Source: Deltaproteobacteria bacterium (lineage in GTDB: Bacteria; Myxococcota; Myxococcia; SLRQ01). Taken from it: a stretch of DNA of 64,000 bases. Of the stretch, positions 1 through 64,000 are shown one piece after another; the stretch's first letter is position 1, and the number at the start of each line of letters is the position of its first letter. The position numbers and the translations under genes are program-made. The stretch spans positions 5,542 through 69,541 of the forward strand of contig SLRQ01000005.1 in NCBI GenBank assembly GCA_007130885.1, given 5' to 3'. The notes beneath the pieces were generated by a model, which made no database searches, was not told where the DNA came from, and saw nothing but the letters and a program-made list of their open reading frames with translations.

Positions 1-2
1 TG

Positions 3-755
3 GAAGAAGCGGTTGAGTCAGGGATCGAATATGTCGTGCTCGTCACCGGTAGGGGGAAAGGCGCAATCGAGGATCACTTCGATATTGCCTACGAGCTGGA
101 GCACACCCTCGAGATGCGCGGAAAGACGGATCTTCTATCAAAAATGCGTGCTATCGCGGAGAGAGGGTCACTGATAAGCATCCGCCAAAAGCAGGCCTTG
201 GGGCTCGGCCACGCGGTGCTTACCGCCCGGGGTGTAGTGGATGACGAGGAGAGCTTCGCGGTACTCCTCGGTGACGATATATACGATGCCGAGGTGCCGG
301 CCACCCGCCAGCTCATGGATGCTCACGAAAAGACCGGCCGCGGAGCCATATCCCTCATGGAGGTTCCAAGGGAGCAGACCAACAAGTACGGCATAGTATC
401 CGGACGCAAGCGAGAGGATGGTGTTTTTGAGATAGAAGCGCTCGTTGAAAAGCCCGACCCCAAGAACGCTCCCAGCAACCTCGCGATCGTTGGACGCTAC
501 GTGCTTCCGGGCAAGGTGTTCAAGCTGATAGCGGAGACCCCGCCCGGTCATGGAGGAGAGATACAGCTGACCGATGCCTTGCAGGGGCTAGCGGATGATG
601 AAGGGCTCGTCGGCGTGGTATGTAAAGGCGTTCGGCACGATGCGGGCGACAAGCTGGGGTGGCTTCGCGCAAATCTGGTTTATGCTCTAAAAGACGAGGA
701 GCTGAAGGAACCTTTGCTCTCCACCATGCGAGAGATGTTGGAAGAACACAAATGA
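3..755 (+). CDS. galU: UTP--glucose-1-phosphate uridylyltransferase, 5'-truncated at window edge
   Basis: The frame is open from nt 3. Translation EEAVESGIEYVVLVTGRGKGAIEDHFD ... VGRYVLPGKVFKLI matches the GalU signature. No start codon in window. Confidence 0.85.
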   Translation, partial: EEAVESGIEYVVLVTGRGKGAIEDHFDIAYELEHTLEMRGKTDLLSKMRAIAERGSLISIRQKQALGLGHAVLTARGVVDDEESFAVLLGDDIYDAEVPATRQLMDAHEKTGRGAISLMEVPREQTNKYGIVSGRKREDGVFEIEALVEKPDPKNAPSNLAIVGRYVLPGKVFKLIAETPPGHGGEIQLTDALQGLADDEGLVGVVCKGVRHDAGDKLGWLRANLVYALKDEELKEPLLSTMREMLEEHK

Positions 756-1492
756 TGAAAAAAGTCCCTAGGCCGACAGCCGTTGCGATTACAGTCGTTG
801 CCGCTTCGCTACTTCTCTTTCCAGCGGCTGCGTACATCTTGCCGTTCGATCCATTGCTGGAGCAGCTAGGTGAAAAGCGCAAGGAAGAGGAGGAGATCGG
901 CCGCGTCTTCCGTGGGAAGCTGACCTTTCACGACGTGGATGGCGTGGAGGTGGCCGTGCCCGCGACCCGTGCTGTTCGTGCCGACGGGCATTGCCGTATC
1001 GAGCTGAATTTAGAGCCCGATCATGAACTCGAGGGGGCCTATGTCAACTGGGATGGTAGGCGCGCCGCCGGCTCGGGGGAGGCGGTTTTAGAGCCGCTGA
1101 TGATGCTGGAGACGTTGGCCTGTCCGCTCTTCGCGCTTGGCACCCACGCCGAGCCCTTGATACGCGGGCAGGTTGATCTGCTGGGCGTGGACGTGGAGCA
1201 AGTCGGCTACGGCAGGCTCGAAGGAAAGGTGGCGTACGTCATCGGAGGACGATCGTGGGAGACACACCTCCCTCAGGTCTGGCTGCACAAGGAGACGCTG
1301 GTTCCCCTGCGCGCGCTGGGTGAGATCGACGGAAGGGCAGCGGATGTGCGAATGATGGGCCGGGAGGACCGCGAGTCGGGTGAGTGGCACCCTACAAGGA
1401 TCGAGCTTTATCTCGACGGTATGCTTGCTGTCACGTTCGATGCTCGGGAGGTAGACCACGACGTCGATCTTCCGGCGAGCCTTTTTCGATAA
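752..1492 (+). CDS. hypothetical secreted protein with N-terminal signal peptide
   Basis: The ATG at 752 overlaps the galU stop (ATGA). The product starts MMKKVPRPTAVAITVVAASLLLFPAAA, a signal-peptide-like sequence. The ORF track's upstream extension to 659 overlaps galU in another frame and is unlikely. Confidence 0.5.
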   Translation: MMKKVPRPTAVAITVVAASLLLFPAAAYILPFDPLLEQLGEKRKEEEEIGRVFRGKLTFHDVDGVEVAVPATRAVRADGHCRIELNLEPDHELEGAYVNWDGRRAAGSGEAVLEPLMMLETLACPLFALGTHAEPLIRGQVDLLGVDVEQVGYGRLEGKVAYVIGGRSWETHLPQVWLHKETLVPLRALGEIDGRAADVRMMGREDRESGEWHPTRIELYLDGMLAVTFDAREVDHDVDLPASLFR

Positions 1493-1522
1493 CGTCTGCG
1501 CGTTTGCCCATGAGGTACACAA

Positions 1523-4000
1523 GTGTCCGACTCGCGGCCGCGTCAGCGTGACGGAGAGTTGATCGAGGTTGCGGTCGCGCTCCCCGTGGCGAGCAGCTTC
1601 GTCTATGCGGCTTGTGACGGAGAGGCGCCACCGCGGCCGGGCTGTCGCGTTCTCGTTCCGTTCGGCAAAAGAAGGGTCACCGGCTACGTGCTTGGCGCCG
1701 CCGAGGCGCCCCCGTCCGGCGTCTCCGTCAGGAAGATAGCCGGATGCTTGGACAGCTCTCCAATGCTCACTCCGGAGGTGATTTCGCTTTGCAGGTGGGC
1801 GGCGGAATACTACATGCACCCGCTTGGAGAGGTTTTGAGCACCGCGCTTCCTCCTGGACTTCAAGTCTCGAGCGAGCGTTGGGCTACCATCACCGAGGCC
1901 GGAAAGAGCGCGGAGAGCTCGGATCCCGAAATCAAGGAGGCTCTATCTTGCCTGCGTGAACGTAGCTCCGGAGTGAGGGTGGGAGGTAGGCGAGGCCACC
2001 TACCCCTAAATATCGTCCAGCGGCTCGTTCGCCGAGGCTGGGTGAGCATCGACGAGAGAATGGGTTCTTCCCGGACAGGTCACCGCACCACGAGGCTAAT
2101 CTCCCCATTGGTTGACCGGGACACGGCGGGCGAGATGCTTCCCGCCGGGGCTCCTGTTCAGGCTGCCGTAATGGAGTGGCTTGCCGTTCACGGCCCCGTA
2201 ACGAGCGAGGAGCTGCGAGCGGCTTTCCCGAAGGCTGGGAATGCCTTGCGCCGGCTCTCCGAACGTGGGCTCGTCTCGGTGGAGGAGGTGCATGCCGTCA
2301 GGCATGTATGCACCCATGACGACGAGGCACTGGCTGGTGAGTCAACGCCCCACCGGCCTACGTCGGATCAGAAAGCCGTTCTGAACCACCTGATCGGGGC
2401 TCTCGGGCCCCCTGGGCAGGCTGGGAAGTTCTCGCCGTTTCTTCTGGAAGGAGTGACGGGAAGTGGAAAGACCGAGGTGTATCTTCGGCTCATAGAGGAG
2501 ATCTTGCCAAGAGGGAGGGGCGCGCTGGTACTAGTGCCCGAGATAGCACTGACGCCACAGCTTGCAGGGAGATTTCGGGCTAGGCTTGGCGATCTCGTGG
2601 CGGTACTTCACTCCGGGCTTTCAGCGGGTGAGCGCCATGACGAATGGTGGCGGCTGCGTAGAGGAGAGGCTCGAGTAGCCGTGGGGGTGCGTTCGGCTGT
2701 TTTCGCTCCGGTTGCGGATCTGGGTCTCGTCGTGGTCGACGAGGAGCACGAAACCTCTTTCAAGCAGGAGGAGGGGTTTCGGTATCACGCCCGCGATCTG
2801 GCACTGGTTCGCGGCAGCAAAGCGGGCGCGGTGGTACTACTCGGCTCCGCGACCCCTTCGATGGAATCGCTGGAGAATGCTCGGAGAGGGCGGTACGGTC
2901 ACCTTCGTCTTCCTGAACGGGTAATGGGCCGAAGGCTGCCCGATGTAACGGTCGTCGATCTTCGGCGGGAACTTCCGCGTTCCGGTACGAGGGTGAATGC
3001 GGGCGGGGCGCTGCTGTCCGACAAGCTTCTTTCGACGCTTGCGGATACCGTTTCCTCCGGCAAGCAGGCCATAGTTTTTCTCAACCGGCGCGGGCACGCC
3101 CCATCGGTCGTGTGCGTGGATTGCGGTGAGGTCGCGCGCTGTCCAGGATGCGAGGTGAGCCTTACTCTGCACGTGAGGCCGCGCAGGATGCTTTGTCATT
3201 ACTGCGGACATGAGTGCCTACCCTCCGAAATCTGTGCCGCATGCGAGGGGCGCCTTCGACCGATCGGTGCTGGGACGCAGGCCGTGGAGGATGAGATCTT
3301 GCATCGACTTCCCTCATTGCGCGTGAGCAGGCTCGATAGGGATACGACCTCGCGAAGAGGAGCGGTCTCGAGGATTCTCTCTCATTTTGCCGGGGGGAGA
3401 AGCGACGTTCTCCTGGGAACGCAGATGGTCGCCAAGGGCCACGACTTTCCCGGAGTCACGTTGGTGGGAGTGGTTCTCGCGGATACCGGCCTACTGATGC
3501 CTGACTTTCGGGCCGCCGAGCGTACGTTCCAGATCCTATCCCAGGTGGCCGGCCGTGCCGGGCGTGGGGACGAGCCCGGGAAAGTCTTGGTTCAAACCTG
3601 GCGCCCGGAGCAACCGTCCGTTTGTCTTGCCTCGGCCGCCGACTACAAAGGTTTTTCGTCAATGGAGCTGGAACGAAGACGAGCGGGTCGGTGGCCGCCG
3701 TTTTGTCGCCTCTTGATGGTGCGAGTGGAAGGGGAAGACGCGGAAGCCGTCGCCAGCTCCGCCGCTGCAATCGCCACTACGGCCGAGGCGGCGGCTGTGG
3801 CCTACCCCGAGGCGGATCTCGAGGTTCTGGGGCCGGCGCCGGCTCCCCTCACCAAGCTGCGGGGCCGTTACCGCTTTCAGGTGTTGCTAAAGGCTCCTTC
3901 GCCGTGGATGATACGATGGATCAGCGGCGCGTTGTCGTCCGTGGAACCCGCAACGGGGGTCGATGTAGCTTTGGACGTCGATCCCGTCGGGATGTTATAG
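1523..4000 (+). CDS. priA: primosomal protein N' (replication restart helicase PriA)
   Basis: Walker A GVTGSGKTEVYL and DEEHE motif. Cys-rich zinc-binding region CVDCGEVARCPGC...CHYCGHEC...CAACEG. GTG start preceded by GAGGT. Confidence 0.9.
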   Translation: MSDSRPRQRDGELIEVAVALPVASSFVYAACDGEAPPRPGCRVLVPFGKRRVTGYVLGAAEAPPSGVSVRKIAGCLDSSPMLTPEVISLCRWAAEYYMHPLGEVLSTALPPGLQVSSERWATITEAGKSAESSDPEIKEALSCLRERSSGVRVGGRRGHLPLNIVQRLVRRGWVSIDERMGSSRTGHRTTRLISPLVDRDTAGEMLPAGAPVQAAVMEWLAVHGPVTSEELRAAFPKAGNALRRLSERGLVSVEEVHAVRHVCTHDDEALAGESTPHRPTSDQKAVLNHLIGALGPPGQAGKFSPFLLEGVTGSGKTEVYLRLIEEILPRGRGALVLVPEIALTPQLAGRFRARLGDLVAVLHSGLSAGERHDEWWRLRRGEARVAVGVRSAVFAPVADLGLVVVDEEHETSFKQEEGFRYHARDLALVRGSKAGAVVLLGSATPSMESLENARRGRYGHLRLPERVMGRRLPDVTVVDLRRELPRSGTRVNAGGALLSDKLLSTLADTVSSGKQAIVFLNRRGHAPSVVCVDCGEVARCPGCEVSLTLHVRPRRMLCHYCGHECLPSEICAACEGRLRPIGAGTQAVEDEILHRLPSLRVSRLDRDTTSRRGAVSRILSHFAGGRSDVLLGTQMVAKGHDFPGVTLVGVVLADTGLLMPDFRAAERTFQILSQVAGRAGRGDEPGKVLVQTWRPEQPSVCLASAADYKGFSSMELERRRAGRWPPFCRLLMVRVEGEDAEAVASSAAAIATTAEAAAVAYPEADLEVLGPAPAPLTKLRGRYRFQVLLKAPSPWMIRWISGALSSVEPATGVDVALDVDPVGML

Positions 4001-4028
4001 CCTTACGTGTCGGTCAGCGGCTGGCGAG

Positions 4029-6197
4029 GTGTCAATGTCAAGACGAGTTCTCATCATCGATGACGATTTAGCCACGGTGTCCGCGGCGCGGCGTTCGTTG
4101 AAGGCCGTAGGGTATCAGCCGATGGTGGCCGCGAGCCGTGCGGACGCGGAAGCCGCGCTCGAGGACGGCATCGTTGATCTCGTAGTGATGTCACTTGGCG
4201 TCGAAGATGGAAGCGGTCTCGATAGATTCGAGGAGCTAAGGCGGCGCCCCGACATGCTGGTGCTACCAGTCTTGTTGATAGGCGATGGTACCGGGAATGT
4301 GTGCGATGAGGATTCCGCGGTCGAGTACGGTGCTGATGGTTACGCGGGCAGTCCGGTTGATTGGAAGGCTCTCGCAGAGGGTTTAGGCTCGTATTTCGGT
4401 GAGGGCGATCAAGATACTGCCCAGGAAGAGCATGACCTGGGGTTTTCGCTCGGCGGCCATGACGATCTCCAGAGCGGTGTTGCGGCACAGGCTGGGGCGG
4501 CCGGTAAGTCCGGCGACTGGGGAGCTAAGGTCTTGGAGGCCGACTGGCGCACCGTCAAGTGCAGCACGCCCAAGGAGAATCGGCTTGGCGGCGGATGGGG
4601 GAGCCAGGGCCTCGATGGAGAGATCGAGCTGGCTGCGCAAGAGCAAGAAGGTTTCTCTCCAAGAGCTGGGCGCCTCCCTGACGTAGTCGATGAGGAGGTG
4701 GGCCGCACAGTGGTGAGCGTGGGCGGAGCTGGTAGGGAGGCGACGGAGCGGGATCCGATCGAGGACACCGCGCTCGAGGATCCATCGATGGAGGACACCG
4801 TGCTCGAGGATCCATCGATGGAGGACACCGTGCTCGAGGATCCATCGATGGAAAACGAACTCGACACTTCGGTGGAGGACGAGACCGACTTCGGTGACCT
4901 CATGCTGGGCGAAGATGAAGATGTACCCTCTAAAACCATGACCGGCGAGGAACAGGCATCTCCCGTGGGGGCCGCGGAGCCGCAAGGCGCTTCGGAGAGC
5001 ATGGCGGAGGACGAGACGGACTTTGGTGATCTCTTCTCGGACGAGGAATACGTCGAGGCTGGTGATTCTCCAGAGGAGCGCGTGGCATCTCCGAAACCCG
5101 GTGAGGTCGGCGTTCCCAGCCGGGTCGGCCAAGCTCCGTCGATGCCCGCCATGCCCCCCGAAGGCGATCTCTCGAATATGGATGTCCCGCATCTTCTCGC
5201 CAAGGCCTGGCGGTGCAGGGCGACCGGAGCACTTCAACTGGAGAGCCCGGCCGGAAGGAGGCAGGTGCACTTCGAGAACGGGCGCCCCGTGGCTTTCATG
5301 ACCGAGGTAGGTGAAGAGCAGCTATACGAGGTGGCTTTGCGCCTGGGGATAGTGACACCCGAGCAGGCCGAGAAGGTGGCCGGCGGGTCTCGCTCCGCCA
5401 GAGAGCAGGCAGGCAAGCTGGTTGAGCTTGGAGCAATGAAGCCGGGCGAGGTCTTCGATACGGTGCGTGCCGCGGCGCATGCCGCTCTGTTTGGGGCTTT
5501 TTCGGACCAGGCGGGAAGCTGGGTGTGGTCCGAGGGCGAGAAATGCCCGGCCGAGCTACGGGTAGAACTTCCCGAACACCCGTATGCGCTGATAGCCGAA
5601 GGCGTTCGAAGGAAGCTGTCTCTCGACGCAGTGTCGTCTCGTCTAGGCGGGCCCTCCGCGATACTCGAGACCTCGGAGGACATGGAACTCGAGTTGCTCG
5701 AGCTTGGCTCCAGGGAACGAAGATTGGCGAAGAAGATCGACGGAAACACCAAGGCCGGGGATCTTGTCTTCGAATCGGGGCTGGGAGAGGAGGGGACTTA
5801 CCAGACCTTGTATAGTTTGGTTGCCTCGGGGCAGGCGGTGGTCAGGGAGCACGATTCCGCTACCCAAGGACGGCGGCCAGCTAACGATGAGCGCCTGGCG
5901 GACGTGGCCATTGATCGAAACAGGGCACTGGAGAAGTTCAAGCAGGTGCTTGGAGGTAACCATTTCGAGATTCTCGGTGTTCACCCGCGGGCGACGTCCT
6001 ACGAGGTTCATGTGGCCTATGACCGACTGTCTCGGCTCTTCGGTTGGGACACTTACGGTAGTGACGAGTTCAAGGATCTTTGGGACAAAGTAGAGGAGAT
6101 TCGCGCCGCCTTGGATGACGCGCGCGACGTGATTGGCTCCGACAGCTCTCGGGCGGACTACCTAGAGGAGCTACGGGCAAGAAAGACGGGCCTCTGA
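4029..6197 (+). CDS. response-regulator receiver - DUF4388/PATAN - C-terminal J-like domain protein with acidic repeat linker
   Basis: N-terminus RVLIIDDDLATVSAARRSLKAVGYQPMVAASRADAEAALEDGIVDLVVMSL is a CheY-like receiver. The middle MDVPHLLAKAWRCRATGALQLESPAGRRQVHFENGRPV matches DUF4388. The C-terminus HFEILGVHPRATSYEVHVAYDRLSRLFGWD resembles a J-domain helix II/III, but no HPD tripeptide is visible. A long D/E-rich repeat region lies in between. Confidence 0.75.
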   Translation: MSMSRRVLIIDDDLATVSAARRSLKAVGYQPMVAASRADAEAALEDGIVDLVVMSLGVEDGSGLDRFEELRRRPDMLVLPVLLIGDGTGNVCDEDSAVEYGADGYAGSPVDWKALAEGLGSYFGEGDQDTAQEEHDLGFSLGGHDDLQSGVAAQAGAAGKSGDWGAKVLEADWRTVKCSTPKENRLGGGWGSQGLDGEIELAAQEQEGFSPRAGRLPDVVDEEVGRTVVSVGGAGREATERDPIEDTALEDPSMEDTVLEDPSMEDTVLEDPSMENELDTSVEDETDFGDLMLGEDEDVPSKTMTGEEQASPVGAAEPQGASESMAEDETDFGDLFSDEEYVEAGDSPEERVASPKPGEVGVPSRVGQAPSMPAMPPEGDLSNMDVPHLLAKAWRCRATGALQLESPAGRRQVHFENGRPVAFMTEVGEEQLYEVALRLGIVTPEQAEKVAGGSRSAREQAGKLVELGAMKPGEVFDTVRAAAHAALFGAFSDQAGSWVWSEGEKCPAELRVELPEHPYALIAEGVRRKLSLDAVSSRLGGPSAILETSEDMELELLELGSRERRLAKKIDGNTKAGDLVFESGLGEEGTYQTLYSLVASGQAVVREHDSATQGRRPANDERLADVAIDRNRALEKFKQVLGGNHFEILGVHPRATSYEVHVAYDRLSRLFGWDTYGSDEFKDLWDKVEEIRAALDDARDVIGSDSSRADYLEELRARKTGL
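4761..4850 (+). repeat. 3 x 30-bp perfect/near-perfect tandem repeat inside CDS (encodes EDT[A/V]LEDPSM x3)
   Basis: gaggacaccg[c/t]gctcgaggatccatcgatg is repeated head-to-tail three times. It is in frame with the 4029..6197 CDS. Confidence 0.9.
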
Positions 6198-6365
6198 TCG
6201 GCTCGCTCCCCGCGGCGGGCTAGCGCCCGCATGCGGATAGTCAGGAGGGCGTACCGGAACTTACGGAGGAGAGGGGTCGGTTTCAAACCGGCGCGCCGGC
6301 TTTGCACGTCTTGGCCAGGTTCCTATACTGTCGCGGTTCCTCTCGCTTTTTCGGGGATTATTCCC

Positions 6366-6878
6366 ATGGCCGTTAGAGACATAGTCATTTGGCCGGACAA
6401 GTGCCTCAAGGACAAGGCGGAGCCGGTATCCGTCTTCGATGAGTCCTTGCAAGATCTGCTCGACGACATGCTTGATACAATGTACGCGGCTGACGGCATC
6501 GGCCTTGCGGCTCCCCAGATAGGAGTGAGCCTACGGGCCTTTGTTGTCGATCCGGGTGCCAGGGAGGGTCCCGCCGAGCCTCGTTTCTTCATCAACCCCG
6601 AGGTCGTGGAGGCGGAAGGAGAGATATGGTTCGAGGAGGGCTGTCTCTCGGTTCCCGGCGAGGTCGTCGAGGTGAAGCGATATACGAGCGTCAAGATGCG
6701 GGCTCTCGGCGGAGACGGAGAGCCTTTCGAGATAACAGCGAACGATCTGCTTGCCATTGCTCTCCAACACGAGCTGGACCATATCGACGGCATGCTGATC
6801 GTGGACAGGCTTTCGACAATAAAGCGAACTCTCGTAAAGAAGAGGATGCGGGATCTGAAAGAGGGCCGGCAAGCATGA
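6366..6878 (+). CDS. def: peptide deformylase
   Basis: GIGLAAPQIG, EGCLSVPG and HELDHIDG metal-binding motifs. ATG at 6366 preceded by GGGGA; the ORF-track start at 6231 is an extension. Confidence 0.85.
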   Translation: MAVRDIVIWPDKCLKDKAEPVSVFDESLQDLLDDMLDTMYAADGIGLAAPQIGVSLRAFVVDPGAREGPAEPRFFINPEVVEAEGEIWFEEGCLSVPGEVVEVKRYTSVKMRALGGDGEPFEITANDLLAIALQHELDHIDGMLIVDRLSTIKRTLVKKRMRDLKEGRQA

Positions 6879-6940
6879 GCCGGTAGGGCTCGTGTTAGGC
6901 TTTGGCCTTCTTGCCCACCCCCCGGGAAGGTTGGACCGAA

Positions 6941-8161
6941 ATGACGATGAAAGGGCACTCATACTCTCGAGCCATTGCCGCTATGGGTGTCTTCTTCATC
7001 GCGGGAAGCTTTCTCGCATGTCGCGACGATGACAGTGGGGGGCAAGGCGGGATGGGGATGGGACGGGGAGGTCCCCAGGCCACCGTCGTGCGGGTGGCGA
7101 AGGTAGCCGCCGGGTCCATAGACGCCCGTAGCACCTACGTGGCCGAGACTCGTCCAGGAGCGGACGTTCGCCTGTCGGCGGAGGTGTCGGGTATCCTAGA
7201 AGCGGTTTACGTGGACCTTGGAGACGAGGTCGAAAGAGGTCAGATCCTTGCTCGGGTCAGGAGCGGAACATTTAGTCAAGCAGTGGGCGAGGCACGAGCA
7301 TCGGTCGGTCAGGCCGAGGCCGCCGTGCTTCGAGCGGGCGTTGATCTGGATCTTGCGGAAAAGGAGCTTCATAGAGCCGGGAAGCTCCACGAACGTGGAG
7401 CCATCACCGGATCGGAGATGGAGACGATCGAAGGTCGTCATCGCTCCGCGAGAGCGGCTCTAGAGCTTGCGAGAGCCGACGAGAGAGCCCGCCGGGCTAG
7501 GCTCGAGCGGGCTCGGATAGACATGGCCAACACCAAAATCGCGGCGCCTTTTTCCGGAGCCATCGCCGAGCGCAGCGTTGACCCTGGCGCGCTGGTCAGT
7601 CCCGGGACGCAGCTCTTCAGGATAATAGACACGGGTCAGATCGTGGCGCGGTTCGCGGCGCCGTCGGCTGATGTAGCGCGCATGGCCGTTGGAAAGGACG
7701 TCGAGGTGTCGTTCGATGCTCTCGGAGGCCCTCCGATCAGAGGCATGATCGACAGGGTTTCGCCGTTGGTCGACCAGCAGACCCGCACAACCGCCGTGGA
7801 GGTGATCCTGGATGGCGGAGACGGAGTTCGACCCGGAATGTTCGCGAGGGTTACGGCCGTACTCGAGTCTCGCGAGGACGTACCGCTGGCTCCTGTTCCG
7901 GCGCTGGTGAGCCGGCAGGTTTCCGACGTGGATCAGGCGCGGGATGGGGTCTTTGTCGTTCGCGGTGAGACTGCTCATTTCACCGTTATCGAGCAGGGCG
8001 TGCGGGGCCGCGACTACGTCGAGGTTCTAGGAGGCTTGGAGGTCGGGGACAGCATCGTTGTGGCTGGACACTCGCAGCTTCGGGATGGAGGAGCCGTGCG
8101 CTTGTTCGAGGAGCGGGAAGACCGAGCGGCGGCCTCCGGCAATGAGCGGGAAGGTTCATGA
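6941..8161 (+). CDS. efflux RND transporter periplasmic adaptor (membrane fusion protein) lipoprotein
   Basis: Lipoprotein signal with FLAC lipobox. The sequence matches the HlyD/AcrA-like alpha-hairpin and beta-barrel region. The stop overlaps the downstream RND pump start (ATGA). RBS GGGAAGG upstream of ATG 6941. Confidence 0.8.
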   Translation: MTMKGHSYSRAIAAMGVFFIAGSFLACRDDDSGGQGGMGMGRGGPQATVVRVAKVAAGSIDARSTYVAETRPGADVRLSAEVSGILEAVYVDLGDEVERGQILARVRSGTFSQAVGEARASVGQAEAAVLRAGVDLDLAEKELHRAGKLHERGAITGSEMETIEGRHRSARAALELARADERARRARLERARIDMANTKIAAPFSGAIAERSVDPGALVSPGTQLFRIIDTGQIVARFAAPSADVARMAVGKDVEVSFDALGGPPIRGMIDRVSPLVDQQTRTTAVEVILDGGDGVRPGMFARVTAVLESREDVPLAPVPALVSRQVSDVDQARDGVFVVRGETAHFTVIEQGVRGRDYVEVLGGLEVGDSIVVAGHSQLRDGGAVRLFEEREDRAAASGNEREGS

Positions 8162-11100
8162 ACGAGAGGGATCCCCTGCAACCGGACGCGGGCCGTGGCG
8201 GCATGCTGCCTCGTTTCGCGGTGCGACGACCGGTTACCACGGCCATGATCTTCGTGGCCATAGTCACCATGGGCGCGGTGGGGTTTACGAGGCTGGCGGT
8301 GGACCTCTTGCCCTCGGTGGACATGCCCAGGTTGACGATAGTAACCGGCTACGACGGCGTTGGAGCCGAGGAGATCGAGACGCTGATAACGAGGCCCATC
8401 GAGGAGGCTTTGGCAACGATCCAAAACGTCGAGAGGATCGAGGGGGTCTCGATGGAGGGCACCTCCCGCGTCGTTCTCCAGTTTTCGTGGGACACCGACC
8501 TCGATAGCGCCCTCGGAGACGTTCGGGCCAACCTCGAACGAGTGAGGCACCGCCTTCCCGACGATGCCTCGCAGCCCATTGCTTACAAGTTCGATCTGGG
8601 CGCGATGCCGGTCATGTTTCTCTCTCTATCGAGCGAGGGCATGGATCCTCGTCAGCTTCGCATGCTGGCGGATGACAGGCTCAAGGTCGCTTTGGAGAGA
8701 GTGGAGGGCGTCGCCAGGGTCGATGTACGGGGCGGCCTTCAAAGGCAGATACACGTCGACCTCATCTCCGAGCGGCTGGCCGCTTATGGCGTCTCTCCGC
8801 AAACAGTCGTCTCGGCGCTTCGACGAGAGAACCAAGACGTGCCCGGCGGCAGCGTGCACGATGGAGACCGCGAGCTCATCTTGAAGACCTCGGGTGAGCT
8901 TCGAAGTCTGGAACAGCTTTCGTCCGTGATCGTGACCTACCGGCCGGAGGGGCCGGTCAGGCTGTCGGATCTCGCAAGCGTTCGTGACGCCGCGGAGGAG
9001 AGGAGAAACGTCGTCTGGATTGACCAGGCCGAGGGGATTCGACTCTCGGTCAGCAAGCTCGATGGCGCGAACACCGTTGACGTGGCCAGGCGGCTACGCT
9101 CCGAGGTGGAGCGGCTGGACAAGTCGATGGACGACGTATCGCTGCGAATCCTCGTTGACACAGCCGAGTTCATAGAGGCCTCGGTCACAAGCGTGCAGCA
9201 GGCCGCCGCCGTGGGCGGAGTGCTCGCGGTCATTATCTTGCTGCTTTTCCTGCGGGACATTCGAGCGACTCTGATCATAGCCGCGGCTATACCCATCTCG
9301 GTGATCGGTACCTTCGCATTGATGGATATAGCCGGCGTGACGTTGAACGTCATATCTTTCGGTGGCCTGGCGCTGGGGATAGGGATGCTCGTCGACAGCG
9401 CCATAGTCATATTGGAGAACATCGTCCGTCACCGCGACGACCTTGCTCGCAGGGTCGATGAGGACAGCCGCGATGAGCCTTGGGGCTCATCCGCCGGCGG
9501 CGCTGAAAGGAGTCTCGATCCCCGGGAGGCCGCGGTGGAGGGGAGCCGCGAGGTGGCCTCCGCCGTTACCGCATCCACGTTCACAACGCTTACCGTGTTC
9601 GTGCCGGTGGTTTTCTTGGGCGGATTCGTGGCTATCTTTTTCGGCCAGCTCGCCATGGTGGTGGTCTTCTCGCTCGCCTGCGCGCTCCTTGTGGCTCTCA
9701 CGCTCGTTCCCATGCTGGCGAGCAGGCTTCCTCCCAGGAAGCCCGGCTCCACTCTTGGAAGCGGTCCTATCATGCTGCGGATCGAGAGGCTGTACCGCCG
9801 CTTCATAGCCTGGCTGCTGCGGCGAAAGTGGGTGGCTCTGCTCGTCGCATTGTTCATGCTCGGTGGAGCCTTTGGAATGGTCGCCTTTGGGCTTGTGGCA
9901 ACCGAGCTTGCACCGGATACGGACGAGGGCGATGTTCGAGTGAATGTCGAGCTTCCTCCGGGAACGCGTCTCGAGGTGACAGAGGTCGTCATGAGAGGCA
10001 TTGAGGCCCGGGTCCGAGCCGCCGTACCGGAAGCGGAGGCCATCTTCACTACGATAGGACCCAGAGGCGGATGGGCGGCCGGGAGCAACGTGGCCTCTCT
10101 TCGCGTTCGGATGGTGGATCAGTCGGAGCGAAGCAGGTCGAGCGCGCAGGTAGCGGCCGAGCTTCGGCCCTTGCTCGCGGGTTACCCGGACGCACGAGTT
10201 CGCGTGCGCCCCGGGGGGGGCCTTTGGATTTTTCGAGTTCTTCGCGGAGGTGGAGATCGCCTTCAGGTCGACATCACCGGGTACGACCTGGAGACAGGAG
10301 CGGACTTGGCACGGCAAGTGGCGGACATCATGCGAGGCCTGGAGGAGGTGGCCGACGCGCGAGTTTCGAGGGAGTATGGCGCCTCCGAGCTTGGGATGAA
10401 CGTGGACTGGGAGAGAGCTGCCGCAATGGGCTTGTCTCCATCGGCGGTGGGAGACGCGGTTCGAAGCTACGTGTTGGGCAGCGTGGCGACGCATCTGCGG
10501 GAGGGTGGTGACGAGTACAGGGTGATCGTGCGCCTCGCCGAGGACGACCGACGCCATATCGAGCAGGTCATGGACCTGCCGCTGTTCCCGCCGGGAGGTG
10601 GACAGGTTCCAATCCGCTCCGTGGCTTCGGTCACGGAGCAGCCCGGCACGGTGGCGATTCAGCGGAGGGCCCAGGAACGGATCATCTATGTGACCGGCAC
10701 GCTGGCTGATCCCGATACCGACCTCGGGTCCGTGGCAAGGGAGGTAGAGCGCAGGATCCGATCCGAAGTGGTTGTACCCGAAGGTTTTCACCTGTCGATG
10801 GGAGGCGAGCGCCGCGAACAGGACGAGACCTTCGGAGGCTTGATGCTGGGGCTCATACTCGCCATGGCGCTGGTCTACATGGTGATGGCGGCGCAGTTCG
10901 AGAGCCTGGTGCAGCCGTTCATCATCATGTTCGCCGTTCCCCTGGCGTCGCTGGGTGTGGTGTTGAGTCTCGTCATAACCGGGACCAGCTTCAACATGTA
11001 CAGCTTTCTGGGCGCGATAGTGCTGGTTGGGATCGTCGTGAATAACGCCATCGTGCTGGTCGACTACACGAACATGTTGCGCCGGGAAAAAGGCTATGGA

Positions 11101-11376
11101 GTTGTCGACGCGGTCCTCGAGGGCACCAGAAGGCGCTTGAGGCCCATCATTATGACCACGGCTACCACCAGCCTGGCTCTGGTACCGGTGGCAATGGGGA
11201 TTGGCGAGGGAGGAGATCTCAACGCTCCGCTTGCCAGAGTGGTGGTCGGAGGGCTCCTTTCGGCGAGTCTTGTTACGCTGGTCGTGATACCGGCGGCTTA
11301 CGCTTTCATCGAGGAACGTCGGGAGCGTAGGGCTCTTCGAAGGGCGGCACGCGGCCAGGCGCGATCGCAAGCGTAG
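8158..11376 (+). CDS. efflux RND transporter permease subunit (AcrB/CzcA family)
   Basis: 1072 aa with 12-TM RND architecture and two large periplasmic loops. Translationally coupled to the adaptor. Confidence 0.9.
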   Translation: MNERDPLQPDAGRGGMLPRFAVRRPVTTAMIFVAIVTMGAVGFTRLAVDLLPSVDMPRLTIVTGYDGVGAEEIETLITRPIEEALATIQNVERIEGVSMEGTSRVVLQFSWDTDLDSALGDVRANLERVRHRLPDDASQPIAYKFDLGAMPVMFLSLSSEGMDPRQLRMLADDRLKVALERVEGVARVDVRGGLQRQIHVDLISERLAAYGVSPQTVVSALRRENQDVPGGSVHDGDRELILKTSGELRSLEQLSSVIVTYRPEGPVRLSDLASVRDAAEERRNVVWIDQAEGIRLSVSKLDGANTVDVARRLRSEVERLDKSMDDVSLRILVDTAEFIEASVTSVQQAAAVGGVLAVIILLLFLRDIRATLIIAAAIPISVIGTFALMDIAGVTLNVISFGGLALGIGMLVDSAIVILENIVRHRDDLARRVDEDSRDEPWGSSAGGAERSLDPREAAVEGSREVASAVTASTFTTLTVFVPVVFLGGFVAIFFGQLAMVVVFSLACALLVALTLVPMLASRLPPRKPGSTLGSGPIMLRIERLYRRFIAWLLRRKWVALLVALFMLGGAFGMVAFGLVATELAPDTDEGDVRVNVELPPGTRLEVTEVVMRGIEARVRAAVPEAEAIFTTIGPRGGWAAGSNVASLRVRMVDQSERSRSSAQVAAELRPLLAGYPDARVRVRPGGGLWIFRVLRGGGDRLQVDITGYDLETGADLARQVADIMRGLEEVADARVSREYGASELGMNVDWERAAAMGLSPSAVGDAVRSYVLGSVATHLREGGDEYRVIVRLAEDDRRHIEQVMDLPLFPPGGGQVPIRSVASVTEQPGTVAIQRRAQERIIYVTGTLADPDTDLGSVAREVERRIRSEVVVPEGFHLSMGGERREQDETFGGLMLGLILAMALVYMVMAAQFESLVQPFIIMFAVPLASLGVVLSLVITGTSFNMYSFLGAIVLVGIVVNNAIVLVDYTNMLRREKGYGVVDAVLEGTRRRLRPIIMTTATTSLALVPVAMGIGEGGDLNAPLARVVVGGLLSASLVTLVVIPAAYAFIEERRERRALRRAARGQARSQA

Positions 11377-11381
11377 ACGCG

Positions 11382-12860
11382 TTACTCTTCTTGACTTCGT
11401 CCAAGGAGGAGCTGGATGAAAGGCAGGTGCTCCTTGCGGTAGAAGACGTAGAGGTGGTCGCCCGGCCGCAGCATGGTGTCGCCTCGTGGTGCCTTGAGCT
11501 TTTTGCCTCGGACAATGAGAAGCGCCAGCGAGCCCTTCGGGAATGGGAGGTCGCCTATGCGGGCGAAACAGGCGGCTGAAGCTTCGTCGATGTAGTAGCT
11601 GGTTATCTCGCCGTCTAGGATCTGCGTCGATTGAATTTCCAGGACGGCCGGAGGTGGAGGCGGCTCCGCGCTGATGAGGCCAAGCTTTTCAGTGAGCCAC
11701 CGAACCGTGGCGCCCGGCACTATGGTGCTGACAATGACCATTGCGCAGACGATATGGAAGATCTCTTCGCCGCCGGGCACCCCGAGCAGAACCGGAATCG
11801 TCGCGAGAATGATCGGCACCGCTCCGCGAAGCCCCACCCAGCTTATGTAGGTAACTTCCCGCCACGGGTATCTGAATGGAAGAAGCGAGAGCACGACCAC
11901 TAGAGGACGAGCGAGCACTGCAAGCACCAATGCGAGCACGATGCCGATCCAGGCGACCTCCAGGAGGATGGACGGGGTTATGAGAAGGCCCAGGACCAAG
12001 AACATCGTGATCTGGCTCATCCAGGCGACCGAGTCGTGCACCCGAAGAAGGCCGCTCCTATAGGGGATAGGACCGTTTCCCATGATGACGCCGGCGATAT
12101 AGACGGCAAGAAAGCCGCTGCCGAGGAAAAGGGTGGGAACTCCAAAGGCCACCAGGGCAAGCGCAATGGTAAGTACGGGGTACAGCCCGCCGGTCTCCAG
12201 CCTGGCCCACCCGAGCAGCCACCTTCCGCCGAAGCCGAACACGAACCCCAGAGCCGCTCCGACTGTGAGCTGCACGAGGACCTCCACGGCGACGACCCAT
12301 GAAAGGTCTCCGCCGCCCACCAGCGCCGAAGCAAGGGCCATGGTCAGTATGAGGGCCATCGGGTCGTTCGATCCCGACTCGATCTCCAGGGTGACGCTCA
12401 CCCTGCGCTTGAGATGGAGGCCGCTGCCGCGAAGCACCGCGAATACAGCCGCGGCGTCGGTGGATGAGACGATCGCGCCCAGAAGCAGCGCCACACCCCA
12501 AGAGAAGCCAAGCAAGTGCGCGGCCACGGCGACCAGACCCGCTGTGGCGATTACTCCCAGGGTGGCCAGGATGGCCGCGGGCCTCACGCCTTGGCGCACC
12601 GAAACCATGGGGGTGTTGAGCCCGCCGTCGAACAAGATCAGCACCAGCGCCGCCATCCCTATTCGAAAGGCGAAGCCGTAGTCCTCGAAGCGCAGGCCGG
12701 TCAGTCTCTCGGTTCCCGCGATCATACCGATGACCAAAAAAACGAGCACCACGGGAATCCCGGCGCGCTGGGCAGTCCGGCTGAAAAGCGCGGACAGCGC
12801 CATCAGGACGCCGAACACGACGAACAGTAGCGCTGTCGGGGCGGGTTCTTGCTCGAACAT
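11382..12860 (-). CDS. K+/H+ antiporter (CPA1 NhaP2/CvrA-like) with C-terminal TrkA-C/RCK_C domain
   Basis: Polytopic membrane core containing TLEIESGSNDPMALIL. The C-terminal soluble domain GDLPFPKGSLALLIVRGKKLKAPRGDTMLRPGDHLYVF is RCK_C-like. Confidence 0.75.
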   Translation of the reverse strand: MFEQEPAPTALLFVVFGVLMALSALFSRTAQRAGIPVVLVFLVIGMIAGTERLTGLRFEDYGFAFRIGMAALVLILFDGGLNTPMVSVRQGVRPAAILATLGVIATAGLVAVAAHLLGFSWGVALLLGAIVSSTDAAAVFAVLRGSGLHLKRRVSVTLEIESGSNDPMALILTMALASALVGGGDLSWVVAVEVLVQLTVGAALGFVFGFGGRWLLGWARLETGGLYPVLTIALALVAFGVPTLFLGSGFLAVYIAGVIMGNGPIPYRSGLLRVHDSVAWMSQITMFLVLGLLITPSILLEVAWIGIVLALVLAVLARPLVVVLSLLPFRYPWREVTYISWVGLRGAVPIILATIPVLLGVPGGEEIFHIVCAMVIVSTIVPGATVRWLTEKLGLISAEPPPPPAVLEIQSTQILDGEITSYYIDEASAACFARIGDLPFPKGSLALLIVRGKKLKAPRGDTMLRPGDHLYVFYRKEHLPFIQLLLGRSQEE

Positions 12861-12973
12861 TCCGCTTGAGTTCTAACGCCCCCTCACTCTTTAGTCACGA
12901 AGTGTGTTCATCGAAGCACACATCCACGGCTGATGGCAAGGCTCGTCACCTCGAAGACCCAACGGGGCGAAGG

Positions 12974-14329
12974 CTAATATACCGCCTCCAGCTCGACGTG
13001 GGGTATGGCGCGTCGCTGGAGCGGGCGCAGGCACTCGCCGGCGGCGCCGTCGGACTCTATCTCGCATCCGGCCATGGGCATTGGCGGCACGACCACGAAC
13101 CGCGTTCTAAAGGCCCACACCGATTCGATTCTCTCTGATCCGAGCCCGAAACCCTTTCCGGCGCGCTCGGGAGGGCGCATTCTCGAAAGAGCGCCTTGTA
13201 CGGTTGATCGCGCCAGCTCATCGTAGCCGGGCTTTCCGGAGGAACGTTCGATCTCTACACGGATCAGCCCGCCGTTGGGTGCCTGTACCACGCGAAGGAG
13301 CGCCACCAGCTCCACGCCTCCCGCGCGTCCGCTTGCCATGTCCCTGAACAGGGTGTGCTGCATCGCCGCACGGGCCATGTCCACGCGGCTGTCGTCGCGG
13401 GCGAGCGTTCCCGATGGCGCAATAGGCTTTGCCAATAGATGATGAGAGCCAAGCGAGGAGCTCTCGCCCTCTCGGTAAGGACTGCCGGTCTCTCCGTAGC
13501 GTTCCAAAGTCTTCTGATAGTCGCGCAGCCAGGCGCCGAGGTCCGCGATGAGCCCTTCCTTCGCTTGCTCGTCGAGGTGCTCCCACCCTGGATCCATATC
13601 TTCCTCGAAGCTCTCTCGAAGGCGCACGAAGTATGGGTCGACAAGACCGGTCTTCACCCGGTGCCTGGCCTTGTCGTCACGCACCATGCCCGCCAGCCGT
13701 TCCTCGGCCAGGGCCGCTCGCTCCTCGGGCGGCTCACTTGGAAGTGCTTGGAAGGTCTCGCCGGGATCGGGGCCATCCAACGTCTCGGCCTCCGTCTCGG
13801 CCGCAAGCTCCGAGAGCACGCTTGAAGGGAAGGGATCGATTGGCTGCTCCGGCGATTCCGGCGCATCGCTTGCGAGAGGAGGTGTGCCCTCTTCGGCATC
13901 ACGCTCCGGCGCCAAGGCGGGTTCCTTCTCGTCGATGGAGCGGTCTTCAGCGCGTTCCTCGGGCTGCTTGCCGGCGAGAGGGCGCTCTTCCGGTCTTTCC
14001 TTCCGGGGCGATCTTTCGTCTCTCTTCACTGCCCCTGCCGCTCCTGATCGCCCTGCTTTCTTCTCCGCCGTCTCGAGATGGGGCTCATCCTCGCTGGAGC
14101 GATCCTTCATGGGCTCCAGCCCCTCGGGTGATGTATCCCGAGGGTGCTCCTCCAGGTATATGGTGGCTATCGTTTGGTCCTCGGCCTCTGTCTTGCGGGT
14201 CTCTCCAATGGGGACGAGAAGCAGCAACCCATGGAGCGCGACGGATGCAAGGACGGCCATGACTATCCACCGGCCGCGTTGCTGTGCGGTTTTGCGAGCG
14301 CCCATGATCTTCTCTAGCTCCCGCCCCAA
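12974..14329 (-). CDS. TonB-family energy transducer-like protein (N-terminal anchor, E/P/R-rich spacer, TonB_C-like domain)
   Basis: N-terminal TM helix WIVMAVLASVALHGLLLLVPI, a long charged Pro/Glu/Arg-rich linker, and a C-terminal LIRVEIERSSGKPGYDELARSTVQGALS resembling the TonB C-terminal domain. No exbB/exbD adjacent. Confidence 0.45.
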   Translation of the reverse strand: MGRELEKIMGARKTAQQRGRWIVMAVLASVALHGLLLLVPIGETRKTEAEDQTIATIYLEEHPRDTSPEGLEPMKDRSSEDEPHLETAEKKAGRSGAAGAVKRDERSPRKERPEERPLAGKQPEERAEDRSIDEKEPALAPERDAEEGTPPLASDAPESPEQPIDPFPSSVLSELAAETEAETLDGPDPGETFQALPSEPPEERAALAEERLAGMVRDDKARHRVKTGLVDPYFVRLRESFEEDMDPGWEHLDEQAKEGLIADLGAWLRDYQKTLERYGETGSPYREGESSSLGSHHLLAKPIAPSGTLARDDSRVDMARAAMQHTLFRDMASGRAGGVELVALLRVVQAPNGGLIRVEIERSSGKPGYDELARSTVQGALSRMRPPERAGKGFGLGSERIESVWAFRTRFVVVPPMPMAGCEIESDGAAGECLRPLQRRAIPHVELEAVY

Positions 14330-14433
14330 ACTTAGCCTGCTTTTGCGTCCGCGTCACCTGCTGTACCGCCCGCCCGCGGGTACTCACGGTTCATGATCCT
14401 ACCTCCCGGCCTTGTTTGTTCGTCTCTTGTCCG

Positions 14434-14837
14434 TGAAGTTACGAGTGGACCCGGCCGGTGGTGTCGGTCTCGATCCGCGGGCTCCGCACTTCGCCACCGC
14501 CAGGTATGCCTACTCGGCATCCGCCGGTTGACGGTGGGCTCGTGGGTGCGCCTCGCGTCTCGAGACCGACGACCCCCGGCCTACTCGGTCATCTCGTGCC
14601 TTTGAGGTTACAGGTAGACCCGGCCGGTGGTGTCGGTCTCGATCCGCGGGCTCCGCACTTCGCCACCGCCAGGTATGCCTACTCGGCATCCGCCGGTTGA
14701 CGGTGGGCTCGTGGGTGCGCTTCGCGTCTCGAGACCGACGACCCCCGGCCTACTCGGTCATCTCGGGTCCTTGAAGTTACCGGTTTGACCCGGCCGGTGG
14801 TGTCGGTCTCGATCCGCGGGCTCCGCACTTCGCTGTC
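14434..14837. repeat. tandem array, 2.3 copies of a ~169-170-bp unit; each unit an extended imperfect hairpin
   Basis: GACCCGGCCGGTGG anchors at 14448, 14617 and 14787 give a period of 169/170. Copies 1 and 2 are ~98% identical; copy 3 is ~50 bp and then diverges. Within a unit, GTCGGTCTCGA near the 5' end pairs with TCGAGACCGAC near the 3' end, and a small central hairpin ATGCC-tactc-GGCAT is present. The period is not a multiple of 3. Confidence 0.85.
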
Positions 14838-14839
14838 CC

Positions 14840-14884
14840 ACGAAAAAGCCCCCGGCACGAGCGGCCCGAAGGCGCCGTGCCGGA
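14840..14884 (-). terminator. rho-independent terminator downstream of the 14909..18256 lipoprotein gene
   Basis: Minus strand reads CCGGCACGgcgccttcgggccgctCGTGCCGGGGGCTTTTTCG, a 9-bp GC stem followed by a T5 tract. A second perfect mini-hairpin CGTAAGtgcgCTTACG lies at 14897-14912. Confidence 0.55.
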
Positions 14885-14908
14885 GGCGGTGACTACTCGT
14901 AAGTGCGC

Positions 14909-17900
14909 TTACGGATCTTCCGGTGCCGGAGCGAAGTTCACGCTTGGGTCACTGCCCGTCCAGATACTGATATCCAGGCTGCTCTGGTAGATGCCGGCCG
15001 GTGGATCATCCCAGAACGGGTTGAAATGGGCTAAGGTGCACACCATGAACTGCACGTGGCTGCCGGCAAGGGCGTTATAGTTATGCGCTGCCATCAACCG
15101 ATTGTGGCTGTTCCAGTATGGCGTGTCGTCCCAGGTCCTATTCGTCACATCTCGGCAGACGCCGTCCTCGTTACAGAACATGCTCCACCACTCCATTTGG
15201 TTTTGCGTCTCCGCCCAAATGTCGAACCTTGTCCTGAGACTCGATCCGCTTTCCGGCAGGTAGAACCATGGCGTGGTAAGGCAGCTCCCCTCGTTTGCAT
15301 AGGCATAGCCTCCGAGGTGAGTGCCCCAGGCCCTGCTGTTGAATTTTCCGGTAACGCCCGACGGGCCGTAGGTGGGCGTGCCCCACTCCCAGCTACTGCT
15401 TCGGCCGTCGAAGGGGGTATCCGGAGTCATGCCGCCGTCGTTTCCTTGGAAGTCGGCTTGATACAGCGGCTGCGTGCCGCCGAAGCCCTCGAAGGAAAGG
15501 CCGGTGTTGTCGGTGTCGCGAGCCGTGAACCGGGTTTGTGAGAAGGTGTCGGTCGTCAGCTCGACGACCACGCGCCCGTACTCGGTCTCGACGTAGACTA
15601 TTCTGGCACCCTCACCCTCGATGATGCTTCCCTCGACGGCCGCGGTGAAGCGAGCTCGGTCCCATGTTTCCTCGAGTGTGAAACGGACCGGATCGGAGTC
15701 CTCCACCAGGTGGCCGAAGGCATCCTGGAGCTCGATCTCCAGCTCCACCGTCTCGTCTCCCGCCTCGGGCTGGTCGATAGGAAGCAGCACCAGCCTTGCA
15801 GGCACGGATGGTTCCGCGGAGGCCACGAACTCGACGGGATCCAGCTCGAAGTCGCAGCCGGTACTCAGCTCGGCCTCGAGCATGTTGTTGTCATCCCCGG
15901 CATCCGGGCCGAGCCGCCACCAATTGACGAAAGCCTCTCCATTCTGGTTCGTGTTCGACCATCGCCCCCAACCGGGGTGGCCTTCGACCTCACCGCCGCC
16001 CTCTTCGACACTCCATTCAACCCAGAGGCCCGGTATCGGCAGGCCGTCTTCATCCTCGACCCTGACTCCCACCGTCTCGGGCAGATCCTGACCTGCCACG
16101 CCGGCGAGCGGACCGTCATTCAGCGCCACGAAGGAGACGGGGTCGCCTGTGAACCGGCGAGCCGTCGTCGCGGAGTCGTCGAGGCCGACGCTCTCATCCT
16201 CGAGCGATAGGGTGACCAGCTCCGCGTTCTCGTTGGTCATTCTAACCTCGGCGCCGAAGTACCACTGCCCTCTCTTGCTGAAGAAGGTGCCTTCCATGAA
16301 GATCGAGGGGAGGCCTCCTCCTCCTCCGACGACGATTCCCCTCTCGCCCGTTCTATCGATTAACTCTGGCGTATCTTCGCCGTCACCTTCGGCGTGTATC
16401 CAGAACCGCGGCTTGTCCGGGCCGTCGGGATAAGCCGCGTTGCCAAGCTCGTCGCGCATGACGACGAGGACATCGATGTTTCCGCCGCGCTTTGAGTCCT
16501 TGTGCGCGTTGCCGCCACCGGCCCCCTCGAGCAGGCGAAGGAAAGCAAGCTCCACAGGAGGACCGGGGTTGAAGTCCACCGTTACGTCGTCCCACCTGGC
16601 CTGCATCGGTCCGGGGAAGCCTTCGATCTCGAGCCCTATCAGGCCGTCGATCATGATCTCACCCGAGAGTTCGGTCGCCAGCTCGATCTCGGCCAGGCCG
16701 CCGGAGACCTGCAACACCACTTCGGTTGTTCCGCCGCCGTCTATCACCGTGCCGGTCTCGGCCTCCTCGGCAAATGTGGCGGGACTGTGGCCGATGAGCG
16801 TCACCTCCATCTCGTCTTCCCAGCTTACGATGTTGCCGTACTGATCGTGAACGAACGCCGTCAACATGAAAGGCTCGAGCACGCTTGCTTCCTCGAGATC
16901 TTCATGGTCGAAGCGAATGCCGGCGATTCCTTCGGCGATGGCGGTTGCGGAAAACTCGATCTCGGCTATGGACCAGTTCTCGAAGTCCCACTCGCCGAGT
17001 TCGGTCGTATCCAGCAGGGCGCCAAGCAAGATGTCTCTCGGGCCGGCCACGTCGTTGAACCTTATGGAAGCAAACGCCAGGCCGTTCTCGTTGGTATGGT
17101 CATCCTCGAACAATATGTCGTCGTCCCAGGGGTGATCCTCGTCGTATGGCCCGGACACCATCATGGGGCCGACGGGAACTCCGGGGATGGCTTGCCCGGC
17201 CGAGTTGACGGCTCTGAACACCATGGGCTGCTCAGTCCGCCGTGTTACGGGCGCTTCCTGGTCGTTGCCCGCGACAAGCTCCAGCTCGTGCGCGCCTTCA
17301 GCGGTGACCATCACCGTGTCGGGCCTGCCGCAGATCTCGAAGTCGCAAGGATAAGCGGCGATCTCGTACTCCCCTTCCTTGTCGATGCGCAAGGTCGGCG
17401 TCATTTGTTGGTTTCCGTCGAGCCAAGTATTGGACCCTTCGGGTGCGGACAGTATTACCCACTCGAGCCAGAAGGGCCCGCCTTCCGGGTGGAAGGAGCC
17501 GGTGCCGTCGAGCTGGACTGTCGTTTGGTTCCAGAACATGCCGGGGGCGGGAGCCATCATGTCGTCGCCGGCGTCCGCGACGGGGTTTCTGGTGAAGGTT
17601 GTGGGATCGCCATCCGCTTGCACTCGCACGCGGTCGCGGGCGGCGCCGACCTCGTTGGTCGCGGTAAGCTCGATCAAGTACTCGCCGGCCCTGTCGGCCA
17701 GGAACCAGGGAGTCAGGGAGGTGGCCGCCGACAGCTCTGCCTTGCTGCCCTCGGGCACCGATACGAAGTGCCACGCCACGGTGAAGCCGTTTTCGGAAGG
17801 ATCGGTCACGTCGCCGACTAGCTGCGCGATCTCGTTGGTTTCGACGCTCTGGTCCTCACCCGCGTCCGCGGTGGGCAGCATGGCCATCTCAATGTGCTCG

Positions 17901-18256
17901 CCGGCCGCGGTGACCGTCACGTCGGCCTTGCCGATGCGCTCGTCTTGCTCGACCTCGAGCTCGAGTACGTAGTCGCCCTCCGTATCGGCGACGAACCAAG
18001 GGGTGAGAGTGTCGGCTGCGGTGAGCTCGGCCAGGCTGCCGGCTGGAGCCTGTACGATGCGCCAACCGATGGTTATTGGATCGTCCTGGTGCAAATTGAC
18101 GGAGCCTTCAAGTCCCACTAACTCGCCGGTGACGACCTCTTGGTCTTCACCGGCGTCTACTTCCGGTGCTTTGGCGCAGCCGCCGAGTGCCAATAAAGCG
18201 GTTAGCGCAATGGTAAGCGCTCCAAAACCGACACGCTTGGTAAACATGCATTTCAT
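14909..18256 (-). CDS. large cell-surface lipoprotein with multiple PKD-like repeats and an uncharacterised Cys/Trp-rich C-terminal domain
   Basis: ATG at 18256 preceded by GGGAGGGAG. Signal MKCMFTKRVGFGALTIALTALLALGGCAK with lipobox. Repeated ADAG[E/D]DQ.V......L.G....P....W..V..P.GS modules typical of PKD domains. The C-terminal ~250 aa (…GYAYANEGSCLTTPWFYLPESG…FCNEDGVCRDV…) has no obvious family. The 18257-18616 extension in the ORF track is unlikely to be translated. Confidence 0.7.
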   Translation of the reverse strand: MKCMFTKRVGFGALTIALTALLALGGCAKAPEVDAGEDQEVVTGELVGLEGSVNLHQDDPITIGWRIVQAPAGSLAELTAADTLTPWFVADTEGDYVLELEVEQDERIGKADVTVTAAGEHIEMAMLPTADAGEDQSVETNEIAQLVGDVTDPSENGFTVAWHFVSVPEGSKAELSAATSLTPWFLADRAGEYLIELTATNEVGAARDRVRVQADGDPTTFTRNPVADAGDDMMAPAPGMFWNQTTVQLDGTGSFHPEGGPFWLEWVILSAPEGSNTWLDGNQQMTPTLRIDKEGEYEIAAYPCDFEICGRPDTVMVTAEGAHELELVAGNDQEAPVTRRTEQPMVFRAVNSAGQAIPGVPVGPMMVSGPYDEDHPWDDDILFEDDHTNENGLAFASIRFNDVAGPRDILLGALLDTTELGEWDFENWSIAEIEFSATAIAEGIAGIRFDHEDLEEASVLEPFMLTAFVHDQYGNIVSWEDEMEVTLIGHSPATFAEEAETGTVIDGGGTTEVVLQVSGGLAEIELATELSGEIMIDGLIGLEIEGFPGPMQARWDDVTVDFNPGPPVELAFLRLLEGAGGGNAHKDSKRGGNIDVLVVMRDELGNAAYPDGPDKPRFWIHAEGDGEDTPELIDRTGERGIVVGGGGGLPSIFMEGTFFSKRGQWYFGAEVRMTNENAELVTLSLEDESVGLDDSATTARRFTGDPVSFVALNDGPLAGVAGQDLPETVGVRVEDEDGLPIPGLWVEWSVEEGGGEVEGHPGWGRWSNTNQNGEAFVNWWRLGPDAGDDNNMLEAELSTGCDFELDPVEFVASAEPSVPARLVLLPIDQPEAGDETVELEIELQDAFGHLVEDSDPVRFTLEETWDRARFTAAVEGSIIEGEGARIVYVETEYGRVVVELTTDTFSQTRFTARDTDNTGLSFEGFGGTQPLYQADFQGNDGGMTPDTPFDGRSSSWEWGTPTYGPSGVTGKFNSRAWGTHLGGYAYANEGSCLTTPWFYLPESGSSLRTRFDIWAETQNQMEWWSMFCNEDGVCRDVTNRTWDDTPYWNSHNRLMAAHNYNALAGSHVQFMVCTLAHFNPFWDDPPAGIYQSSLDISIWTGSDPSVNFAPAPEDP

Positions 18257-18468
18257 GAAGATCTCCCTCCCAATAAGGTAGATGAATCGAGGCCGAGGGA
18301 TCTCGGCCAGCGCACTATAGCGGCCACAAGGACGGGTAGCAACTTGAATTTCAGTGACCAGCACTGGTGGTGCGCAATTTATGCGGCATGTTTGGGACTT
18401 GCCACTGATCCGGGGCTCCCTACATCTAGCTAACCCACGGCGTGAACAGCGGCCCGGAGTGCCCGCGC

Positions 18469-21180
18469 ATGATCGATAAGGTCCCGACAAAGCCATGGCA
18501 TGCAGCATCAAGCACCGATGTGCTCGGTCAGCTGAGCGCGGATTTGGAAGGATTGTCGGAGGAGGAAGCACAGCGACGATTGGAGCGGTTCGGAGAGAAC
18601 CGCGTGGAGCAAGCACTAGGCAGCACCGCTTGGGAGCGCCTGAAAGGGCAGCTTACCAACATCCTCATCATATTATTGATCGCCTCCGCCATACTCGCCG
18701 CGCTGGTTGGAGCCTTACTTGACGCGGTCGTGATCCTGGCGGTGGTGGTCGTGAATACCGTCATAGGATTCGTGCAAGAAGGAAAGGCCGAACGGGCAAT
18801 CGAGAGCATCAAGAGAATGCTCTCACCCAAGGCCAGGGTCTTGCGCAAAGGGGTCCGGCACGAAATCGACGCGGAAAGGGTCGTGCCGGGGGACATAGTA
18901 GTCCTGAAGGCTGGGGATAGGGTTCCGGCCGATCTCCGCCTGCTGGAAGTCGATGCGCTAAGTGCCGATGAGGCGGTGCTTACGGGGGAGTCGGTCTCTT
19001 CGAGCAAGCAGGTCGAGCCCGTGGACGAGGAAGCAGAGCTCGGGGACCGCCTCTGCATGGCTTACTCGAGCACGGTGATCACCAGCGGAGGCGGGAAGGG
19101 TGTGGTGATCGCCACGGGAACCGAGACGGAGGTTGGGCGAATCTCCAGCATGCTCGCCCACGTCAGGAAAATTCGCACGCCGCTTTTGCGGAAGATGGAC
19201 CAGTTCGGCAAGCTGCTCAGCATAATCATAGTAGCCGTCGCCGCGCTTACCTTCGTGATTGGTTATCTGCTGCGAGACTACGGCCTTCTGGAGATGTTCT
19301 TGGCTTCGCTGAGCCTGGCCGTGGCGGCAATCCCTGAAGGCCTGCCCGCGATAATGACCATTACGCTCGCCATGGGCGTTCGCCGCATGGCGGCTCGCAA
19401 GGCCATTATCCGTCGCTTGCCGGCCGTGGAAACGCTCGGTTCCGTCACGGTGATCTGCTCCGACAAGACCGGCACGTTGACGCGAAACGAGATGACCTTG
19501 AAAACAGTGGTCACGAGGGATGCCGAGTACCACGTGGAGGGAGTAGGGTATGTGCCGAAAGGGCGGTTTCGTCGCGGCGAGCGTGTAGTATCTTTGCTGG
19601 AGCAGCAAGACTTGCTTCAAGTATTGAGGGCGGGCTTGCTTTGTGGAGATGCCTTGCTTCACTGGCGCGACGGCAAGTGGCTCATCGAGGGAGATCCCAC
19701 GGAGGGGGCCTTGGTCGTCGGCGCCGTCAAGGCCGGCCTCGAGCGGGTGCGGGAGAGCAAGGCCAATCCTCGCCGAGGCGTCATCCCTTTCGACTCCAGG
19801 CACAAGTTCATGGCGACCCGGCACGATACTTCGCGTGGAGACGGAATCATCTACGTGAAGGGGGCTCCCGATACCTTGTTGGATATGTGCGATCTTCAGC
19901 AGCAGGGGGAAGAGCTGGAAAAGATAGATGTGGACTGGTGGCATGCGAAAGTAAAGGAGGTCGCTTCAAGGGGACAAAGGACTCTTGGCATCGCCTACCG
20001 AAAAGTTTCACCAGGTCGAAAGGGGCTGACATTCGACGACCTCGAGAGCGGGGTGGTGTTTTTGGGGCTCGTCGGAATGATCGATCCTCCAAGAGAGGAA
20101 GCGATTCAGGCGGTGGATGCGTGTCACTCGGCCGGGATCAACGTGAAAATGATTACAGGAGATCACGCCGTGACGGCGCAGTCGGTGGCCCGGCAGATGC
20201 ACATCGAAAAAGGCGGCGTCATGACAGGCCGGGAGATAGAGCACGCTTCCGAAGAAGATCTAGCAAGTCGTGCCCTGGAGGTGAACGTCTTCGCAAGAAG
20301 CAGTCCCGAGCACAAGCTGCGCTTGGTACGGGGGCTTCAACAGCGGCGTGAGGTGGTCGCGATGACAGGGGACGGTGTCAACGACGCCCCGTCGCTGAAA
20401 CAAGCGGACATCGGCATAGCGATGGGTCAGAAAGGAACCGATGCGGCAAGAGAGGTCTCGGAGATGGTGCTTGCCGACGACAACTTCGCTTCCATAGCAA
20501 ACGCGGTCGAGGAGGGCCGTGGCGTATACGATAATCTGCGCAAGACCCTCATATTCATCCTTCCGACGAACGGAGGGCAGGCTCTTACCATCGTTGCCGC
20601 TATCGCGCTCGGTCTTGCGCTTCCTCTTCGTCCCGTGCACGTGCTCTGGGTCAACATGGTGGTTGCCGTGACGTTGGCGTTGGCTCTGGCATTCGAGCCG
20701 ATAGAGCGGGATGTAATGCAGCGAAGGCCGCGACACCCGGATACGCCGCTCATCACGACTTTTCTGATGTGGCGAATCGGGTTCATGTCCGCTCTGCTGC
20801 TGATCGGAACTCTTGGCCACTTCTCGCTGGAGCTGTTCGTCTCGGGTCGGGGTCTCGACTATGCTCGCACGGCCGCGATCAACACGCTGGTGATGGGCCA
20901 GGTCTTCTACCTTTTCAACAGCCGCTACATGGTGAGAGCCACCGCGAACAAGGAAGGCATTTTCGGCAGCCGGGCTGTGTGGCTCGCCGTCGGGGTGCTC
21001 TTGTTGCTGCAAGCTGCCTTCAATTTCTTGGAGCCCATGCAGGTGGTCTTCGGCACGGTGGAGCTCGAGTGGCTGGCTTGGGCTCGGATTCTGGGGTTCG
21101 GTATAGCGGTCTATGTACTGGTCGAGGTGGAAAAAGCGGTCTTGCGATGGAAATGGGGGTGCAGCGAGGCGGTGCGTTAG
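18469..21180 (+). CDS. cation-transporting P-type ATPase (P2-type, Ca2+/Mg2+-ATPase-like)
   Basis: DKTGTLT phosphorylation motif and TGDGVNDAPSLK hinge motif. 10 TM segments. The N-terminal cation ATPase domain starts MIDKVPTKPWHA. Confidence 0.85.
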   Translation: MIDKVPTKPWHAASSTDVLGQLSADLEGLSEEEAQRRLERFGENRVEQALGSTAWERLKGQLTNILIILLIASAILAALVGALLDAVVILAVVVVNTVIGFVQEGKAERAIESIKRMLSPKARVLRKGVRHEIDAERVVPGDIVVLKAGDRVPADLRLLEVDALSADEAVLTGESVSSSKQVEPVDEEAELGDRLCMAYSSTVITSGGGKGVVIATGTETEVGRISSMLAHVRKIRTPLLRKMDQFGKLLSIIIVAVAALTFVIGYLLRDYGLLEMFLASLSLAVAAIPEGLPAIMTITLAMGVRRMAARKAIIRRLPAVETLGSVTVICSDKTGTLTRNEMTLKTVVTRDAEYHVEGVGYVPKGRFRRGERVVSLLEQQDLLQVLRAGLLCGDALLHWRDGKWLIEGDPTEGALVVGAVKAGLERVRESKANPRRGVIPFDSRHKFMATRHDTSRGDGIIYVKGAPDTLLDMCDLQQQGEELEKIDVDWWHAKVKEVASRGQRTLGIAYRKVSPGRKGLTFDDLESGVVFLGLVGMIDPPREEAIQAVDACHSAGINVKMITGDHAVTAQSVARQMHIEKGGVMTGREIEHASEEDLASRALEVNVFARSSPEHKLRLVRGLQQRREVVAMTGDGVNDAPSLKQADIGIAMGQKGTDAAREVSEMVLADDNFASIANAVEEGRGVYDNLRKTLIFILPTNGGQALTIVAAIALGLALPLRPVHVLWVNMVVAVTLALALAFEPIERDVMQRRPRHPDTPLITTFLMWRIGFMSALLLIGTLGHFSLELFVSGRGLDYARTAAINTLVMGQVFYLFNSRYMVRATANKEGIFGSRAVWLAVGVLLLLQAAFNFLEPMQVVFGTVELEWLAWARILGFGIAVYVLVEVEKAVLRWKWGCSEAVR

Positions 21181-21185
21181 CGCTG

Positions 21186-22016
21186 TCAGCCCAGAACATA
21201 AGGCCGCCCGGTTTCGGGCTCGGTTCCGGCAACCAGTGGAGTTTGATAGACCTCTTCGAGAACGTCCGGGCGCAGGACGGACAAAGGTGGTCCTTCGGCG
21301 GCTATTGCTCCCTCGTTCAACAGCAGAAGCCGATCGCAGGTGCTCGCCGCGAGGTTGAGATCGTGCAAGACCACCAGCACCGCGATTCCTCGCTCCTCGA
21401 CGCGCTTGCGTAGCGCTTCGAACAGTCGCCGGCGGTGGCGCAGGTCCAGATGAGCGGTCGGCTCGTCGCAGAGCAGGATTCGGGGGTCCTGCGCCAGTGC
21501 GCGCGCTATGAAAGCTCTTTGCCTCTCGCCGCCTGACAAGCGGTCGACAGGCCGGGTCGCCAGATCCTCCAGATCCATCTCTGAAAGAATCTCTCGCACA
21601 AGCGCGATGTCGCCGGCCCCTTCCAAACCGAGACGTCCCAGGTGAGGAGCCCGGCCCATCAACGCCAGCTCTTCCACGGTGAACGAGAAGGGAACGCTCA
21701 GGTCCTGCGGAACCAGAGCTGTTTTTCGCGCTAGTTCTTTGCGGGACCAGCTTGCGAGGCTCCTGCCCGACACGAGACACTCTCCTTCATCGGCCGTCAG
21801 CAGGCCGGCGCAGACTCTCAACAGTGTTGACTTGCCCGCGCCGTTTGGGCCAACGATTCCGACCATCTCTCCCCCGGCGATTGCGGCACTGACGGTGTCC
21901 AACACCAGGTCGCCTCCGCGGGTCCAGCGAAAACAGACTTCGCGAAGCTCGAGGACGGTTTCGCCGGGGGCTCCGCGGGGCTTCTCGACCGGTGCCGCTT
22001 CCGTTCCCTCTCTCAT
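21186..22016 (-). CDS. btuD: ABC transporter ATP-binding protein of the cobalamin/iron-chelate uptake family
   Basis: Walker A GPNGAGKSTLLR, LSGGERQR signature, Walker B ILLCDEP. Last gene of the riboswitch-controlled operon. A 4-bp overlap with the upstream permease gives translational coupling. Confidence 0.8.
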   Translation of the reverse strand: MREGTEAAPVEKPRGAPGETVLELREVCFRWTRGGDLVLDTVSAAIAGGEMVGIVGPNGAGKSTLLRVCAGLLTADEGECLVSGRSLASWSRKELARKTALVPQDLSVPFSFTVEELALMGRAPHLGRLGLEGAGDIALVREILSEMDLEDLATRPVDRLSGGERQRAFIARALAQDPRILLCDEPTAHLDLRHRRRLFEALRKRVEERGIAVLVVLHDLNLAASTCDRLLLLNEGAIAAEGPPLSVLRPDVLEEVYQTPLVAGTEPETGRPYVLG

Positions 22017-23206
22017 CGCGCCCTCCTACTGGACCCTCGACGAAGCAGGACCAGGAAAAGGGGCGCCCCAATCAAAGCGGTGACCGCTCCAACGGGAGGC
22101 TCCGTGCCCACGGGGATGAAGGCGAGCCTTGCGGCGAGATCACAGCAGGCGAGGAATGCGGCTCCGCCCAGGATGGAGGCCGGCAGCAGCAGCCTGTGAT
22201 CGGGTCCAAGCACGAGGCGGAGCATGTGCGGCACCACAAGGCCCACGAAACCGACCAGTCCCGCCAAGCTGACCGTTGCCCCTATCATCAAGGAAATGAC
22301 CACGACCAGCTCCAGGCGCGTCCTGTCCACGTCCACGCCCAGGCTGGCCGCGCTCTCCTCTCCAAGGGAAAGGAAGTTGAGCTTGGACGCGTTTGCCACC
22401 AAGAACCCGATGCCGGCAATTACGATGACCGCACCAACCGCGATGTGTGACCAGGGTTTGTGCGCCAGGGTTCCCACCAGCCAGGGCAGAAGAGCGTGAG
22501 CTTGCTCGGGTGTCACCAGCGTGCGCAGGAACAATATGACCGCGGCGGCGAACGCGTTGAAAACGACGCCCGCCAGGAGCAGAGCGTGCGGGTCTAGACG
22601 CCCGGCCGGACGAGCTATCCAGAGCATCAGCATCGTGGTCGTAAGTGCTCCGACGGCGGCGGCCAATGATATGGGAACCGCTCTGTACCACCCGCCCGCC
22701 TCGGCGGATTCGCCGATCGCTAGAGTATCCGCGCCGGTCAGCACTTGCCCCAGAGCCGTTGTGGACAGAAGGGTTGCGGCCAGGATGGCAAGCGTTGCGC
22801 CGAGGGCCGCTCCTCCGCTGACGCCCAGAACGAAGGGATCGGCGAGTGGATTCCTCAGTATTGCCTGGAGCGTGGCGCCGGCGCCTCCCAGCGCACCGCC
22901 GACCAGCAGACCAAGAACGAGCCTGGGCAAGCGAACTCCGGCGACGATGGTGTGGTCAAGTGAGCCCGATGTGAGAACCATTCCAAGCCGTACGGGCCGG
23001 ACGCCGAGTAACAGGGCCAGCGACGCCACCGCCAAGACCACGACACCGAGAGCGAGAAGACAAAAAGCCCACTTGCGGGGCGTAAGCCTCGTTCTTTCTC
23101 GAGAGGTCCTCTTTCCGGCTTGCATGTCTTTTTTCGGAACGTCTTTGCTCCGATAATCCTGATCGGCCGGCCGCGTGGCATTCGGCTGGGAGTGGCGGGG
23201 GGTCAT
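22013..23206 (-). CDS. btuC: FecCD-family ABC permease (cobalamin/iron-siderophore type)
   Basis: Polytopic membrane protein of FecCD/BtuC family length. Translationally coupled on both sides. Confidence 0.75.
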   Translation of the reverse strand: MTPRHSQPNATRPADQDYRSKDVPKKDMQAGKRTSRERTRLTPRKWAFCLLALGVVVLAVASLALLLGVRPVRLGMVLTSGSLDHTIVAGVRLPRLVLGLLVGGALGGAGATLQAILRNPLADPFVLGVSGGAALGATLAILAATLLSTTALGQVLTGADTLAIGESAEAGGWYRAVPISLAAAVGALTTTMLMLWIARPAGRLDPHALLLAGVVFNAFAAAVILFLRTLVTPEQAHALLPWLVGTLAHKPWSHIAVGAVIVIAGIGFLVANASKLNFLSLGEESAASLGVDVDRTRLELVVVISLMIGATVSLAGLVGFVGLVVPHMLRLVLGPDHRLLLPASILGGAAFLACCDLAARLAFIPVGTEPPVGAVTALIGAPLFLVLLRRGSSRRAR

Positions 23207-24309
23207 TCCTTGATGGCTCGGCCTCTGTCCCAGGCTAGGGTAGCGGCTAGGATTTCCTCTCTTGCCTCCGGATGCAATGCCGTGAGCACCTGGAGGGCGG
23301 AGGCCGGAATGGCGGGGCCGGGACGGAGCAGGGCATTGCCGGGTATTTTGGTGTGTCTGGTGCCCTCCATCCGAGGCAAGGCCTCCGCCTTTCCGTCCGC
23401 CAGCATGGCGGCCTCGATGATTACATCCGGTTGCTGCGATATCAAAAGCTCGAGAGGGTAAGCAGGGTAAGGCGTACCAGCGCTCCTTGCTATGTTCTCG
23501 CCACCGGCCAGCGAGAGCAGCTCGTCGCCGAAAGAGCCCGGCCCGGCAAGAACGAGAGGATCCCTTCCGTAGATAATGGCTGCTCTCGGTGGGTCCCTGT
23601 CCGATGCCGCCTCCTTGATTGTTTCCAGAGCCGCGTCGAAAGAGGCTACGAGCGCTCTTGCTTCATCATGACGTCCGATCCTCGAGCCGACCGCGGAAAT
23701 CGCGGTTCTGGCGCCGGCCACGCCGCCGTGTGGCACCACCAGCACCGGAATGCCCAGCTCTGCCAGGCGTTTCACCGATTCTCGATTGCCTGGGCTTGGC
23801 TCGGCGATGACGAGATTGGGCCTTGTCGCCAAGACCGCTTCCAGGCTCGGGTCGAGAAAGCCCCCTATGCGCGGCACCGACCGGGCGCTGGGGTGATCAC
23901 AAAAGCGGGTTACGCCAACTAGAAGCTCGGATGCTTCCAGGGCCGCCACGATGTCCGTCATCGCAGGGGAGAGGGTGACTACCCGGGAAGGGTTGGCTTC
24001 AGGCGACGGACCCATCATGTAGGGCTCGGCGCTAGATGGTCGCTCGTCCTTGGGTTCCGGCTTGGAGTGTTCGTGCTTCCAGTTTACGGCATTCTCGTCA
24101 AGCGACGTCGCGGCTTCTTGGTCCAGGCATGAAATCGAAAGGGTCGCCGGCAACATCGCCACAAGCAAGATATGAAGAGCGAGCCGGCGCCTTCGGTGAG
24201 AGGCTCCGCGAGCGAATATAGGCTCGCTCGACGCGCGCTTGCACCTTGCAAGGCGGATGAGTGCCTTGCATCTAGGCGCGCCCATTAGCGCCATGGGGCC
24301 ATTGTTCAT
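23203..24309 (-). CDS. btuF: periplasmic substrate-binding protein, cluster A (BtuF/TroA-like) cobalamin-binding
   Basis: VVTLSPAMTDIVAALEASELLVGVTRFCDHP is typical of BtuF-like class III SBPs. N-terminal signal/anchor. Confidence 0.7.
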   Translation of the reverse strand: MNNGPMALMGAPRCKALIRLARCKRASSEPIFARGASHRRRRLALHILLVAMLPATLSISCLDQEAATSLDENAVNWKHEHSKPEPKDERPSSAEPYMMGPSPEANPSRVVTLSPAMTDIVAALEASELLVGVTRFCDHPSARSVPRIGGFLDPSLEAVLATRPNLVIAEPSPGNRESVKRLAELGIPVLVVPHGGVAGARTAISAVGSRIGRHDEARALVASFDAALETIKEAASDRDPPRAAIIYGRDPLVLAGPGSFGDELLSLAGGENIARSAGTPYPAYPLELLISQQPDVIIEAAMLADGKAEALPRMEGTRHTKIPGNALLRPGPAIPASALQVLTALHPEAREEILAATLAWDRGRAIKE

Positions 24310-25499
24310 GGGCTCTCCGCCTCAATCTCGATGATCGCCACGATGCCGTGCCCCGCGGGCTGCATGTCTTCGTCCATATTGTTCAAAGCGACGAGCGCCC
24401 GGCCGTCGCCCGTCAATGCGACTCCTTGAGGAAGAGCGCTGGGCTTCATTTCGCCCAGCGGCAGCAGATCCTCGCCGGACGGCAGACCGGCGCGGGCGAC
24501 GATCCCTCCGGCGTCGAGATCGACCAATACAAGCTCATTCATAAGCCACAAGGTCACGAGGACCTCGTTCCTCGACAGCAGGGCGAGGCTCATTGGGTTG
24601 GTGCCGTTGCCGAGGAAAACCTCATGGGTCGTGGCGGCGGATGGATCCGCGTTGAGGTCGAGCACCTGCAGGGTTTGCGATGTCGAGTTCACGACAAGAG
24701 CCCTGTCCTCGTCGATGATTATGTCGTTTGGAGTCTCGCCTAGCTGCCAGTGAAAGGGGGTGGCCTCCATGTCGCCCTCGAGATCCACCAAGCTCGCGGT
24801 GCCTGCGAGCCCGTCGAGCACGATGGCTTTCTCCTCACCCCATCTAGCGAGAGAGCCGGCTCCGTCTCCCGCGGTTACTCGGCTGGAGATTACCGCGTTG
24901 CGCGCATCGTCCTCCTCCGCGCCCGGCTCGAGACGGAAGCGGACCACTTCGGAGCTCGAGAAACACGAGGCCAGTATCTCATCTTCCGGAGATTCGGCCA
25001 GACCGGCTATGGACTGGAAAAGATTCTCTTCGAAGTTCGAGGGGCATAGAACGACAGGGTCCTCGTGATCGTGAATTATGTCTCCGAGAAGGTCTGTTAC
25101 GAACACCCGGCCGTCCGAGCCATCCGCTATCACCAGTACTTCTTCGAAGACCTTCATGGCTCCGGGCATGCCGCCAAGATGCGTGGACTCCGCGATGGAC
25201 ATATCCGACAGATCTATGATGACTAGGCGACCCTCATTTTCGCCCCATGTTCCGCCGCAAGTGACGTAGGCCATGTCTTGATAAACGGTGATGTAACCGG
25301 GAACCAGGCAGTCCGGCCCAAGATCAATCACCTGCGTCAGCTCCATTGTCCTTGCGAGCTCTTCTTCGTCGTTACCGTTCGCCGCAGGCTCGCCGCAGCC
25401 CAGGACGAAGAAGAGTGCGGTCGAAGCGGCCACGGCCGCCGCGACCCAGCGGCGGCTAATTGAAACGAGAAAGTGAGGAGCGGTCAATTCGAAGTTCAT
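24306..25499 (-). CDS. YVTN-type beta-propeller lipoprotein embedded in the B12 uptake operon (BtuG-like candidate)
   Basis: Lipoprotein signal ...ALFFVLGCGEP. Six or more repeats of the hydrophobic-strand pattern (YVTCGG..GRLVIIDLSD; LVIADGSDGRVFVTDL; AIVLDGLAGTASLVDLEG; ALVVNSTSQTLQVLDLNA; VLVTLWLMNELVLVDLDAG; ALVALNNMDE), characteristic of a beta-propeller. 4-bp overlap with btuF. Confidence 0.55.
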   Translation of the reverse strand: MNFELTAPHFLVSISRRWVAAAVAASTALFFVLGCGEPAANGNDEEELARTMELTQVIDLGPDCLVPGYITVYQDMAYVTCGGTWGENEGRLVIIDLSDMSIAESTHLGGMPGAMKVFEEVLVIADGSDGRVFVTDLLGDIIHDHEDPVVLCPSNFEENLFQSIAGLAESPEDEILASCFSSSEVVRFRLEPGAEEDDARNAVISSRVTAGDGAGSLARWGEEKAIVLDGLAGTASLVDLEGDMEATPFHWQLGETPNDIIIDEDRALVVNSTSQTLQVLDLNADPSAATTHEVFLGNGTNPMSLALLSRNEVLVTLWLMNELVLVDLDAGGIVARAGLPSGEDLLPLGEMKPSALPQGVALTGDGRALVALNNMDEDMQPAGHGIVAIIEIEAESP

Positions 25500-25536
25500 G
25501 TGAGTCTCCGGGGGAAAGTTGAGTAGGGAAGGCGGG

Positions 25537-27749
25537 TCAGCCTTGCAGATTGACAACGAAAAAAGCGGTTCTTCCGGGCAGTGGGTATCCGTAAAGATCT
25601 TCCAGACGGCGATCGTTCAAGAGATTCGCAACGTGAAGCCCGACGGATAGGTTTCGCCGGATTCCTACTTCGGCGCCTGCTCCGAACAGGGTTCGGCCGG
25701 GTATGGAACGTGTGTTTGCCCTGTTTCTTGGGGCGGAGGACTGGACCTCGAGATCACTGTTGATATCGAGCCTCCCGATGCTCGCGGTCACTCCGGCGAA
25801 GCCTCGATGTCTCGGCCGGTACGGAAGCGTTTGCCCGTGGACGTTGGGCTTCGGCGATAGGTTGACGGCATCGGTCAGGGTATAGGCGCACGATGCCGAC
25901 AGCCAATCGGTGGGTCGCCATTTCGCCTCCGCCTCGAGACCTCTAGTCAACGCTTCTCCCACGTTGAACGGCCGCAGACGCAGAGGAGGGAAGAGTTCAT
26001 AGGTTATTAGGTCTCGATATCGGCTGTGCCATCCCATCACTCGCAAATGAACCTGGTCTTGCGCAAGCTCGACTCCTCCGTCGAACGTGACGGCCGACTC
26101 CGGCTGGAGCTCATCGTTGTTGGCGATGAGCGCCGTTGATCCATGAAGCTCGAAAAGGGTGGGCATGCGCACGCCTCTGCCCACGTTGGCTGACAGCACA
26201 ATGGATGCGGGAAGGGTGATATTCGCGCCGAATCGTGGAGAGAGTGTCGCAGGGTGGCCGCCGAAGGCGTCGAGCCTGATGCCGCCGTGCAGTGTCAAAA
26301 GGTCGTTTGCGAGAAAAGCCGTGTCGGAGACGAGCAGTGAGGCCGCCGGCCGAGTGGTTGCCGCCCCAGTGCCCGATAGCATTTCCATGCTGGCTTCACC
26401 GGAGATCTGGAGAGCCGTGCCGGCCACCAGGGCTTCCGCGGAGCTTCGCAAACCGATTACTCGGCGAGAGTTGGTAAAGGGGCTGCCCAGGCCGGGCGCG
26501 GGGTTCTCGCCCGGCTCATACTCATAGCCGTCGCCGGACATCCACGTAGCGGCGCTCCAACGGACGGACCTGTTGCCCACGGGATCGGAAGTGAAAATGC
26601 CGCCAAGAAGCGACCGTGTCGTGTCGCTGGTCGCCCCCGGTGATGGAAAGCCGACCATGCCGGCAACATCTCTTCGGTTCTTGTGTCCGAAGGCCGTAAT
26701 CTGAAGATGGCCGCCGCTCGCCGGTACCGAAGTCGACAGGATGCCGGAGCCCGAGAGCAGATTGTTGTTATCGCGTTCTTGGGTGGACCAGCTTGCGTCC
26801 GGTATGTTCGGGGTCAACAATCTTTCATACTCGAAGGTACCGCGAGAGGCATAAAGATCGATGCCGGCCGCCGCTCGGACGTTGCCGTCGGTTCCCCTCC
26901 AACCGGCAGCGGTACCGACGCTCTCGAGGCTGTCGCCCCGCGCGGTCAAGGAGCGTTTCGGCTCGAGATCATGGGATGCGCCGGGCGTCAAGGGATTCAG
27001 ATGCAACACTCCGCCCAGAGCTCCCGCTCCGTGTATTGCCGCCTCGGTGCCTCTTGTCACCACCATGCTCTCCAGAAGACTGGGTGGTACGGCGGACAGA
27101 TCGACCGCGCCTCCCCCCGGCGGAGTGATCGGGAGACCGGCCAAGGTTACGACCACCTGATCCGCCGCGGAGCCTCGAATGGAAGCAGTGATCGGTGATC
27201 CGGGCGCTCCACTTCGCCTGAGCGTTACACCGGGGGAACGAGAAATGGCCCTGCCGATGTCTATGGTGGCCCTGTCGGCCCCGCCGATCTCGATCTTGGT
27301 TGCGGCCGATGTTGGCGAGGCTTTATCGGCGGTGTCTCGGTGCACGCCGGCCGCGGTAACGTCTATCGTGGGAGCTTCCAGGACCGTCGTGCCCGAGCGC
27401 TCCCCGCGTTCATCGTCACCGGAAGTCTCATCATCGCTTTCCGTAACGTCGTTGTCATTCTCGCTTGCAGGATCGACAGGCTCGATGCTCGCTGCTTCGG
27501 AAGACTTCTCTTCATGCGCCGCGTCGTCCGCCTTCAGCGGCGAAGCAGTGCCGAGAAGTAATGACGCTGCCGCCAGGAGGGCAAGACGAGCGGAAAGCGA
27601 GGCTGGAAGATCTTCTAGCCGGCCTGCAGACGCTGGAATAGGTAAAGGCCCCGGTCCGGCTTCCTCATGGCTCCATTCCGGCCTACGCCGGAATGACAAT
27701 AGGGGCGCTGTTGCCGCCTTGCCTCGTGTCCCGCTGAACCGGATTTCCA
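25537..27749 (-). CDS. btuB: TonB-dependent outer-membrane receptor, cobalamin-type
   Basis: Plug domain (…GAPGSPITASIRGSAADQVVVTLAGLPI…) and a C-terminal beta-barrel. Immediately downstream, in transcript sense, of a cobalamin riboswitch. The start is ambiguous: the signal-like h-region LALLAAASLLLGTASPLKA lies ~50 aa after the first RBS-supported ATG at 27749. Confidence 0.8.
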
Positions 27750-27814
27750 TTTTTGGCTGCCTCTTTCGACCGAAGAGTCGAGCCACGACGCCCGTGAGGA
27801 TGTCGTCGCACATG

Positions 27815-28005
27815 GCTTGCAGGCAGGTTTCCTGGCTTCCGGGTTCGGATGCTGGTTTGCATCTTGCGCAATCTTCCGCCTTCCCCGCTTACGAGGCGAG
27901 TGGCGCATGGACGATCGCTCCCCGGCTACAGTGGCGGGACCGCGCCGGCTTTTGACCGGTCTTCCCTTTCAACCCCGAGTCCTTTTCGTATCAATCGGGA
28001 CTTGG
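27815..28005 (-). promoter_or_regulatory. cobalamin (AdoCbl) riboswitch in the 5' leader of btuB
   Basis: Minus strand contains AAAGGGAAGACCGGTCAAAAGCCGG (GGGAA/GGTGaAA core), CCCGCCACTG (B12 box) and a 3' CAGCATCC...GCCAGGAAACCTGCC element, in the canonical order. It sits directly upstream of the TonB-dependent receptor. Confidence 0.8.
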
Positions 28006-28135
28006 AGCACCTGCAGCCTCTATTCGAATTGCGGGCACCGTAAATGAAGGTATCTTCGGATGTCAACACCTTCAGTGAATCCCAAATCGTCGGGTGTCTG
28101 TCTCGAGTGGCGTAGGCGGTATGCGGTGAGCGGCG

Positions 28136-28162
28136 GTGCGGGCCGCGCACCGCGGCCCGCAC
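28136..28162. terminator. perfect GC-rich hairpin between comEA 3' end and the btuB riboswitch (possible terminator/insulator)
   Basis: GTGCGGGCCGCG-cacc-CGCGGCCCGCAC, an 11-12-bp perfect stem. No clear U-tract. Confidence 0.35.
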
Positions 28163-28189
28163 TATTGGCTCCTAATTCCGTTCATCCGG

Positions 28190-28525
28190 CTACGGCTGCT
28201 TTGTCGTGATATACGGCAGCAGCTTTTGCAAAGTAGCCTCTCCGATTCCGTTTACGCGAACCAGCTCGTGAGGCAGCCGGAAAGGTCGGACATTTCGTGA
28301 TGCGATGATGCGTTCCGCCAGCACCGGCCCAATCCCCGGAATCGACATGAGCTCCTCCAAGGAGGCGGAGTTGATGTCGACCCGGTGTTGCCCGGCCTCC
28401 ACTCGGGACTGCTCCCGCGATGGCGCCTCCTGTGCCATCGACGGAAGGGCGAGAGTGAAGGCCAGAGCGAAGACAATCAGTGCAATTGTGCTCTTCGTGA
28501 ACGCGACGATCTTTTGTGAGTACAT
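28190..28525 (-). CDS. comEA: ComEA-family helix-hairpin-helix DNA-binding protein
   Basis: Signal/anchor then INSASLEELMSIPGIGPVLAERII...VNGIGEATLQKL, a tandem HhH motif. RBS GGGGAG. Confidence 0.75.
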   Translation of the reverse strand: MYSQKIVAFTKSTIALIVFALAFTLALPSMAQEAPSREQSRVEAGQHRVDINSASLEELMSIPGIGPVLAERIIASRNVRPFRLPHELVRVNGIGEATLQKLLPYITTKQP

Positions 28526-28613
28526 GTGTTCTCCCCGTTTTTTTTTTCGGATAGGTCACCTGGAACCTTCCGAGTAGGCGATTCAGTCAAAGACGATCGA
28601 TCTGCGAATGAAG

Positions 28614-28862
28614 CTACGAGGGCCGGCCCGCGGGTGAGCTAGCTTCATGTCCCGTGGCGGTGCCGGCGCGGTCGACGCCGTTTCTCTGGCCGACCTCCGT
28701 CCGCTTGCGTATTTGGAGCTTCCCCTCGATAGGTAGTACGTCCAAGAGCACGTTTATCGAGCCGTCTTGATTTATGAATGCTCGCCCGGCGTGCTTCCAG
28801 AACGATTTGGTGTTTCTGTCGATGGGGTCGCGTATGGACCAAACCTCCAATGGATCACTCAT
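28614..28862 (-). CDS. hypothetical small protein
   Basis: ATG at 28862 preceded by GGAGGAGG. 83-aa product MSDPLEVWSIRDPIDRNTKSFWKHAGRAF... No recognisable family. Confidence 0.4.
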   Translation of the reverse strand: MSDPLEVWSIRDPIDRNTKSFWKHAGRAFINQDGSINVLLDVLPIEGKLQIRKRTEVGQRNGVDRAGTATGHEASSPAGRPS

Positions 28863-29023
28863 GACCTCCTCCTTGTGAGAGTGTGCCGGGCCCGCGTCGG
28901 CTGATACGGAGCCCGACACGGGCAAGAGCAAGGCAGGTGCCAGGTCGCCAAGTCCCCGAATAAAGGGCGACCGGCCTCTCGATAGGAGTGGGCGCCGGAC
29001 CGGATCTTGGACGAGCGGTCCGA

Positions 29024-29485
29024 CTATCCGTCGATGCCGGTTTCTCCGAGGAGGGTCACGGTGCGCTCTATGCGCCTGGCCCTGGTTTCCGGGCGTTTGG
29101 CCTCCGCAACCCAGTCCAGGTACTCCTTTTTGTGGGAGTGAGAGAGGTCTTGGAAGGCGGACCTGGCCCGATCGTTGTCGGCCAGGGCCTTCGAGAGATC
29201 CCCCGGCACCTCTAGAGTGCCCATCCTGGGGTCGACCGATATCACTACCTGTGCATTATCCCCCGCTTCGAGACTGGCACCCTTGCGCATCTCTCGATTA
29301 AGCATGAGGTAATGACCACCATCACCATCGGGGAACACCGATGTGTCTATCGGAAAGCCATTTATGAGGCCAGCCACCGGAACGCGACCGTTGCTGCCCA
29401 GCTGCCGGCTGGCTGCCGCAGGCAGGTCGAGGCAGGTGAATCTCCCCCTTCGTATTACGGTCGCGTTGAACTTGATCCGGGCCAT
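29024..29485 (-). CDS. DUF1905/YdeI-like domain protein
   Basis: MARIKFNATVIRRGRFTCLDLPAAASRQLGSNGRVPVAGLINGFPIDTSVFPDGDGGHYLMLN is the DUF1905 pattern. AGGAGG RBS before ATG 29485. Confidence 0.55.
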   Translation of the reverse strand: MARIKFNATVIRRGRFTCLDLPAAASRQLGSNGRVPVAGLINGFPIDTSVFPDGDGGHYLMLNREMRKGASLEAGDNAQVVISVDPRMGTLEVPGDLSKALADNDRARSAFQDLSHSHKKEYLDWVAEAKRPETRARRIERTVTLLGETGIDG

Positions 29486-29607
29486 GCGGGAACTACCTCC
29501 TGAATCCATGATACCTCGTACCGCGCCTCTTTGCGCACAAAGAAGTCCTTTATCGTGGATCGTTTCGATGGACGCCTCCCGAATGAAGTGCTAACCGTCC
29601 CGGTTCT

Positions 29608-30522
29608 ATGGTCCCAATGGAAAAGATTTCGCCCAAAAAGGCAACGCGTGCTCCTCGGCTCTCCCCAGGGAATGGCGGCCGCGGGTTGGTTTCCTTGCTG
29701 TCGCTTTCGCTTCTAGCGGTGTGGATTTGCTTGGCTTGCGCCACCGGGCGTCCCGAGCCGATACCGGAGCCTGGTACGCCTTCGTACAAGGAGGCGGCCG
29801 AGGCAGCGTTCGACTCAGCCCAAACGGCTTATGACAGGCGTGATTACACCTTGGCGGTCGAGCGCTTCGAGAGGGTTCGGAACAGATACCCGCACTCACC
29901 GTACGCCGCGCTCGCCGAGCTTGGGATCTCCGATGCCTTGTTCGCGCAGGACAGATTCCTGGAAGCGGCTGACGCATATAGTACTTTCGTCAGCCTTCGC
30001 CCCGCCCACCCCCAGGCCCATTACGCGGCATGGCGGGAGGCCTTGTCGCTTATGCGACAGGCCCCGTCGGATCTGTGGATACTGCCGCCGGCTCACGAAA
30101 AGGACCTCACGCACGTGAGGGAGGTAATCGACGTGCTCGAGAGGTTCATGTTCGAGTACCCGGAGAGCGAGCATGTGGATGAGGCGCGAGAGTTGCTGGA
30201 CGATGCGTTATCGAGGCTTGCCAGGCACGAGCTTTACGTGGCTGACTTCTACAAGCGCCGCGGCCAGTGGCGGGCGGTGGTGTTCCGCTTGGAGAATGTG
30301 CTGGACAGCTACGGTGGCCTCGGTTTCGACGAGCTGGCAAAGACGGGGCTTGCCGAGGCGTATCTGAAACTCGATGATCCTCGTCCGTCCGATGCCGTTC
30401 GGATCTTGAAGGAGGTGCTGTCCGGCGATGATCTCGATTCCGATATCGAGGCGCGGGCCGAGCGACTCCTATCGGAAGCCGTTCACCTGGCGGAGGAGCA
30501 GAGCCGACAGGGGGAGGACTGA
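29608..30522 (+). CDS. bamD: outer membrane protein assembly factor BamD-like TPR lipoprotein
   Basis: Lipoprotein signal ...AVWICLACATG. TPR-like helices (AQTAYDRRDYTLAVERFERVRNRYPHSPYAALAELGISDALFAQDRFLEAADAY) typical of BamD/YfiO. Confidence 0.65.
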   Translation: MVPMEKISPKKATRAPRLSPGNGGRGLVSLLSLSLLAVWICLACATGRPEPIPEPGTPSYKEAAEAAFDSAQTAYDRRDYTLAVERFERVRNRYPHSPYAALAELGISDALFAQDRFLEAADAYSTFVSLRPAHPQAHYAAWREALSLMRQAPSDLWILPPAHEKDLTHVREVIDVLERFMFEYPESEHVDEARELLDDALSRLARHELYVADFYKRRGQWRAVVFRLENVLDSYGGLGFDELAKTGLAEAYLKLDDPRPSDAVRILKEVLSGDDLDSDIEARAERLLSEAVHLAEEQSRQGED

Positions 30523-31220
30523 TGGGCTATGGGTCGACGGTGAGCGACCGGTCGGCTCTATATCTGCTGGCAGGCGTGATTTGTGCCGGCGCGGTGGGAT
30601 GCGAACTCATCATCGGTCCTAGCTGGGCCATCAACCGCGCTCTTGACGAGATCTCAGAAGCCGGCATCCAAGATAAGGCTGAAGGCACCGATCTCCAGTT
30701 TCGCTTCGTCAGCAGAACTATGGAAGTCGAAGGCGATGAGGCTACTGTTTTTGCGCGAGGAGAGGCTTCCGGCTTCTTGCAAGGAGTAAGGACCGAGTGC
30801 ATTTGCGTGGAGGCCATTCCTTTTGTGCGAGCCGAGGGAGGCTGGAGTGTAGACGGCTTCCCCCTGGCTCGACTGGCGGCGGTGTCCGCGGCGCTCGATG
30901 CGCGTCACAAAGCGTTCGAGAATAGGGATGTGGATGCCTACAGGGCTCTTGCTCACGCCGACTACGGCGATGATCCGGATTCCTTGCGGGATCTGAGGGC
31001 CCGCCTCGAGACCGTTCTCGCGGATGTGGGAGATGAGCCCGTAAGGCAAGAGATTCTAGCCCGCACCATGAGGGTTGAACGTAACGAAGCGATCGTGACC
31101 GAACGATGGAGACTCTCATTCGGTGAGGATGACGCCGGAGAGGAAGCGGTGGAGGGGCGGGCACGTTACGTCTTGGTGCCGACGGATGATGGCTGGCGCT
31201 TTACCTCCGGCCTGATGTAG
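30522..31220 (+). CDS. hypothetical lipoprotein (NTF2/SnoaL-like fold suspected)
   Basis: Start overlaps the bamD stop (ATGA). N-terminal [14 protein letters not shown] lipobox. No confident family assignment. Confidence 0.45.
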
Positions 31221-31230
31221 CTTCTATGGT

Positions 31231-31941
31231 ATGGACGAACGAGTGAAGCAGCTCCTGTCGTTGGGAAAGAGCCACTACTTGCGCGGGGAGTATGAGCAGG
31301 CCGAACGCTGCCTCGCCGAGGTCGTCGAGCATGGCCAGGCCTTCGCCGATGTGTACAACATGCTCGGGGTCATCTATCACGACTGGGAGGAGGTCGAGGA
31401 GGCGAGAGCCGCATTCGAGGAAGCCTTGAACCTGAACCCGGGCTACACCGAGGCGGCGCTGAATCTCGCCGTCATTTACAACGACGAGGGTCGTTACGAA
31501 GAAGCGAAGGATCTCTACCGGCGGGCAAGGGAGAAGAACTACGCTACCAAGGGGAACATGGATCACTTCGTTCTCGGTAAGGTCGCCAATATGTACGCCG
31601 AGATAGGAGATGTTTTCGCCAGCAGCGGTGTTTGGGACAAGGCGATCCGCGAGTACCGAAATGCGCTGGAGCTGTGCCCTGATTTCGTGGACATACGGAT
31701 GCGGCTCGCCGGGGCGCTTCGAGACAAAGGCGAGAAGGATTCGGCGGTAAGTGAGCTGGAGTCGGCCGTTGCGAGCAGGCCCGAACACCTGCCGGCGCGA
31801 GTAGCGCTGGGTGTCGCGCTGTTCTCGGCGGGACGGACCGACGATGCCATGGCATGCTGGGAGCACGTGTTGCGAGAGAATCCCGACGACCGAACCGCGA
31901 ACATGTACTTGCGGCTCGTTCGGGGAACCGGAACGTCTTGA
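31231..31941 (+). CDS. tetratricopeptide-repeat protein
   Basis: Repeated TPR helices (…[69 protein letters not shown]…). Confidence 0.65.
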
Positions 31942-32006
31942 GCAACGCGGGACCGGCTAGCCATGGGACGAATATGTTGATATTTACCGGCCTACACTAG
32001 GCGGGG

Positions 32007-32975
32007 TTGTCTTTAGAGGGTTCATCAGTGGAAGCCAAGGACAAAAGAACGGAAGAGAAAGAGCACGAGGGCTTCGCTCTCAAGTTTCTTAGCGGAAAAC
32101 ATCAGGGTACCGAGTTTCCGCTTCAAAACGGCAGCGAGATCATCATAGGACGCGCAAGTGACATACCGGGCAGCATGGTCCTCGATGAGGAGAAGGTCTC
32201 TCGCAAGCACGCAAGGCTCCTCTGCGCGGGCAGCAATCTGGTGCTTCAGGATCTTGGAAGCACCAACGGTACGTTTGTCAACGGGGAGAGGATCAACGCC
32301 GCGCGACTCGAGGAGGGGGACCGGATTCTTATAGGAAGCAGCATACTCAAGCTCATCGTAAGAACCGGCGACGAAGACACCCACGAAGCCCACGCCCAAT
32401 CGCGGATGGCAAGAAAGGCGGAACGGAACCAAGGGTTCAGCATGTCCGGCCGGCTCGAGGACGTCCCGATGCCCGACGTACTCCAACTCATCGGGAGCAG
32501 CAGACAAAGCGGGGTGTTGAAGATAAGTGCCGGGAGAAGCGGCCGAGTCTATATTCGCGAGGGTCAGATTTTTCACGCGGAAATCGACGGAGAAGAGCAT
32601 TTGGGCCCGCGGAAAGCGCTCAGCAGGCTGGTGGGCTGGGAGGAAGGCGCGTTCGAGTTGGGACCGCCTGCGGGTGATGAGATTGAAACAACGCTCTGCG
32701 AGCAGACCGAAGCGCTCATTATGGACGCGCTCCGTCAGCTTGACGAGCTTCGGCTGATACAGTCCGATCTGCCTTCCAGCGATGCGACTGTAACGCTGCA
32801 ACAGGAACTCGAGAGTCCTTTGCGCGACCTGTCACCGGAAAAGCTCGACCTTCTTCAACTGGCTCACAACTGTAAAACGGTGCAGGAAGTCCTCGACGCC
32901 TCCAGCCTTTCCGATGTGGACGCCGCGGGGCACCTCTTGTTCCTAATAAACAAGGGCTACGTTTACTCGAGGTAG
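32007..32975 (+). CDS. FHA domain - DUF4388/PATAN domain protein
   Basis: N-terminal FHA (IIIGRASDIPGSMVLDEEKVSRKHARLLCAGSNLVLQDLGSTNGTFVNGERI). C-terminal DUF4388 (MPDVLQLIGSSRQSGVLKISAGRSGRVYIREGQIFHAEIDGEEHLGPRKAL). Confidence 0.7.
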   Translation: MSLEGSSVEAKDKRTEEKEHEGFALKFLSGKHQGTEFPLQNGSEIIIGRASDIPGSMVLDEEKVSRKHARLLCAGSNLVLQDLGSTNGTFVNGERINAARLEEGDRILIGSSILKLIVRTGDEDTHEAHAQSRMARKAERNQGFSMSGRLEDVPMPDVLQLIGSSRQSGVLKISAGRSGRVYIREGQIFHAEIDGEEHLGPRKALSRLVGWEEGAFELGPPAGDEIETTLCEQTEALIMDALRQLDELRLIQSDLPSSDATVTLQQELESPLRDLSPEKLDLLQLAHNCKTVQEVLDASSLSDVDAAGHLLFLINKGYVYSR

Positions 32976-34399
32976 CCCATTGGAAGCTCGTGACCATCGA
33001 GCTTCTCGGTAACCCTGGTGCGCTCTCCGGGGAATGGATGCCGGCTTATCTCAACCGCGCCCAGGCTCCACGGCTGCGGAGGATCGGGCTCTTCCGGATC
33101 GATCGTTCGATCATTGTGTATGCGAAAGCGGTAGGTCAACCCGCCTTGAAGATAACCGGTGCGGCTCTCTCCCGCCTGTATCATGCCGGTCAGCGGGTGG
33201 AAGGAGAGGCCCATGGTGTCTTCGACGAGACCTTGCTCGGAGGGCCTGACAATTCCGCGAGGGTGCTCACCGGAAAGCTCGACCGTGTCGGGTGAGGCTC
33301 GAGGGTGCGATGCGATCGGATTGAGGTTCTCGTCGACCAGCATAAGTCCAATAGAGACGTAGTGCTGGTGAGGAACGCTGATGTTCTGGCGGTGGTGGTC
33401 GCCGGTGTCCCATAGCTCGATGTCGTCGGTCTGTTCCGGGGCCACCTCGCTCACGGGACCGGTGACCATTATCTTGTACCATCGCCAGATGCGGCGGGGC
33501 CCGGTGTCTCCGGTTGGCCCGTCGTATCGTCCCGTACCGTCCGCGTCGTAGTAAGGCTCCTGCCGCCCTTCCGGCTGAACGACCTCGTTCCACTCGCCGC
33601 TGTCGTTGGTGTCGACGAACGGGTCTCCGTAGAGCGGGTCCATCTGGCCCGTGGGCATGCCGTGAGTGTGCACTACCAGCGTCGCGATCCCGTCTCGAGG
33701 GTTCCGTATCAGGCCCGCATTTTGATCGAACCAGCGGGGTTCGCCATCGTATGGGTCGCCGAGCGGTTCGACTCGCCACGGTCGCTCTCCCGGCGAGAGC
33801 ACCCACTCCAGGTTGCCGTCGCGGTCGAACTCGAACCTGCCGCACTCGGCTAGAAACCCGAAGCGCACATCGTCAACCGGCACATCGTTGCCTTCGATGT
33901 CCTGTGCTTCCACGGTGCAGGGGATGCGAACGGGCGCGTCCTGGGATCGAGGGCGCCTGGTGTTCTGAGCGGCGCACCAGAACCTGAACGATGCTCCATC
34001 CACCGGTGGAGGATCCGTCACGAAAAGGACGAGCCTGTCTTCTTGCTGCATTTTGTACGGATCGCTGTACGAAGCAGTGATCTCCACCTCCCCGTTGTAG
34101 GGGTACGGAGGTTTCCAGTGTACGGAGGCCTCTCCACCCGTTGTCTGGATGGTGGTCTCTGTCCGGTTCCTGTCCTGGAACTCACCGGTGGTGGTGGAGA
34201 GGTTGATTCGGGTGCCGTCATCGACGTGCTCGCCCCGGAACGATGCCGAAACGGTGATCCTCGCGGTTGTTCGACCATCCGAGGGGACGGTTTCGCTGTC
34301 CACCTTTATGGCCAGTATGGATTCGCTTTCGCCGCACCCGGCGGCAAGCGAGCCCGCGAGGAAGAGACAAACTGTACGGGAGCAGATCTTCATGAGCAC
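32963..34399 (-). CDS. hypothetical cell-surface lipoprotein
   Basis: Signal MLMKICSRTVCLFLAGSLAAGCGE (lipobox). Ig-like N-terminal region. No recognisable catalytic motifs. Confidence 0.5.
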   Translation of the reverse strand: MLMKICSRTVCLFLAGSLAAGCGESESILAIKVDSETVPSDGRTTARITVSASFRGEHVDDGTRINLSTTTGEFQDRNRTETTIQTTGGEASVHWKPPYPYNGEVEITASYSDPYKMQQEDRLVLFVTDPPPVDGASFRFWCAAQNTRRPRSQDAPVRIPCTVEAQDIEGNDVPVDDVRFGFLAECGRFEFDRDGNLEWVLSPGERPWRVEPLGDPYDGEPRWFDQNAGLIRNPRDGIATLVVHTHGMPTGQMDPLYGDPFVDTNDSGEWNEVVQPEGRQEPYYDADGTGRYDGPTGDTGPRRIWRWYKIMVTGPVSEVAPEQTDDIELWDTGDHHRQNISVPHQHYVSIGLMLVDENLNPIASHPRASPDTVELSGEHPRGIVRPSEQGLVEDTMGLSFHPLTGMIQAGESRTGYLQGGLTYRFRIHNDRTIDPEEPDPPQPWSLGAVEISRHPFPGERTRVTEKLDGHELPMGYLE

Positions 34400-34433
34400 A
34401 TGATAACCTACCCCTCCGGGTTGGAGCGAGTCC

Positions 34434-35597
34434 TTACCGGGTTGCCTGCGATGGCTCCCTTACCTGGCCGAAGGCCCACTCCAGCCACGGGAGCAATGCT
34501 TCTATGTCCGAGGACTCGACCGTAGCGCCTCCCCAGATCCTTATGCCTGGGGGGGCATCCTTGTATGAGCCTATGTCGTGCGCGACCCCTTCCGAGTCGA
34601 GCAGCGCGGCGATCTTCTTGGCTGTTGAGGCCCGGTCGGCGGGGGATAGCGCCGTGAACCAGGGGTCGACGATCTGCAGGCATATGGAGGTGCTGCTATG
34701 GGTAGCCGGGTCGGCCGCGAGGAAATCGATCCAGGAAGTTTTCTCTACCCAGCGGGAGATGACGGCGAGATTGGCCTCGGATCTCTCGATGAGACCCTCG
34801 AGACCACCAACCGACTCCGCCCATCGAAGTGCATCCAATGCATCCTCCGTGGCGAGCATCGATGGGGTGTTGATGGTCGAGCCTTCGAAGATGCCGGAGA
34901 TGAGCTTGCCGCCTTTCACTAAACGGAAGATCTTCGGCAGAGGCCTGTCCGTCGAGAAAGACTCCAGTCGCTCCACCGCTCTGGGCGAGAGAGCAAGCAT
35001 TCCGTGGGCCGCTTCGCCGCCCAGGACCTTTTGCCAAGACCAGGTGACTACATCCAGCTTGTCCCAAGGTACGTCCATGGCGAATACGCCGCTTGTGGCA
35101 TCGCAGAATGTCAGCCCCTCGCGATCTTCGGCGATCCAGTCGCCGCTCGGCACCTTGACCCCGGAGGTGGTCCCGTTCCAGGTGAAGACCACATCGCGCG
35201 AGAAGTCCGCCTTGGAGAGGTCTGGAAGCTCTCCGTAGTCCGCGGTGAATACCCGGGCGTCGGGTAGGCGAAGCTGCTTCTGGATGTCCGTTACCCAGCC
35301 CATTCCGAAGCTCTCCCAGGCGAACACGTCCACGCCGCGCGGGCCGAGCATGGACCACATGGCCATCTCGACGGCGCCCGTGTCGGATGCCGGCACTATG
35401 CCCAGCACGTAGTCCTCGGGCATCTTCAGAAGGGCCTTACTACGGGTGATCACCTCCTGGAGCTTTGCCTTGCCTACCTTCGAGCGGTGGGACCTGCCGG
35501 CGGGAAAGCCGGAAAGGGCATCTAGGGACCAGCCGGGGCGCTTTGCGCACGGGCCTGAGGAGAAACAGGGGTTGTTTGGTTTCTTTGTCGGCTTCAT
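34434..35597 (-). CDS. serC: phosphoserine aminotransferase (long, actinobacterial-type SerC)
   Basis: [49 protein letters not shown]... matches the ~375-aa SerC class. Confidence 0.8.
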
Positions 35598-35731
35598 GGC
35601 CAGGTCGAATAGCGACCCGAGAAGCTAAAGGCAAGCCTTCTTTTCGCTGCCTATCCGCTCGACCGTCCAAAAAGCTCGTGACAGGCTCGACTCTACACAA
35701 AACCTTTGGCAATGATTTGAAGGAATCCACG

Positions 35732-36166
35732 ATGGCAAAATTGGAATTCGAGCACATCATGCCTTGCCGTCTCGACCAGCCCTCGCTTTGCAGGTGGCTG
35801 ATCGAGGCTGTTCATGACACCGACGAGGTGCCCATTTGGCCTCACAGCCTCAATCGAGTTCGGATACCACGATTGGAGCCGGGCCAACCCTTCGAAGCGG
35901 AGTACAGGTTGCCCTTTCGTTCGATGAAGCTGCCTTATCTCGTTTCGGAATACCTGCCTGGTGAGGGATTCTCATATACGCCGGCATCCGGCCATCCCTT
36001 TCGCGGGTCGGTGCACGTCCGGGCGGTGCGGCATGAAGTCGGCTCCGCCTTGACGTGGTTCGGTGCTTATCAGGCTCGTTATTGGAGGCCGGAGCGTGCG
36101 TTCTTCCGCTTCTACTTCGAGCCTCGGTTCTTCGGTGCCCTGGGCCGAGGTCTCTCGAGGCTCTGA
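35732..36166 (+). CDS. hypothetical protein, SRPBCC/polyketide-cyclase-like fold suspected
   Basis: ATG at 35732 with AAGGAA RBS. The ORF-track start at 35465 would overlap serC on the opposite strand. Weak family signal. Confidence 0.4.
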   Translation: MAKLEFEHIMPCRLDQPSLCRWLIEAVHDTDEVPIWPHSLNRVRIPRLEPGQPFEAEYRLPFRSMKLPYLVSEYLPGEGFSYTPASGHPFRGSVHVRAVRHEVGSALTWFGAYQARYWRPERAFFRFYFEPRFFGALGRGLSRL

Positions 36167-36242
36167 TGCCAAACCGCGTACGCCAAACGCGCTCGTTCCT
36201 CGCAGTCCAGGTTTCATCACGGAGCGTTGAGGGGCACGGGCC

Positions 36243-37256
36243 GTGGCCGAAGACGAGTTCCTGCCCTTCTTGCAAGACGCGTCCCGGAATTGTGAATACA
36301 CTGCGCCCATGGAAAAGGTCCTCCTCCATCTTCTCGGTCTCCTCCCCACCAACGCTCTCTCGCGTGGCGTCGGCGGCATCCTTCGCGCTCCGTGGCCTCG
36401 TTCGGTACACCAGGCCGCCATCGGGGCCTTCGTCCACGCGCTCGAGGTGAACGTCGAGGAGGCCGAGCGCGATCTGTCCGACTACGATACCTTCACCGAC
36501 TTCTTCACCCGGCGCCTACGAGACGGCGCAAGACCGATCGATCGCTCCTCCGACTTCATCGTGTCTCCCTGCGACGGAACACTCGGAACCTGCGGCCGGG
36601 TGACCGACGGCATGCTCCTGCAGGCAAAGGGGCGGCCGTACTCGCTCGCCGATCTCCTCGGCGGCGTCGCATCTTCCAGACGATATGAGGGCGGTGACTA
36701 CCTCACCATCTACCTCGCGCCCTCCGACTATCACCGGGTTCACTTCCCGGTGGACGGTGAGGTGACCGAATCTCATCACCTGCCCGGCCGGCTCTGGCCG
36801 GTCAATCCACCGGCGGTGGAGCATGTATCCGACCTCTTCGCCGTGAACGAGAGGCTTGTCACTCACATGGACACGGCCGCCGGTTCCGTCGCCGTGGTCA
36901 TGGTCGGTGCAACTTGCGTGGGGCGAATCCGCATGCTTTACGACGAGGGCGTGACGAACCTAGGTGCGGATCTCGGTCGCAAAGACTACAGGCCTCCGAT
37001 AACCGTCGCCAAGGGCGATGAGCTGGGCGTCTTCGAGATGGGCTCCACCGTCATACTCGTCACCGGCCCTGGGGGCTGTGAGTTCGACGAATCTATCGGC
37101 GCCTCCGGTACCGGCGGGACCGAGCCCACGGGCAAGCGCCGGCCCTCGGACAGCCCCGAAGGATGGAGCGCCCGGATTGGGCTGCGTTCCTCCCGCGAGC
37201 CGGGCGGCAAGCTCCGAATGGGCATGCCCATCGCGCGTATGAACGAGGGATCCTGA
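36243..37256 (+). CDS. psd: phosphatidylserine decarboxylase proenzyme (short PSD type) with ~60-aa C-terminal low-complexity extension
   Basis: YLTIYLAPSDYHRVHFPVDGEV and the self-cleavage site context FEMGSTVILV (GST). Start uncertain; ATG at 36309 is possible. Confidence 0.75.
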   Translation: MAEDEFLPFLQDASRNCEYTAPMEKVLLHLLGLLPTNALSRGVGGILRAPWPRSVHQAAIGAFVHALEVNVEEAERDLSDYDTFTDFFTRRLRDGARPIDRSSDFIVSPCDGTLGTCGRVTDGMLLQAKGRPYSLADLLGGVASSRRYEGGDYLTIYLAPSDYHRVHFPVDGEVTESHHLPGRLWPVNPPAVEHVSDLFAVNERLVTHMDTAAGSVAVVMVGATCVGRIRMLYDEGVTNLGADLGRKDYRPPITVAKGDELGVFEMGSTVILVTGPGGCEFDESIGASGTGGTEPTGKRRPSDSPEGWSARIGLRSSREPGGKLRMGMPIARMNEGS

Positions 37257-37387
37257 TTCGGCGGTTGGAGATGCCAAGCAACTCATAAGTCGAAAGCTCG
37301 AACCTGGGGCATGAGCCCGTTTCGTTGACGGCTGGGGAGGCGTATGATAGCCGCCCGTCTTTTCAGTGAATTTGGGACATTACGCCA

Positions 37388-40033
37388 ATGAACACTCATC
37401 TGCCGACTCTCGGCACCGCTGACGTGCGGTTGCGCTTCCTTCGCTTCTTCGAGGAGCGGGGGCACACAGTGGTCCGTTCATCCTCTCTCGTTCCAGCCGG
37501 CGATCCGACGCTCCTTTTCACAAACGCCGGTATGAACCAGTTCAAGGACGTATTCCTTGGTAGGGAGCGGCGCGATTACCGCCGCGCGGTGAGCACGCAG
37601 AAGTGCCTCCGGGCGGGGGGAAAGCACAACGATCTAGAGGTGGTCGGCTTCACTGGCCGGCATCATACTTTCTTCGAGATGCTGGGAAACTTCTCCTTCG
37701 GCGACTACTTCAAGACGGAGGCGATCACGTTCGCCTGGCAGTTCCTCACAGAGGATCTGGGACTTCCGCCGGAGCGTCTTTGGGTCTCGGTCTTTCGCGA
37801 GGACGACGAGGCGGAGAGGATATGGCTGGAAGAGATCGGTGTGGCTCCCGAGCGCGTTGTGCGTCTCGGAGAGAAGGACAACTTCTGGCAGATGGGGGAG
37901 ACGGGCCCCTGCGGACCTTGCTCGGAGATCCATTACGATCAAAGCGATAAAGTCCAGTGTGAAATGGAGAAGTGCGCCGGCATCGAGTGCGAATGCGACA
38001 GGATTGTGGAGATCTGGAACCTGGTGTTCATGCAGTTCGATCGTGACGAGAGCGGTGTGATGCATCCCTTGCCCGCGCCCTCCATCGATACCGGAATGGG
38101 TCTGGAGAGGCTCGCTGCCGTGCTGCAAGGTAAGACGAGCAACTATGAGATAGACCTTTTTCGAGAGATCATCGCCACCATAGAGAATCTCACGGGGAAG
38201 GCCTACGATAGCGCCTCCAGTGATGACCGCATGTCCATGCGTGTAATCGCCGACCATTCGCGCGCGGCTTCATTTCTCGTGGCCGACGGCGTGCTCCCGG
38301 CCTCCGACGGGCGCGGCTACGTGCTGCGGCGGATAATGCGCCGGGCCATTCGGCACGGTAAGCGTCTAGGCCTCGAGGACCTGTTTCTTGGCCGGGTGTG
38401 CTCCATCGTCATCGACGCCATGGGAGATGCCTATCCGGAGCTTGTTGAGCAGCAGTCTCTCGTTCTCAAGGTGGCCGAGCAGGAAGAGGTTGCTTTCAGG
38501 CGGACCCTAGATAGGGGCTTGCGGCTGCTCGATGATGCATTGAGGGGTTTTTCGCCGGGCGATGTGCTTTCCGGCGAGGTCGTATTCAAGCTCTATGACA
38601 CCTATGGCTTCCCGCTGGATCTGACGCAGGTCATTTGCGGCGAGAGAGGTTGCTCTGTCGATTCCGAAGGCTTCGAGAGGTGCCTGCGGCGCCAGAGGGA
38701 GTCTAGTGCGTGGAGAGGCTCCGGAGCCGAGGTGGTGGGGAAGGCATACGAGACCTTGGCCGACGAGCATGGTGAGTCTCTTTTCGTGGGTCATGAGACT
38801 CTCGAGAGCCAAGCCAAGGTGCTTGCGTTGCTTCGCGATGGTGAGCCGGTGCAGCGGGCCGACAAAGGGCGCGTGGAGGTAGTGCTGGACAGGACGCCGT
38901 TCTACGCGGAAAGCGGAGGGCAGGTGGGGGATGCCGGCTTACTTGTGGATGGTCCCCTTCGGATGAAGGTCACCGCCACGAAGAAGAACGCGGGTCTTCA
39001 CGTTCACGTGGCCGAGCTGGAGGAAGGCGAGGTGTTCTCCGGACAGCGACTGACCGCGATCGTCGACGCCGAGCGTAGGCGCGCTATAGAGGCGAACCAC
39101 TCCGCCACGCACATTCTCCATAAAGCCTTGAGGGACGTGCTCGGCGATCATGTCAAACAAGCCGGCTCGCTTGTTTCCCCCGATCTTCTACGGTTCGATT
39201 ACACGACCTTCGAGCCGCCTTCGATTGGTGAGCTGGAGGAGGTCGAGCGGCGAGTAAATGCCTCGATCGTCGTTAATGAGCCGACCAGCGTCGATCTGCT
39301 CTCCTTCGACGAAGCTCGCCGGCGGGGCGCGATAGCGATCTTCGGCGAGAAGTACGCTGAATCAGTGCGCACCGTGGGGGTCGGGGGGGAATCGCTCGAG
39401 CTGTGCGGAGGCACCCACGTAGAGAGAAGCGGCGACATCGGGCTGTTTAGGATCATGAGCGATTCCGCCGTGGCGTCCGGGGTGCGGCGGATCGTGGCTC
39501 GAACCGGCCAGGCCGCGTTACGCCAATGCCAGGAGGAGGCCCGCCTGCTCCGGGAGATCGCGGGTGTCCTGAAGGTTTCTCCGAAGGAGGCCGGGCAAAA
39601 AGCCGAGCAGATGCAGCTGCGTTTGCGCGAGCTGGAGAAAGAGATTGACGCGCTCGAGAAGCGGCTGGCCACCTCTCGTAGCTCCGATGTCATGGAGGGG
39701 GTTCGCGAGGTTGCGGGGGTAAAGGTCTTGACTGTCCGTTCAGAGGTGGGCGACCCGAAGACTTTGCGGGATCTCGCCGATCGACTTCGAGACCGGCTGG
39801 GAGAAGGGGTGGTCGCCTTGGGCGCCGAAAGGGACGGAAAGGCGGTCCTCTTGGTGGCTGTCACAAAGGGGCTGGTCGCCAGAGTGAGGGCATCCGATAT
39901 CGTAAAGGAGATAGCCCCCATCGTAAGTGGCCGCGGGGGAGGTAAGCCCGACATGGCGCAGGCCGGGGGTGATGCTCCAGAATCGCTAGACGCGGCGCTA
40001 GCCCGGGTTTACGAGATCATACCGCCAGGATAG
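37388..40033 (+). CDS. alaS: alanine--tRNA ligase
   Basis: Class II motifs: FTNAGMNQFK, the WQMGETGPCGPCSEIHYD zinc/editing region, and C-terminal DHHA1. 881 aa. Confidence 0.95.
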   Translation: MNTHLPTLGTADVRLRFLRFFEERGHTVVRSSSLVPAGDPTLLFTNAGMNQFKDVFLGRERRDYRRAVSTQKCLRAGGKHNDLEVVGFTGRHHTFFEMLGNFSFGDYFKTEAITFAWQFLTEDLGLPPERLWVSVFREDDEAERIWLEEIGVAPERVVRLGEKDNFWQMGETGPCGPCSEIHYDQSDKVQCEMEKCAGIECECDRIVEIWNLVFMQFDRDESGVMHPLPAPSIDTGMGLERLAAVLQGKTSNYEIDLFREIIATIENLTGKAYDSASSDDRMSMRVIADHSRAASFLVADGVLPASDGRGYVLRRIMRRAIRHGKRLGLEDLFLGRVCSIVIDAMGDAYPELVEQQSLVLKVAEQEEVAFRRTLDRGLRLLDDALRGFSPGDVLSGEVVFKLYDTYGFPLDLTQVICGERGCSVDSEGFERCLRRQRESSAWRGSGAEVVGKAYETLADEHGESLFVGHETLESQAKVLALLRDGEPVQRADKGRVEVVLDRTPFYAESGGQVGDAGLLVDGPLRMKVTATKKNAGLHVHVAELEEGEVFSGQRLTAIVDAERRRAIEANHSATHILHKALRDVLGDHVKQAGSLVSPDLLRFDYTTFEPPSIGELEEVERRVNASIVVNEPTSVDLLSFDEARRRGAIAIFGEKYAESVRTVGVGGESLELCGGTHVERSGDIGLFRIMSDSAVASGVRRIVARTGQAALRQCQEEARLLREIAGVLKVSPKEAGQKAEQMQLRLRELEKEIDALEKRLATSRSSDVMEGVREVAGVKVLTVRSEVGDPKTLRDLADRLRDRLGEGVVALGAERDGKAVLLVAVTKGLVARVRASDIVKEIAPIVSGRGGGKPDMAQAGGDAPESLDAALARVYEIIPPG

Positions 40034-40038
40034 TAGCG

Positions 40039-40554
40039 CTATTCTTCTTGGAGGAGCTCCTCCATGGCTCGTCTTCGCTCATGTGGCACAGCCTCCATGA
40101 CGCGTTGGCATTCCTCGTGGTTATCCATCGCGTAAGCTATGTCCATGCACCTTTGAGCATCTTGTGGGAGTTGCTCGCATGCCTGGATGAAACGCTCGCG
40201 TGAGGGTAAATCCTGTGCGGCTTCCTCGCCGAGGCTGTCGACCAGTGAGTCGCGCATTGCCACCATGGAGTTGTATGAACGCTCGCACGGTGAGTCTCCC
40301 ACCGACGCGGCTATGGCGGCGGCCAGCGCCTGGTCCAGCGCCGCATGCAGCTCCTCCTCGGTCAGTGTCTCCAAAGAAGGCTCGGATTCGGACGTCTTTC
40401 GCATGGGGGTGGACGGTTCCTCTGTCTCTAAAGACCGAGGATTGCTTGCAATTTCAGTCTCTTGCCCGACGTCGTTTCTTTTGTCTCCGTGTGCGCAGGC
40501 TGCCGCGGAAACGACGGCGAGAGCGAGGACAAACAAGAACATGGAATTCCTCAT
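40039..40554 (-). CDS. hypothetical secreted Cys-containing protein
   Basis: Signal MRNSMFLFVLALAVVSAAACA. Acidic with 6 Cys. No family recognised. Confidence 0.4.
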   Translation of the reverse strand: MRNSMFLFVLALAVVSAAACAHGDKRNDVGQETEIASNPRSLETEEPSTPMRKTSESEPSLETLTEEELHAALDQALAAAIAASVGDSPCERSYNSMVAMRDSLVDSLGEEAAQDLPSRERFIQACEQLPQDAQRCMDIAYAMDNHEECQRVMEAVPHERRRAMEELLQEE

Positions 40555-40851
40555 ATCAGTAGGCTCCCCGGGCCGCGGAGAACTCGCAGTCCTGCTTTTA
40601 GAGCGTCCCCCCTCGACGGCCCCGCTAAGAGTTCCTCGAATTGCTTCGGGCCTCTCTTTCGAGCATGCGCACGAGAACGCTGGAAGTCAGTAGGTAGCCT
40701 GACCCCGGTGTTCCGTGCTTCCGCGCACGGAATTAGCCGCACGGGGCACTAGAGCTTCGAGTCGACGAGCCGACCGGTGGCTTGACACCGCTTTCTCTTG
40801 GGGCTTTGGTAACGGGTAGGGAATGTGAGTGACCGCAACCGATAGGACACG

Positions 40852-41322
40852 ATGAAGAGCTCTTCCGTAGAAAGACAAATGGGGCCGATTGACGTCGACT
40901 TCATGATGGATCGGTTCGTGACTGCTTGCCGAGAGCGGGGTTTTTCCGTTACCCCTCAACGGCTGGCTCTTTATCGGGCGCTATTGGGAAACAGAGGCCA
41001 CCCCACTCCGGAGATGCTGTTCGCCGAGGTAAGGGAGCAGATGCCCACTCTCTCGCTGGCCACCGTCTACAAAGCTATTGATACCTTCAAGGAGATGGAC
41101 CTCATAAGAGAGCTTCGCGTGCCGGAGGATCACCGAATGCGGCTTGATGCGGACATGAGGCGTCATCACCATCTTGTCTGTGTGCGGTGCCGCGAGGTGA
41201 TGGATCTACATCTGGACCTGGCTGGAGATCTTTCCTTTCCACCGGACTCCGTCTCGGGCTTCGAGGTGCACTCATTTACTGTGCAGCTCTCGGGAGTCTG
41301 CTCGGAGTGTAAGAGCGACTAA
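40852..41322 (+). CDS. Fur-family transcriptional regulator (Fur/Zur/PerR)
   Basis: Winged helix followed by HHHLVCVRCREV....CSEC metal-binding Cys/His pairs. Confidence 0.8.
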   Translation: MKSSSVERQMGPIDVDFMMDRFVTACRERGFSVTPQRLALYRALLGNRGHPTPEMLFAEVREQMPTLSLATVYKAIDTFKEMDLIRELRVPEDHRMRLDADMRRHHHLVCVRCREVMDLHLDLAGDLSFPPDSVSGFEVHSFTVQLSGVCSECKSD

Positions 41323-41338
41323 ACGACCTATGGACCGT

Positions 41339-42187
41339 TTAGGAGCTCTTCTTGGAGGGGAATGACAGGGTCATGCCCTCTCGAGCGGCGATGGTGCTGC
41401 TTAGTTCGTCTTTCGCCGCTTTTTCGATTAGCGCCAAGTCCTGGTCGCTCCGCTCGGGAAGATGGTGGAACAGGATTAGCTTGCCAACCCCGGCTTTCTT
41501 GGCAATGGACGAGCCGACCTGCCATGTCGAGTGGCCCCATCCCACATGGTCTTCATACTCTTTGTCCGTATACGTCGCGTCGTACACTAGGGCGTCGGCG
41601 CCCATGGCCAGCTCCGCAAGCTGTGCGTCGAGTGCCGGATCCGGCTCGGTGTCCGTTGCATAAACCAAGGATCTCCCCCCGTAGTCCAGCCGGTAGGCCA
41701 GTGCATTACCAGGATGGTTGAGGCGACAGGCAGTCACCTCGACGCCTCCTACCTCGGTCGTTTGGCCCGGAGAGAACGGTTGAACCGAGGTCGTGGCCTT
41801 TCCATGGGTTTTGATGCTGACAGGGAAGTAGGGTTGAATGGTTTGATTCGAGAGGATCTCAAGTACATCCTTCCCGTTTCTCGATTCCCCGTAGATGTGA
41901 ATCTTGTTGTCGGGCAGGTAGATGGGGGCGAAGAAAGGCAGCCCCATGATGTGGTCCCAGTGGTAGTGGGACAAAAGCAGGTGCGCCTCTATGGGCTGCC
42001 GCTTCTTCAAGTGGTTTCCGAGGGCCCGCAGTCCGCTGCCGGCATCGAGGATCAAGAGCTTGTCGCCGGCCCATACCTCGACGCACGAGGTGTTTCCTCC
42101 GTGAAGGGAGGTCTCCGCCCCCGGGGAAGGTAGGGAGCCGCGCGTGCCCCAGAAGCGAATAGTGAGGTCGGCGTTCTTGGTGGTCAT
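41339..42187 (-). CDS. MBL-fold metallo-hydrolase
   Basis: HYHWDH metal-binding motif, plus downstream His/Asp residues. Confidence 0.7.
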   Translation of the reverse strand: MTTKNADLTIRFWGTRGSLPSPGAETSLHGGNTSCVEVWAGDKLLILDAGSGLRALGNHLKKRQPIEAHLLLSHYHWDHIMGLPFFAPIYLPDNKIHIYGESRNGKDVLEILSNQTIQPYFPVSIKTHGKATTSVQPFSPGQTTEVGGVEVTACRLNHPGNALAYRLDYGGRSLVYATDTEPDPALDAQLAELAMGADALVYDATYTDKEYEDHVGWGHSTWQVGSSIAKKAGVGKLILFHHLPERSDQDLALIEKAAKDELSSTIAAREGMTLSFPSKKSS

Positions 42188-42673
42188 GCAGGGCCTTGCC
42201 TGTGTCTGCTCGGTTAATGCTCACCCCAGTGAAAGCACTTGGGTGGCCTGATGGGACGCGCGGCCACGGTTACCGCGAGCATTGGCGGTAAACCTGGATT
42301 TCGGCTTACCGACGCACTGGCCCCGGTAGGACAAAAAGCCGTTATGGCGAAGGAATGATATGGCACGTCTCAAGTGTAAACGCTTGGTGGGTAACGGTAC
42401 AAAAAAGAAGTCGCTTTTTATTTTGGGCGGCAGCGCCAAAGCACTTCATTTCGTTCACGGTTTTCCGCGTCGTTCCGTGACGTGGATCACATCGGCACGC
42501 GCGAAATGCCCCCTCGGACATCGTCGATGAGCGTCGCCGATCCGGGTGTGCCGGGCCTGGACTCGAAATTTTTATGGGGGCCAACGCGCATAATCTGGGA
42601 ATAGTCTCCCCGGCGAACCGTTCTCCATTGTGGAGAGCGAGACAAACACTCACCCCTCGCGCCTTCCTTCATC

Positions 42674-43573
42674 ATGAGCACGCCACTAAGTGAAGATCGA
42701 GATTATCTCCGTTATATCAAGGAGATACAAAGATACGAGCTCCTCACTCCAGAGCAAGAGCGGGAACTGGCGGAAAAAGCCGGAAAAGGTGACGAGCGCG
42801 CTTTCGACACCTTGGTAACCGCCAATCTGCGTTTTGTCGTAAAGGTTGCACTCCAATATAGGGGTTACGGGTTCAAACCACTCGACCTGATTCAGGAAGG
42901 CAACCTAGGTCTGATGCAGGCGGTGAAGAAGTTCGATCCCGAGCGAGGTTTTAGGCTGGTTACCTACGCGGTACATTGGATTCGAGCTTATATTCGCGCG
43001 TATATACTGCGTCACTGGAGCATGGTTAGGGTCGGTACTACCCACGCGGAGAGGCGCCTGTTTTATAGAATACCCAAAGCAAGGCGCGAGCTTGCCGCCA
43101 AGGCGCAGGCAGGTGATCCGCAGGAGGTCCTGGAGGCTCTTGCCCGTCATCTGAAGGCTACCGAGGAGGAGGTCGCCAGCGCCGAGCGCCGCATCTACGG
43201 TAGGGACGTCTCGCTAGCCACACCGCTGGCTTCGGCGGAGGGTGAGAGAACCCTTGAAGAGGTCATTCCCGACGAGAGCGTCGAGCCTCACGACGTGCGC
43301 ATAATGGACGAGCTCGAGCAGGTGGCTGTTCGCGCCGCTGTCGATCGCGCCCTGGAAGAGCTTGGTGGGCGAGAGCAGTACATCATCCGCCGCCGCTTTC
43401 TGAATCATGAGAAAGTAACCCTCCAGGAGATAGGGGATGAGCTGGGCTTGTCTAGAGAGCGAGTTCGCCAGTTGGAGTCGGTCGCAAAGGAGCGGCTCGA
43501 GCGCAAGCTTCGTGAAGACGATGCTCGACTTCTGGAGGACACCCTCGAGACGAGCCTCGAGATGCCTTCTTGA
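42674..43573 (+). CDS. RNA polymerase sigma-70 family factor, RpoH-like
   Basis: Region 2 DLIQEGNLGLMQAVKKFDPERGF. An RpoH-box-like HAERRLFYRIPKAR. Region 4 HTH LQEIGDELGLSRERVRQLE. Confidence 0.7.
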   Translation: MSTPLSEDRDYLRYIKEIQRYELLTPEQERELAEKAGKGDERAFDTLVTANLRFVVKVALQYRGYGFKPLDLIQEGNLGLMQAVKKFDPERGFRLVTYAVHWIRAYIRAYILRHWSMVRVGTTHAERRLFYRIPKARRELAAKAQAGDPQEVLEALARHLKATEEEVASAERRIYGRDVSLATPLASAEGERTLEEVIPDESVEPHDVRIMDELEQVAVRAAVDRALEELGGREQYIIRRRFLNHEKVTLQEIGDELGLSRERVRQLESVAKERLERKLREDDARLLEDTLETSLEMPS

Positions 43574-43822
43574 CGATCTCCACTCATTTCCGGCCACATC
43601 CAGTTCGGCGGCATCGATGCCGGCAAGGTTCCAAAGCGCATCGCCCAGCAACTCCTCGACAGGCAAGAGGTGGCACTCCATAAGGACATCTACAAGTGCT
43701 CAAGGGACGGACATCTATGAGCGCTCGTCACAATTCGTGCTGAAGATTCGTGCTGAAGAGCTTGTCACGGCGCCGGCAAGGTGCGACCGTGCCGGATGAA
43801 GGCGTTGTGCCAAGGAGTCGTC

Positions 43823-44266
43823 ATGGAAGGTCAACGAATCTTTTCGGTAGAGGAGGCAAACGAGCTCGTGCCGTTGCTGTCCTTGGAGTTCGAGCGCATT
43901 CACCGGTTGCGCCGGCTCGTGGGGGACCACTTCGAGATACTTCAAGCTCATGGAATCGAACTGGATCCTGCTCAGCCGCTGGATGTTCAGGAAGTTCCCA
44001 AGGAGTGCCGCGCTCAGGCGGCCCGATTAGTGCAAATGGTGAGGCAGATAGGCAGCTCTATCGAGCGCATGAATGAAGCCGGCTGCCTGGTAAAGGATCT
44101 CGATGTGGGTCTCGTGGACTTCTACTCCGTGGTCGATGGAGAACCGGTCTTCCTTTGCTGGCAGTATGGCGAGCCCGATGTAAGTCATTTCCATGGCTTG
44201 AATGAGGGGTTTCGTGCTCGCAAGAAGCTCGAGGGCGAAAAGCGGAGTGGTGTCGTGTATAATTAG
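43823..44266 (+). CDS. DUF2203-like hypothetical protein
   Basis: MEGQRIFSVEEANELVPLLSLEFERIHRL... 18 bp upstream of ribA. Confidence 0.45.
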   Translation: MEGQRIFSVEEANELVPLLSLEFERIHRLRRLVGDHFEILQAHGIELDPAQPLDVQEVPKECRAQAARLVQMVRQIGSSIERMNEAGCLVKDLDVGLVDFYSVVDGEPVFLCWQYGEPDVSHFHGLNEGFRARKKLEGEKRSGVVYN

Positions 44267-44284
44267 GGGTTCCCGCGAATCGCC

Positions 44285-44956
44285 ATGACCAATCGTGTCG
44301 AAATTCTTGCCGAGACTCCGCTGCCCACGGCACGCGGCGAGTTCAATTGCATCGCCTTCCGGTACATCGAGGACCCGGATAGCGTTCATATCGCGCTCGT
44401 CTTCGGCGAGCCGGCCGAACATAGAGGCGTGCCCGTAAGGGTGCACTCCGAGTGCTTCACGGGAGAGGTTTTGCACTCGGCGAAATGTGACTGTCGTCAC
44501 CAGCTGCTTGCGGCGCTAGAGCACGTCTCGGAGCACGGCTTTGGAATCGTCGTCTACTTGCGGCAGGAGGGGCGAGGTATCGGCCTCGTGGACAAGCTGC
44601 GTGCTTACGCAGTTCAGCAGTCCGAGGGTCTGGATACGGTAGACGCGAATCGCCGGTTGGGTCTCCCCGATGACGCAAGATCCTATGATGCCGCGGCCGC
44701 CATTCTACTCAATCTCGGGGTTACGTCCGTGGTGCTTCTTACCAACAACCCCGATAAAGTCGAAGGGCTCGAACGCGCCGGCATCGAAGTTATGGGCCGC
44801 GTGCCGGTAGTTGCCGCATCGACCGAGCAGGCGCGCTTCTATCTTGCCACCAAGGTAGCGAGGATGGGGCACTTGGTCGAGTCCACCACCCCTGAGACGG
44901 CAGACGAGCCTGTGGCCGAGGTTGATGAGGACTCACCCGGAGAATCGGTCGCCTGA
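44285..44956 (+). CDS. ribA: GTP cyclohydrolase II
   Basis: VRVHSECFTGEVLHSAKCDCRHQL (zinc Cys triad) and LRQEGRGIGLVDKLRAY. Confidence 0.85.
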   Translation: MTNRVEILAETPLPTARGEFNCIAFRYIEDPDSVHIALVFGEPAEHRGVPVRVHSECFTGEVLHSAKCDCRHQLLAALEHVSEHGFGIVVYLRQEGRGIGLVDKLRAYAVQQSEGLDTVDANRRLGLPDDARSYDAAAAILLNLGVTSVVLLTNNPDKVEGLERAGIEVMGRVPVVAASTEQARFYLATKVARMGHLVESTTPETADEPVAEVDEDSPGESVA

Positions 44957-45009
44957 CCCGAGTGGGGTGGGGTTTCGCCGCGGCTTTCGCTTCAAGGCTA
45001 GGCGGAAGA

Positions 45010-46431
45010 TTACGGCAGGAAAATCTTGCCCGGGTTCAGGAGATCTTCAGGGTCAAAGAGATTCTTCAGGCCGCGTTGAAGGGCTATCAAGGGAGAGGAC
45101 TGTTCCCAGGGAAGATAATCGCGCTTGATGAGCCCGATCCCATGCTCGCTTGTTATGGTCCCCCCAAGGCTGACGGCGTCCCTGTAGACGCCCTCCGCGG
45201 CCTTTGTGACCGCCGGCCATGCGCTCTCATCGTTGAAGAGCAGGTTCACGTGGAGGCTGCCATCGCCGGCGTGACCGTACGTGGAGCATGCTATCTCGGA
45301 CTGTTCGGCTCGCCTGTGAACGAGCTCGACCAACCTCGGAACATGGTCCAGGGGAACGGCGACGTCCTCCGCGTACTTCATTCCCCACTTCTCGCGGAGC
45401 GAAGGAGACATTACACGCCGGCTTTCCCAGAGGTCTCTTCGCTCGCTGTTGTTCTTTGCGACGAGCACCAACGATGCACCAAGACGTGCCTGAGCCATCT
45501 CACCGATCTCCGCCAGCTCGGAGAAGACCGCTTCCCTGTCCGTCCCGTCCAGCTCCAAAATGACGGCATTCTGATTGCCTTCCGGGAAGCGAAACGGTGC
45601 CGCCCCTCTCACCGCGTCGACGGCGACATGGTCCATCATTTCCAACGCACGAGGATTGTGTCCCGCCCGCATGATGGCGACTACCGCTCGGCTTGCTAGG
45701 TCCACGCCGGGGAACAGCATCAGCGCCGTCTCGACATGGGGTGGGCGCGGCAAAAGCCGAACGGTAATCTGGGTCATGATCGCGAGGGTGCCTTCGCTGC
45801 CACAGATGAGGGAGGTCAGATCGTAGCCGGCTACTCCCTTGAGCGAGCGTCCCCCGGTGCGGAGCAGCCGCCCGCTGGGCAGCACCATCTCGAGGCCTAG
45901 CACCTGATTTCGCGTGCAACCATACTTCGGGTTGCGTGCTCCGGAGGCATTGGTGGCAACGTTGCCGCCAATGTGGCAGGAGTCGAGAGAACTCGGGTCT
46001 GGAGGGTAAAAGAGTCCCTCGGCCTCCACGGCTTCATGGAGGTCCCCTGTAATCACACCGGGTTCGACCGTGGCGGTCATGCTTCCGGGGTCCACCGACA
46101 AAATGCGATTCATGGACTCCAGCGAAAGCACCAGACCACCCTCTATGGCCAGGCAGCCGCCGGCTCTTCCCGTTCCCCCTCCACGCGGCACCACCGGTAC
46201 ACCGCAACGCATGGCGGCTTCCAAGGTGGTCGAAACGTGCTGGGTAGACAGAGGTCTTACCAGGAGCTGAGGAGGGTAGGATCCCGCTCCGGACTCGTCC
46301 TGGGCGTAGCTCTCCAGAATGTCGGAGTCCCGAATCACGCGACCCGAAGGAAGTGCTTTGGCGAGCTCGTCGTAAAGCTTCCCTACGGCCTCGCGCGAGG
46401 CTCTAAGTCTTTGAGGGGGTGGGTTGAACAT
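45010..46431 (-). CDS. FAD-linked oxidase (GlcD/D-lactate dehydrogenase family)
   Basis: FAD_binding_4 region PRGGGTGRAGG...EPGVITGDL with a C-terminal FAD-oxidase_C domain. 473 aa. Confidence 0.8.
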   Translation of the reverse strand: MFNPPPQRLRASREAVGKLYDELAKALPSGRVIRDSDILESYAQDESGAGSYPPQLLVRPLSTQHVSTTLEAAMRCGVPVVPRGGGTGRAGGCLAIEGGLVLSLESMNRILSVDPGSMTATVEPGVITGDLHEAVEAEGLFYPPDPSSLDSCHIGGNVATNASGARNPKYGCTRNQVLGLEMVLPSGRLLRTGGRSLKGVAGYDLTSLICGSEGTLAIMTQITVRLLPRPPHVETALMLFPGVDLASRAVVAIMRAGHNPRALEMMDHVAVDAVRGAAPFRFPEGNQNAVILELDGTDREAVFSELAEIGEMAQARLGASLVLVAKNNSERRDLWESRRVMSPSLREKWGMKYAEDVAVPLDHVPRLVELVHRRAEQSEIACSTYGHAGDGSLHVNLLFNDESAWPAVTKAAEGVYRDAVSLGGTITSEHGIGLIKRDYLPWEQSSPLIALQRGLKNLFDPEDLLNPGKIFLP

Positions 46432-46444
46432 CGAGGTTGCTGGT

Positions 46445-47599
46445 TTATGAGCCGGCCTGTAGGCGGCTACCGTCGGTCTGGTGAGATACGGCTCTTTCCT
46501 CTTCCTGTCGAGCGACTTCCAACTCGAAGCCGATCAGGCCGCGGGTGTTTCGTAGCTCCTCGAATATTTCAACATCCATCTTGAGAAAAACTTCGACCAC
46601 GGTCGGGTCGAACTGGGTGCCGGAGCATCTTTGGATCTCTGCTCTGGCCTCCTTGAAGGTTCGGGCGGGGCGATAGCATCGTTCCGACAGTATTGCGTCC
46701 AAAGTGTCGGCCACCGAGAAGATTCTGGAACCGAGCGGGATCTGGCAACCGCACAGGCCGTTTGGGTAGCCGCTGCCGTCGAACATCTCCTGGTGAGTCA
46801 GAATGATCTCGGCCGGCACCTTCAGGTACGGGATGTCTTTCACGATGTCGTAGCCGATCTCGGGATGACGCCACATCTGAACCCACTCTTCGTGGGACAG
46901 CTTCCCCGGCTTGAGCAATATGCTGTCCGAGACCCCTATCTTGCCGATGTCGTGAAGCAAGGCGCCTCTTGCAAAGTCCATTAGCATGGTGCCGCGGATT
47001 CCAAGGCGAGCGGCAATGGCCGCCGTATAGCGCATCACTCTTTGCGAGTGCTCTCCCGTGTCCTGCTCTCGAGCGTCCAGGGCCGCGGCCAAGGACTCGA
47101 GGGTGTGCTGATAAGCCGAGTCCAATGCCTTGAGGGCGCCTGAAAGCTGCTCCGACTTCAGCGCCACCTCTTTCTCGAGCCCTACTCTGTAGGACCGGTC
47201 CCTTACGAGGTCGACTCGGCGGCGAAGGGCGCGCTCGACGGCGTCGAAGAGCTCCCCAGCTCGGAATGGTTTGGACAGGAAGTCATAAGCGCCCAAACGA
47301 AGGCATTCGACCGCCATCTCGGTTTCAGCGAAACCCGAGATTGCTACCACCGCCGTGTCCGGAACTTCCTCCAGAACCCGGTTTATGAGCCAGGTGCCGT
47401 CATGACCCGGCATCTTGAGATCCGTCAAGACTAGCGGGAAATCACCTTGCTGGAAGCGCGCGAGGCCGCTCTCGGCGTCCTCGGCGACAGTGCACTCGTA
47501 ACCTCTCGGTTCGAGCAAGTCGACCATTACCTCTCGTATTGCGGGATCGTCGTCGACGACCAGCAGCTTCTTGCCGCGAGCCGCGGGTTCGTTGTCCAT
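46445..47599 (-). CDS. response regulator with HD-GYP phosphodiesterase domain
   Basis: Receiver KLLVVDDDPAIREVMVDLLEPRGYECTVAE...LVLTDLKMPGHDG. Then HD ...LLHDIGKIGV and HQEMFDGSGYP, which are the HD-GYP signature. Confidence 0.8.
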   Translation of the reverse strand: MDNEPAARGKKLLVVDDDPAIREVMVDLLEPRGYECTVAEDAESGLARFQQGDFPLVLTDLKMPGHDGTWLINRVLEEVPDTAVVAISGFAETEMAVECLRLGAYDFLSKPFRAGELFDAVERALRRRVDLVRDRSYRVGLEKEVALKSEQLSGALKALDSAYQHTLESLAAALDAREQDTGEHSQRVMRYTAAIAARLGIRGTMLMDFARGALLHDIGKIGVSDSILLKPGKLSHEEWVQMWRHPEIGYDIVKDIPYLKVPAEIILTHQEMFDGSGYPNGLCGCQIPLGSRIFSVADTLDAILSERCYRPARTFKEARAEIQRCSGTQFDPTVVEVFLKMDVEIFEELRNTRGLIGFELEVARQEEERAVSHQTDGSRLQAGS

Positions 47600-47665
47600 G
47601 GTATCCCCTCTGGCTCCCTTTCAGGGCGAGGACACCCCCGAGCCCCTATTTTGACTTATGTCCTA

Positions 47666-48301
47666 TCACAAACTGGGTCTCTTGTCGAACGAAGATTGCT
47701 CACTTGAACTTAGGGATGATTCCATGAACCGTCGTGACGGCGATTCGGGATCCTTCAGCTCCCCGGCCCACGCCGTGGTCGTGGCATGCACCTCTGGTTG
47801 CCGCACCCCCCGTAGGCCGACACAGCCGTGCCTGGCCCCTATCACGCAACCCGCGCCCTTCGCGCCCAATACAGATACGAGGATCCCCGCTATGTCACGA
47901 GCAAGGTCCTCCTGAAGGATTAGTCTTGCTCCGAGCGCTCGCACCAGCCTGACTAGACTCCCAAAGCCGGCTACGCGCTCGCCGGGCACGTAGGCAATTC
48001 GGGCTGTGCCTTCGTAAGGAAGCAAATGGTGGGGGCAAACTCCGACGAAGGAGATCCCCGACAACAGCACGGGCTCATTGTGGGTAGCAGGCGATGTTTC
48101 GGCGAGTATCTCGTGCGGATCGGCGTGATGGCCTGCTAGGAACTCATCAGCCCAAGTATCGGCCACGCGGCGCGGCGTATCCTGTAGGTCGTTCGAATCC
48201 AGATCCAGTCCGGCCGCGCGCAAAAAAGTGGCCACGGCCCCCGCCATGGCCTCACGGTCCACTGGTTCCACCAGCAGTTTTGCTCGAGGGTCAGACATCA
48301 T
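47666..48301 (-). CDS. folE: GTP cyclohydrolase I
   Basis: GVCPHHLLPYEGTARIAYVPGERVAGFGSLVRLV is the FolE active-site region. Start placed at MMSDPRAK; the upstream in-frame extension would overlap queD. Confidence 0.8.
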   Translation of the reverse strand: MMSDPRAKLLVEPVDREAMAGAVATFLRAAGLDLDSNDLQDTPRRVADTWADEFLAGHHADPHEILAETSPATHNEPVLLSGISFVGVCPHHLLPYEGTARIAYVPGERVAGFGSLVRLVRALGARLILQEDLARDIAGILVSVLGAKGAGCVIGARHGCVGLRGVRQPEVHATTTAWAGELKDPESPSRRFMESSLSSSEQSSFDKRPSL

Positions 48302-48665
48302 TGGGCTCCTGTTCCGGGCCCCGGAAGGTGACGAAGCAATCATCCACCTCCCAGAGTGTGAGCTCATGCAGGCCGGGCAGCTTAGGCGCTAGGCGGTTCC
48401 AGATCCAGCCCACTATGAGCTCGGCCGTCGGATTCTCGAGGATCTCGTTTAGGTCTCGGTGGTCGAGCAGGGACAGAACGTGTTCTTCGACAATCTCCTG
48501 AAGAGAGTAGAAATCAATGATCATCCCTGTCTTGGGATCCGGTTTTCCGGTCAGGGTAACTCGCAGCTTGTAGTTGTGGCCGTGCCTTCTCTTGCACCTT
48601 TGGTTGCTCTCCGGAAGCTGGTGCGCCGCGCAGAATCCGAAATCCATGGATAGCAAGGTCGTCAT
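48291..48665 (-). CDS. queD: 6-carboxytetrahydropterin / 6-pyruvoyl-tetrahydropterin synthase
   Basis: FGFCAAHQLPESNQRCKRRHGHNYKLRVTLTG has the Cys-x-x-His and His-x-His zinc motif of the PTPS/QueD family. Confidence 0.8.
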   Translation of the reverse strand: MTTLLSMDFGFCAAHQLPESNQRCKRRHGHNYKLRVTLTGKPDPKTGMIIDFYSLQEIVEEHVLSLLDHRDLNEILENPTAELIVGWIWNRLAPKLPGLHELTLWEVDDCFVTFRGPEQEPNDV

Positions 48666-48698
48666 TGGGTCTCCGAAGAATGCAAGGGGGGTGCGAAA

Positions 48699-50036
48699 CT
48701 AGTACCGGTAGTAGTCCGGCTTGAAGGGCCCGGTTCGCGGCACTCCGAGGTAATCCGCCTGCTCGTCGGTCAGCTCCGTGAGCTTGGCTCCAAGCTTCCC
48801 AAGGTGAAGCATAGCTACTTTCTCGTCTAGATCCTTGGGTAGGACGTACACCTTCCGCTCGTTGTATCGCTCGGGCTCGTTCCAAAGGGAGACATGAGCG
48901 ATTACCTGATTTGAAAAAGAGTTGCTCATAACGAACGAGGGGTGTCCAGTGGCGCAGCCGAGGTTCACCAACCTGCCTCTAGCCAGCAATATGAGCCGCC
49001 TGCCGTCATCGAAGGCGCAGTGATCCACCTGTGGCTTGATCTCCTCGATTCTGGTGTTCTCCTCGAGCCATCTGACGTCGATCTCGCTGTCGAAGTGGCC
49101 GATGTTGCAAACTATGGCCTCGTTTTTCATTCGTGCGAGGTGCTCACCTCGTATGACATCGCAGCACCCGGTAGCGGTGATGAAAATGTCGCCCACCGCG
49201 GCGGCGTCCTCCATGGTCACAACCTGGAAGCCCTCCATCGAAGCTTGTAGAGCGCAGATGGGGTCGATCTCGGTGACGAGCACCCTTGCCCCAAGACCCG
49301 CCAGGGCCTGGACGCAACCTTTGCCCACGTCGCCATAGCCCGCGACCACCGCTACCTTGCCGGCGATCATCACGTCCGTGGCTCTCTTTATGCCGTCCAT
49401 CAGCGATTCCCTGCATCCGTACAGGTTGTCGAACTTGGACTTCGTCACCGAGTCATTCACATTGATCGCGGGGCACTCGAGGGTGCCCTTCCTTGCCATT
49501 TCGTAGAGGCGGTGAACTCCGGTGGTCGTCTCCTCCGACAGTCCTCGCACACCTTCAGGACCGAAAAGGTGAGGGTGCTTTTGATGTAGCACCAACGTGA
49601 GGTCCCCTCCGTCGTCGAGCACTAGGTTCGGGTTCTTCCCGCCCGTGAATGCGTGGAGCTGTTGCTCTATGCACCACCAGTACTCCTCTTCGGTCTCGCC
49701 CTTCCAGGCGAAGACCGGGACTCCACGCTCCACCATGGCGGCGGCGGCGTGATCCTGGGTGGAGTAAATGTTGCAGCTCGTCCAGGTCACCTCGGCTCCA
49801 AGCTCGAGAAGCGTCTCTATTAGCACCGCCGTTTGTATGGTCATGTGAAGGCAGCCCGCTATCCGTGCCCCCTTCAAGGGTTTTTGTGGCCCGTACTCCT
49901 TCCTCAAAGCCATAAGCCCCGGCATCTCGGTCTCTGCTATCTCGATCTCCTTGCGGCCGAAGTCGGCAAGTGAGAGGTCGGCTATCTTGTGGGGCTGGGA
50001 AGGTTCTCTTGTCATCGTAGCTGCCGGTTGTGTCAT
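48699..50036 (-). CDS. ahcY: adenosylhomocysteinase
   Basis: [22 protein letters not shown], an NAD-binding GYGDVGKGC region, and C-terminal PDYYRY. 445 aa. Confidence 0.9.
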
Positions 50037-50282
50037 GGGGGAACACCAGTTGGTCGTTGAACGTTTACTTAAAATCCTCGCACCCGGGTCTATACGCCCA
50101 AGGCGCGGCGGTCAACGGCCGAGGGTCTGACAAATCCTCTTTATCGTCCGTGCGGCTTGGTATTGAAATCCTGGGCCATACCGATCACTTGGACGTCAAG
50201 ATGGAGAAGAGACAAGGTGGGATATAGTTTGTGAGGGGACGAGGGCTTGCGAAGGCCGGCGCAAAGGACAATCATTACCTGC

Positions 50283-50684
50283 ATGAAGTCTTGGGATTCC
50301 AATAACAACACCCGCGTGCCCGCGATTGCCGAAAGATACCGGGAATTCGTTCTCGGTGCGGGTCGTCCCCGAGACCCGGTCGTGGGTGAACCCGGCGAGG
50401 ACGTAGTCGCCGAGGAGAAGACCAAGACGAAGAAGCCCAGGCGTTTCAAGGTTCTCCTGCATAACGATGACTACACGACCATGGAGTTCGTGGTCCATCT
50501 ATTGGTGACTTTCTTCAGGAAAAGCCACGCGGAGGCAACCCACCTAATGTTGACGGTGCACCACAAGGGCTCCGCGGTGTGCGGGGTATATCCGAGGGAG
50601 GTTGCCGAGACGAAGGTGGACGAAGTCATCCGTTATGCACGTGAGAACGGGCATCCACTCCTGTGCACCATGGAAGCTGAGTGA
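50283..50684 (+). CDS. clpS: ATP-dependent Clp protease adaptor ClpS
   Basis: [56 protein letters not shown]. The ORF-track TTG start at 50247 is less likely than ATG 50283. Confidence 0.8.
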
Positions 50685-50691
50685 GGACGAC

Positions 50692-52929
50692 GTGAAGCTG
50701 AAACCGGAACTCGAGGTTGTAATACACGTTGCCATGAGCGAGGCGGGCCGGCGAGGACATGAGCACGCCGGGCTGGAGCACCTGGTTTTCGCCTTGTGTC
50801 ATGATCCGGAAACCGTGGAGGTGTTGCGCCACACGGGTGCCGACATCGAAGACTTGAAGGACAAGCTCGATTCCTTCATGGAGAGCGAGATGGATGCGGT
50901 TCCCGTAAACGGAGAGCCACGTCCCACCCTGGCGTTTCAGCGAGTCATCCAGCGGGCCGCCCTCCATTGCCGCAGCGCGGGCAAGGAGGTCGTCGGCGGA
51001 CCCAACGTACTGGTGGCCATCTTCTCCGAGCCGGATTGCGAAGCGGTAGCCTTGCTGGAGGAGCTCGGCGTCACGAGATTGGATGTGGTCAGCTATATCT
51101 CCCATGGAGTGAGCAAGCTCCACGAAACAGAGCCCCGGCTCCCAGCTACGGAAAGAGTGGGAGAGGGATCGGAGGAGCAGTCAGGCGCACCGGCGCGGGA
51201 TCCGCTCTCGGCTTACTGCGTGAATCTGAATGAGCAGGCTGCCGCTGGGAGGATAGATCCTCTCATCGGGCGTAAGCGCGAGGTGGACAGAACGGTTCAT
51301 GTTCTCGCCCGCCGCCGAAAGAACAACCCTCTTTTCGTCGGCGACTCCGGCGTGGGAAAGACAGCGATAGTCGAGGGGCTCGCGCTTCGAGTCGTGGAGA
51401 AGAGCGTGCCGAGCTCCTTGGAGAAGGTGGAAATATTCAACTTGGATATGGGTCTTCTGCTTGCCGGTACGCGCTATCGTGGCGACTTCGAGGATCGGGT
51501 CAAAGGCGTGCTGAAGGCGCTCGAGGACAGACCGGGCGCCATCTTGTTCATAGACGAGATTCACACGGTAATCGGCGCGGGGTCGGCCAGCGGCTCTTCG
51601 ATGGATGCATCCAACCTATTGAAGCCCGTCCTGGCCGCCGGGGTTTTGCGGTGTATTGGGTCCACGACTTGGGAGGAGTATCAAAACCACTTCGAGAAGG
51701 ACCGGGCCTTGGCAAGGCGTTTTCAAAAGATCGAGGTCGGTGAGACATCGGTCGATGACACCATCAAGATTCTCGAGGGTCTGAAGAGCAGGTACGAGGA
51801 TTATCACGGGGTTACTTACACGAACACAGCTCTAGAGGAGGCAGTGCGACTCTCCGACCGCTATCTTCAGGACCGGAGGCTGCCGGACAAGGCCATAGAT
51901 GTCCTGGACGAAGCCGGAGCGGCGATAAAGCTGAAGCCCGGCAGGAAGCAGGTCGGTAGGCGCGAGGTCGAGGAGGTCTTGGCTACCATGGCCCGGATTC
52001 CTCCTAGACGTGTAAGCAAGACCGACAAGGATAGGCTGGCCTCGTTGGACGTCGACCTCAAGACCAAGGTGTTCGGCCAGGACGAGGCGATTGGAAGGTT
52101 GGTATCGGCGATCAAGCTGTCACGGGCAGGACTCCGGGAGCCCCAAAAGCCGATAGGCAGCTTTTTGTTCACCGGGCCGACCGGCGTGGGGAAGACCGAG
52201 GTGGCGAGGCAGGTCGCCGCCACCATGGGAATCGCCTTTCATCGGTTCGACATGTCGGAGTACATGGAGCGGCACACGGTGAGCCGGCTTATCGGTGCGC
52301 CGCCCGGGTATGTCGGTTTCGACCAGGCCGGTCTGCTGACCGATGCGGTTTGCAAGACGCCGCACACCGTGGTCTTGCTGGACGAAGTAGAGAAGGCTCA
52401 CCCGGACGTATTCAACATCCTCTTGCAGGTGATGGATCACGGCACACTCACGGATCACAACGGCAGGAAAGCCGATTTCCGCCACGCGGTCCTGATCATG
52501 ACCAGCAACGTGGGTGCGCGCGAGCTTGCCTCTCGAAGGGTCGGGTTTGGGGATAGGTCGAGTATCGGAGAGGACGATGCAGCCTACCGCAACGCCTTCA
52601 GCCCCGAGTTCCGCAACCGCCTCGACGCGAGGATCTCCTTCAAGTCGCTGGACCCAAAGGTGATGGCTCTCATAGTGGACAAGTTCATGGAAGAACTCCG
52701 AGGGCAGGTGGCCGATCGCAAGGTAACGGTGGCAATGACAGACGCTGTTCGGGATTACCTTGCGCGAGAGGGCTTCGACCCGACAATGGGCGCACGTCCG
52801 TTGGCCCGGGTTATCCAGGAGCAGGTCAAGACGCCTCTTGGCGACGAGATCCTGTTCGGGCGTCTAGAGAAAGGTGGCCACGTTCGGTTGAGGCTTGCGG
52901 ATGGCGCAATCGAGTTCGATATCTCGTGA
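50692..52929 (+). CDS. clpA: ATP-dependent Clp protease ATP-binding subunit ClpA
   Basis: GTG at 50692 after GAGGA, immediately following the clpS stop. Two AAA+ modules ([13 protein letters not shown]; [11 protein letters not shown]) plus an N-terminal Clp_N domain. Confidence 0.9.
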
Positions 52930-52969
52930 AGCACCGCCCGTCCTCGTAAAGACAGCCCGCGGGGGTGAT

Positions 52970-53977
52970 TCAGGCACTTTTGGTCCGGGTCTCGTCCTCG
53001 CGCTCGGCCAGCTCCAGGTCGTGAGCTACCATGCGCTGTACGAGATCCTGGAAGCCCACTTTCGGAGTCCATCCGAGCTGCTCATGCGCCTTGGAGGCGT
53101 CGGCGCACAAGAGCTCGACGTCGGCGGGGCGCGTGAGCGCCGAGTCGCTACGAACGTAATCGCGCCAATCCAGGCCGGCCGCTGAAAAAGCCGCCTGGCA
53201 AAAATCGCTGACCGATCTCGTCTCGCCGGTGCCTATGACGTAATCCTCGGGCTCGTCGGCCTCCAACATGAGCCACATCGCTCGAACGTAATCCTCGGCG
53301 TGACCCCAGTCGCGCATGGCGTCGAGGTTGCCGAGAAACAACTCCTTTTGGAGGCCCAGCTTGATCCGGCCCACCGCGCGCGTGATCTTCCGCGTGACGA
53401 ACGCCTCCCCACGGCGTTCACTTTCATGGTTGAACAAGATGCCGTTGACGGCGAACATCCCGTAGGCCTGTGCGTACGTCCGAGTAATGTAGCAGGCGTA
53501 GGCCTTTGCCGCCGCGTAAGGACTCCGCGGGCGAAACGGTGTTTGCTCGTTTTGGGGAGACTCCGTAACCTCGCCGAAAAGCTCGCTGGTGCTGGCTTGA
53601 TAGAAGCGGCAGTCGATTCCCGCCTTTCTTATGGCTTCCAGCATGCGGAGGGTTCCAAGACCCGTGATCTCCCCAGTGTGGTCGGGATTTCGAAAAGACT
53701 CACCCACGTGGCTTTGCGCCGCCAAGTTGTACACCTGGTTTGGCCGAATCTCGGTAACGAGCCTCTCGAGGCAGGGGCCGTCCGCTATGTCGCCGTAATG
53801 CAGATGTAGGCGATCGCCGCCCTTGGAGGCGGCATGGGCGAGGTTTGGAGACTGAAGAGCTCGTATTAGGGTCGACTGCCGGACCACCCCATGTACTTCG
53901 TACCCTTTGTCGAGCAATAGCTCGGCGAGATAGGAACCATCCTGCCCCGTAATCCCAGTTATCATGGCGCGCTTCAT
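52970..53977 (-). CDS. gmd: GDP-mannose 4,6-dehydratase
   Basis: MKRAMITGITGQDGSYLAELLLDKGYEVHG... Rossmann fold plus a Y..K catalytic region. ATG at 53977 preceded by GAGAGG. The long in-frame upstream extension to 55483 in the ORF track is not part of this gene. Confidence 0.85.
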   Translation of the reverse strand: MKRAMITGITGQDGSYLAELLLDKGYEVHGVVRQSTLIRALQSPNLAHAASKGGDRLHLHYGDIADGPCLERLVTEIRPNQVYNLAAQSHVGESFRNPDHTGEITGLGTLRMLEAIRKAGIDCRFYQASTSELFGEVTESPQNEQTPFRPRSPYAAAKAYACYITRTYAQAYGMFAVNGILFNHESERRGEAFVTRKITRAVGRIKLGLQKELFLGNLDAMRDWGHAEDYVRAMWLMLEADEPEDYVIGTGETRSVSDFCQAAFSAAGLDWRDYVRSDSALTRPADVELLCADASKAHEQLGWTPKVGFQDLVQRMVAHDLELAEREDETRTKSA

Positions 53978-54079
53978 AGCTGAACCTCTCGACGCCTCGC
54001 CCGGGAGAAGCGATGCGAGCAGTGCCGTGGTAGTCAATGTTGCGATTCCACAGCTGACGTTACGAAGGCGAACTCGAGT

Positions 54080-55621
54080 GTGGAAGGCGGGCAAAATGCC
54101 CCGGAAAAGAAGGCTACGGGCTTTTTCCTGTTGACCATCCAAGTTCCATGGGCCAGATCTCCACCCATGAGCAGACAAGGCAAGGAGTTTGGTACCGATA
54201 GAGCGGGCAGGGATGGCGGCCGTAGAGCCGATGATCGCGGGAGAGGATCTCCGGGATCGGGTAGGCGAGATGGGCCGGGAGAAGGTGGACGTGGACGGGA
54301 CGCTCGAGGCCGTGGCGGTCGCGGGGACGGCAGGCGCCGTGGAGCCGGACGGGACGAGCGACGGGGCCGCGGAGGAAGACCCGGAGACAAGAGCGCATGG
54401 GAGCGGGAACGCAGGGTGGAGACGATCAAGGAGCTTATTCCCTCGGTGGATCGACCCATGGTCAAGGGAGACTTCGCCGGCCAGATGGGCCCTCTCGACA
54501 AGCTTCGAGAAGCCGTCTGCGCGGTTCGTCCGAAATCGATGGACGATTTCGGGACAGACCTGAAGGGCAGATTGCTGACGCTGTTGCTTCGGGTCGGCCG
54601 GCAGAGCAAGAAACAGGAGGACGAGGAAAAGGAGGCGGCCCGTATCAAGGTGCTCGAGGGATTGGCTCGCGTCTGGCTGGCGCTCGGTGACAATAGGCGC
54701 GCGGCGGGAGCGCTGCAAACCGCGGGTAAGGACGAGGCCGCCGCGGCTCTTCTCGATGAGAGTGGAGAGTGGAGGGCCAAGGTTGCGCTGCACCGTGCTA
54801 CCGGCGAGCCCGGCAAGGCGGCAAGGATTCTCGAGGAAAAGGGGGAGCTGGCCGATGCCGTGGAAGCCTATGCGGAAGCCGGCGACGGGGAAGGACGCTT
54901 GAGGGTGCTCGTGAAGCTTGGTGATGAGGCGAAAGTAATCGAGGCCCTCGACGCGATGCCCAAGGAGAAAGCCGAGGATGCGGCGATAAGGCATGGCGTG
55001 CTGGATGCTTGGGCCAAGGTCCTTACCGAGAGACAGGACTGGGATGGAGTCGCAAGGTTGTACCAGAAGCACGGGCGACAGGACATCGCGGCAAGAGCAT
55101 GGGAAGAAGCCGGTGATTTTCGCAAGGCAATGAAGGCGTACCGGGTCGCTGGTGACGCCGAGGGCCATGACCGTTGCCTGGATGCAATAGTGGAACAGCA
55201 CACGCGGAAGAACGATCTGTTGGGCGCCGCCAAGATTCTGGCCGGTGCGGGTTTGCTCGATCGAGCGGCGGAGGTAGCCGCGGAAAAGCATCCCGAGGAA
55301 GCCCACGAGTGGTTCATCGAGGGCGGCTACAAGGACAAGGCTCTCGATCTTGCGAGGCGAGAAGCCCGTAAAGCCGAGGGGCATCAGGACTACCGCCTTC
55401 GAGCCGTCTGGCTGGAACGGGCCAAGGACTTCGTGTCGGCAGCCACGCTTTGGGAAGGTTTGGACGACCTGGAGAAAGCCCAAAAGCTATATGAAGAAGC
55501 TCGTGCCTGGGAGCCTGCGGCGCGATGCGCGGAAAGTCGAAAGAGGTTCGACGAGGCCGTCGAACTCTACTACAGAGCCAATCTTCCGGAGAAGGCCGAG
55601 CGCGCAAAGCTTCTTGGATAG
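54080..55621 (+). CDS. hypothetical protein: N-terminal Arg/Gly-rich (RGG-like) disordered region + C-terminal alpha-helical repeat (TPR/HEAT-like) array
   Basis: Residues ~40-110 are almost exclusively R/G/D (GRDGGRRADDRGRGSPGSGRRDGPGEGGRGRDARGRGGRGDGRRRGAGRDERRGRGG). These are followed by ~34-aa periodic helical repeats carrying recurring EAGD/VAGD and KA.KAY elements. GTG start with GAAGG upstream; alternative ATG at 54167. Opposite-strand ORF judged non-coding. Confidence 0.5.
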   Translation: MEGGQNAPEKKATGFFLLTIQVPWARSPPMSRQGKEFGTDRAGRDGGRRADDRGRGSPGSGRRDGPGEGGRGRDARGRGGRGDGRRRGAGRDERRGRGGRPGDKSAWERERRVETIKELIPSVDRPMVKGDFAGQMGPLDKLREAVCAVRPKSMDDFGTDLKGRLLTLLLRVGRQSKKQEDEEKEAARIKVLEGLARVWLALGDNRRAAGALQTAGKDEAAAALLDESGEWRAKVALHRATGEPGKAARILEEKGELADAVEAYAEAGDGEGRLRVLVKLGDEAKVIEALDAMPKEKAEDAAIRHGVLDAWAKVLTERQDWDGVARLYQKHGRQDIAARAWEEAGDFRKAMKAYRVAGDAEGHDRCLDAIVEQHTRKNDLLGAAKILAGAGLLDRAAEVAAEKHPEEAHEWFIEGGYKDKALDLARREARKAEGHQDYRLRAVWLERAKDFVSAATLWEGLDDLEKAQKLYEEARAWEPAARCAESRKRFDEAVELYYRANLPEKAERAKLLG

Positions 55622-55671
55622 ACGGAAGTTAGGCGCCAAATCGGCCTAAGTGCTGGCTGCCCGGCCGGTCT

Positions 55672-58668
55672 TTGGTAGACTCTTGCGCTCGGCGCCGTAG
55701 GGTGCCACTTCAGGCGAGTCCTCGAATGACGATCGGAGCGGCTACAGCAAGAGACTTCAAGCAGCCTCCACTGGGTAGAGGCGGTGATGCCCGAGGGCTG
55801 ACGGCTCTGCTGGAGGGGGAAAGCGTAGTTGCCTTGGTAGCGGGTCGGGGTTTCGGTAAAACGAAATTGCTGCAGTGGGCGGCCGCTTCAAACGGCGTCA
55901 ACCTCCATAGCGGCAGCGCTCCCGGGACTTGCTCCCAAGGCGAGCTGGTGGTGATCGATGATGCGGATGATCTGCCAGTAAGGTCGCGTCAAGCTCTGGT
56001 TCGACGCGTTCGCAAGGCTCGGGGTCGTCTTTTGATGGCTTTTCGCGGCCTCGAGAAGGTCCCCTCCGGTTGGACAGTGAGAAAGCTCGGGTGTATCGAA
56101 CGCGTGGATGCCGTTTCGTTGCTCGAGTCGGAGCTCCGAAGCCTCAAAAAGAACATACCTGTCGAGGACATTTGCGATCGTTTGGGAGGCCACCCAGGCC
56201 TGCTTGCCACCGCCATTGAAATCGGCCGAGGGAAAAAGCAGGCGAAGACTTTCTTCTGTGACCTAGGAAGCCGTCTTCGCGCTCAATGGGTCGAACCTCT
56301 TTCGCCGGCCATGCGCCGGGCCTCCGCCATGCTTGCCGCCGCGGGAGGCTGGCTTCCGCTCACCTTGGATGTGAAAGGCTTTCAGAGGGCCGCATCCGAT
56401 TTGGTGAGAGACGGCCTTGCGGACCTCGATGATGGAGCGGTGGTGGTCTCTCCGCTTCTTCTTGCCGCAAAGAACGATCAGCTTGGTCGCGCTGTCTTGA
56501 TTTCAATGGTGGAGGCGCTGCGAGGTCAGAAGCCCATCGAACCTTCCGGCGTCAGACTTGCCGAGGCGAACCTGTTGCAACGGCTCGGTGAAGACGACTT
56601 GGCACTGAGTTCTCTGCGAGGTGCTTACCGATTTATGCGAGGCACACCTCGAAAGGGATGGTTTGAACGCAGTATAATGTGGCTTCAGTCCGAGGAGCCC
56701 AGCGCGCTTGGAGATGCGGCTCGGTTGGCATGGGAGGTTAGGCGAACCGGGTTGTATGGACAGCCGGAGGCCTCCGCCGAGAAGGTACGAAAGCTCTTGG
56801 AGAGGGGCTCGCTGGAGAGCGAGGAAGTCCTCGAGGCCCGTGCCTTTCTGGCATTCCTCAAGATGCGGAAGGGCGAGGGAGAGGAGGCCTTTCAGGATCT
56901 GGAAGGAGTAGTCGAGGATGCTGTCCGCTTGGGTGATCCACACGGCGAGGCGCAGGCGCTCCTATGGCAGGCGCTCCTCTGTTGCATCGGCGATGAACAG
57001 AGGCTGGCGGGCGCCAAGGCCAGCCGTGCGATGAGAGTGGCTCGCCGCACCGGAGTTCCCGCTTTGCATGCGCGAGCCCTCTTTTTTATGGGACGCTGTG
57101 ACCTTCTGGAGGGTGACTGGGAGGCCGCGTCCCGGCGCCTGGAGCAGTCACTTCGTCTTTGTAGGCGCCATAGGCTGGAGGACGATCAAGTGGTTGTGCT
57201 CGATGCGCTTGCAGGTCTTGCCAGCCACATCGGGCGCCCCAGCGAGGCAGCCGAGCACTTGGCCTTGGCGGATGTATTGGCGGGGCGAAGCGGGGTGCCT
57301 TCCAGAAGGGCCGAGCTTGCGGTCACGCGGGCCGAGGTAGCCTTGAAGCGCGGACACGTGACTGAATCCCGCGAGATTTTGGAAGCCGCCGACCGCATTC
57401 TACTCTCCCAGGTCGGAGACGTTTGGAGAAGGGATCTCGTAGCTGCCGAGGCAGCATTGGCCGCCGATGACATTGCCGGCGCCAAGCGAGAGCTGGCCGA
57501 GATGACTCCGCCTCCGGCTATCTCGAAGTCCTGGAGGCGTCGAAAGGCGTTCGTGGCGGCGTGCTTGCTCGAGGAGGGCGTGAAACCGGAGGTGGATCTC
57601 GAGGAGTGTCTCGAAGACCCCTTGGCCGAGCTTTGTCTGCGGCGGGCCGGCGGTGACAGGGAAGGGGCCCTTCGTGCCATCCTCGAGGTCGAAAAGGGGC
57701 TTTCGGATGACGACCTCGAGGGGTGGGTCTTTTTGAGATCGGAGTCCAGCCGTCTTCGGTTCATGGATGGACGTATCGAGGAGGGGACCTCGGATCTACG
57801 GGACCTTCGGCAAAGGCTGGTGCGTGGCAGCCCACCGACCTCCGTAGTCTTGTTCATAGAAGCCATAGAGCATCTGGCACGCGGTGAGTTACTTGCCGCC
57901 GCGAGATGTTCCGCCGCTTCGCTGCGGTTCGCCAGGCGTCTTGGTTACAAGCGAATGGCCGCCTACGCGCTCGAGTGTTTGCTGCTATCCCATTTGATAG
58001 AAGGTCGCTCCCGAGGAGTGCGCTCCCTGCTGGCAAGAGGGCAGCGTATGGTGGCTGAATGCGGCTCGCCGGCCAGAGCCGCGAGGTTCGCGACTTACAA
58101 GGTCGTCTCCGCAATTCGCTTCGGGGAGTCCCCAGAGCCAAAGGACGTCCTGGCGGCGCGGCGGTCGAAGGATCCTCTCGTCGTGGAGCTTGCCGACCTC
58201 GTTTTGGGCAAGCCGCGAGAGCGTGGCCGAAGCGGCGAGGCTGGACCGGGTAGATCTCTTGCCGTTTGGTTCAGGTCCATGGCTCTGACCGGGGCATCCG
58301 AGACGGCATCTCTCGGCGGGATGGAAGGTCCCGCGACCGAGCTGCGTATCGATGGTGAGCGACGGGAGGTCGTGCTGGCCGGTGGGAAGAGGATTTCCTT
58401 CGCCCGGCGCCGGGTTCTATGGAGGCTGCTTTGGAAGCTCTTGGAGGCGAAGGGTAGAGCAACGGATCCCTCTTCCTTGTATTGTTACGCCTGGGAACTA
58501 CCCTTCAACGCCAGTCGGCTGAACTCTCTTTATGTGGGAGTGCGGCGCTTGAGGCTGTTGGTCGAGCCGGATCCCAGCTCTCCCAGGATCATATTGGCCG
58601 CGGAGGGAGGGGGTTACGCCATGGATATAAGAAGAGTGGAGGTTGTGGGACACTCTCCACTGGGTTAG
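55672..58668 (+). CDS. STAND-class P-loop NTPase - TPR-like repeats - C-terminal OmpR/PhoB-type winged-helix (Trans_reg_C) putative regulator
   Basis: Walker A VALVAGRGFGKTKLL, Walker B ELVVIDDADD, and a GxP-like LGGHPGLLATA motif. ~600 aa of helical repeats follow. The C-terminal RRRVLWRLLWKLLEAKGRATDPSSLYCYAWELPFNASRLNSLYVGVRRLRLLVEPDPSSPRIILAAEGGGYAMD fits the Trans_reg_C wHTH pattern (…RLR..L……I.TV.G.GY). Confidence 0.65.
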   Translation: MVDSCARRRRVPLQASPRMTIGAATARDFKQPPLGRGGDARGLTALLEGESVVALVAGRGFGKTKLLQWAAASNGVNLHSGSAPGTCSQGELVVIDDADDLPVRSRQALVRRVRKARGRLLMAFRGLEKVPSGWTVRKLGCIERVDAVSLLESELRSLKKNIPVEDICDRLGGHPGLLATAIEIGRGKKQAKTFFCDLGSRLRAQWVEPLSPAMRRASAMLAAAGGWLPLTLDVKGFQRAASDLVRDGLADLDDGAVVVSPLLLAAKNDQLGRAVLISMVEALRGQKPIEPSGVRLAEANLLQRLGEDDLALSSLRGAYRFMRGTPRKGWFERSIMWLQSEEPSALGDAARLAWEVRRTGLYGQPEASAEKVRKLLERGSLESEEVLEARAFLAFLKMRKGEGEEAFQDLEGVVEDAVRLGDPHGEAQALLWQALLCCIGDEQRLAGAKASRAMRVARRTGVPALHARALFFMGRCDLLEGDWEAASRRLEQSLRLCRRHRLEDDQVVVLDALAGLASHIGRPSEAAEHLALADVLAGRSGVPSRRAELAVTRAEVALKRGHVTESREILEAADRILLSQVGDVWRRDLVAAEAALAADDIAGAKRELAEMTPPPAISKSWRRRKAFVAACLLEEGVKPEVDLEECLEDPLAELCLRRAGGDREGALRAILEVEKGLSDDDLEGWVFLRSESSRLRFMDGRIEEGTSDLRDLRQRLVRGSPPTSVVLFIEAIEHLARGELLAAARCSAASLRFARRLGYKRMAAYALECLLLSHLIEGRSRGVRSLLARGQRMVAECGSPARAARFATYKVVSAIRFGESPEPKDVLAARRSKDPLVVELADLVLGKPRERGRSGEAGPGRSLAVWFRSMALTGASETASLGGMEGPATELRIDGERREVVLAGGKRISFARRRVLWRLLWKLLEAKGRATDPSSLYCYAWELPFNASRLNSLYVGVRRLRLLVEPDPSSPRIILAAEGGGYAMDIRRVEVVGHSPLG

Positions 58669-58683
58669 CCGAGACGTCTTCGG

Positions 58684-59235
58684 CTAGGCCCGGCTGGGTG
58701 CCTCTCTCTCGATCGGGATGGCTTCTTTGTATTGCAGGCGTGCGGCGAGATAGAGGCCGAGAGGCACACCGAAGAAGAGGATGTGCGTGATGGCCTGGAT
58801 GAGCTGGTTCATCTCGAGGAACCATGGGTAAAAGCCTCGTGCGACGAGCTGGAAAGCCACGACCCAGATCAGTAGTCCATAGATGCCGGCTGCCGCGGAG
58901 TGACTCCCGAGGTTATCCCGTACTCCCTTGGGTACGCCCGATGCAACGAAGCCCCAAATAAGCCCAAAGACCGCGGCCATAACGAAGTGGACTCCGATGC
59001 CCACCAGGACGACCCCCGCGGTGATTTGCTCGAAAGCGGCGGCGCCCAGGAGCACCGACGCAAATAACTGCCACGTGTACCCGATTCCCATCCCAGCGGA
59101 AACCGCCCCTATCATCTGGGCGATGGCGAAGACCACACCGCCAATGAGGCCGGCGACTACCGCGTTTCCAAGAATGGTTTGTCGACTTGCCTCGGCGTTC
59201 GCCCGCCTAGCTTTTCTTTCCTTTTCGTTCGACAT
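58684..59235 (-). CDS. hypothetical integral membrane protein (4-5 TM)
   Basis: ATG at 59235 with AAGGAG RBS. Hydrophobic segments VVAGLIGGVVFAIAQMIGAV, VLLGAAAFEQITAGVVLVGIGVHFVMAAVFGLIWGFV, AAAGIYGLLIWVVAFQLV, ITHILFFGVPLGLYLAA. Confidence 0.5.
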   Translation of the reverse strand: MSNEKERKARRANAEASRQTILGNAVVAGLIGGVVFAIAQMIGAVSAGMGIGYTWQLFASVLLGAAAFEQITAGVVLVGIGVHFVMAAVFGLIWGFVASGVPKGVRDNLGSHSAAAGIYGLLIWVVAFQLVARGFYPWFLEMNQLIQAITHILFFGVPLGLYLAARLQYKEAIPIEREAPSRA

Positions 59236-59378
59236 GAGATGCGCTCCTTGAGTCGGACCGCCCAATTAATGCAGCGGTAGCATAAGTTGACCTCTCAAGA
59301 GCAACATCGAAACTACAGAGACACCTTGCAAGGTGGCTTTTTGCCCGAGGGGCGTATACCCGTCGCGACCTAAAAGAA

Positions 59379-60764
59379 TCAGCCGAGCTTTCGTCTTACA
59401 AGTGTCTTCGCTAGGGTTTCCACGAAATCGATGGAGAACACTACCTTGTCGATGTCGAGGTTGTCCGGTGTGTCGCTTGGCAAATGATAGTGCCTTGGCG
59501 GTCCGTAATCGGGATCCAGGCAGGTGAGTCCAACGGCATTCCACCCATGGGCCTGGAAGGCCGCGGCGTCCGATGCACCGACCGGAACCTCGTACCCCTT
59601 GACCTCGGCGAATCGACTATCGGATGCGGCGGCTTCCTGAATGATGCCGGAAAGCCAGGAGGGAATCTTTCGGGGACGTACTTCGCCCTCGGTTTCGAGG
59701 AAATGCAGGTCTCCGAGGGATATACTATCGAGAGCTACGAAAATGGTGCGGTCCTTATCCCATGTTCCTTCCATTTCCCGGGCGAGAGCGTCAGCGCCTC
59801 CCAGACTGGCTTCCTCGCAGCCTGTTACGCAAAAGACGTATTCTACGTCAGGCTGTTTCGATGGAGCTAAACGCTTTGCCAGCACGGGCAAGGCGGCGGA
59901 ACCGCTGAGATTGTCGTTTGCCCCGGGCACTATTTCGTCGTTTATTACCACATGGGCGTTTAGAACCAAGGCGATGGCGGACGGCAGGGTGAGCAGATAC
60001 TCCAGCGGACGCAGAGGCAGCGTGAGAGGACCAAACATGACCCTCATTGCGTCGATCCCCGCCAGCATCAGCTGAGTTACTACCATCAGTTGGACCCCGC
60101 GCCGTAGTGGCTTGAGAATCCCTGGACCCTCCTTGGCGGAGAGAGAAACAAGGGAGGGCCAGAAGGTCATGCCCGTGAAGGCCGCATCCGCGTGACCGAC
60201 AAATACAATCCGAAGCGCCGGCTCGCCTTCCGCCGGCAACACTCCCATGACATTCCTCGATGGCTTGAAGGGAAAGCAGCGTCGTAAAATGTAAGCTTTT
60301 CGTGTTGAGTCGGCCCAATAAGACCCGGCCGCAAGTAAATGCATCGCCAGACCGGCCAGAGGGGCGGCGCCCGAAACGGCCGTGCCGGCCACACCCAGGC
60401 CCGCGTGGAGAACGATATTCTTGTATAAACTATCGTTAAAACGAAAAGAGTGCTCGGAGGTCTCTAGCCCGGTTCTCTCGAACTCCTCGAGGAATATGTC
60501 CAGCGCCCTAGCCTCGTCTTCGCTAGTCGGTTGGCGGCGAGGACACTTATCCACGACCCGACGGACCAACTCATCGATGTACTTTTTTTCCTTTGGGCGG
60601 TTCGGTAGACTCTCGACCGCCTCCTCGGGCTTTAGCTCTCGAACCTTCGCTGATTCGTGTCTCATGACCTTCTTCTTCTTCTTGCTGCTCGGTCTTCTGA
60701 AGGTGCGGCTCGGGGCGGCACCTTTTGTTTCGCTCTTTTTCGTCTTTGTTGCTTTCCTGGGCAT
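59379..60764 (-). CDS. M28-family zinc peptidase-like protein with Lys-rich N-terminal tail and internal hydrophobic region
   Basis: GANDNLSGSAALPVLA is the M28 metal-ligand motif; C-terminal HYHLPSDT. The N-terminus is K-rich (KTKKSETK...SSKKKKK). Hydrophobic stretches in the middle. Confidence 0.6.
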   Translation of the reverse strand: MPRKATKTKKSETKGAAPSRTFRRPSSKKKKKVMRHESAKVRELKPEEAVESLPNRPKEKKYIDELVRRVVDKCPRRQPTSEDEARALDIFLEEFERTGLETSEHSFRFNDSLYKNIVLHAGLGVAGTAVSGAAPLAGLAMHLLAAGSYWADSTRKAYILRRCFPFKPSRNVMGVLPAEGEPALRIVFVGHADAAFTGMTFWPSLVSLSAKEGPGILKPLRRGVQLMVVTQLMLAGIDAMRVMFGPLTLPLRPLEYLLTLPSAIALVLNAHVVINDEIVPGANDNLSGSAALPVLAKRLAPSKQPDVEYVFCVTGCEEASLGGADALAREMEGTWDKDRTIFVALDSISLGDLHFLETEGEVRPRKIPSWLSGIIQEAAASDSRFAEVKGYEVPVGASDAAAFQAHGWNAVGLTCLDPDYGPPRHYHLPSDTPDNLDIDKVVFSIDFVETLAKTLVRRKLG

Positions 60765-60778
60765 TTGCCCTCCTAGCT

Positions 60779-62020
60779 CTAACTGCCGAACTCTTTTTTG
60801 ATAATGCGGAAGCAGGTGTCGGCCACATCCAAGGTGTCCTGAATATCCGCTTCACCGTGCTCTAGCATTATGAACCAGTTGTGATGTGGATGGAGAAGCA
60901 CTCCTCGCTTGGCTGCCTCACCCGAGAAACGTTGACTTCTCCGGAAGTTGTCCTCGTTGGCGAATGTCATGAACGGCAGTGTGGGCGGGCCGCTTAGGGT
61001 TACCTCCAGACCGTTATTTTCCGCTGCTGTGTGGAGGCCCTCCATCAGCATGCGTCCCATCTTCATCATGTGAGATACGGCGTCGGTTCTTTCGAGCTCG
61101 GCAAGGCAGGCCAGCGCGGCAGCTTGTTCCGGTGCGCTGGTATAGTAGGTGCCGGTAAAAAAGACCTTGGATGCGGCGTTCTTCAAATCCTGCGTGCCTA
61201 GGCAAGCCGAGATAGCATATCCATTGGCCATGGCCTTGCAGTAGCAAGTGATGTCGGGCTCGAAGTCGAAGTACTCGTGCGATCCCCTAAGATCCAGGCG
61301 AAATCCCGCCCGGATGTCGTCCGATATCAGCACGACACCGTGACGTTTGCAGAGTCGTTGGAGATCGGACAAGAAACCGTCCGCCGGCATGACCTGATCA
61401 CCAAAAGCCGGATGGTGATAAGGAGTTATGATTATGCATGCCACGTCGCCTTCGTGCTCCAAGAGGAGGTCCTCGGCCTCGGTGGCGTCGTTCCAAGAAA
61501 AGTCCAAAACATGCTCGTAGTCGGACTCGATGAGTCCGCCGATGCCATGGCGACACCAAGACTGTGAGCCGTGGTAGGCGCCTCTCACTTTTATTATCTT
61601 CCGGCGCTGGGTGTGCTCCCTGGCGGCTTGTACCGCGTAGGCGGTGACGTCCGAGCCGTTCTTGCCGAAGGCGCACCAGTCCATGCCGGAAATGGTGGCT
61701 ACCAGCTTCTCCGCCAACTCGACGGCGCGTTCGGTGGGATGGTTGAAGGTTGTGCCCGTTCGACGTTGCTCCGCGGCCGCGGACTCGACTACCGGGTTCT
61801 TGTAGCCGAGCACTATGGGGCCGAAAGCGGCCAAATAATCTATGTAGACGTTTCCATCCACGTCTCGGTAGCGGCATCCTTCGCCTGATTCGGCAAAGTA
61901 GGGAAAAGAACCGGGCACCGCGAAGGCGGGGTTCTTGTTTCCTGATATACCGCTTGGAATTACTCTCGCGGCTCGCTCGAACAGTGCTAGTGATTTGTCG
62001 AAGCAATAGAGCTTCTTCAT
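60779..62020 (-). CDS. class-III (PLP-dependent) aminotransferase, glutamate-1-semialdehyde aminomutase-like
   Basis: ARVIPSGISGNKNPAF...YIDYLAAFGPIVLGYKNPVVESAAAEQ is the class-III AT fold. 413 aa. Confidence 0.75.
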   Translation of the reverse strand: MKKLYCFDKSLALFERAARVIPSGISGNKNPAFAVPGSFPYFAESGEGCRYRDVDGNVYIDYLAAFGPIVLGYKNPVVESAAAEQRRTGTTFNHPTERAVELAEKLVATISGMDWCAFGKNGSDVTAYAVQAAREHTQRRKIIKVRGAYHGSQSWCRHGIGGLIESDYEHVLDFSWNDATEAEDLLLEHEGDVACIIITPYHHPAFGDQVMPADGFLSDLQRLCKRHGVVLISDDIRAGFRLDLRGSHEYFDFEPDITCYCKAMANGYAISACLGTQDLKNAASKVFFTGTYYTSAPEQAAALACLAELERTDAVSHMMKMGRMLMEGLHTAAENNGLEVTLSGPPTLPFMTFANEDNFRRSQRFSGEAAKRGVLLHPHHNWFIMLEHGEADIQDTLDVADTCFRIIKKEFGS

Positions 62021-62041
62021 GATTCATCTCCAAGAAAGCTG

Positions 62042-62875
62042 CTACTGGAGGTAGTGTCCAACTCGATCGAATAAGGTGTTGAACTCGTCGGCCAAGACCA
62101 GGGACCCCGATGCCTTTATGGCTCCGGAACCGTTAGCGGCGAATGTGTCCACCTCGCCCTTGATGAGCGAGACCGCCAAGTCGATGTCCTGAATCTCTAT
62201 TGTAGTGGTGGGATCGGCGATGGTACCACTACGTGCTTCGATGAGGCCGTCTTCCAAAACCACGTGGCAGGCCGGGCCGTCGAGGATGATGTATTGGATG
62301 GTTCCATTGGGCAGATGATTCGCGATTCTCTCGGCGCGCGGATCTTGTAAAGCGATCTGTTGCGTTGCCGATAGGCCTACCAGAAGAGACATCTCCACAT
62401 GGCTCTCTCTGAAACGAGGACTTTGCATGTCCGTGTCCGACGGCTTCAGGTACCGCGTCAATATTTCCGTAAGACGTGTCAGGCGGCTAAGCTCCCCTGC
62501 CTTATGCAGCCCCTTGAAAGGGATCGGTAGCACTTTCCGGCCATCGAACATGTTGTTGAGCTGTGCGCATGATGTAAAAAGCAGACCCAAGTCGGATTTT
62601 CCTTCGCTGCGCGTTTTGATCCGGCCATCGGCGAAGCTCAAAACCACACGTGGGCCGTTCAGCACTCGAAACTCGATGGAGACGCGCATCTTATCCGCAA
62701 TCCGACGGCCCTCCTCGTCGTGGCGGACCACATCCGTGAGTCGCGGCAGCACCGCGAAGAGATGCATTCCAGCCCTGATTCTGTCGTGAATGGAGGGGCT
62801 CGGATCGAGGCCCATCCACTGGAGAACGGGCGATGCAATACCAAATGCTCTTCCTTGCGATGTCATGGAAATCAC
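62042..62875 (-). CDS. hypothetical protein with SCP2-like (sterol-carrier/lipid-binding) C-terminal domain
   Basis: The C-terminus DLAVSLIKGEVDTFAANGSGAIKASGSLVLADEFNTLFD matches the SCP2 consensus pattern. Paralogous to the upstream gene. Confidence 0.45.
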   Translation of the reverse strand: MISMTSQGRAFGIASPVLQWMGLDPSPSIHDRIRAGMHLFAVLPRLTDVVRHDEEGRRIADKMRVSIEFRVLNGPRVVLSFADGRIKTRSEGKSDLGLLFTSCAQLNNMFDGRKVLPIPFKGLHKAGELSRLTRLTEILTRYLKPSDTDMQSPRFRESHVEMSLLVGLSATQQIALQDPRAERIANHLPNGTIQYIILDGPACHVVLEDGLIEARSGTIADPTTTIEIQDIDLAVSLIKGEVDTFAANGSGAIKASGSLVLADEFNTLFDRVGHYLQ

Positions 62876-62901
62876 GATGCTGTTCCTCCGCCGGCCAGGC
62901 C

Positions 62902-63672
62902 TTATCCCATGGTCAGGTTATCCAGTCGTTGCATGAATATGCCTATGTCCTTTCCGCCTTCCATTGCTCCATCCATGCGCACGTAACCTCGCCTGACGGC
63001 TTCGACGGTGCCCACCCGCTGTGTTAGGACCTCGAACGCGCCGTCGATATCCGAGAACACCATGTGCACATACGGTCGTCTTCGTTTGTATGTTCCCAGT
63101 CCGGCCTTGGACTTGCCGGCCTTCATTCGAAGGTACACGGCAGGCCCCCCATCCACGGTTAGCTGAAATACCCTGTCCGGGCTCTTTTCCGCATAAGGGG
63201 TAAGGACCGCGTCTCCACCTTTTATGAGCTGGGACAGACCGCTGGCGATCATCTGCAGCAGCATTTTGACTTTCAGCGTTTTTTCTTCCGGGTCGTCAGG
63301 CATGGCCGAAGGCAATAGGATTTTCAGCTTCAGCAAAAAGGGTAGCAGCCTCGCCAGAGTCGGTATCCCCCAGCGTCCTCTCACGGAGGGCAAGGCGAGG
63401 CCTCCGGCGAAGAAGTTGTTTAGATCCTCGACGGTCTTGAACGTTACGGTCGTCGATGGCTGTGGGTGTCTTCCCGGCTCTACCTCGATGCCTTCGGAGT
63501 GCAGCCTCACCCAAGCTGCCTGCTCACTGTCTCCGGCGGCGAACTGAACTACGCCGTCGGCGCCGTGGAGCAGGTGACGATAAAGGGGCCTCTCCTGCAG
63601 TACCAGCTTCACCAGAGGAAGCGCGGACCGAAGGAAGACCCTTGCTCGTAGTTCTTGAATTGGACGCCCCAT
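62902..63672 (-). CDS. hypothetical SCP2-like protein, paralog of 62042..62875
   Basis: Shares the block ...TFKTVEDLNNFFAGGLALPSVRGRWGIPTLARLLPFL... with ...LLFTSCAQLNNMFDGRKVLPIPFKGLHKAGELSRLTRLTEIL... of the neighbour. Confidence 0.45.
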   Translation of the reverse strand: MGRPIQELRARVFLRSALPLVKLVLQERPLYRHLLHGADGVVQFAAGDSEQAAWVRLHSEGIEVEPGRHPQPSTTVTFKTVEDLNNFFAGGLALPSVRGRWGIPTLARLLPFLLKLKILLPSAMPDDPEEKTLKVKMLLQMIASGLSQLIKGGDAVLTPYAEKSPDRVFQLTVDGGPAVYLRMKAGKSKAGLGTYKRRRPYVHMVFSDIDGAFEVLTQRVGTVEAVRRGYVRMDGAMEGGKDIGIFMQRLDNLTMG

Positions 63673-63673
63673 T

Positions 63674-64000
63674 TCAGATCTCGTCCTCCCAGTCCTCGTC
63701 TGTCTCGAAGTCCTGCTTCAGGACATCGGAGATGGCTCCCATGATTCCGTCGGCGTCGAGTCCATAGCGGTGCAGGAGATCCTCCGGATAGCCTACTATG
63801 GAGAACTCGTCCTGGAAGCCCAGCTTACGGACGGCGCAGCCTTTGCCGCTTTTAGCTATCACGTCGCTCACCGCCGAGCCGAGGCCCCCTATGACATTGT
63901 GATCTTCCACGGTGATGATGCGGCGGGTGTCCATGACCGCCTCCAGAACCGCCTCCTCGTCCAGCGGTTTCAAGGTGTGCATGTCGAGGACGCGCACCGA
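63674..64000 (-). CDS. transketolase-family C-terminal subunit (split transketolase / E1-beta-like), 5' end beyond window
   Basis: …VLDMHTLKPLDEEAVLEAVMDTRRIITVEDHNVIGGLGSAVSDVIA… is the transketolase C-terminal domain. The ORF continues past nt 64000. Confidence 0.7.
   Translation of the reverse strand, partial: SVRVLDMHTLKPLDEEAVLEAVMDTRRIITVEDHNVIGGLGSAVSDVIAKSGKGCAVRKLGFQDEFSIVGYPEDLLHRYGLDADGIMGAISDVLKQDFETDEDWEDEI

Follow-up and report, generated by a model that had tools for sequence, protein, structure and literature searches.

The intergenic region and its flanking genes

We analysed a tandem array of long palindromic units that lies between two genes pointing in the same direction, within a 64-kb stretch of DNA that we call the window (Table 1). 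The gene upstream of the array encodes a large PKD/Big_1-domain protein, the product of which is 1115 aa as called on public contigs; its longest open reading frame extends to 18616. The surroundings are those of a housekeeping chromosome: neither the window nor the 9 kb beyond it encodes a transposase, RAYT or integrase. The window also encodes a TonB-dependent receptor, a YfiO-family outer-membrane lipoprotein and DUF4388/FHA proteins, the first two of which make an outer membrane likely. The only Rfam match in the whole window is a Cobalamin riboswitch at 27805-28029.

Table 1. Features of the array and its surroundings, in window coordinates.
Feature	Position	Strand	Composition	Basis
Downstream TonB-like gene	12974..14305	-		ORF and Pfam
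Shine-Dalgarno and 20-codon candidate uORF	14332..14407	-	GGGAGGT at 14407-14401, then uORF	sequence
Possible decayed in-register remnant	14404-14429	none	right end of unit	in-register comparison; repeat extends to 14405
Copy 1, 169 nt	14430-14598	none	linker J1, then palindromic core	TRF, folding, copy alignment
Copy 2, 170 nt	14599-14768	none	linker J2, then palindromic core	TRF, repeat search, copy alignment
Partial copy 3	14769-14833	none	linker J3 and first ~48 nt of left arm	repeat-family search, copy alignment
Hypervariable linkers, ~20 nt	J1 ~14428-14447; J2 14597-14616; J3 ~14766-14786	none		copy alignment
Intrinsic terminator of upstream gene	14843..14887	-		sequence and fold
Upstream gene, large PKD/Big_1-domain protein	14909..18256	-		ORF list, Pfam PKD-type domains, ENA contig gene call

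A first reading of the sequence only had placed a strong terminator at the boundary of the array, and we find there a canonical intrinsic terminator of the minus strand. It consists of a 12-bp GC-rich stem, GCCUCCGGCACG...CGUGCCGGGGGC (14848-14887), with an inner UUCG-loop helix, followed on the same strand by UUUUU at 14843-14847, and it folds, flanks included, at -44.4 kcal/mol (z -3.6). A simple terminator scanner missed it because its loop is longer than 8 nt. The only ortholog of the upstream gene (contig L089, 47% identity) keeps a similar terminator, CCGGGGGC..TTTCGT, and is followed by a different downstream gene.

The protein encoded downstream of the array is membrane-anchored, with a linker rich in Pro and Glu and, at its C-terminus, a marginal TonB_2 domain. 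The label TonB-like comes from that marginal Pfam match, which scores 23.4 bits against a cut-off of 22. The start of this gene had been set at 14329, where a TTG opens the longest reading frame; the ATG at 14305 is the likelier start. Among 5.8 billion proteins it has one or two homologs, and the homolog that we compared is 52% identical, is not syntenic and is preceded by an unrelated 98 nt. The array had likewise been said to fill the entire gap between the two genes, whereas a unique leader of ~100-125 nt separates it from the TonB-like start. This leader includes a short reading frame (14332-14394; ATG at 14394, stop at 14334-14332; predicted peptide MNREYPRAGGTAGDADAKAG) that lacks codon runs and is, on its sequence, an unproven candidate gene. 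No conserved counterpart of this uORF lies upstream of the sole homologous downstream gene compared.

Anatomy of the array

The tandem array of ~170-bp units described in the sequence-only reading was borne out. TRF reports one array here, at 14434-14833, with a period of 169, 2.4 copies, 94% matches and a score of 721. Likewise, a 27-mer of the left arm occurs exactly three times and a 25-mer of the right arm twice, where shuffles lead one to expect 0. The apical hairpin of copy 1, ATGCC-TACTC-GGCAT, lies at 14506-14520. Partial copy 3 ends abruptly, 9 nt short of the U-tract of the terminator. At the opposite end, the segment 14404-14429 may be a decayed remnant of a unit, a weak assignment that comes from setting its ACCTCCCGGCCT...TCGTCTCTTG in register against the ACCCCCGGCCT...TCATCTCGTG of the unit; on the minus strand this segment overlaps the Shine-Dalgarno sequence of the uORF. 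With the exception of this weak in-register resemblance, unanchored local alignment of the flanks and the terminator to the unit did not rise above shuffles.

The array had been judged not to look coding, and our results agree with that judgement, since its period is 169 and a pseudo-protein translated from the tandem unit in six frames, searched against 5.8 billion proteins in order to catch spurious reading frames on other copies, found no match. We therefore rejected a coding unit: at that period, its reading frames (53-80 aa) are Arg-rich, overlap one another on both strands and have no homologs.

Copies 1 and 2 differ at 10 of 170 alignment columns, giving an overall identity of 94%. The previous estimate of ~98% is too high for the unit as a whole and holds for the core alone (99%), the ~149-nt cores being 99-100% identical between copies. 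Nine of the 10 differences fall within the ~20-nt linker (P about 1e-6 by a conservative binomial), and the sole core substitution is a C/T difference at 14552 versus 14721. The three linkers are only ~70-80% alike, around a conserved GTTAC; J2 departs from J1 at 4 of 18 positions, adjoining more than 100 identical bases. Clustering of this kind calls for extra assumptions, either that synthesis at the joints is error-prone or that only the cores are homogenised. This uneven divergence of cores and linkers bears on concerted evolution inside very short arrays.

If this were a plain recent duplication, the differences would be spread evenly and the joint would be a clean flank chimera; the array shows neither pattern. 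Because GTTAC is present in every linker, we considered an IS200/IS605-type insertion 3' of TTAC and rejected it, as it is the bases adjoining TTAC that vary and no Y1 transposase gene is found in the window or the 9 kb beyond. We also rejected DGR-type mutagenesis of the linkers, given that the changes are not adenine-specific and that the window has no RT.

The number of copies differs between assemblies. Over 6 kb, the MAG contig SKJR01000010.1 departs from the window only in lacking exactly one 169-nt unit. This shorter contig could reflect either true variation in copy number or a collapse during assembly, which look the same here because there are no flanking SNPs. The window has another tandem repeat, of 30 nt at 4756-4852, whose length likewise varies between assemblies by exactly one unit. 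The 2.4-copy form with joints J2 and J3 recurs in three ENA assemblies (ERZ27301261, ERZ27301262 and ERZ27301263).

These comparisons bear on the possibility that metagenome assembly produced the array, or its copy number, as an artefact, with strain variants placed in series or a graph loop over-walked. The source is indeed a k=141 de Bruijn metagenome assembly, independent contigs break within the array, and one MAG has 1.4 copies where the window has 2.4. However, the core (149 nt) and the distinct linkers make nearly every 141-mer copy-specific, and the J2 and J3 joints are found in the source of the window as well as in contigs of the three ENA assemblies. The shortest version still holds 1.4 units (arm, reverse arm and partial arm), and the flanking sequence is unique and runs colinearly with a 145-kb contig. 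We consider an artefact very unlikely. As a practical warning, the locus breaks or collapses in short-read assemblies, and its copy number as assembled differs among MAGs of the same population.

Folding potential of the unit

The unit had been described as a long imperfect palindrome that would fold into an extended stem-loop, and folding of a single unit confirms this. It forms one extended hairpin at -99.3 kcal/mol as minus-strand RNA (z -7.1), at -94.1 kcal/mol as plus-strand RNA (z -4.8) and at -48.8 kcal/mol as DNA (z -4.65), and in each case none of 200 shuffles folds as well. The minimum free energy structure contains ~58 pairs, including a perfect 11-bp helix, GTCGGTCTCGA/TCGAGACCGAC. 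The best inverted repeat of the unit is internal (11 bp perfect, 17 bp at 88%). Its arms are ~65% complementary, with 15 non-wobble mismatches and 1 wobble. Copy 2 folds at -86 to -87 kcal/mol on either strand, and both registers and strands fold about equally, at -87 to -97 kcal/mol when centred on the unit and at -73 to -92 kcal/mol when centred on the junction. Wobble pairs are not enriched and neither strand is preferred in the fold of the unit, which is a DNA-level palindrome without an RNA strand signature. No other part of the window folds as strongly on the minus strand as the array does (z -3.5 to -4). The 10-mer GCCTACTCGG is unpaired twice per unit, in the apical loop and in a bulge, which neutral amplification does not predict.

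The array could be a functional structured RNA of the minus strand, acting either as a cis-regulatory leader of the TonB-like gene, the registers of which would free or sequester the Shine-Dalgarno sequence of the uORF, or as tandem sRNA genes. Beyond the strength of the minus-strand fold, the location of the array is suggestive, as it lies in a gene leader, ahead of a uORF whose Shine-Dalgarno sequence, GGGAGGT, is perfect. If left unpaired, the last 3' arm is predicted to pair with this sequence and with the start codon, lowering their unpaired probability from 0.65 to 0.31, and the motif CCGAGUAGGC is left unpaired twice per unit. Several observations weigh against such a role, and we regard it as quite unlikely. 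A strong terminator lies directly upstream and no promoter-like site was found; the units lack U-tracts; the plus strand folds as well, and the minus-strand fold has 1 G-U pair; and the core substitution at 14552 versus 14721 breaks a pair on the minus strand and yields a G-U pair on the plus strand. The core identity of 99% reflects recency or homogenisation rather than readable selection, both related loci do without the array, and one copy fewer is apparently tolerated.

We searched the whole window against Rfam 15 and found no family matching the array at the gathering threshold. A search of 14300-14950 at E up to 10 returned three chance matches, at 9-20 bits against thresholds of 40-95. 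These results agree with the earlier view that the array is not a recognised RNA family. 6S RNA, Y RNA, retron msr/msd, bridge RNA and omega RNA were rejected as candidates, there being no Rfam match and no RT, IS110, TnpB or Ro gene in the window. As for a tandem riboswitch or attenuator, there is no Rfam aptamer, the homologous leader is unrelated and the uORF is free of codon runs.

Tandem sRNA genes are known from the NsiR1 array of Nostoc, in which each repeat of the upstream array holds one copy of the sRNA (PMC4030482). Arrays of this type (PMC4030482, PMC9045159) resemble ours in that direct repeats lie upstream of a protein gene and form a stable hairpin per unit. In the units, we found no promoter-like or terminator-like site on either strand (14000-15200 scanned, for promoters with the sigma-70-type consensus only), and no U-run follows the unit hairpin in either orientation. 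In the original description of NsiR1, each copy is reportedly transcribed separately, from a promoter of its own and up to a terminator of its own. The idea of a repeated structured sRNA or cis-regulatory element, raised when the array was first noticed, fits poorly with units that lack a promoter and a terminator, show no strand preference and are not enriched in wobble pairs.

The palindromic character of the unit could instead serve at the level of DNA, with the array acting as a series of operator-like sites for a protein between the terminator and the TonB-like gene. Each unit does contain short perfect palindromes (GTCTCGAGAC, CCGGCCGG and CCGCGG) at a regular spacing of 169 bp. However, such palindromes follow trivially from a long GC-rich hairpin, no gene next to the array encodes a regulator, no other gene in the window has the sites upstream of it, and the relatives lack the array. 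A protein-binding array therefore seems to us barely plausible.

Distribution, origin and comparison with known systems

Searched down to ~65% identity (blastn with word size 7; k-mer and repeat searches), the 64-kb window contains no second copy of the unit, and we found none in a further 9 kb of the contig or in the contigs of relatives. Likewise, blastn (word size 11) of the unit against 72,556 plasmids and 50,697 phages gave no match. A 20-mer of the arm had 47 matches in 185,579 species genomes, an 18-mer of the loop had 11 in JGI metagenomes, and three k-mers had 0, 10 and 2 in IMG/VR; all are chance matches that reach no more than 32 nt after BLAST extension. The scans of these k-mer collections missed the source locus itself, indicating that the collections do not contain the source sample, so their negatives are hardly informative on the source genome. 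Neither related locus has the array, whether that of the sole PKD-gene ortholog (47%) or that of the TonB-like homolog (52%). Because the sole ortholog of the upstream gene keeps the terminator and lacks the array, the array appears to be lineage-specific. As far as can be tested, the unit occurs here only, with no copy in the collections searched and none at the loci of relatives that could show covariation, as had been proposed for a local duplication remnant.

Two further classes of repeat were considered and rejected. A CRISPR array is made up of 23-50-nt repeats and unique spacers with cas genes nearby; here, the conserved part is ~149 nt, the ~20-nt 'spacers' are mutually homologous, and the window has no cas genes. 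An integron attC has no Rfam match here and no integrase in the window, and the GTTAC of the linkers misfits the attC core GTTRRRY.

On balance, the anatomy and folding potential of the array, together with the lack of relatives or of any family signature, suggest that it is probably a lineage-specific, non-coding orphan minisatellite of a long palindrome, amplified in place. We infer that a ~169-bp segment, comprising a ~149-bp imperfect palindrome and a ~20-bp linker, would have been amplified head-to-tail where it stands. DNA able to form hairpins or cruciforms may stall replication and misalign, slipped or unequal recombination between copies may then add or remove whole units, and this turnover would keep the cores alike while the joints bear its scars. 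If the array is transcribed with the TonB-like gene, through read-through of the terminator or from an undetected promoter, its effect might be that of REP/BIME- or ERIC-like intergenic hairpins. The transcribed hairpins would be very stable and would have two alternative registers, and they could act passively as an insulator, a barrier to 3'-exonucleases, a target of RNase III or a leader spacer of variable length. A dedicated RNA gene or riboswitch is not what these features point to. Most likely, the array, similar in kind to a REP/BIME cluster and apparently a one-off, reflects local DNA amplification rather than a new regulator. If so, it offers a clean example of the amplification and contraction of a long palindrome in bacterial intergenic DNA.

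An alternative to amplification in place is that the core (~140-150 bp) is a non-autonomous mobile palindrome of the MITE, REPIN or PATE type, inserted or reiterated several times, with the identical cores as fresh copies of a master element and the linkers as target or flanking DNA. Invariant cores between diverged linkers speak for such an element, as does a long palindrome, imperfect overall but including a perfect inverted repeat of 11 bp. The core of copy 2 lies between GTAG (14614-14617) and CTAC (14750-14753) on the plus strand, in the manner of head-to-head REP dimers, and GTAGGCCGG begins the minus-strand arm. REP dimers reiterated in tandem with flanking DNA are known (PMC3733652), and the Logan contig L003, which ends at 14463, 13 nt before the point expected for a unique J1, hints at another type of junction. 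Yet no second locus was found in about 73 kb of the same chromosome or in any collection searched, and no spurious reading frames of other copies were found among the 5.8 billion proteins. There is no target-site duplication, and conservation is lowest at the outermost ends, the reverse of what terminal inverted repeats show. No transposase or RAYT gene is nearby, and the window contains no REP-like k-mer family. GTAG is degenerate in J1 (GTGG) and in J3 (GTTTG), and chance would account for two GTAG in 169 nt. We therefore think a mobile origin unlikely.

A related proposal, which we rate as rather improbable, sees in the ~149-nt core a new long-palindrome element, confined to this lineage and functional in its own right, either as a REPIN-like mobile unit bracketed by GTAG...CTAC that amplifies in tandem or as an RNA leader that switches registers. 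Selection or active copying would then hold the cores identical while the linkers drift. In the register-switching version, the number of units and the odd partial arm would set whether the last arm masks the ribosome-binding site of the uORF. Were copy number to tune expression of the TonB-like gene, the array would be a contingency-type switch built of 169-nt units; were the core dispersed in the genome, it would represent a new family of mobile palindromes in a lineage that has hardly been sampled.

Among known systems, local amplification of a long palindrome resembles REP/BIME clusters most closely. Like the array, these clusters (PMC2817692, PMC3733652) are extragenic and GC-rich, with alternating palindromic arms and two kinds of linker. 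They too lie between genes of the same direction just past the coding region, form large hairpins on either strand, can be reiterated in tandem along with the DNA beside them and differ between genomes in copy number, as the array may, and the roles proposed for them are likewise passive, namely protection of mRNA 3' ends and effects on termination. REPs are 20-40 bp long with stems of 6-13 bp, are present in tens to hundreds of copies per genome and are often accompanied by a RAYT gene (PMC2817692, PMC3733652). The palindrome of the array, in contrast, is ~149 bp (unit 169 nt, ~58 pairs) and was found at one locus, with no REP-like family in the 64 kb, and its arms have no strong short stem-loop of their own. 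The REP tag, GTAG or CGTC, is unpaired and terminal, beside the stem; on the minus strand of the unit, the basal bulge (GTAGGCCGG...) and the apical loop each contain a GTAG, and the plus strand has one in J2 only, at 14614-14617. Two occurrences in 169 nt, where about 0.5 are expected, are not significant. The original suggestion of a REP/BIME-like palindromic unit caught mid-amplification is the best fit in kind, but the unit is not short, there is no target-site duplication, and neither dispersed copies nor a RAYT gene turned up in the window or the 9 kb beyond.

ERIC and Correia elements are within the 100-170-bp size class, as is the unit here. Along with RUP and REPINs (PMC3116915, PMC3184786), they share with the array an imperfect palindrome that folds over its whole length, an intergenic location and the capacity to be co-transcribed. 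These families are dispersed and have conserved ends, often with a target-site duplication, whereas the array is a single locus of head-to-tail units with no such duplication, and its ends are its most variable part. Compared with a MITE, which has conserved terminal inverted repeats and a target-site duplication, its best inverted repeat is internal and no direct duplication flanks the cores. MITEs also occur in several copies at unrelated loci and are related to a parent IS, whereas the sequences that we searched yielded no other locus of the unit. VNTRs of the MIRU type are head-to-tail intergenic repeats of tens to about 100 or more bp that lie between same-direction genes and gain or lose whole units between isolates. 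Mycobacterial MIRUs occupy many loci per genome, often contain small reading frames in phase and are not long palindromes. Both MIRUs and the array are arranged head-to-tail between genes of the same direction, the array may likewise gain or lose whole units, and the array alone is a long palindrome.

Organization of the repeat array and its linkers

The sequence-only reading described head-to-tail palindromic units between the terminator of a large lipoprotein gene (here the gene for the PKD protein) and a TonB-like gene, both on the minus strand, and as a description of the sequence feature this was correct. Across the window, Tandem Repeats Finder detected a single array of long period, spanning 14434-14833, with a period of 169, 2.4 copies, 94% matches and a score of 721. 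A left-arm 27-mer occurs exactly three times and a right-arm 25-mer twice, with none expected from shuffles. In-register comparison places the copies as listed in the table; on the plus strand the order is tail of A', J1, A-L-A', J2, A-L-A', J3 and the first 48 nt of A, where A and A' are arms of ~70 nt each, L is the apical ATGCC-TACTC-GGCAT hairpin and J1 to J3 are linkers of ~20 nt. The array does not fill the whole gap between the genes, as had been proposed, but leaves ~100-125 nt of unique leader before the downstream gene.

Positions of the array copies and of surrounding features within the window
Feature	Position	Strand	Details
Remnant of the unit's right end	14404-14429		decayed, weak; in-register comparison
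Copy 1	14430-14598		in-register comparison
Copy 2	14599-14768		in-register comparison
Copy 3	14769-14833		truncated; in-register comparison
Terminator stem	14848-14887	minus	12-bp GC stem with inner UUCG-loop helix
Terminator U-tract	14843-14847	minus	UUUUU after the stem
Stop codon of upstream gene	14911-14909	minus	precedes terminator
uORF MNREYPRAGGTAGDADAKAG	14332-14407	minus	20 codons
10-mer GCCTACTCGG, two per unit	14508, 14579, 14677, 14748	plus	apical loop and bulge near base
7-mer core CTACTCG of GCCTACTCGG	14893	plus	directly past upstream gene's stop codon
10-mer GCCTACTCGG, once more	28570	reverse	intergenic region
Cobalamin riboswitch	27805-28029	minus	100.5 bits; ahead of TonB-dependent receptor
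TonB-dependent receptor, then unknown 416-aa protein and Peripla_BP_2, FecCD, ABC_tran genes	21186-27813	minus
30-nt coding tandem repeat	4756-4852		3.2 copies, 97% matches
DUF4388/PatA_N-type response-regulator gene	about 4029-6197	plus	contains the 30-nt repeat

The ~98% identity claimed for copies 1 and 2 holds for the core only (99%), the overall value being 94%. The linker accounts for nine of the 10 differing alignment columns and the ~149-nt core for one, a clustering with P about 1e-6 by a conservative binomial. The linkers are homologous: all three share a conserved GTTAC, around which their similarity is only ~70-80%. Joining the left part of J3 cleanly to the right part of J1 does not give J2, and copy 3, past its linker, is identical to the other copies. 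Simple duplication does not explain this clustering. Homogenisation confined to the cores, error-prone synthesis at duplication joints, or separate arrival of identical cores could each have caused it. Only two things invite a second look at the array: how invariant its cores are beside hypervariable linkers, and how many copies the genome has.

We rejected the unit as a coding sequence: its period is 169, and its ORFs are short, overlapping, Arg-rich and present on both strands. A search of 5.8 billion predicted proteins with a six-frame pseudo-protein of the unit gave no match.

Folding of the unit and the leader of the TonB-like gene

The unit is, as first described, a single long imperfect palindrome that forms a hairpin. 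Its RNA folds at -99.3 kcal/mol on the minus strand (z -7.1) and -94.1 on the plus strand (z -4.8), its DNA folds at -48.8 (z -4.65), and no shuffle folds as well. When 170-nt segments were scanned along the entire window, none folded more strongly on the minus strand than the array (z about -3.5 to -4), which is also one of the strongest-folding stretches on the plus strand. The palindromic nature of the unit lets A' pair just as well with the A that comes next; hairpins centred on junctions (-73 to -92 kcal/mol) and on units (-87 to -97) are of similar stability on both strands.

Position and fold strength would favour a functional RNA, as would a motif, CCGAGUAGGC, displayed twice, and a free last arm that in a modelled register effect can mask the ribosome-binding site of a uORF, lowering its unpaired probability from 0.65 to 0.31. 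We nevertheless consider such an RNA improbable. Arm complementarity is only ~65% (60 matched columns, 15 non-wobble mismatches, one wobble and 16 gap columns), the minus-strand fold holds one G-U pair, and the sole core substitution, C/T at 14552 versus 14721, breaks a minus-strand pair and forms a plus-strand G-U. Neither the arm mismatches, the G-U count nor this substitution provides an RNA-strand signature, and no sigma-70-like promoter or hairpin-plus-U-tract was found inside the units. The palindrome is a DNA-level feature. An array of protein-binding sites, for which there is no specific support, is the least probable reading.

A perfect GGGAGGT Shine-Dalgarno sequence, located within the decayed repeat remnant, precedes the uORF by 6 nt, and the uORF stops 2 nt ahead of TTG 14329, the start first assigned to the TonB-like gene, and 26 nt ahead of ATG 14305, the more likely start. 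No counterpart lies upstream of the only homolog of the TonB-like protein. The TonB-like identity itself rests on a marginal Pfam match. The riboswitch-led genes, which look like a B12 uptake operon, lie about 7 kb from the TonB-like gene.

Genomic setting, relatives and copy number

The host is an uncultured bacterium, probably with an outer membrane. The window is ordinary housekeeping chromosome (PriA, peptide deformylase, RND pump, P-type ATPase, AlaRS, Fur, a sigma-70 factor, ClpA/ClpS and others), and it matches ENA contig ERZ27301263:k141_1195989 (145 kb) and pieces of the NCBI MAGs GCA_007129935.1 and GCA_007121905.1. Sampling of this lineage is very sparse. Outside the species, a single homolog of the TonB-like protein is known (52% identity); its gene has other neighbours, and the 98 nt upstream of it are unrelated. 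For the PKD protein, too, there is just one ortholog (47% identity, in MAG GCA_003561785.1). The strong minus-strand terminator said to bound the array is real, and the ortholog gene ends in a similar one, …CCGGGGGC-GA-TTTCGT, conserved in position and partly in sequence (CCGGGGGC..TTTCGT; 3555-3600 in the ortholog's contig versus window 14843-14887). Past that terminator lies no tandem repeat, but unique sequence and a different gene, for a DUF11 protein. The ancestral feature is thus the terminator, directly behind which the array was added later as a lineage-specific element.

If the core were a mobile palindrome (MITE, REPIN or PATE-like), identical cores could have arrived separately; we regard this as unlikely. 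A second locus is absent from everything searched, there is no target-site duplication (TSD), the ends are the least conserved part, and the GTAG tag is degenerate in two of the three linkers. No transposase, RAYT or integrase occurs in the window. Neither does a further array copy, even at ~65% identity, nor any array 14-mer outside the array; 9 kb of contig past the window and contigs of two related organisms also lack a copy. Blastn against plasmids and phages gave no match, and exact k-mer scans (185,579 species, one genome each; JGI metagenomes; IMG/VR) gave chance matches only, of <=32 nt. The scans did not return the source locus itself, and the source sample is therefore absent from those collections. 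One chance 18-mer match led to three unrelated JGI metagenome contigs (L063, L068 and L071, at about 4790-6400) that carry it four times, once exactly and three times with one mismatch, about 320-770 nt apart, an arrangement that suggests a different repeated element.

Both the window's source and contigs from three ENA assemblies carry the 2.4-copy form together with its copy-specific J2 and J3 joints, and we judge an assembly artefact very improbable for the array as such; the exact copy number could still be affected. MAG contig SKJR01000010.1 equals the window over 6 kb minus exactly one 169-nt unit, with the crossover in shared core; in the absence of flanking SNPs, the difference could be either a real loss of one unit in the population or a sequence collapsed by a shorter-k assembler. 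Several short-read contigs break off inside the array. One Logan contig (SRR7083934_1026067, k=31) ends at 14463, 13 nt short of expectation if J1 were unique in the reads, which hints at a second junction type in the sample with the same right half and another left context, e.g. an extra unit or heterogeneity. The 30-nt coding repeat is exactly one unit shorter in an otherwise identical ENA contig, and is thus a second repeat of this organism with whole-unit differences between assemblies.

Interpretation and comparison with known repeat families

On balance, we favour the view that the array is an orphan minisatellite without dedicated function, whose whole units are gained and lost. A long imperfect palindrome with its linker would have been amplified in place through slippage or unequal recombination. 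Should transcripts cover it, whether by reading through the terminator or by starting at a promoter that escaped detection, such a minisatellite may behave like REP/BIME or ERIC elements: its very stable hairpins could act as insulators, as barriers to 3' exonucleases or as RNase III targets, and the TonB-like gene would have a longer leader. These RNA-level effects are inferred from REP-type elements (PMC2817692, PMC3733652).

No Rfam family matches the array, and no evidence for a new RNA class or system was found. An sRNA array would have a promoter and terminator for each unit, neither of which was found within the units here. REP/BIME clusters and long-palindrome MITEs are closest to it in kind, and intergenic VNTRs in behaviour. 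Its unit size is not that of a REP, REP-like dispersal was not seen in the window or the collections searched, and the window holds no RAYT gene; unlike a MITE, it has neither conserved ends nor a TSD. As far as these comparisons go, the array belongs to none of the REP/BIME, MITE or intergenic VNTR families, but is a new orphan example of a kind already known.

Follow-up and report, generated by a model that had tools for sequence, protein, structure and literature searches.

A riboswitch-controlled propeller lipoprotein of a Myxococcota-like bacterium, probably a corrinoid-capturing transporter accessory and a remote, permuted relative of BtuG

The described proteins closest to the one analysed here are the BtuG lipoproteins of Bacteroides, namely BtuG1 (BT1490), BtuG2 (BT1954) and BtuG3 (BT2095), corresponding to the Pfam family PF16819 (DUF5074). 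Two further propellers were used for comparison: YncE of E. coli (PDB entries 3VGZ and 3VH0, Pfam family PF21783), which is a soluble periplasmic protein reported as a DNA binder and is not lipidated, and a surface-layer YVTN propeller with a PKD domain from Methanosarcina mazei (PDB entry 1L0Q). The export of lipoproteins to the cell surface is established for Bacteroidota, and we know of no equivalent route in the lineage of the present locus. BtuG has been called exclusive to Bacteroidetes (Wexler 2018, PMC6143338), and a 2026 review of the B12 relay of Bacteroides extends BtuH and BtuJ, but not BtuG, beyond Bacteroidota (PMC13616437). In BtuK1 and BtuK2 of B. thetaiotaomicron, an N-terminal PKD domain precedes a seven-bladed propeller that binds cyanocobalamin (PMC13616437). 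The SusD, XusB, HmuY, DUF4876, DUF4249 and DUF4625 lids follow the same concept of capture by a lipoprotein with unrelated folds, and these families are nearly all confined to Bacteroidota (Price & Arkin 2023, bioRxiv 10.1101/2023.03.17.533168). According to the same authors, nearly all conserved transporter-lid pairs are found in Bacteroidota, and other diderms were suggested to be unable to export lids. Our own literature search for BtuG outside Bacteroidota found nothing relevant.

The window, that is, the whole stretch of 64,000 nucleotides that was analysed, carries on its minus strand an operon in which a TonB-dependent transporter gene is followed by a lipoprotein gene (the target of this study) and by genes for BtuF-like, BtuC-like and BtuD-like proteins, in that order. 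The operon leader (27805-28029) matched the cobalamin riboswitch model RF00174 over its full length (1-189) with 100.5 bits and an E value of 5.8e-24, the gathering score being 31.5. Therefore, the locus is fixed as corrinoid-regulated by the riboswitch at its head. The transporter gene (25537-27750) encodes the Pfam domains Plug and TonB_dep_Rec_b-barrel, and its start was set at the ATG at 27750, following contig L002 (99% identical), on which a gene of 737 aa was called. Its best NCBIfam match was TonB-B12 TIGR01779, at 95 bits for a cutoff of 600, so the protein, BtuB-like by context, resembles BtuB only weakly. The BtuF-like periplasmic binding protein (23203-24309) matched Pfam Peripla_BP_2 (1.3e-26) and, under the cutoff, NCBIfam BtuF PRK03379 (2.5e-21). 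The BtuC-like ABC permease (22013-23206) matched FecCD (4.8e-78), with the vitamin B12 permease BtuC as best NCBIfam family (2.2e-71), and the BtuD-like ABC ATPase (21186-22016) matched ABC_tran, with a corrinoid ABC transporter ATPase as best NCBIfam family (2.2e-75). In the map of open reading frames, the BtuD-like gene ends the operon and a convergent P-type ATPase gene comes next. The placement of the target between genes of the btuB and btuF types, claimed in the initial annotation, is thus borne out by the transporter on its 5' side and the Peripla_BP_2 gene on its 3' side.

The target gene (24306-25499, minus strand) starts with an ATG at 25499, ends with a TGA stop at 24306-24308 and encodes 397 amino acids. 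A GGAG Shine-Dalgarno sequence lies 6 nt 5' of its ATG, and its stop overlaps the ATG of the BtuF-like gene (cccATGAac). Residues 1-35 (25395-25499) were identified from the sequence as a signal peptide with a lipobox, in which MNFELTAPHFLVSISRRWVAAAVAASTALFFVLG followed by the lipidated Cys comprises the n-region, the h-region and the lipobox FVLG-Cys35. The earlier proposal of a lipobox protein coupled translationally to btuF therefore holds, on the grounds of this lipobox and of the ATGA overlap. The lipobox was kept in 8/8 aligned members of the core family and, among the wider relatives, in most. The motif SRRW in the n-region of the target was also considered as a Tat-type export signal, a reading that was dropped because the relatives are devoid of it. 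An acidic tether, GEPAANGNDEEELAR, follows the lipidated Cys (residues 36-50, 25350-25394) and is predicted to be disordered; residues 1-44 had pLDDT values <50 in the AlphaFold2 model. At the same position the relatives have linkers of ~17-37 residues rich in G, P and D. The sequence after the Cys, GEPAANGNDEEE, is acidic and differs from the export motif of Bacteroidota. The mature target has a net charge of -50 and a pI of ~4, and its relatives are all acidic; the strong acidity of the target may simply mirror a haloalkaline habitat.

The rest of the protein (residues 51-397, 24309-25349) was assigned to a seven-bladed beta-propeller domain by AlphaFold2, Foldseek and hhalign. The AlphaFold2 model was all-beta with 29 strands (pLDDT 85.2, pTM 0.83), and its best Foldseek match was the seven-bladed YncE of E. 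coli (E 1e-12, TM 0.78-0.80, identity 14%), with no BtuG chain among the top 50 matches. At least six blades had been counted initially, and the lack of a propeller had been named as grounds to discard the idea; the predicted model is a propeller and has seven blades.

Searches with the target itself gave no Pfam family, including no PF16819 match at E <= 0.1 and no PF21783 match, and neither a family nor a repeat model of NCBIfam; phmmer with its sequence against the PDB returned nothing significant (1L0Q, E 1.6). By sequence, the target is a YVTN-repeat propeller at superfamily level only, and much of its similarity to BtuG lies in the repeated blades. By hhalign, the target family aligned with BtuG1-like proteins, which carry PF16819 (DUF5074), at 95.1% probability (E 3e-8), rising to 96.7% (E 3.4e-10) with the target family permuted, and alternative registers were found at ~89% probability. 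The comparison with BtuG proposed in the initial annotation gave similarity by hhalign, in competing registers, and no direct PF16819 match.

A sister group, P0008-P0012, bridges the target family and the BtuG1-like proteins. When the target was permuted at residue 222, the P0008 group aligned with it by hhalign over 321 columns (score 423, E 2.7e-60), whereas the unpermuted target gave two swapped halves with scores of 229 and 207. Residues 222-397 of the target match the N-terminal half of the relatives with BtuG order, and residues 51-221 match the C-terminal half. The same group aligned colinearly with the BtuG1-like proteins at 98.5% probability (E 3.6e-15, hhalign). Therefore, the target has the blades of BtuG in a circularly permuted order. 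As the chain is permuted by about half a ring relative to BtuG, its lipid anchor would be located roughly opposite to that of BtuG on the circumference. Four permutation registers were found in the superfamily, register IV being that of P0016, P0054, P0074, P0084 and P0099. They make an unusually clear example of how a closed propeller can be circularly permuted, and it is because of these registers that BLAST and Pfam miss the relationship with BtuG.

The structural comparison of the intermediates pointed in the same direction. The P0008 model (pLDDT 94.1) had 1L0Q as its first Foldseek match, followed at ranks 2-17 by 16 chains of BtuG1, BtuG2 and BtuG3 (E 1e-13 to 6e-11), with target-normalised TM values of 0.69-0.76, except for 8blw_B, a two-domain chain, at 0.41; the next unrelated propeller was ~100-fold behind. 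The best Pfam match of both P0010 and P0048 was DUF5074, at 28.3 bits for P0010, above the gathering score of 27.2, and at 26.3 for P0048. Between the two origins contemplated at the outset, a divergent BtuG homolog or an independent propeller, the evidence favours the former, with the target as a probable remote BtuG relative of permuted chain, a relationship that becomes visible only through the P0008-P0012 intermediates.

Outside its own cluster, the target has relatives of 30-53% identity in at least seven clusters (drawn at 50% identity), and their genes have the same neighbours, which argues against a chance arrangement. These relatives come from an exhaustive profile search, a word-indexed homolog search having given 2-3. 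Pattern scans with the core family gave no match in GTDB genomes or JGI metagenomes, and the scan with the sister group P0008-P0012 gave 11 loci. All complete loci of core relatives (P0002, P0003, P0004, P0006/P0007 and P0038) encode a transporter, the propeller and a binding protein, and the short P0005 contig is consistent with this order. The same gene order was found for relatives with BtuG chain order (P0008 in L012, and L095, L096, L097 and L100-L102), and likewise in the P0013 locus. Adjacency to the transporter gene in the context of a cobalamin riboswitch locus was found in the window and in at least 15 related loci, with riboswitches located both in the window and on L001, L002, L005, L006, L010, L012, L096, L098, L099 and L101. 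In L098 and L099 the riboswitch lies immediately 5' of the propeller lipoprotein gene, which in L099 stands alone. An amidohydrolase gene lies within the operon of L006. The loci of the superfamily range from 28 to 77% GC, and four conserved cysteines were noted in the family. The possibility, raised initially, of a propeller family with no association to B12 loci elsewhere does not agree with these data, as the association recurs in every relative examined.

The corrinoid-contact residues described for BtuG1 (bioRxiv 10.1101/2024.02.16.580637) were mapped on the family with BtuG1 as reference and after verification of the residue numbering. Positions Q139/R141, E180 and R244/E249 of BtuG1 align with the most conserved loops of the family, at a low profile alignment identity of 21-23%. 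The loop motifs at these sites are, in that order, TNP[W/M] (N301-M303), [R/L]PQG (Q358) and C-G-G-x-[W/F/Y] (G82-E87). The conserved residues of the family are polar or aromatic and lie in loops, as is usual for a binding face. In BtuG2, a negative face attracts corrinoids (PMC10404256).

The target and BtuG have several features in common: both are lipidated at the N-terminus, seven-bladed (as predicted for the target) and acidic, and the genes of both lie beside that of a B12 TonB-dependent transporter and are governed by a cobalamin riboswitch. In contrast to BtuG, the target gives no direct PF16819 match, has a longer and low-complexity tether, is devoid of the Bacteroidota export signal and belongs to a Myxococcota-like host. 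BtuK, by its description, is likewise a lipoprotein with a propeller that is encoded in a B12 locus, and it differs by its PKD domain. YncE has in common with the target the seven-bladed YVTN-type propeller and is encoded outside a B12 locus, and 1L0Q has in common with the target family the blade motif, without lipobox, transporter or B12 context.

From these comparisons, the target is probably a lipidated, riboswitch-controlled accessory of the transporter that captures corrinoids and is a remote, permuted relative of BtuG. As the operon lies behind a cobalamin riboswitch, the protein would be made only at corrinoid scarcity. Anchored to the outer membrane, the very acidic propeller would bind cobalamin or other corrinoids in a central pocket on one face and would hand them to the TonB-dependent transporter encoded next to it, whose outer face it would most likely cover as a lid. 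BtuF-CD would finish the import. Corrinoid binding, contact with the transporter and the side of the membrane are what we infer for the target.

The side of the membrane is where another arrangement has to be weighed, in which the same ligand is handled by a periplasm-facing lipoprotein on the inner leaflet of the outer membrane that takes or stores corrinoid from the transporter and passes it to BtuF. Under the rules of the Lol pathway, which govern lipoprotein sorting, the Gly at +2 after the Cys and the ordinary lipobox suggest standard outer-membrane sorting, and the translational coupling of the target is to btuF and not to the transporter gene. Most diderms other than Bacteroidota may also lack the machinery for lid export (Price & Arkin, bioRxiv 10.1101/2023.03.17.533168). 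However, the nearest characterised relatives, BtuG1-3, are positioned at the extracellular side of BtuB (PMC10404256), and in related loci the propeller gene is always directly after the transporter gene. The long flexible tether and the four conserved cysteines suit either compartment. We consider this periplasmic arrangement unlikely, yet deserving of attention. The origin of the fold could also be different, with generic YVTN/YncE-type propellers recruited convergently as B12 accessories, like BtuG in function and not specific homologs of it. When the family profile was run against the PDB, 1L0Q was the strongest match (E 2.9e-18, in three stretches; 69 bits versus 28 for BtuG), and it also came first for P0008. 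As 1L0Q scores at least as high as BtuG, there is room for independent recruitment from the YVTN pool. The high score of 1L0Q is due to very regular repeats. The Pfam matches among the 77 relatives, YNCE in 24 and DUF5074 in only 8, and the alignment of blade repeats in several registers go in the same direction. Against such a convergence stand the 16/16 BtuG chains at ranks 2-17 for P0008 with their ~100-fold lead, the DUF5074 matches of P0010 and P0048, the lipid anchor, the neighbouring transporter gene and the regulation by a riboswitch common to the family and BtuG, and the location of the BtuG1 contact positions on the conserved loops, so that we regard it as quite improbable.

Two other functions were considered for the propeller. 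Some relatives weakly match Pfam SGL/gluconolactonase, Vgb_lyase or PQQ_2/BamB, which together with the amidohydrolase gene of L006 could speak for an enzyme or assembly factor in place of ligand capture, for example one that remodels corrinoids, acts like a lactonase or lyase, or helps the transporter in the manner of BamB. However, these matches are at blade level and under or barely at threshold, a conserved catalytic motif is absent, the conserved loop residues resemble those of a binding face, and the stand-alone, riboswitch-controlled copy in L099 speaks against a role in transporter assembly; such a function is very unlikely. That the target is a YncE-like DNA-binding propeller placed in the operon by coincidence is barely credible, despite YncE being its top Foldseek match, since the identity is low, no Pfam YNCE match was obtained, the target is lipidated and YncE is not, and synteny and riboswitch control are kept over loci of such different GC content. 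The top rank of YncE is probably explained by the permutation, which penalises BtuG in an order-dependent search.

Should the target and its relatives act as proposed, as corrinoid-capturing accessories, BtuG-type lids on the outer face of the transporter might tentatively be extended beyond Bacteroidota, to a Myxococcota-like lineage and to others whose loci range from 28 to 77% GC, with a lipid anchor that has moved repeatedly around the ring by circular permutation, in at least four registers, a wider claim that we hold with some doubt. Outer-face lids outside Bacteroidota would imply that lipoproteins can reach the cell surface beyond this phylum too, and the family raises the question of lipoprotein topology there. 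If true, lipoprotein-assisted B12 capture would extend to environmental diderms, including many uncultured lineages, the permutation family would constitute a natural experiment on tether position versus lid function, and its members would be candidates, from haloalkaline and other habitats, for the binding of corrinoids with high affinity.

With respect to the host, the alanyl-tRNA synthetase encoded in the window was 56.6% identical to those of Myxococcota MAGs, versus 47-49% for Bacteroidota, and groups with the former, in agreement with the earlier impression that this was not an ordinary member of Bacteroidota. Ten other proteins of the window matched only housekeeping families of NCBIfam, including BamD, whose presence confirms a diderm. 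The GC content measured for the window was 60.8%, in place of the 65% given before, and the DUF4388 noted in it was confirmed.

The gene for the 397-aa propeller lipoprotein (minus strand; ATG at 25499, stop at 24306-24308, by ORF reading) lies in an operon headed by a full-length cobalamin riboswitch (27805-28029, minus strand; Rfam RF00174, 100.5 bits, E 6e-24), an element beyond the detection of the initial annotation, and because of its presence the assignment of the operon to B12 is firm. The riboswitch is followed by a gene on the same strand for a TonB-dependent transporter with Plug and barrel domains, whose best NCBIfam match was TonB-B12, far below the cutoff. A gap of 37 nt containing a GGAG ribosome-binding site separates the transporter gene from the propeller gene, and the ATG of the BtuF-like binding protein overlaps the propeller stop codon (ATGA). 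BtuC-like and BtuD-like genes lie 3' of the BtuF-like gene on the minus strand, and the operon ends at a convergent P-type ATPase gene (18442-21180). A signal peptide and the lipobox FVLG|C35 form the start of the propeller protein, an acidic disordered tether comes next, and the mature form is very strongly acidic (net charge -50, pI about 4). The initial description of a propeller-lipoprotein gene with a lipobox, placed in a B12 operon and coupled to btuF, was therefore correct; the GC content of the window, given there as 65%, was computed as 60.8%.

The BtuF-like protein (23203-24309, minus strand) is extended at its N-terminus by about 100 residues; these include an n-region rich in arginine (HRRRRLAL), a stretch that could be a lipobox (LSIS|C) and a long linker, so that lipidation of this protein, too, is possible. 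The N-terminus of the transporter (27540-27813, minus strand) is unusual: the longest ORF begins at ATG 27813, within the riboswitch aptamer, and the next ATG (27750, the start used in the related locus L002) is still about 65 residues ahead of the signal-peptide-like stretch LSARLALLAAASLLLGTASPLKA, near which no canonical start codon was found. A long acidic low-complexity segment lies between the predicted cleavage site and the TonB-box-like TVLEAPTIDVTA.

The target sequence was present in two NCBI MAG assemblies (exact in GCA_007129935.1, 99% identity in GCA_007121905.1) and in ENA and Logan assemblies. The alanyl-tRNA synthetase of the window was closest to that of an Anaeromyxobacteraceae MAG (56.6%, vs 47-49% for Bacteroidota) and clustered with this and a Myxococcales MAG in a rough tree, and the window also encodes a DUF4388 response regulator, BamD and AcrB. 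Therefore, the host appears to be a diderm with Myxococcota affinities, a placement taken from one marker and a rough tree, and not an ordinary member of the Bacteroidota, in line with the earlier impression that the genome does not look like a typical Bacteroides.

No Pfam or NCBIfam model matched the target, and its relatives came from searching 1.84 billion representative proteins exhaustively with a profile. The colinear core family is small, consisting of clusters P0001-P0007 (E 1e-247 to 1e-39) and the more distant P0038, and about 160 weaker propeller matches were also found at E <= 1e-10. Core members share 30-53% identity, and all of them have the lipobox and four invariant cysteines, as well as the motifs LGxxC, YVxCxGxW/F, GGxPG, LCPSD, ASCFxxxEV, GDGxG, VVNSxSxTxQVxDL, GDxTNPW, RPQG and NLxEDYxxAGHG.

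The order transporter, propeller, Peripla_BP_2, FecCD and ABC was found in every complete locus of a core relative, and the short P0005 contig was consistent with it. Cobalamin riboswitches were detected at core loci wherever the upstream DNA sufficed (L001, L002, L005, L006 and L010). A metagenome scan with the sister group (P0008-P0012, in BtuG chain order) added 11 loci; in most of these the propeller gene comes after a transporter gene and before one for a binding protein. Riboswitches were also present in L096, L098, L099, L101 and L012. In L099 (194-1599) and L098 (2148-3530), the riboswitch is directly 5' of the gene for a propeller lipoprotein in BtuG order, and no transporter gene intervenes; the L099 gene is monocistronic and followed by an unrelated 3-hydroxyacyl-CoA dehydrogenase-like gene, and the L098 contig ends inside the propeller gene. 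Therefore, B12 control extends to the propeller and is not limited to the genes around it. Locus GC varies between 28% and 77%, which puts the wider family in lineages that differ greatly from one another.

A small secreted ComEA-like helix-hairpin-helix protein of 111 aa is encoded just upstream of the riboswitch in the window (28190-28525, minus strand), with a GC-rich hairpin after the gene. HHH_3-domain products are also encoded upstream of riboswitch and transporter in L002, L006, L010 and L012, so this neighbourhood is conserved even between permuted and non-permuted subfamilies. In L006, an Amidohydro_2 (PF04909) gene (8725-9861) lies between the btuC-like and btuD-like genes, and its product could be a corrinoid-remodelling or salvage enzyme.

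The AlphaFold2 model of the target, built on an eight-sequence alignment of relatives, was all-beta with 29 strands (pLDDT 85.2, pTM 0.83; residues 1-44 disordered), and Foldseek matched it to seven-bladed propellers of the PDB, in agreement with the propeller fold proposed initially. E. coli YncE ranked first (E 1e-12, TM 0.78-0.80, 14% identity) and the archaeal YVTN propeller 1L0Q came next; no BtuG chain was among the top 50. This preference for YncE probably arises because Foldseek depends on residue order. The model of P0008, predicted with high confidence (pLDDT 94.1, pTM 0.90), also had 1L0Q at rank 1, but ranks 2-17 were exclusively BtuG1, BtuG2 and BtuG3 structures (8OKV, 3DSM, 8BMZ, 8BMY, 8BN0, 8BAI, 8PTF, 8PTD, 8BLW_B, 8BMX_D and 8P97_B), with E 1e-13 to 6e-11 and target-normalised TM 0.69-0.76 (except 8BLW_B, a chain of two domains, at 0.41); the unrelated propeller that came next had E 7e-11.

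The initial suggestion of a divergent BtuG homolog was favoured by profile similarity, although PF16819, present in BtuG1-like proteins, had no match in the target. With hhalign, the target-family profile matched the BtuG1-like alignment at 95.1% probability (E 3e-8), pairing target residues 247-392 with BtuG1 residues 83-212, i.e. the C-terminal half of the target with the N-terminal half of BtuG. Against the native target profile, the sister group gave two complementary matches (residues 31-203 to positions 211-379, score 229; residues 204-361 to positions 41-207, score 207), which became a single alignment (score 423, E 2.7e-60, 321 columns, 31% identity) when the profile was permuted at residue 222. 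The sister group aligns with BtuG1-like proteins in the same chain order (98.5% probability, E 3.6e-15, 177 columns), its member P0010 scored above the PF16819 gathering score, and the permuted target profile matched BtuG1-like proteins better (E 3.4e-10 over 175 columns). The link between target and BtuG is drawn in three steps: circular permutation relates the target to the P0008 group, this group is colinear with and structurally closest to BtuG, and both hold the BtuG position in B12 loci. A rival reading, in which the same function lacks specific common ancestry with BtuG, draws on the blade repeats aligning in several registers and on 1L0Q-type YVTN propellers scoring as well as BtuG for the target family and P0008; we place it behind a difference in location, considered below.

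Registers, defined as the HMM position where the mature protein begins, were read from core-family HMM domain coordinates on all matches of 460 aa or fewer. Four were separated: I (start about 40; target type, 8 clusters), II (about 155-160; P0013 and 8 others), III (about 196-244; BtuG order, about 65) and IV (about 315-333; P0016, P0054 and 7 others). Register IV proteins starting at about 315 are P0016, P0054, P0063, P0074, P0084, P0094 and P0099. The two domain matches were complementary in registers II and IV and most of III, as true permutation predicts; break points are spaced by about a whole number of blades, and in each register most members carry a signal peptide and lipobox of their own. 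By these coordinates, permutation is rampant in the wider family. Genomic contexts covered registers I, II (L013) and III. Register I members have G/P/D-rich tethers (about 17-37 residues) that are longer than that of P0008 (about 11), as would fit an anchor relocated to the opposite side of the ring. In L010 (10001-12536), two paralogs that share the register of the target (P0006 and P0007) stand in tandem between transporter and btuF, as at the same place in L011 (8716-11251); such copies are raw material for circular permutation through duplication and truncation.

BtuG was found exclusive to Bacteroidetes by BlastP (Wexler et al. 2018, PMC6143338), transporter-lid pairs were placed almost entirely in Bacteroidota (Price & Arkin, bioRxiv 10.1101/2023.03.17.533168), and a 2026 review of the B. 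thetaiotaomicron relay (PMC13616437) discussed only BtuH and BtuJ beyond Bacteroidota. In literature searches, no description of BtuG-like proteins outside Bacteroidota was found. The present family, from B12 loci of non-Bacteroidota, consists of BtuG-like lipoproteins that are highly divergent and circularly permuted.

When corrinoid is scarce, the riboswitch would permit operon expression; the lipoprotein would be exported, would receive its lipid at Cys35 and would then be sorted to the outer membrane. There, the propeller would use the central pocket on one of its faces to bind corrinoid and would hand it to the adjacent transporter, uptake being completed by TonB-driven passage and BtuFCD. 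Of this scheme, the results above establish the regulation, the gene products, the predicted fold and the family relationships, whereas ligand binding, transporter contact and membrane side are proposed. The main rival to this surface capture assumes the same ligand for a protein located in the periplasm. Contact residues of BtuG1 (listed in bioRxiv 10.1101/2024.02.16.580637) were numbered on chain 8BLW_B, in which R141, E180, R244 and E249 were the expected residue types and position 139 was Q. By hhalign, Q139/R141 fell on target N301-P302-M303 (motif TNPW), E180 on Q358 (RPQG), and R244 and E249 on G82 and E87 (CGGx[W/F/Y]). The receiving loops are the most conserved of the family, a suggestive hint of a corrinoid site at an alignment identity of 21-23%; even between BtuG1 and BtuG2, only about 24% of residues are identical and about 60% of contacts are common to both. 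The acidity of the target resembles the corrinoid-attracting face of BtuG2 (PMC10404256), though a haloalkaline proteome would explain it too.

Elsewhere in the window, the long ORFs 20260-21780 (minus strand, 506 aa) and 27179-27955 (plus strand, 258 aa) share DNA with real genes read in other frames, and their translations are of low complexity and rich in Arg, Ser and Ala; in all likelihood both are high-GC artefacts. Past the P-type ATPase gene, at a distance of about 2.6 kb on the downstream side of the B12 operon, a 1235-aa ORF (14909-18616, minus strand) codes for PKD-like domains and Ig-like domains of the Big_1 type, as in a large protein that is secreted or located at the surface.

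What the first reader, a model, noticed from the sequence alone, without database searches (positions are those of the whole stretch)
54080..55621. RGG/RG-rich disordered N-terminus fused to an alpha-helical repeat array, directly upstream of the STAND regulator
About 70 residues are composed almost only of Arg, Gly and Asp (GRDGGRRADDRGRGSPGSGRRDG…RRGRGGRPG). RGG/RG boxes of this kind are classic eukaryotic RNA-binding or phase-separation motifs and are rare in bacteria (RNase E tails, some helicases). They are followed by ~12 helical repeats with periodic EAGD / KAMKAYRVAGD signatures. The gene is divergently placed from gmd and co-oriented with the STAND NTPase gene 50 bp downstream, suggesting a two-gene module. 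The opposite strand carries an even longer ORF, so coding-strand assignment needs care.
Basis: partly seen in the sequence, partly recalled or inferred. Interest (0 to 1): 0.6.

Follow-up and report, generated by a model that had tools for sequence, protein, structure and literature searches.

The report
Arg/Gly-tailed helical-repeat scaffold protein
This is a real plus-strand gene for a protein with a floppy, positively charged Arg/Gly-rich head and a long helical-repeat body; it belongs to an unstudied family of myxobacteria-type bacteria, some of whose members sit in the gliding-motility gene cluster at a spot once dismissed as "not a gene".

Summary
The plus-strand ORF is the real gene. 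Against a 76%-identical homolog, substitutions fall 82/50/236 by codon position (pN 0.17, pS 0.79). The long minus-strand ORF is GDP-mannose dehydratase plus a non-conserved antisense extension.

The Arg/Gly/Asp-rich segment (residues 13-75 from ATG 54167; R+G 68%, net +11) is almost certainly translated. All nine homologous loci examined keep an in-frame, RG-rich extension upstream of the conserved core. Of 108 family members with an N-terminal extension, 97 are RG-rich. Public annotations of this gene (387 and 401 aa) cut the tail off. The likeliest start is ATG 54167, not GTG 54080.

The body is a confident AlphaFold all-alpha solenoid of 13-residue helix-turn units. It resembles IFT-A and clathrin-type repeats but stays below Pfam thresholds.

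The proposed two-gene module with the downstream STAND-like regulator is not conserved. Only one other lineage has that regulator nearby, 3.7 kb away.

The family extends to cultured myxobacteria. Longer members, misnamed "DEAD/DEAH box helicase" or "Rho", lie between gltH and gltI in the gliding cluster. That is the agmV / MXAN_4864-65 slot, discarded in 2011 as a likely false positive.

Function is inferred: a cytoplasmic scaffold with a polyanion-binding tail.

The parts
54167..55621 (+). Complete gene as reinterpreted: 484 aa plus TAG stop. The protein has an RG-rich tail, a helical neck and an alpha-solenoid.
   Evidence: Homologs at 54-76% identity. Substitutions against L004 fall 82/50/236 by codon position, with pN 0.17 and pS 0.79. 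In homologs the start is an ATG just before the RG run.
54080..54166 (+). 29 in-frame codons upstream (from GTG 54080) that are probably not translated. They form part of the 189-bp divergent intergenic region shared with gmd.
   Evidence: No counterpart in any homolog. Homolog frames close 3-11 codons upstream of their ATG. Coding score is neutral and GC3 is 0.55.
54203..54391 (+). Arg/Gly/Asp-rich intrinsically disordered segment (residues 13-75), net charge +11, with tri-RG and di-RG motifs.
   Evidence: composition, uniqueness within the window. (pLDDT below 50 for residues 1-73). (in-frame RG tail in 9 of 9 loci; 97 of 108 members RG-rich; 104 of 105 tails net positive).
54389..54682 (+). 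Helical 'neck' (residues 75-172) containing the most conserved family motifs, DRPMVKGDF..Q and LLTLLLRVGRQ. The publicly annotated starts GTG 54416 and ATG 54458 fall inside its first predicted helix.
   Evidence: invariant columns; helix 75-99; P0001 and P0164 starts; the Met is Leu in P0006 and P0008.
54692..55615 (+). Alpha-solenoid (residues 176-483): about 21 short 13-residue helix-turn units plus two longer helices, forming 26-residue hairpins. Net negative charge.
   Evidence: Sub-threshold Pfam hits to TPR_IFT122, TPR_IF140-IFT172 and Clathrin. PDB profile hit to IFT144 at E=4e-8. Foldseek gives only generic TPR-like solenoids with TM at or below 0.3.
52970..53977 (-). GDP-mannose 4,6-dehydratase gene, divergent neighbour. 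The 837-aa minus-strand ORF (52970..55483) is this gene plus a spurious antisense extension across the finding.
   Evidence: The Pfam GDP_Man_Dehyd match covers residues 507-818 only. The minus frame shows pN 0.34 above pS 0.25 and has 4 stops in L004.
55672..58668 (+). Downstream STAND-like regulator: [AG]xxxxGKT P-loop, TPR region and C-terminal OmpR-type winged helix. It is a neighbour, not a conserved partner.
   Evidence: Pfam TPR_12, TPR_MalT and Trans_reg_C. 42% identical over its full length to L005:7807-10704, which lies 3.7 kb from the homolog there. Absent from all other loci.

Best explanation
Shown: window 54167-55621 (+) encodes a 484-aa soluble protein of a conserved, uncharacterised family. 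Its named members are all Myxococcota or 'deltaproteobacterial' MAGs. The architecture has three parts. First, a cationic Arg/Gly(/Asp) disordered tail of about 75 aa. Second, a helical neck of about 100 aa with the motif LLTxLLRVxRQ. Third, an acidic alpha-solenoid of about 310 aa built from 13-residue helix-turn units that resemble the short-helix repeats of IFT-A and clathrin-type solenoids. The tail is conserved in kind (composition, charge, reading frame) but not in sequence, which is how functional disordered regions behave.

Inferred: the protein is a cytoplasmic scaffold or adaptor. The solenoid would bind one or more protein partners. The tail would supply multivalent, low-specificity electrostatic binding to a polyanion such as RNA or DNA, an acidic protein segment, or an anionic membrane, and so favour clustering of whatever the solenoid holds.

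The best functional lead comes from longer family members. They lie between gltH and gltI in the Agl-Glt gliding-motility G1 cluster of Myxococcaceae-type genomes, which points to the cytoplasmic platform of that machine. The window's short form lies in a housekeeping context with no conserved neighbour, so its own partner is unknown. It does not form a conserved module with the adjacent STAND-like regulator.
For: Real gene on the + strand.

Tail translated: the upstream frame is open and RG-rich from an ATG in all loci. Of 108 members with an N-extension of at least 25 aa, 97 have R+G of 35% or more. 104 of 105 tails are net positive, with R outnumbering K about 6 to 1. The annotated Met is Leu in P0006 and P0008, and conserved residues and a predicted helix span the annotated start. 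In L001 and L002 the tail is a 21-bp tandem repeat, which preserves the frame and encodes GGGRGPG. In the window the tail uses mixed synonymous codons with no DNA repeat.

Fold: mean pLDDT 81.6, core about 90; period 13 and 26. Similarity to IFT-A and clathrin repeats.

Family size: 983 cluster representatives at E<1e-3 and 35 at E<1e-30.

Gliding-cluster context of long forms: the order gltD-E-F-G-H-[X]-gltI is seen in L009 (M. stipitatus), L013 and L014, with homologous flanks. It matches Table 1 of PMC3169522. A transposon in that slot (agmV) gave an A-motility phenotype.
Against: There is no expression or proteomic evidence for this organism. No Shine-Dalgarno-like sequence or promoter match precedes ATG 54167. 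The tail's codon score is neutral and its GC3 (0.56) is below the window's gene average (0.71), so codon statistics alone do not support its translation.

The short form has no conserved gene neighbour, and no glt homolog occurs in the window or in any short-form locus. Transferring a motility role from the long forms is therefore weak. The agmV phenotype may be a polar effect on gltI, as PMC3169522 Text S1 argued. No binding or condensation property of the tail has been tested. Fold matches are generic, with TM at or below 0.3.
Confidence: 0.55

Rival explanations
1. An RNA-binding or RNA-chaperone protein that nucleates ribonucleoprotein condensates. On this view the RG tail binds RNA as eukaryotic RGG/GAR domains and the tails of bacterial RhlE, DeaD and RNase E do, and the solenoid recruits client proteins.
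For: The tail has tri-RG and di-RG motifs, net charge +11 and is disordered. Some relatives carry GAR-like RGGFGG runs, for example P0017 and P0298. Annotation pipelines name homologs 'DEAD/DEAH box helicase' or 'Rho', although Pfam finds no helicase or Rho domain in the window protein. I infer these names come from tail similarity.
Against: There is no RNA-binding fold, no RNA-metabolism neighbour in any locus, and no di- or tri-RGG box. Long forms sit in a motility cluster, not an RNA cluster. Asp is interspersed through the tail, which lowers its charge density.
Confidence: 0.2
2. One reading: a two-gene module in which the RG-solenoid protein works with, or is controlled by, the STAND-like ATPase/TPR/wHTH regulator 50 bp downstream.
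For: The two genes are co-oriented with a 50-104 bp gap and no terminator-like site between them. The ortholog of the regulator lies 3.7 kb downstream of the homolog in L005/L006.
Against: In L005 four genes, one on the opposite strand, separate the two. The regulator is absent within 8-10 kb in L001, L002, L003/L004/L007, L010, L011, L009, L013 and L014. This includes the closest relative at 76% identity, whose downstream genes are on the other strand.
Confidence: 0.06
3. The public annotation is right: translation starts at GTG 54416 or ATG 54458, and the RG-coding stretch is an untranslated leader.
For: Gene callers chose these starts (P0001 at 387 aa, P0164 at 401 aa). Codon statistics for the tail are neutral.
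Against: All nine loci keep frame 0 open and RG-rich, while other frames carry stops sporadically. The Met is replaced by Leu in P0006 and P0008. Conserved residues and AlphaFold helix 75-99 span the annotated starts. Sister annotations of the same genes differ by about 64 aa according to whether the tail is included.
Confidence: 0.05
4. A bacterial relative of eukaryotic protocoatomer solenoids (IFT-A, clathrin, VPS), acting as a membrane-associated coat or tether with the cationic tail binding anionic lipids.
For: Sequence-profile hits go specifically to IFT144/WDR19, IFT140 and IFT122 (E down to 4e-8), sharing the 13-residue W..A...Y...G pattern. Pfam gives sub-threshold hits to TPR_IFT122, TPR_IF140-IFT172, Clathrin and TPR_WDR35. 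One homolog is named 'CLH domain-containing'.
Against: All Pfam scores are below the gathering thresholds. There is no beta-propeller. Foldseek TM is at or below 0.3, and generic TPR proteins score equally well. Repeat proteins with biased composition easily give convergent profile hits.
Confidence: 0.07
5. The minus-strand 837-aa ORF (52970..55483) is the real gene across this interval.
For: It is longer, and its codon-composition score is nearly as good (0.233 against 0.296 per codon in the core).
Against: Only its C-terminal 330 aa match GMD. In the overlapping region pN 0.34 exceeds pS 0.25, and the frame has 4 stops in L004. Homologous loci have different upstream genes. The same antisense artefact appears in L002 (740 aa) and L009 (839 aa).
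Confidence: 0.01

Closest known systems
agmV / MXAN_4864-MXAN_4865 slot of the Myxococcus xanthus G1 gliding cluster (Youderian 2003 screen; Luciano et al. 2011, PMC3169522)
   Same: The protein family is the same by sequence: the A1 profile hits long forms at 1e-35 to 1e-48, and M. stipitatus against the window gives E=8e-17. The architecture is also the same: RG tail, neck motif and 13-residue solenoid. [quoted passage not shown]
   Different: The window protein is a short form (484 aa). It lacks the Ala/Pro/Glu-rich and Arg/Glu/Pro-repeat inserts, belongs to a separate clade and is not next to any glt gene. Equating the family with MXAN_4864 rests on synteny in M. stipitatus, L013 and L014. 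The M. xanthus sequence itself was not examined.
TPR-like/CHCR alpha-solenoids of IFT-A (IFT144/WDR19, IFT140, IFT122) and clathrin heavy chain
   Same: Short helices of about 10 residues, a W/A/Y/G repeat signature and a superhelical all-alpha fold. The profile E-value to IFT144 is 4e-8.
   Different: No N-terminal WD40 propellers. Pfam scores are below threshold. The 26-residue hairpin is shorter than the 34-residue TPR. Global structural superposition is poor, with TM at or below 0.3. Homology is not established.
Eukaryotic RGG/RG (GAR) domains and RG-rich tails of bacterial RNA helicases, RNase E and Rho inserts (my own knowledge of these families)
   Same: A disordered, Arg/Gly-dominated, net-positive segment with tri-RG motifs. 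Some relatives have RGGFGG runs.
   Different: The tail is attached to a solenoid rather than to an RRM, helicase or nuclease domain. Asp is interspersed at about 13%. There is no di- or tri-RGG box in the window protein. RNA binding is untested.
GltI (AgmK), the giant cytoplasmic TPR scaffold of the Agl-Glt machine (PMC11761067)
   Same: A cytoplasmic all-alpha repeat protein. In long-form genomes it is encoded immediately downstream of the family member.
   Different: GltI has 3,500-4,100 aa of canonical TPRs and no RG tail. It shows no detectable sequence relation to the window protein in these searches.

Membership tests
RG-tail / 13-residue-solenoid family (unnamed; includes MYSTI_05347 and the agmV-slot proteins) | Conserved neck motifs (D[RK]P[ML]V.GDF..Q and LLT.LLRV.RQ) followed by a solenoid ending in YYRA...AER.K | tested here: met
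   Invariant columns in A1. Full-length profile matches to P0017-P0028.
RG-tail / 13-residue-solenoid family (unnamed; includes MYSTI_05347 and the agmV-slot proteins) | N-terminal Arg/Gly-rich, net-positive disordered tail, in frame with the core | tested here: met
   Window tail has R+G 68% and net charge +11. 97 of 108 and 104 of 105 members share the property.
Agl-Glt G1 gliding cluster component (agmV slot) | Encoded between gltH and gltI, downstream of gltD-E-F-G | tested here: not met
   No glt homologs occur in the window or in short-form loci. The feature is met only by the long forms in L009, L013 and L014.
Agl-Glt G1 gliding cluster component (agmV slot) | Required for adventurous gliding and localises to focal adhesion complexes | not testable with these tools
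   The only data are the agmV transposon phenotype, which may be a polar effect.
Canonical TPR (Pfam TPR_1/TPR_2) | 34-residue helix-turn-helix repeat scoring above the Pfam gathering threshold | tested here: not met
   Period is 13 and 26 residues. TPR_2 scores 11.4 bits against 27, and TPR_1 9.9 against 27.8.
Clathrin heavy-chain repeat (PF00637) / IFT-A TPR regions (PF25295, PF24762, PF25170) | Score at or above the Pfam gathering threshold | tested here: not met
   20.2 against 29.6, 25.9 against 75, 22.6 against 26.8, and 12.7 against 27.
Clathrin heavy-chain repeat (PF00637) / IFT-A TPR regions (PF25295, PF24762, PF25170) | Specific sequence or structure similarity beyond a generic solenoid | tested here: inconclusive
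   Profile hit to IFT144 at E=4e-8 with a shared 13-residue pattern. Foldseek TM is at or below 0.3, and LGN, OGT and APC score equally well.
Protocoatomer architecture (beta-propeller + alpha-solenoid) | N-terminal WD40 beta-propeller | tested here: not met
   The model has no strands, and the N-terminus is disordered.
RGG/RG motif proteins (tri-/di-RGG and tri-/di-RG definitions, recalled from Thandapani et al. 2013) | Clustered RGG or RG repeats spaced 0-4 residues apart in a disordered region | tested here: met
   Tri-RG and di-RG motifs are present. Di- and tri-RGG are absent. Disorder is shown.
RGG/RG motif proteins (tri-/di-RGG and tri-/di-RG definitions, recalled from Thandapani et al. 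2013) | Binds RNA or drives phase separation | not testable with these tools
   This needs biochemistry.
DEAD/DEAH-box helicase or Rho (names carried by homologs in NCBI/UniRef) | RecA-like helicase core (Pfam DEAD + Helicase_C) or Rho RNA-binding and ATPase domains | tested here: not met
   No such Pfam or NCBIfam hit even at E up to 1. The model is all-alpha. The names are misnomers, which I infer come from the low-complexity tail.
Two-gene module with STAND-like regulator | Conserved adjacency or co-occurrence of the two genes | tested here: not met
   The ortholog appears only in L005/L006, 3.7 kb away, and in no other locus.

The most novel reading that the evidence does not exclude
This family is the true product of the agmV locus. 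It would be a conserved cytoplasmic component of the myxobacterial focal-adhesion gliding machine that was dropped in 2011 as a false-positive ORF and is missing from the current 17-protein model. Its RG tail would drive the higher-order clustering of Agl-Glt units around GltI that structural modelling has failed to explain. The short forms, such as the window's, would be the ancestral version of a scaffold with an IFT/clathrin-like solenoid that predates the motility machine.
Probability: 0.25. Interest if true: 0.8.

Novelty: new variant of a known kind. Interest (0 to 1): 0.55.

Why it matters
First, the gene is systematically mis-annotated. Its starts are truncated, so the RG tail is lost. 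Relatives are named helicase or Rho, and in M. xanthus the slot was discarded as a non-gene. The most distinctive feature of the family is therefore invisible in databases.

Second, conserved RG-rich disordered tails on a non-RNA-enzyme scaffold are unusual in bacteria. More than 100 natural tail variants of the same kind offer a tractable system for studying how such tails work in prokaryotes.

Third, long-form members sit inside the Agl-Glt cluster. That nominates a concrete, testable candidate for the poorly understood cytoplasmic platform of bacterial focal adhesions. A 2025 structural-model paper (PMC11761067) states that this platform could not be predicted.

Fourth, the solenoid's specific similarity to IFT-A repeats may interest those tracing bacterial relatives of eukaryotic coat-type solenoids, although homology is unproven.

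Tried and rejected
- **Codon and GC3 statistics** could not separate the two strands: 0.296 against 0.233 per codon. This is the same problem reported for MXAN_4864/65. Comparative substitution analysis resolved it.
- **Family libraries:** Pfam and NCBIfam have no family for the protein.
- **Collection scans:** the metagenome-contig scan found nothing. The genome-contig scan returned only two loci already known.
- **Regulatory and RNA scans:** the promoter and terminator scan of 53800-55900 found nothing. Rfam found nothing in the region, and there are no tRNAs.
- **Literature:** searches for Myxococcus with clathrin repeat, and Myxococcota with RGG, returned nothing. A search for 'agmV' returned only two relevant papers.
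- **Cluster look-ups** did not return an M. xanthus DK1622 accession, so the link to MXAN_4864 rests on synteny only.
- **AT-hook reading of the tail:** considered and rejected, because there is no recurring [RK]GRP core.
- **Tat or Sec signal:** considered and rejected, because there is no hydrophobic h-region.
- **Conserved operon partner:** a radical-SAM/BATS gene lies downstream in L001, L002 and L005 but is absent from the window, L003 and L011.
Full report
**1. What is in the sequence**

The + strand ORF 54080..55621 (513 aa) exists as described. It is flanked by a divergent GDP-mannose 4,6-dehydratase gene and by a co-oriented 998-aa ORF starting 50 bp downstream. That downstream ORF has an [AG]xxxxGKT P-loop, a MalT-like TPR region and a C-terminal OmpR-type winged helix.

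GMD proper is 52970..53977. The remaining 1.5 kb is an open antisense frame.

Counting from ATG 54167, residues 13-75 are 68% Arg+Gly and 81% Arg+Gly+Asp, with net charge +11. No other 63-residue stretch in any of the six frames of the window exceeds 54% R+G, so this is not a by-product of high G+C. Tandem Repeats Finder sees no DNA repeat under it. Arg and Gly are spelled with many different codons. By the usual motif definitions, recalled from memory, the tail has tri-RG and di-RG motifs but no di- or tri-RGG box.

**2. Which strand codes**

Codon-composition scores barely separate the sense frame from the phase-matched antisense frame: 0.296 against 0.233 per codon in the core. Comparison with a 76%-identical homolog (L004; ungapped 1,161-nt core) is decisive.
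- Differences fall 82/50/236 on codon positions 1/2/3 of the + frame, with pN 0.17 and pS 0.79.
- In the long minus frame pN (0.34) exceeds pS (0.25), and that frame has four stops in L004.
- Homologous loci also have different upstream genes (aldolase II rather than GMD), yet L002 and M. stipitatus show equally long antisense ORFs.

The antisense ORF is therefore a recurrent artefact of this gene's composition.

**3. Is the RG tail translated, and where does the protein start**

Public records annotate this gene as 387 aa (P0001, ATG 54458) or 401 aa (P0164, GTG 54416). Both exclude the tail. The evidence is against those starts.
- In every homologous locus fetched, the frame upstream of the conserved 'DRPMVKGDF' is open and RG-rich back to an ATG or GTG. 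This holds for L001, L002, L004, L005, L009, L011, L013 and L014, while the other two frames carry stops sporadically.
- The annotated Met is Leu in P0006 and P0008. Residues upstream of it ('ETIKELIPSVDRP') align with homologs.
- AlphaFold places a single helix at residues 75-99, which both annotated starts would cut.
- Of 108 family members with at least 25 residues before the core, 97 have R+G of 35% or more. 104 of 105 tails are net positive, with a median R:K ratio of about 6:1.
- In L001 and L002 the tail is a 21-bp tandem repeat encoding (GGGRGPG)n, a period that preserves the reading frame.
- Sister annotations of single Myxococcus genes differ by about 64 aa according to whether the tail was included.

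Homolog frames close 3-11 codons upstream of their initiator ATG, and their proteins begin with M, a few polar residues and then the RG run. By analogy the window's start is ATG 54167 (MSRQGKEFGTDRAGRDGG...) rather than GTG 54080. The 29 extra codons have no counterpart elsewhere and score neutrally.

Two caveats apply. No Shine-Dalgarno or sigma-70-like match precedes 54167. The tail's own codon statistics are uninformative.

**4. Anatomy of the protein**

AlphaFold2 with a 13-sequence alignment gives mean pLDDT 81.6. Residues 1-73 fall below 50. Residues 75-483 form 28 helices with no strands, at about 90.

Residues 75-172 form a neck of four longer helices. It carries the most invariant motifs, including LLTLLLRVGRQ.

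From residue 176 the chain is a very regular solenoid.
- Helix start-to-start spacing is 13 residues in 21 of 23 steps.
- The unit is approximately 'xxxAAxx[LYW]xxxGD'.
- Sequence autocorrelation peaks at 13 and 26 residues.

The core is mildly acidic (net -7) and the tail strongly basic.

**5. Comparison with known folds and families**

No Pfam or NCBIfam model reaches threshold. The best are TPR_IFT122 (25.9 bits against 75), TPR_IF140-IFT172 (22.6 against 26.8) and Clathrin (20.2 against 29.6). Canonical TPR models score about 10 bits.

A profile of the family against all PDB sequences hits only IFT-A subunits with significance: IFT144 at 4e-8, WDR19, and more weakly IFT140. The alignment shows the same 13-residue W..A...Y...G rhythm. 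Foldseek finds only generic solenoids (IFT-A, clathrin, LGN, OGT, APC) at TM of 0.3 or less.

I conclude that the protein folds like the short-helix CHCR/IFT-type solenoids. Membership of those families is not established, and the propeller that defines the protocoatomer architecture is absent.

**6. The family and its genomic contexts**

An exhaustive profile search finds 983 cluster representatives at E<1e-3 and 35 at E<1e-30. Many weaker hits are multi-domain proteins, such as kinases, that share the repeat.

A distance tree separates several short-form clades (400-520 aa) from a long-form clade (530-700 aa). The short forms include the window's clade and a Vulgatibacter clade. The long forms carry Ala/Pro/Glu-rich and Arg/Glu/Pro-repeat inserts.

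Named long forms come from Myxococcus, Corallococcus, Stigmatella, Melittangium and Archangium. They are labelled 'DEAD/DEAH box helicase', 'Transcription termination factor Rho', 'CLH domain-containing' or 'TPR'. Pfam finds no helicase or Rho domain in the window protein, so the first two names are misnomers. I infer they were triggered by the tail.

Short-form neighbourhoods share no constant partner.
- Aldolase-II and FemAB genes lie upstream, and a radical-SAM/BATS gene downstream, in L001, L002 and L005.
- L003 has unrelated genes on the opposite strand.
- L011 has ApbA.
- L010 has nothing recognisable.
- The window has GMD and the STAND-like regulator.

The rest of the window is ordinary chromosome: PriA, AcrB, AlaRS, sigma-70, AdoHcy hydrolase and ClpA.

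**7. The STAND module idea**

The window regulator is 42% identical over its full length to L005:7807-10704. There it lies 3.7 kb downstream, separated by radical-SAM, HhH-GPD, haem-oxygenase-like and an opposite-strand glycosyltransferase gene. tblastn finds it in no other locus, including the closest relative's. The adjacency in the window is therefore a lineage-specific juxtaposition, not a conserved two-gene module.

**8. The unexpected link to gliding motility**

In M. stipitatus (L009) and two metagenomic genomes (L013, L014) the long-form gene sits in a conserved gene order:
1. a ~1,200-aa TPR protein;
2. a ~420-485-aa TPR protein;
3. an ~85-115-aa protein;
4. a ~640-aa FHA/TonB_C protein;
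5. a ~210-220-aa protein;
6. the family member;
7. a 3,500-4,100-aa TPR protein.

All flanks are mutually homologous. This is the gltD-E-F-G-H ... gltI order of the M. xanthus G1 cluster, and the sizes and domains match Table 1 of Luciano et al. 2011.

That paper places 'agmV (MXAN_4864/65)' in this slot. It records that a transposon hit there was found in the A-motility screens. It then discards both ORFs as 'likely false positives', for three reasons: they overlap on opposite strands with equal third-position GC skew, they seemed unique to M. xanthus and Stigmatella, and the transposon could be polar on agmK/gltI.

The present data show that the sense ORF belongs to a family conserved across many genomes. 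The strand ambiguity is the same artefact seen in the window. A 2025 AlphaFold-based model of the machine lists at least 17 proteins, does not mention this gene in the passages read, and reports that the cytoplasmic platform could not be predicted.

Equating the family with MXAN_4864 is an inference from synteny, because the M. xanthus sequence itself was not available to me. An OMV proteomics paper lists 'MXAN_4865 AgmV' among detected proteins. I could not determine which ORF those peptides support.

**9. Mechanism**

Shown: the gene is real, the tail is conserved in kind, the fold is a solenoid, and long forms lie in the glt cluster.

Inferred: the protein is a cytoplasmic scaffold whose solenoid binds protein partner(s). 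Its cationic, Asp-punctuated RG tail would provide multivalent electrostatic contacts to a polyanion and so promote clustering. Candidate polyanions are nucleic acid, an acidic protein segment such as the acidic inserts of the long forms, or an anionic membrane.

For long forms the natural partners are the cytoplasmic parts of Agl-Glt: GltI, GltG-FHA, GltJ, AglZ and MglA. For the window's short form no partner can be named. From memory, Vulgatibacter is described as non-gliding. If that is correct, the ancestral role of the family is independent of motility. An RNA-centred role is the main rival and cannot be excluded.

**10. Verdict**

The gene is a new, mis-annotated variant of a known kind: a TPR-like solenoid scaffold with a disordered tail. 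Interest is moderate to good. This rests mainly on the family-wide RG tail and on the candidate link to a gene slot that the gliding-motility field set aside.

Noticed in passing
L009:7809-9644; L013:10001-11803; L014:10001-11812: Long-form family members lie between gltH-like and gltI-like genes of the Agl-Glt G1 gliding cluster. This is the agmV / MXAN_4864-65 slot, discarded as a likely false positive in 2011 and not mentioned in the passages read of a 2025 structural-model paper.
   Followed up: partly
window 27805-28029 (-): A cobalamin riboswitch (Rfam RF00174, 100.5 bits) lies directly upstream of a TonB-dependent receptor (25537-27813). The same strand then carries a periplasmic binding protein and a FecCD permease gene. 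This looks like a B12 uptake operon.
   Followed up: no
window 55672-58668 (+) and L005:7807-10704: The STAND-like regulator has an unusual domain order: P-loop ATPase, then TPR, then a C-terminal OmpR-type winged helix. The Walker A lysine is present in the window (GRGFGKT) but lost in the L005 ortholog (GLGVGVS), so ATP binding may be dispensable in some lineages. The true start may be ATG 55726.
   Followed up: partly
L001:8109-8289; L002:7814-7960: In two relatives the RG tail is encoded by a 21-bp (or 42-bp) tandem DNA repeat giving (GGGRGPG)n, with 7-9 copies. The window's tail has no DNA repeat. Tail length seems to evolve by in-frame repeat expansion in some lineages.
   Followed up: partly
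window 52970-55483 (-); L002:6981-9203 (-); L009:7137-9656 (-): Very long antisense ORFs (837, 740 and 839 aa) run across this gene in three distant genomes. Each fuses with, or overlaps, the divergent or upstream neighbour. They are a recurrent annotation trap caused by the gene's codon composition.
   Followed up: yes
P0001 (387 aa), P0164 (401 aa); P0180 547 aa vs ORF 611 aa in L009; P0192/P0297 557 vs 621 aa; P0288/P0290 566 vs 630 aa: Public annotations of the same or near-identical genes disagree by 60-100 residues on the start codon, according to whether the RG tail is included.
   Followed up: yes
P0017, P0298, P0307, P0315 (Vulgatibacter clade); P0010, P0012: Some short-form relatives also carry a basic Gly/Arg/Pro/Lys-rich disordered tail at the C-terminus, for example GGGGRGPGGGGRGGRGPGGGGRGRG. 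The cationic tail can therefore sit at either or both ends of the solenoid.
   Followed up: no
P0014, P0015 (about 810 aa): Ser/Thr protein kinases from metagenomes carry C-terminal repeats related to this solenoid (E about 5e-4). The repeat module is therefore reused in signalling proteins.
   Followed up: no
window 4029-6197 (+) and 32007-32975 (+): Two DUF4388-containing proteins are present. One has a receiver domain and the other an FHA domain.
   Followed up: no
Tails of 47 of 105 family members; window residues 6-9 (KEFG): A short aromatic motif recurs near the start of many tails, in the forms [ES]FG or GF[SE]F[GD], for example GGFSFDD and GGFEFG. It may be a linear binding motif embedded in the RG region.
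   Followed up: partly
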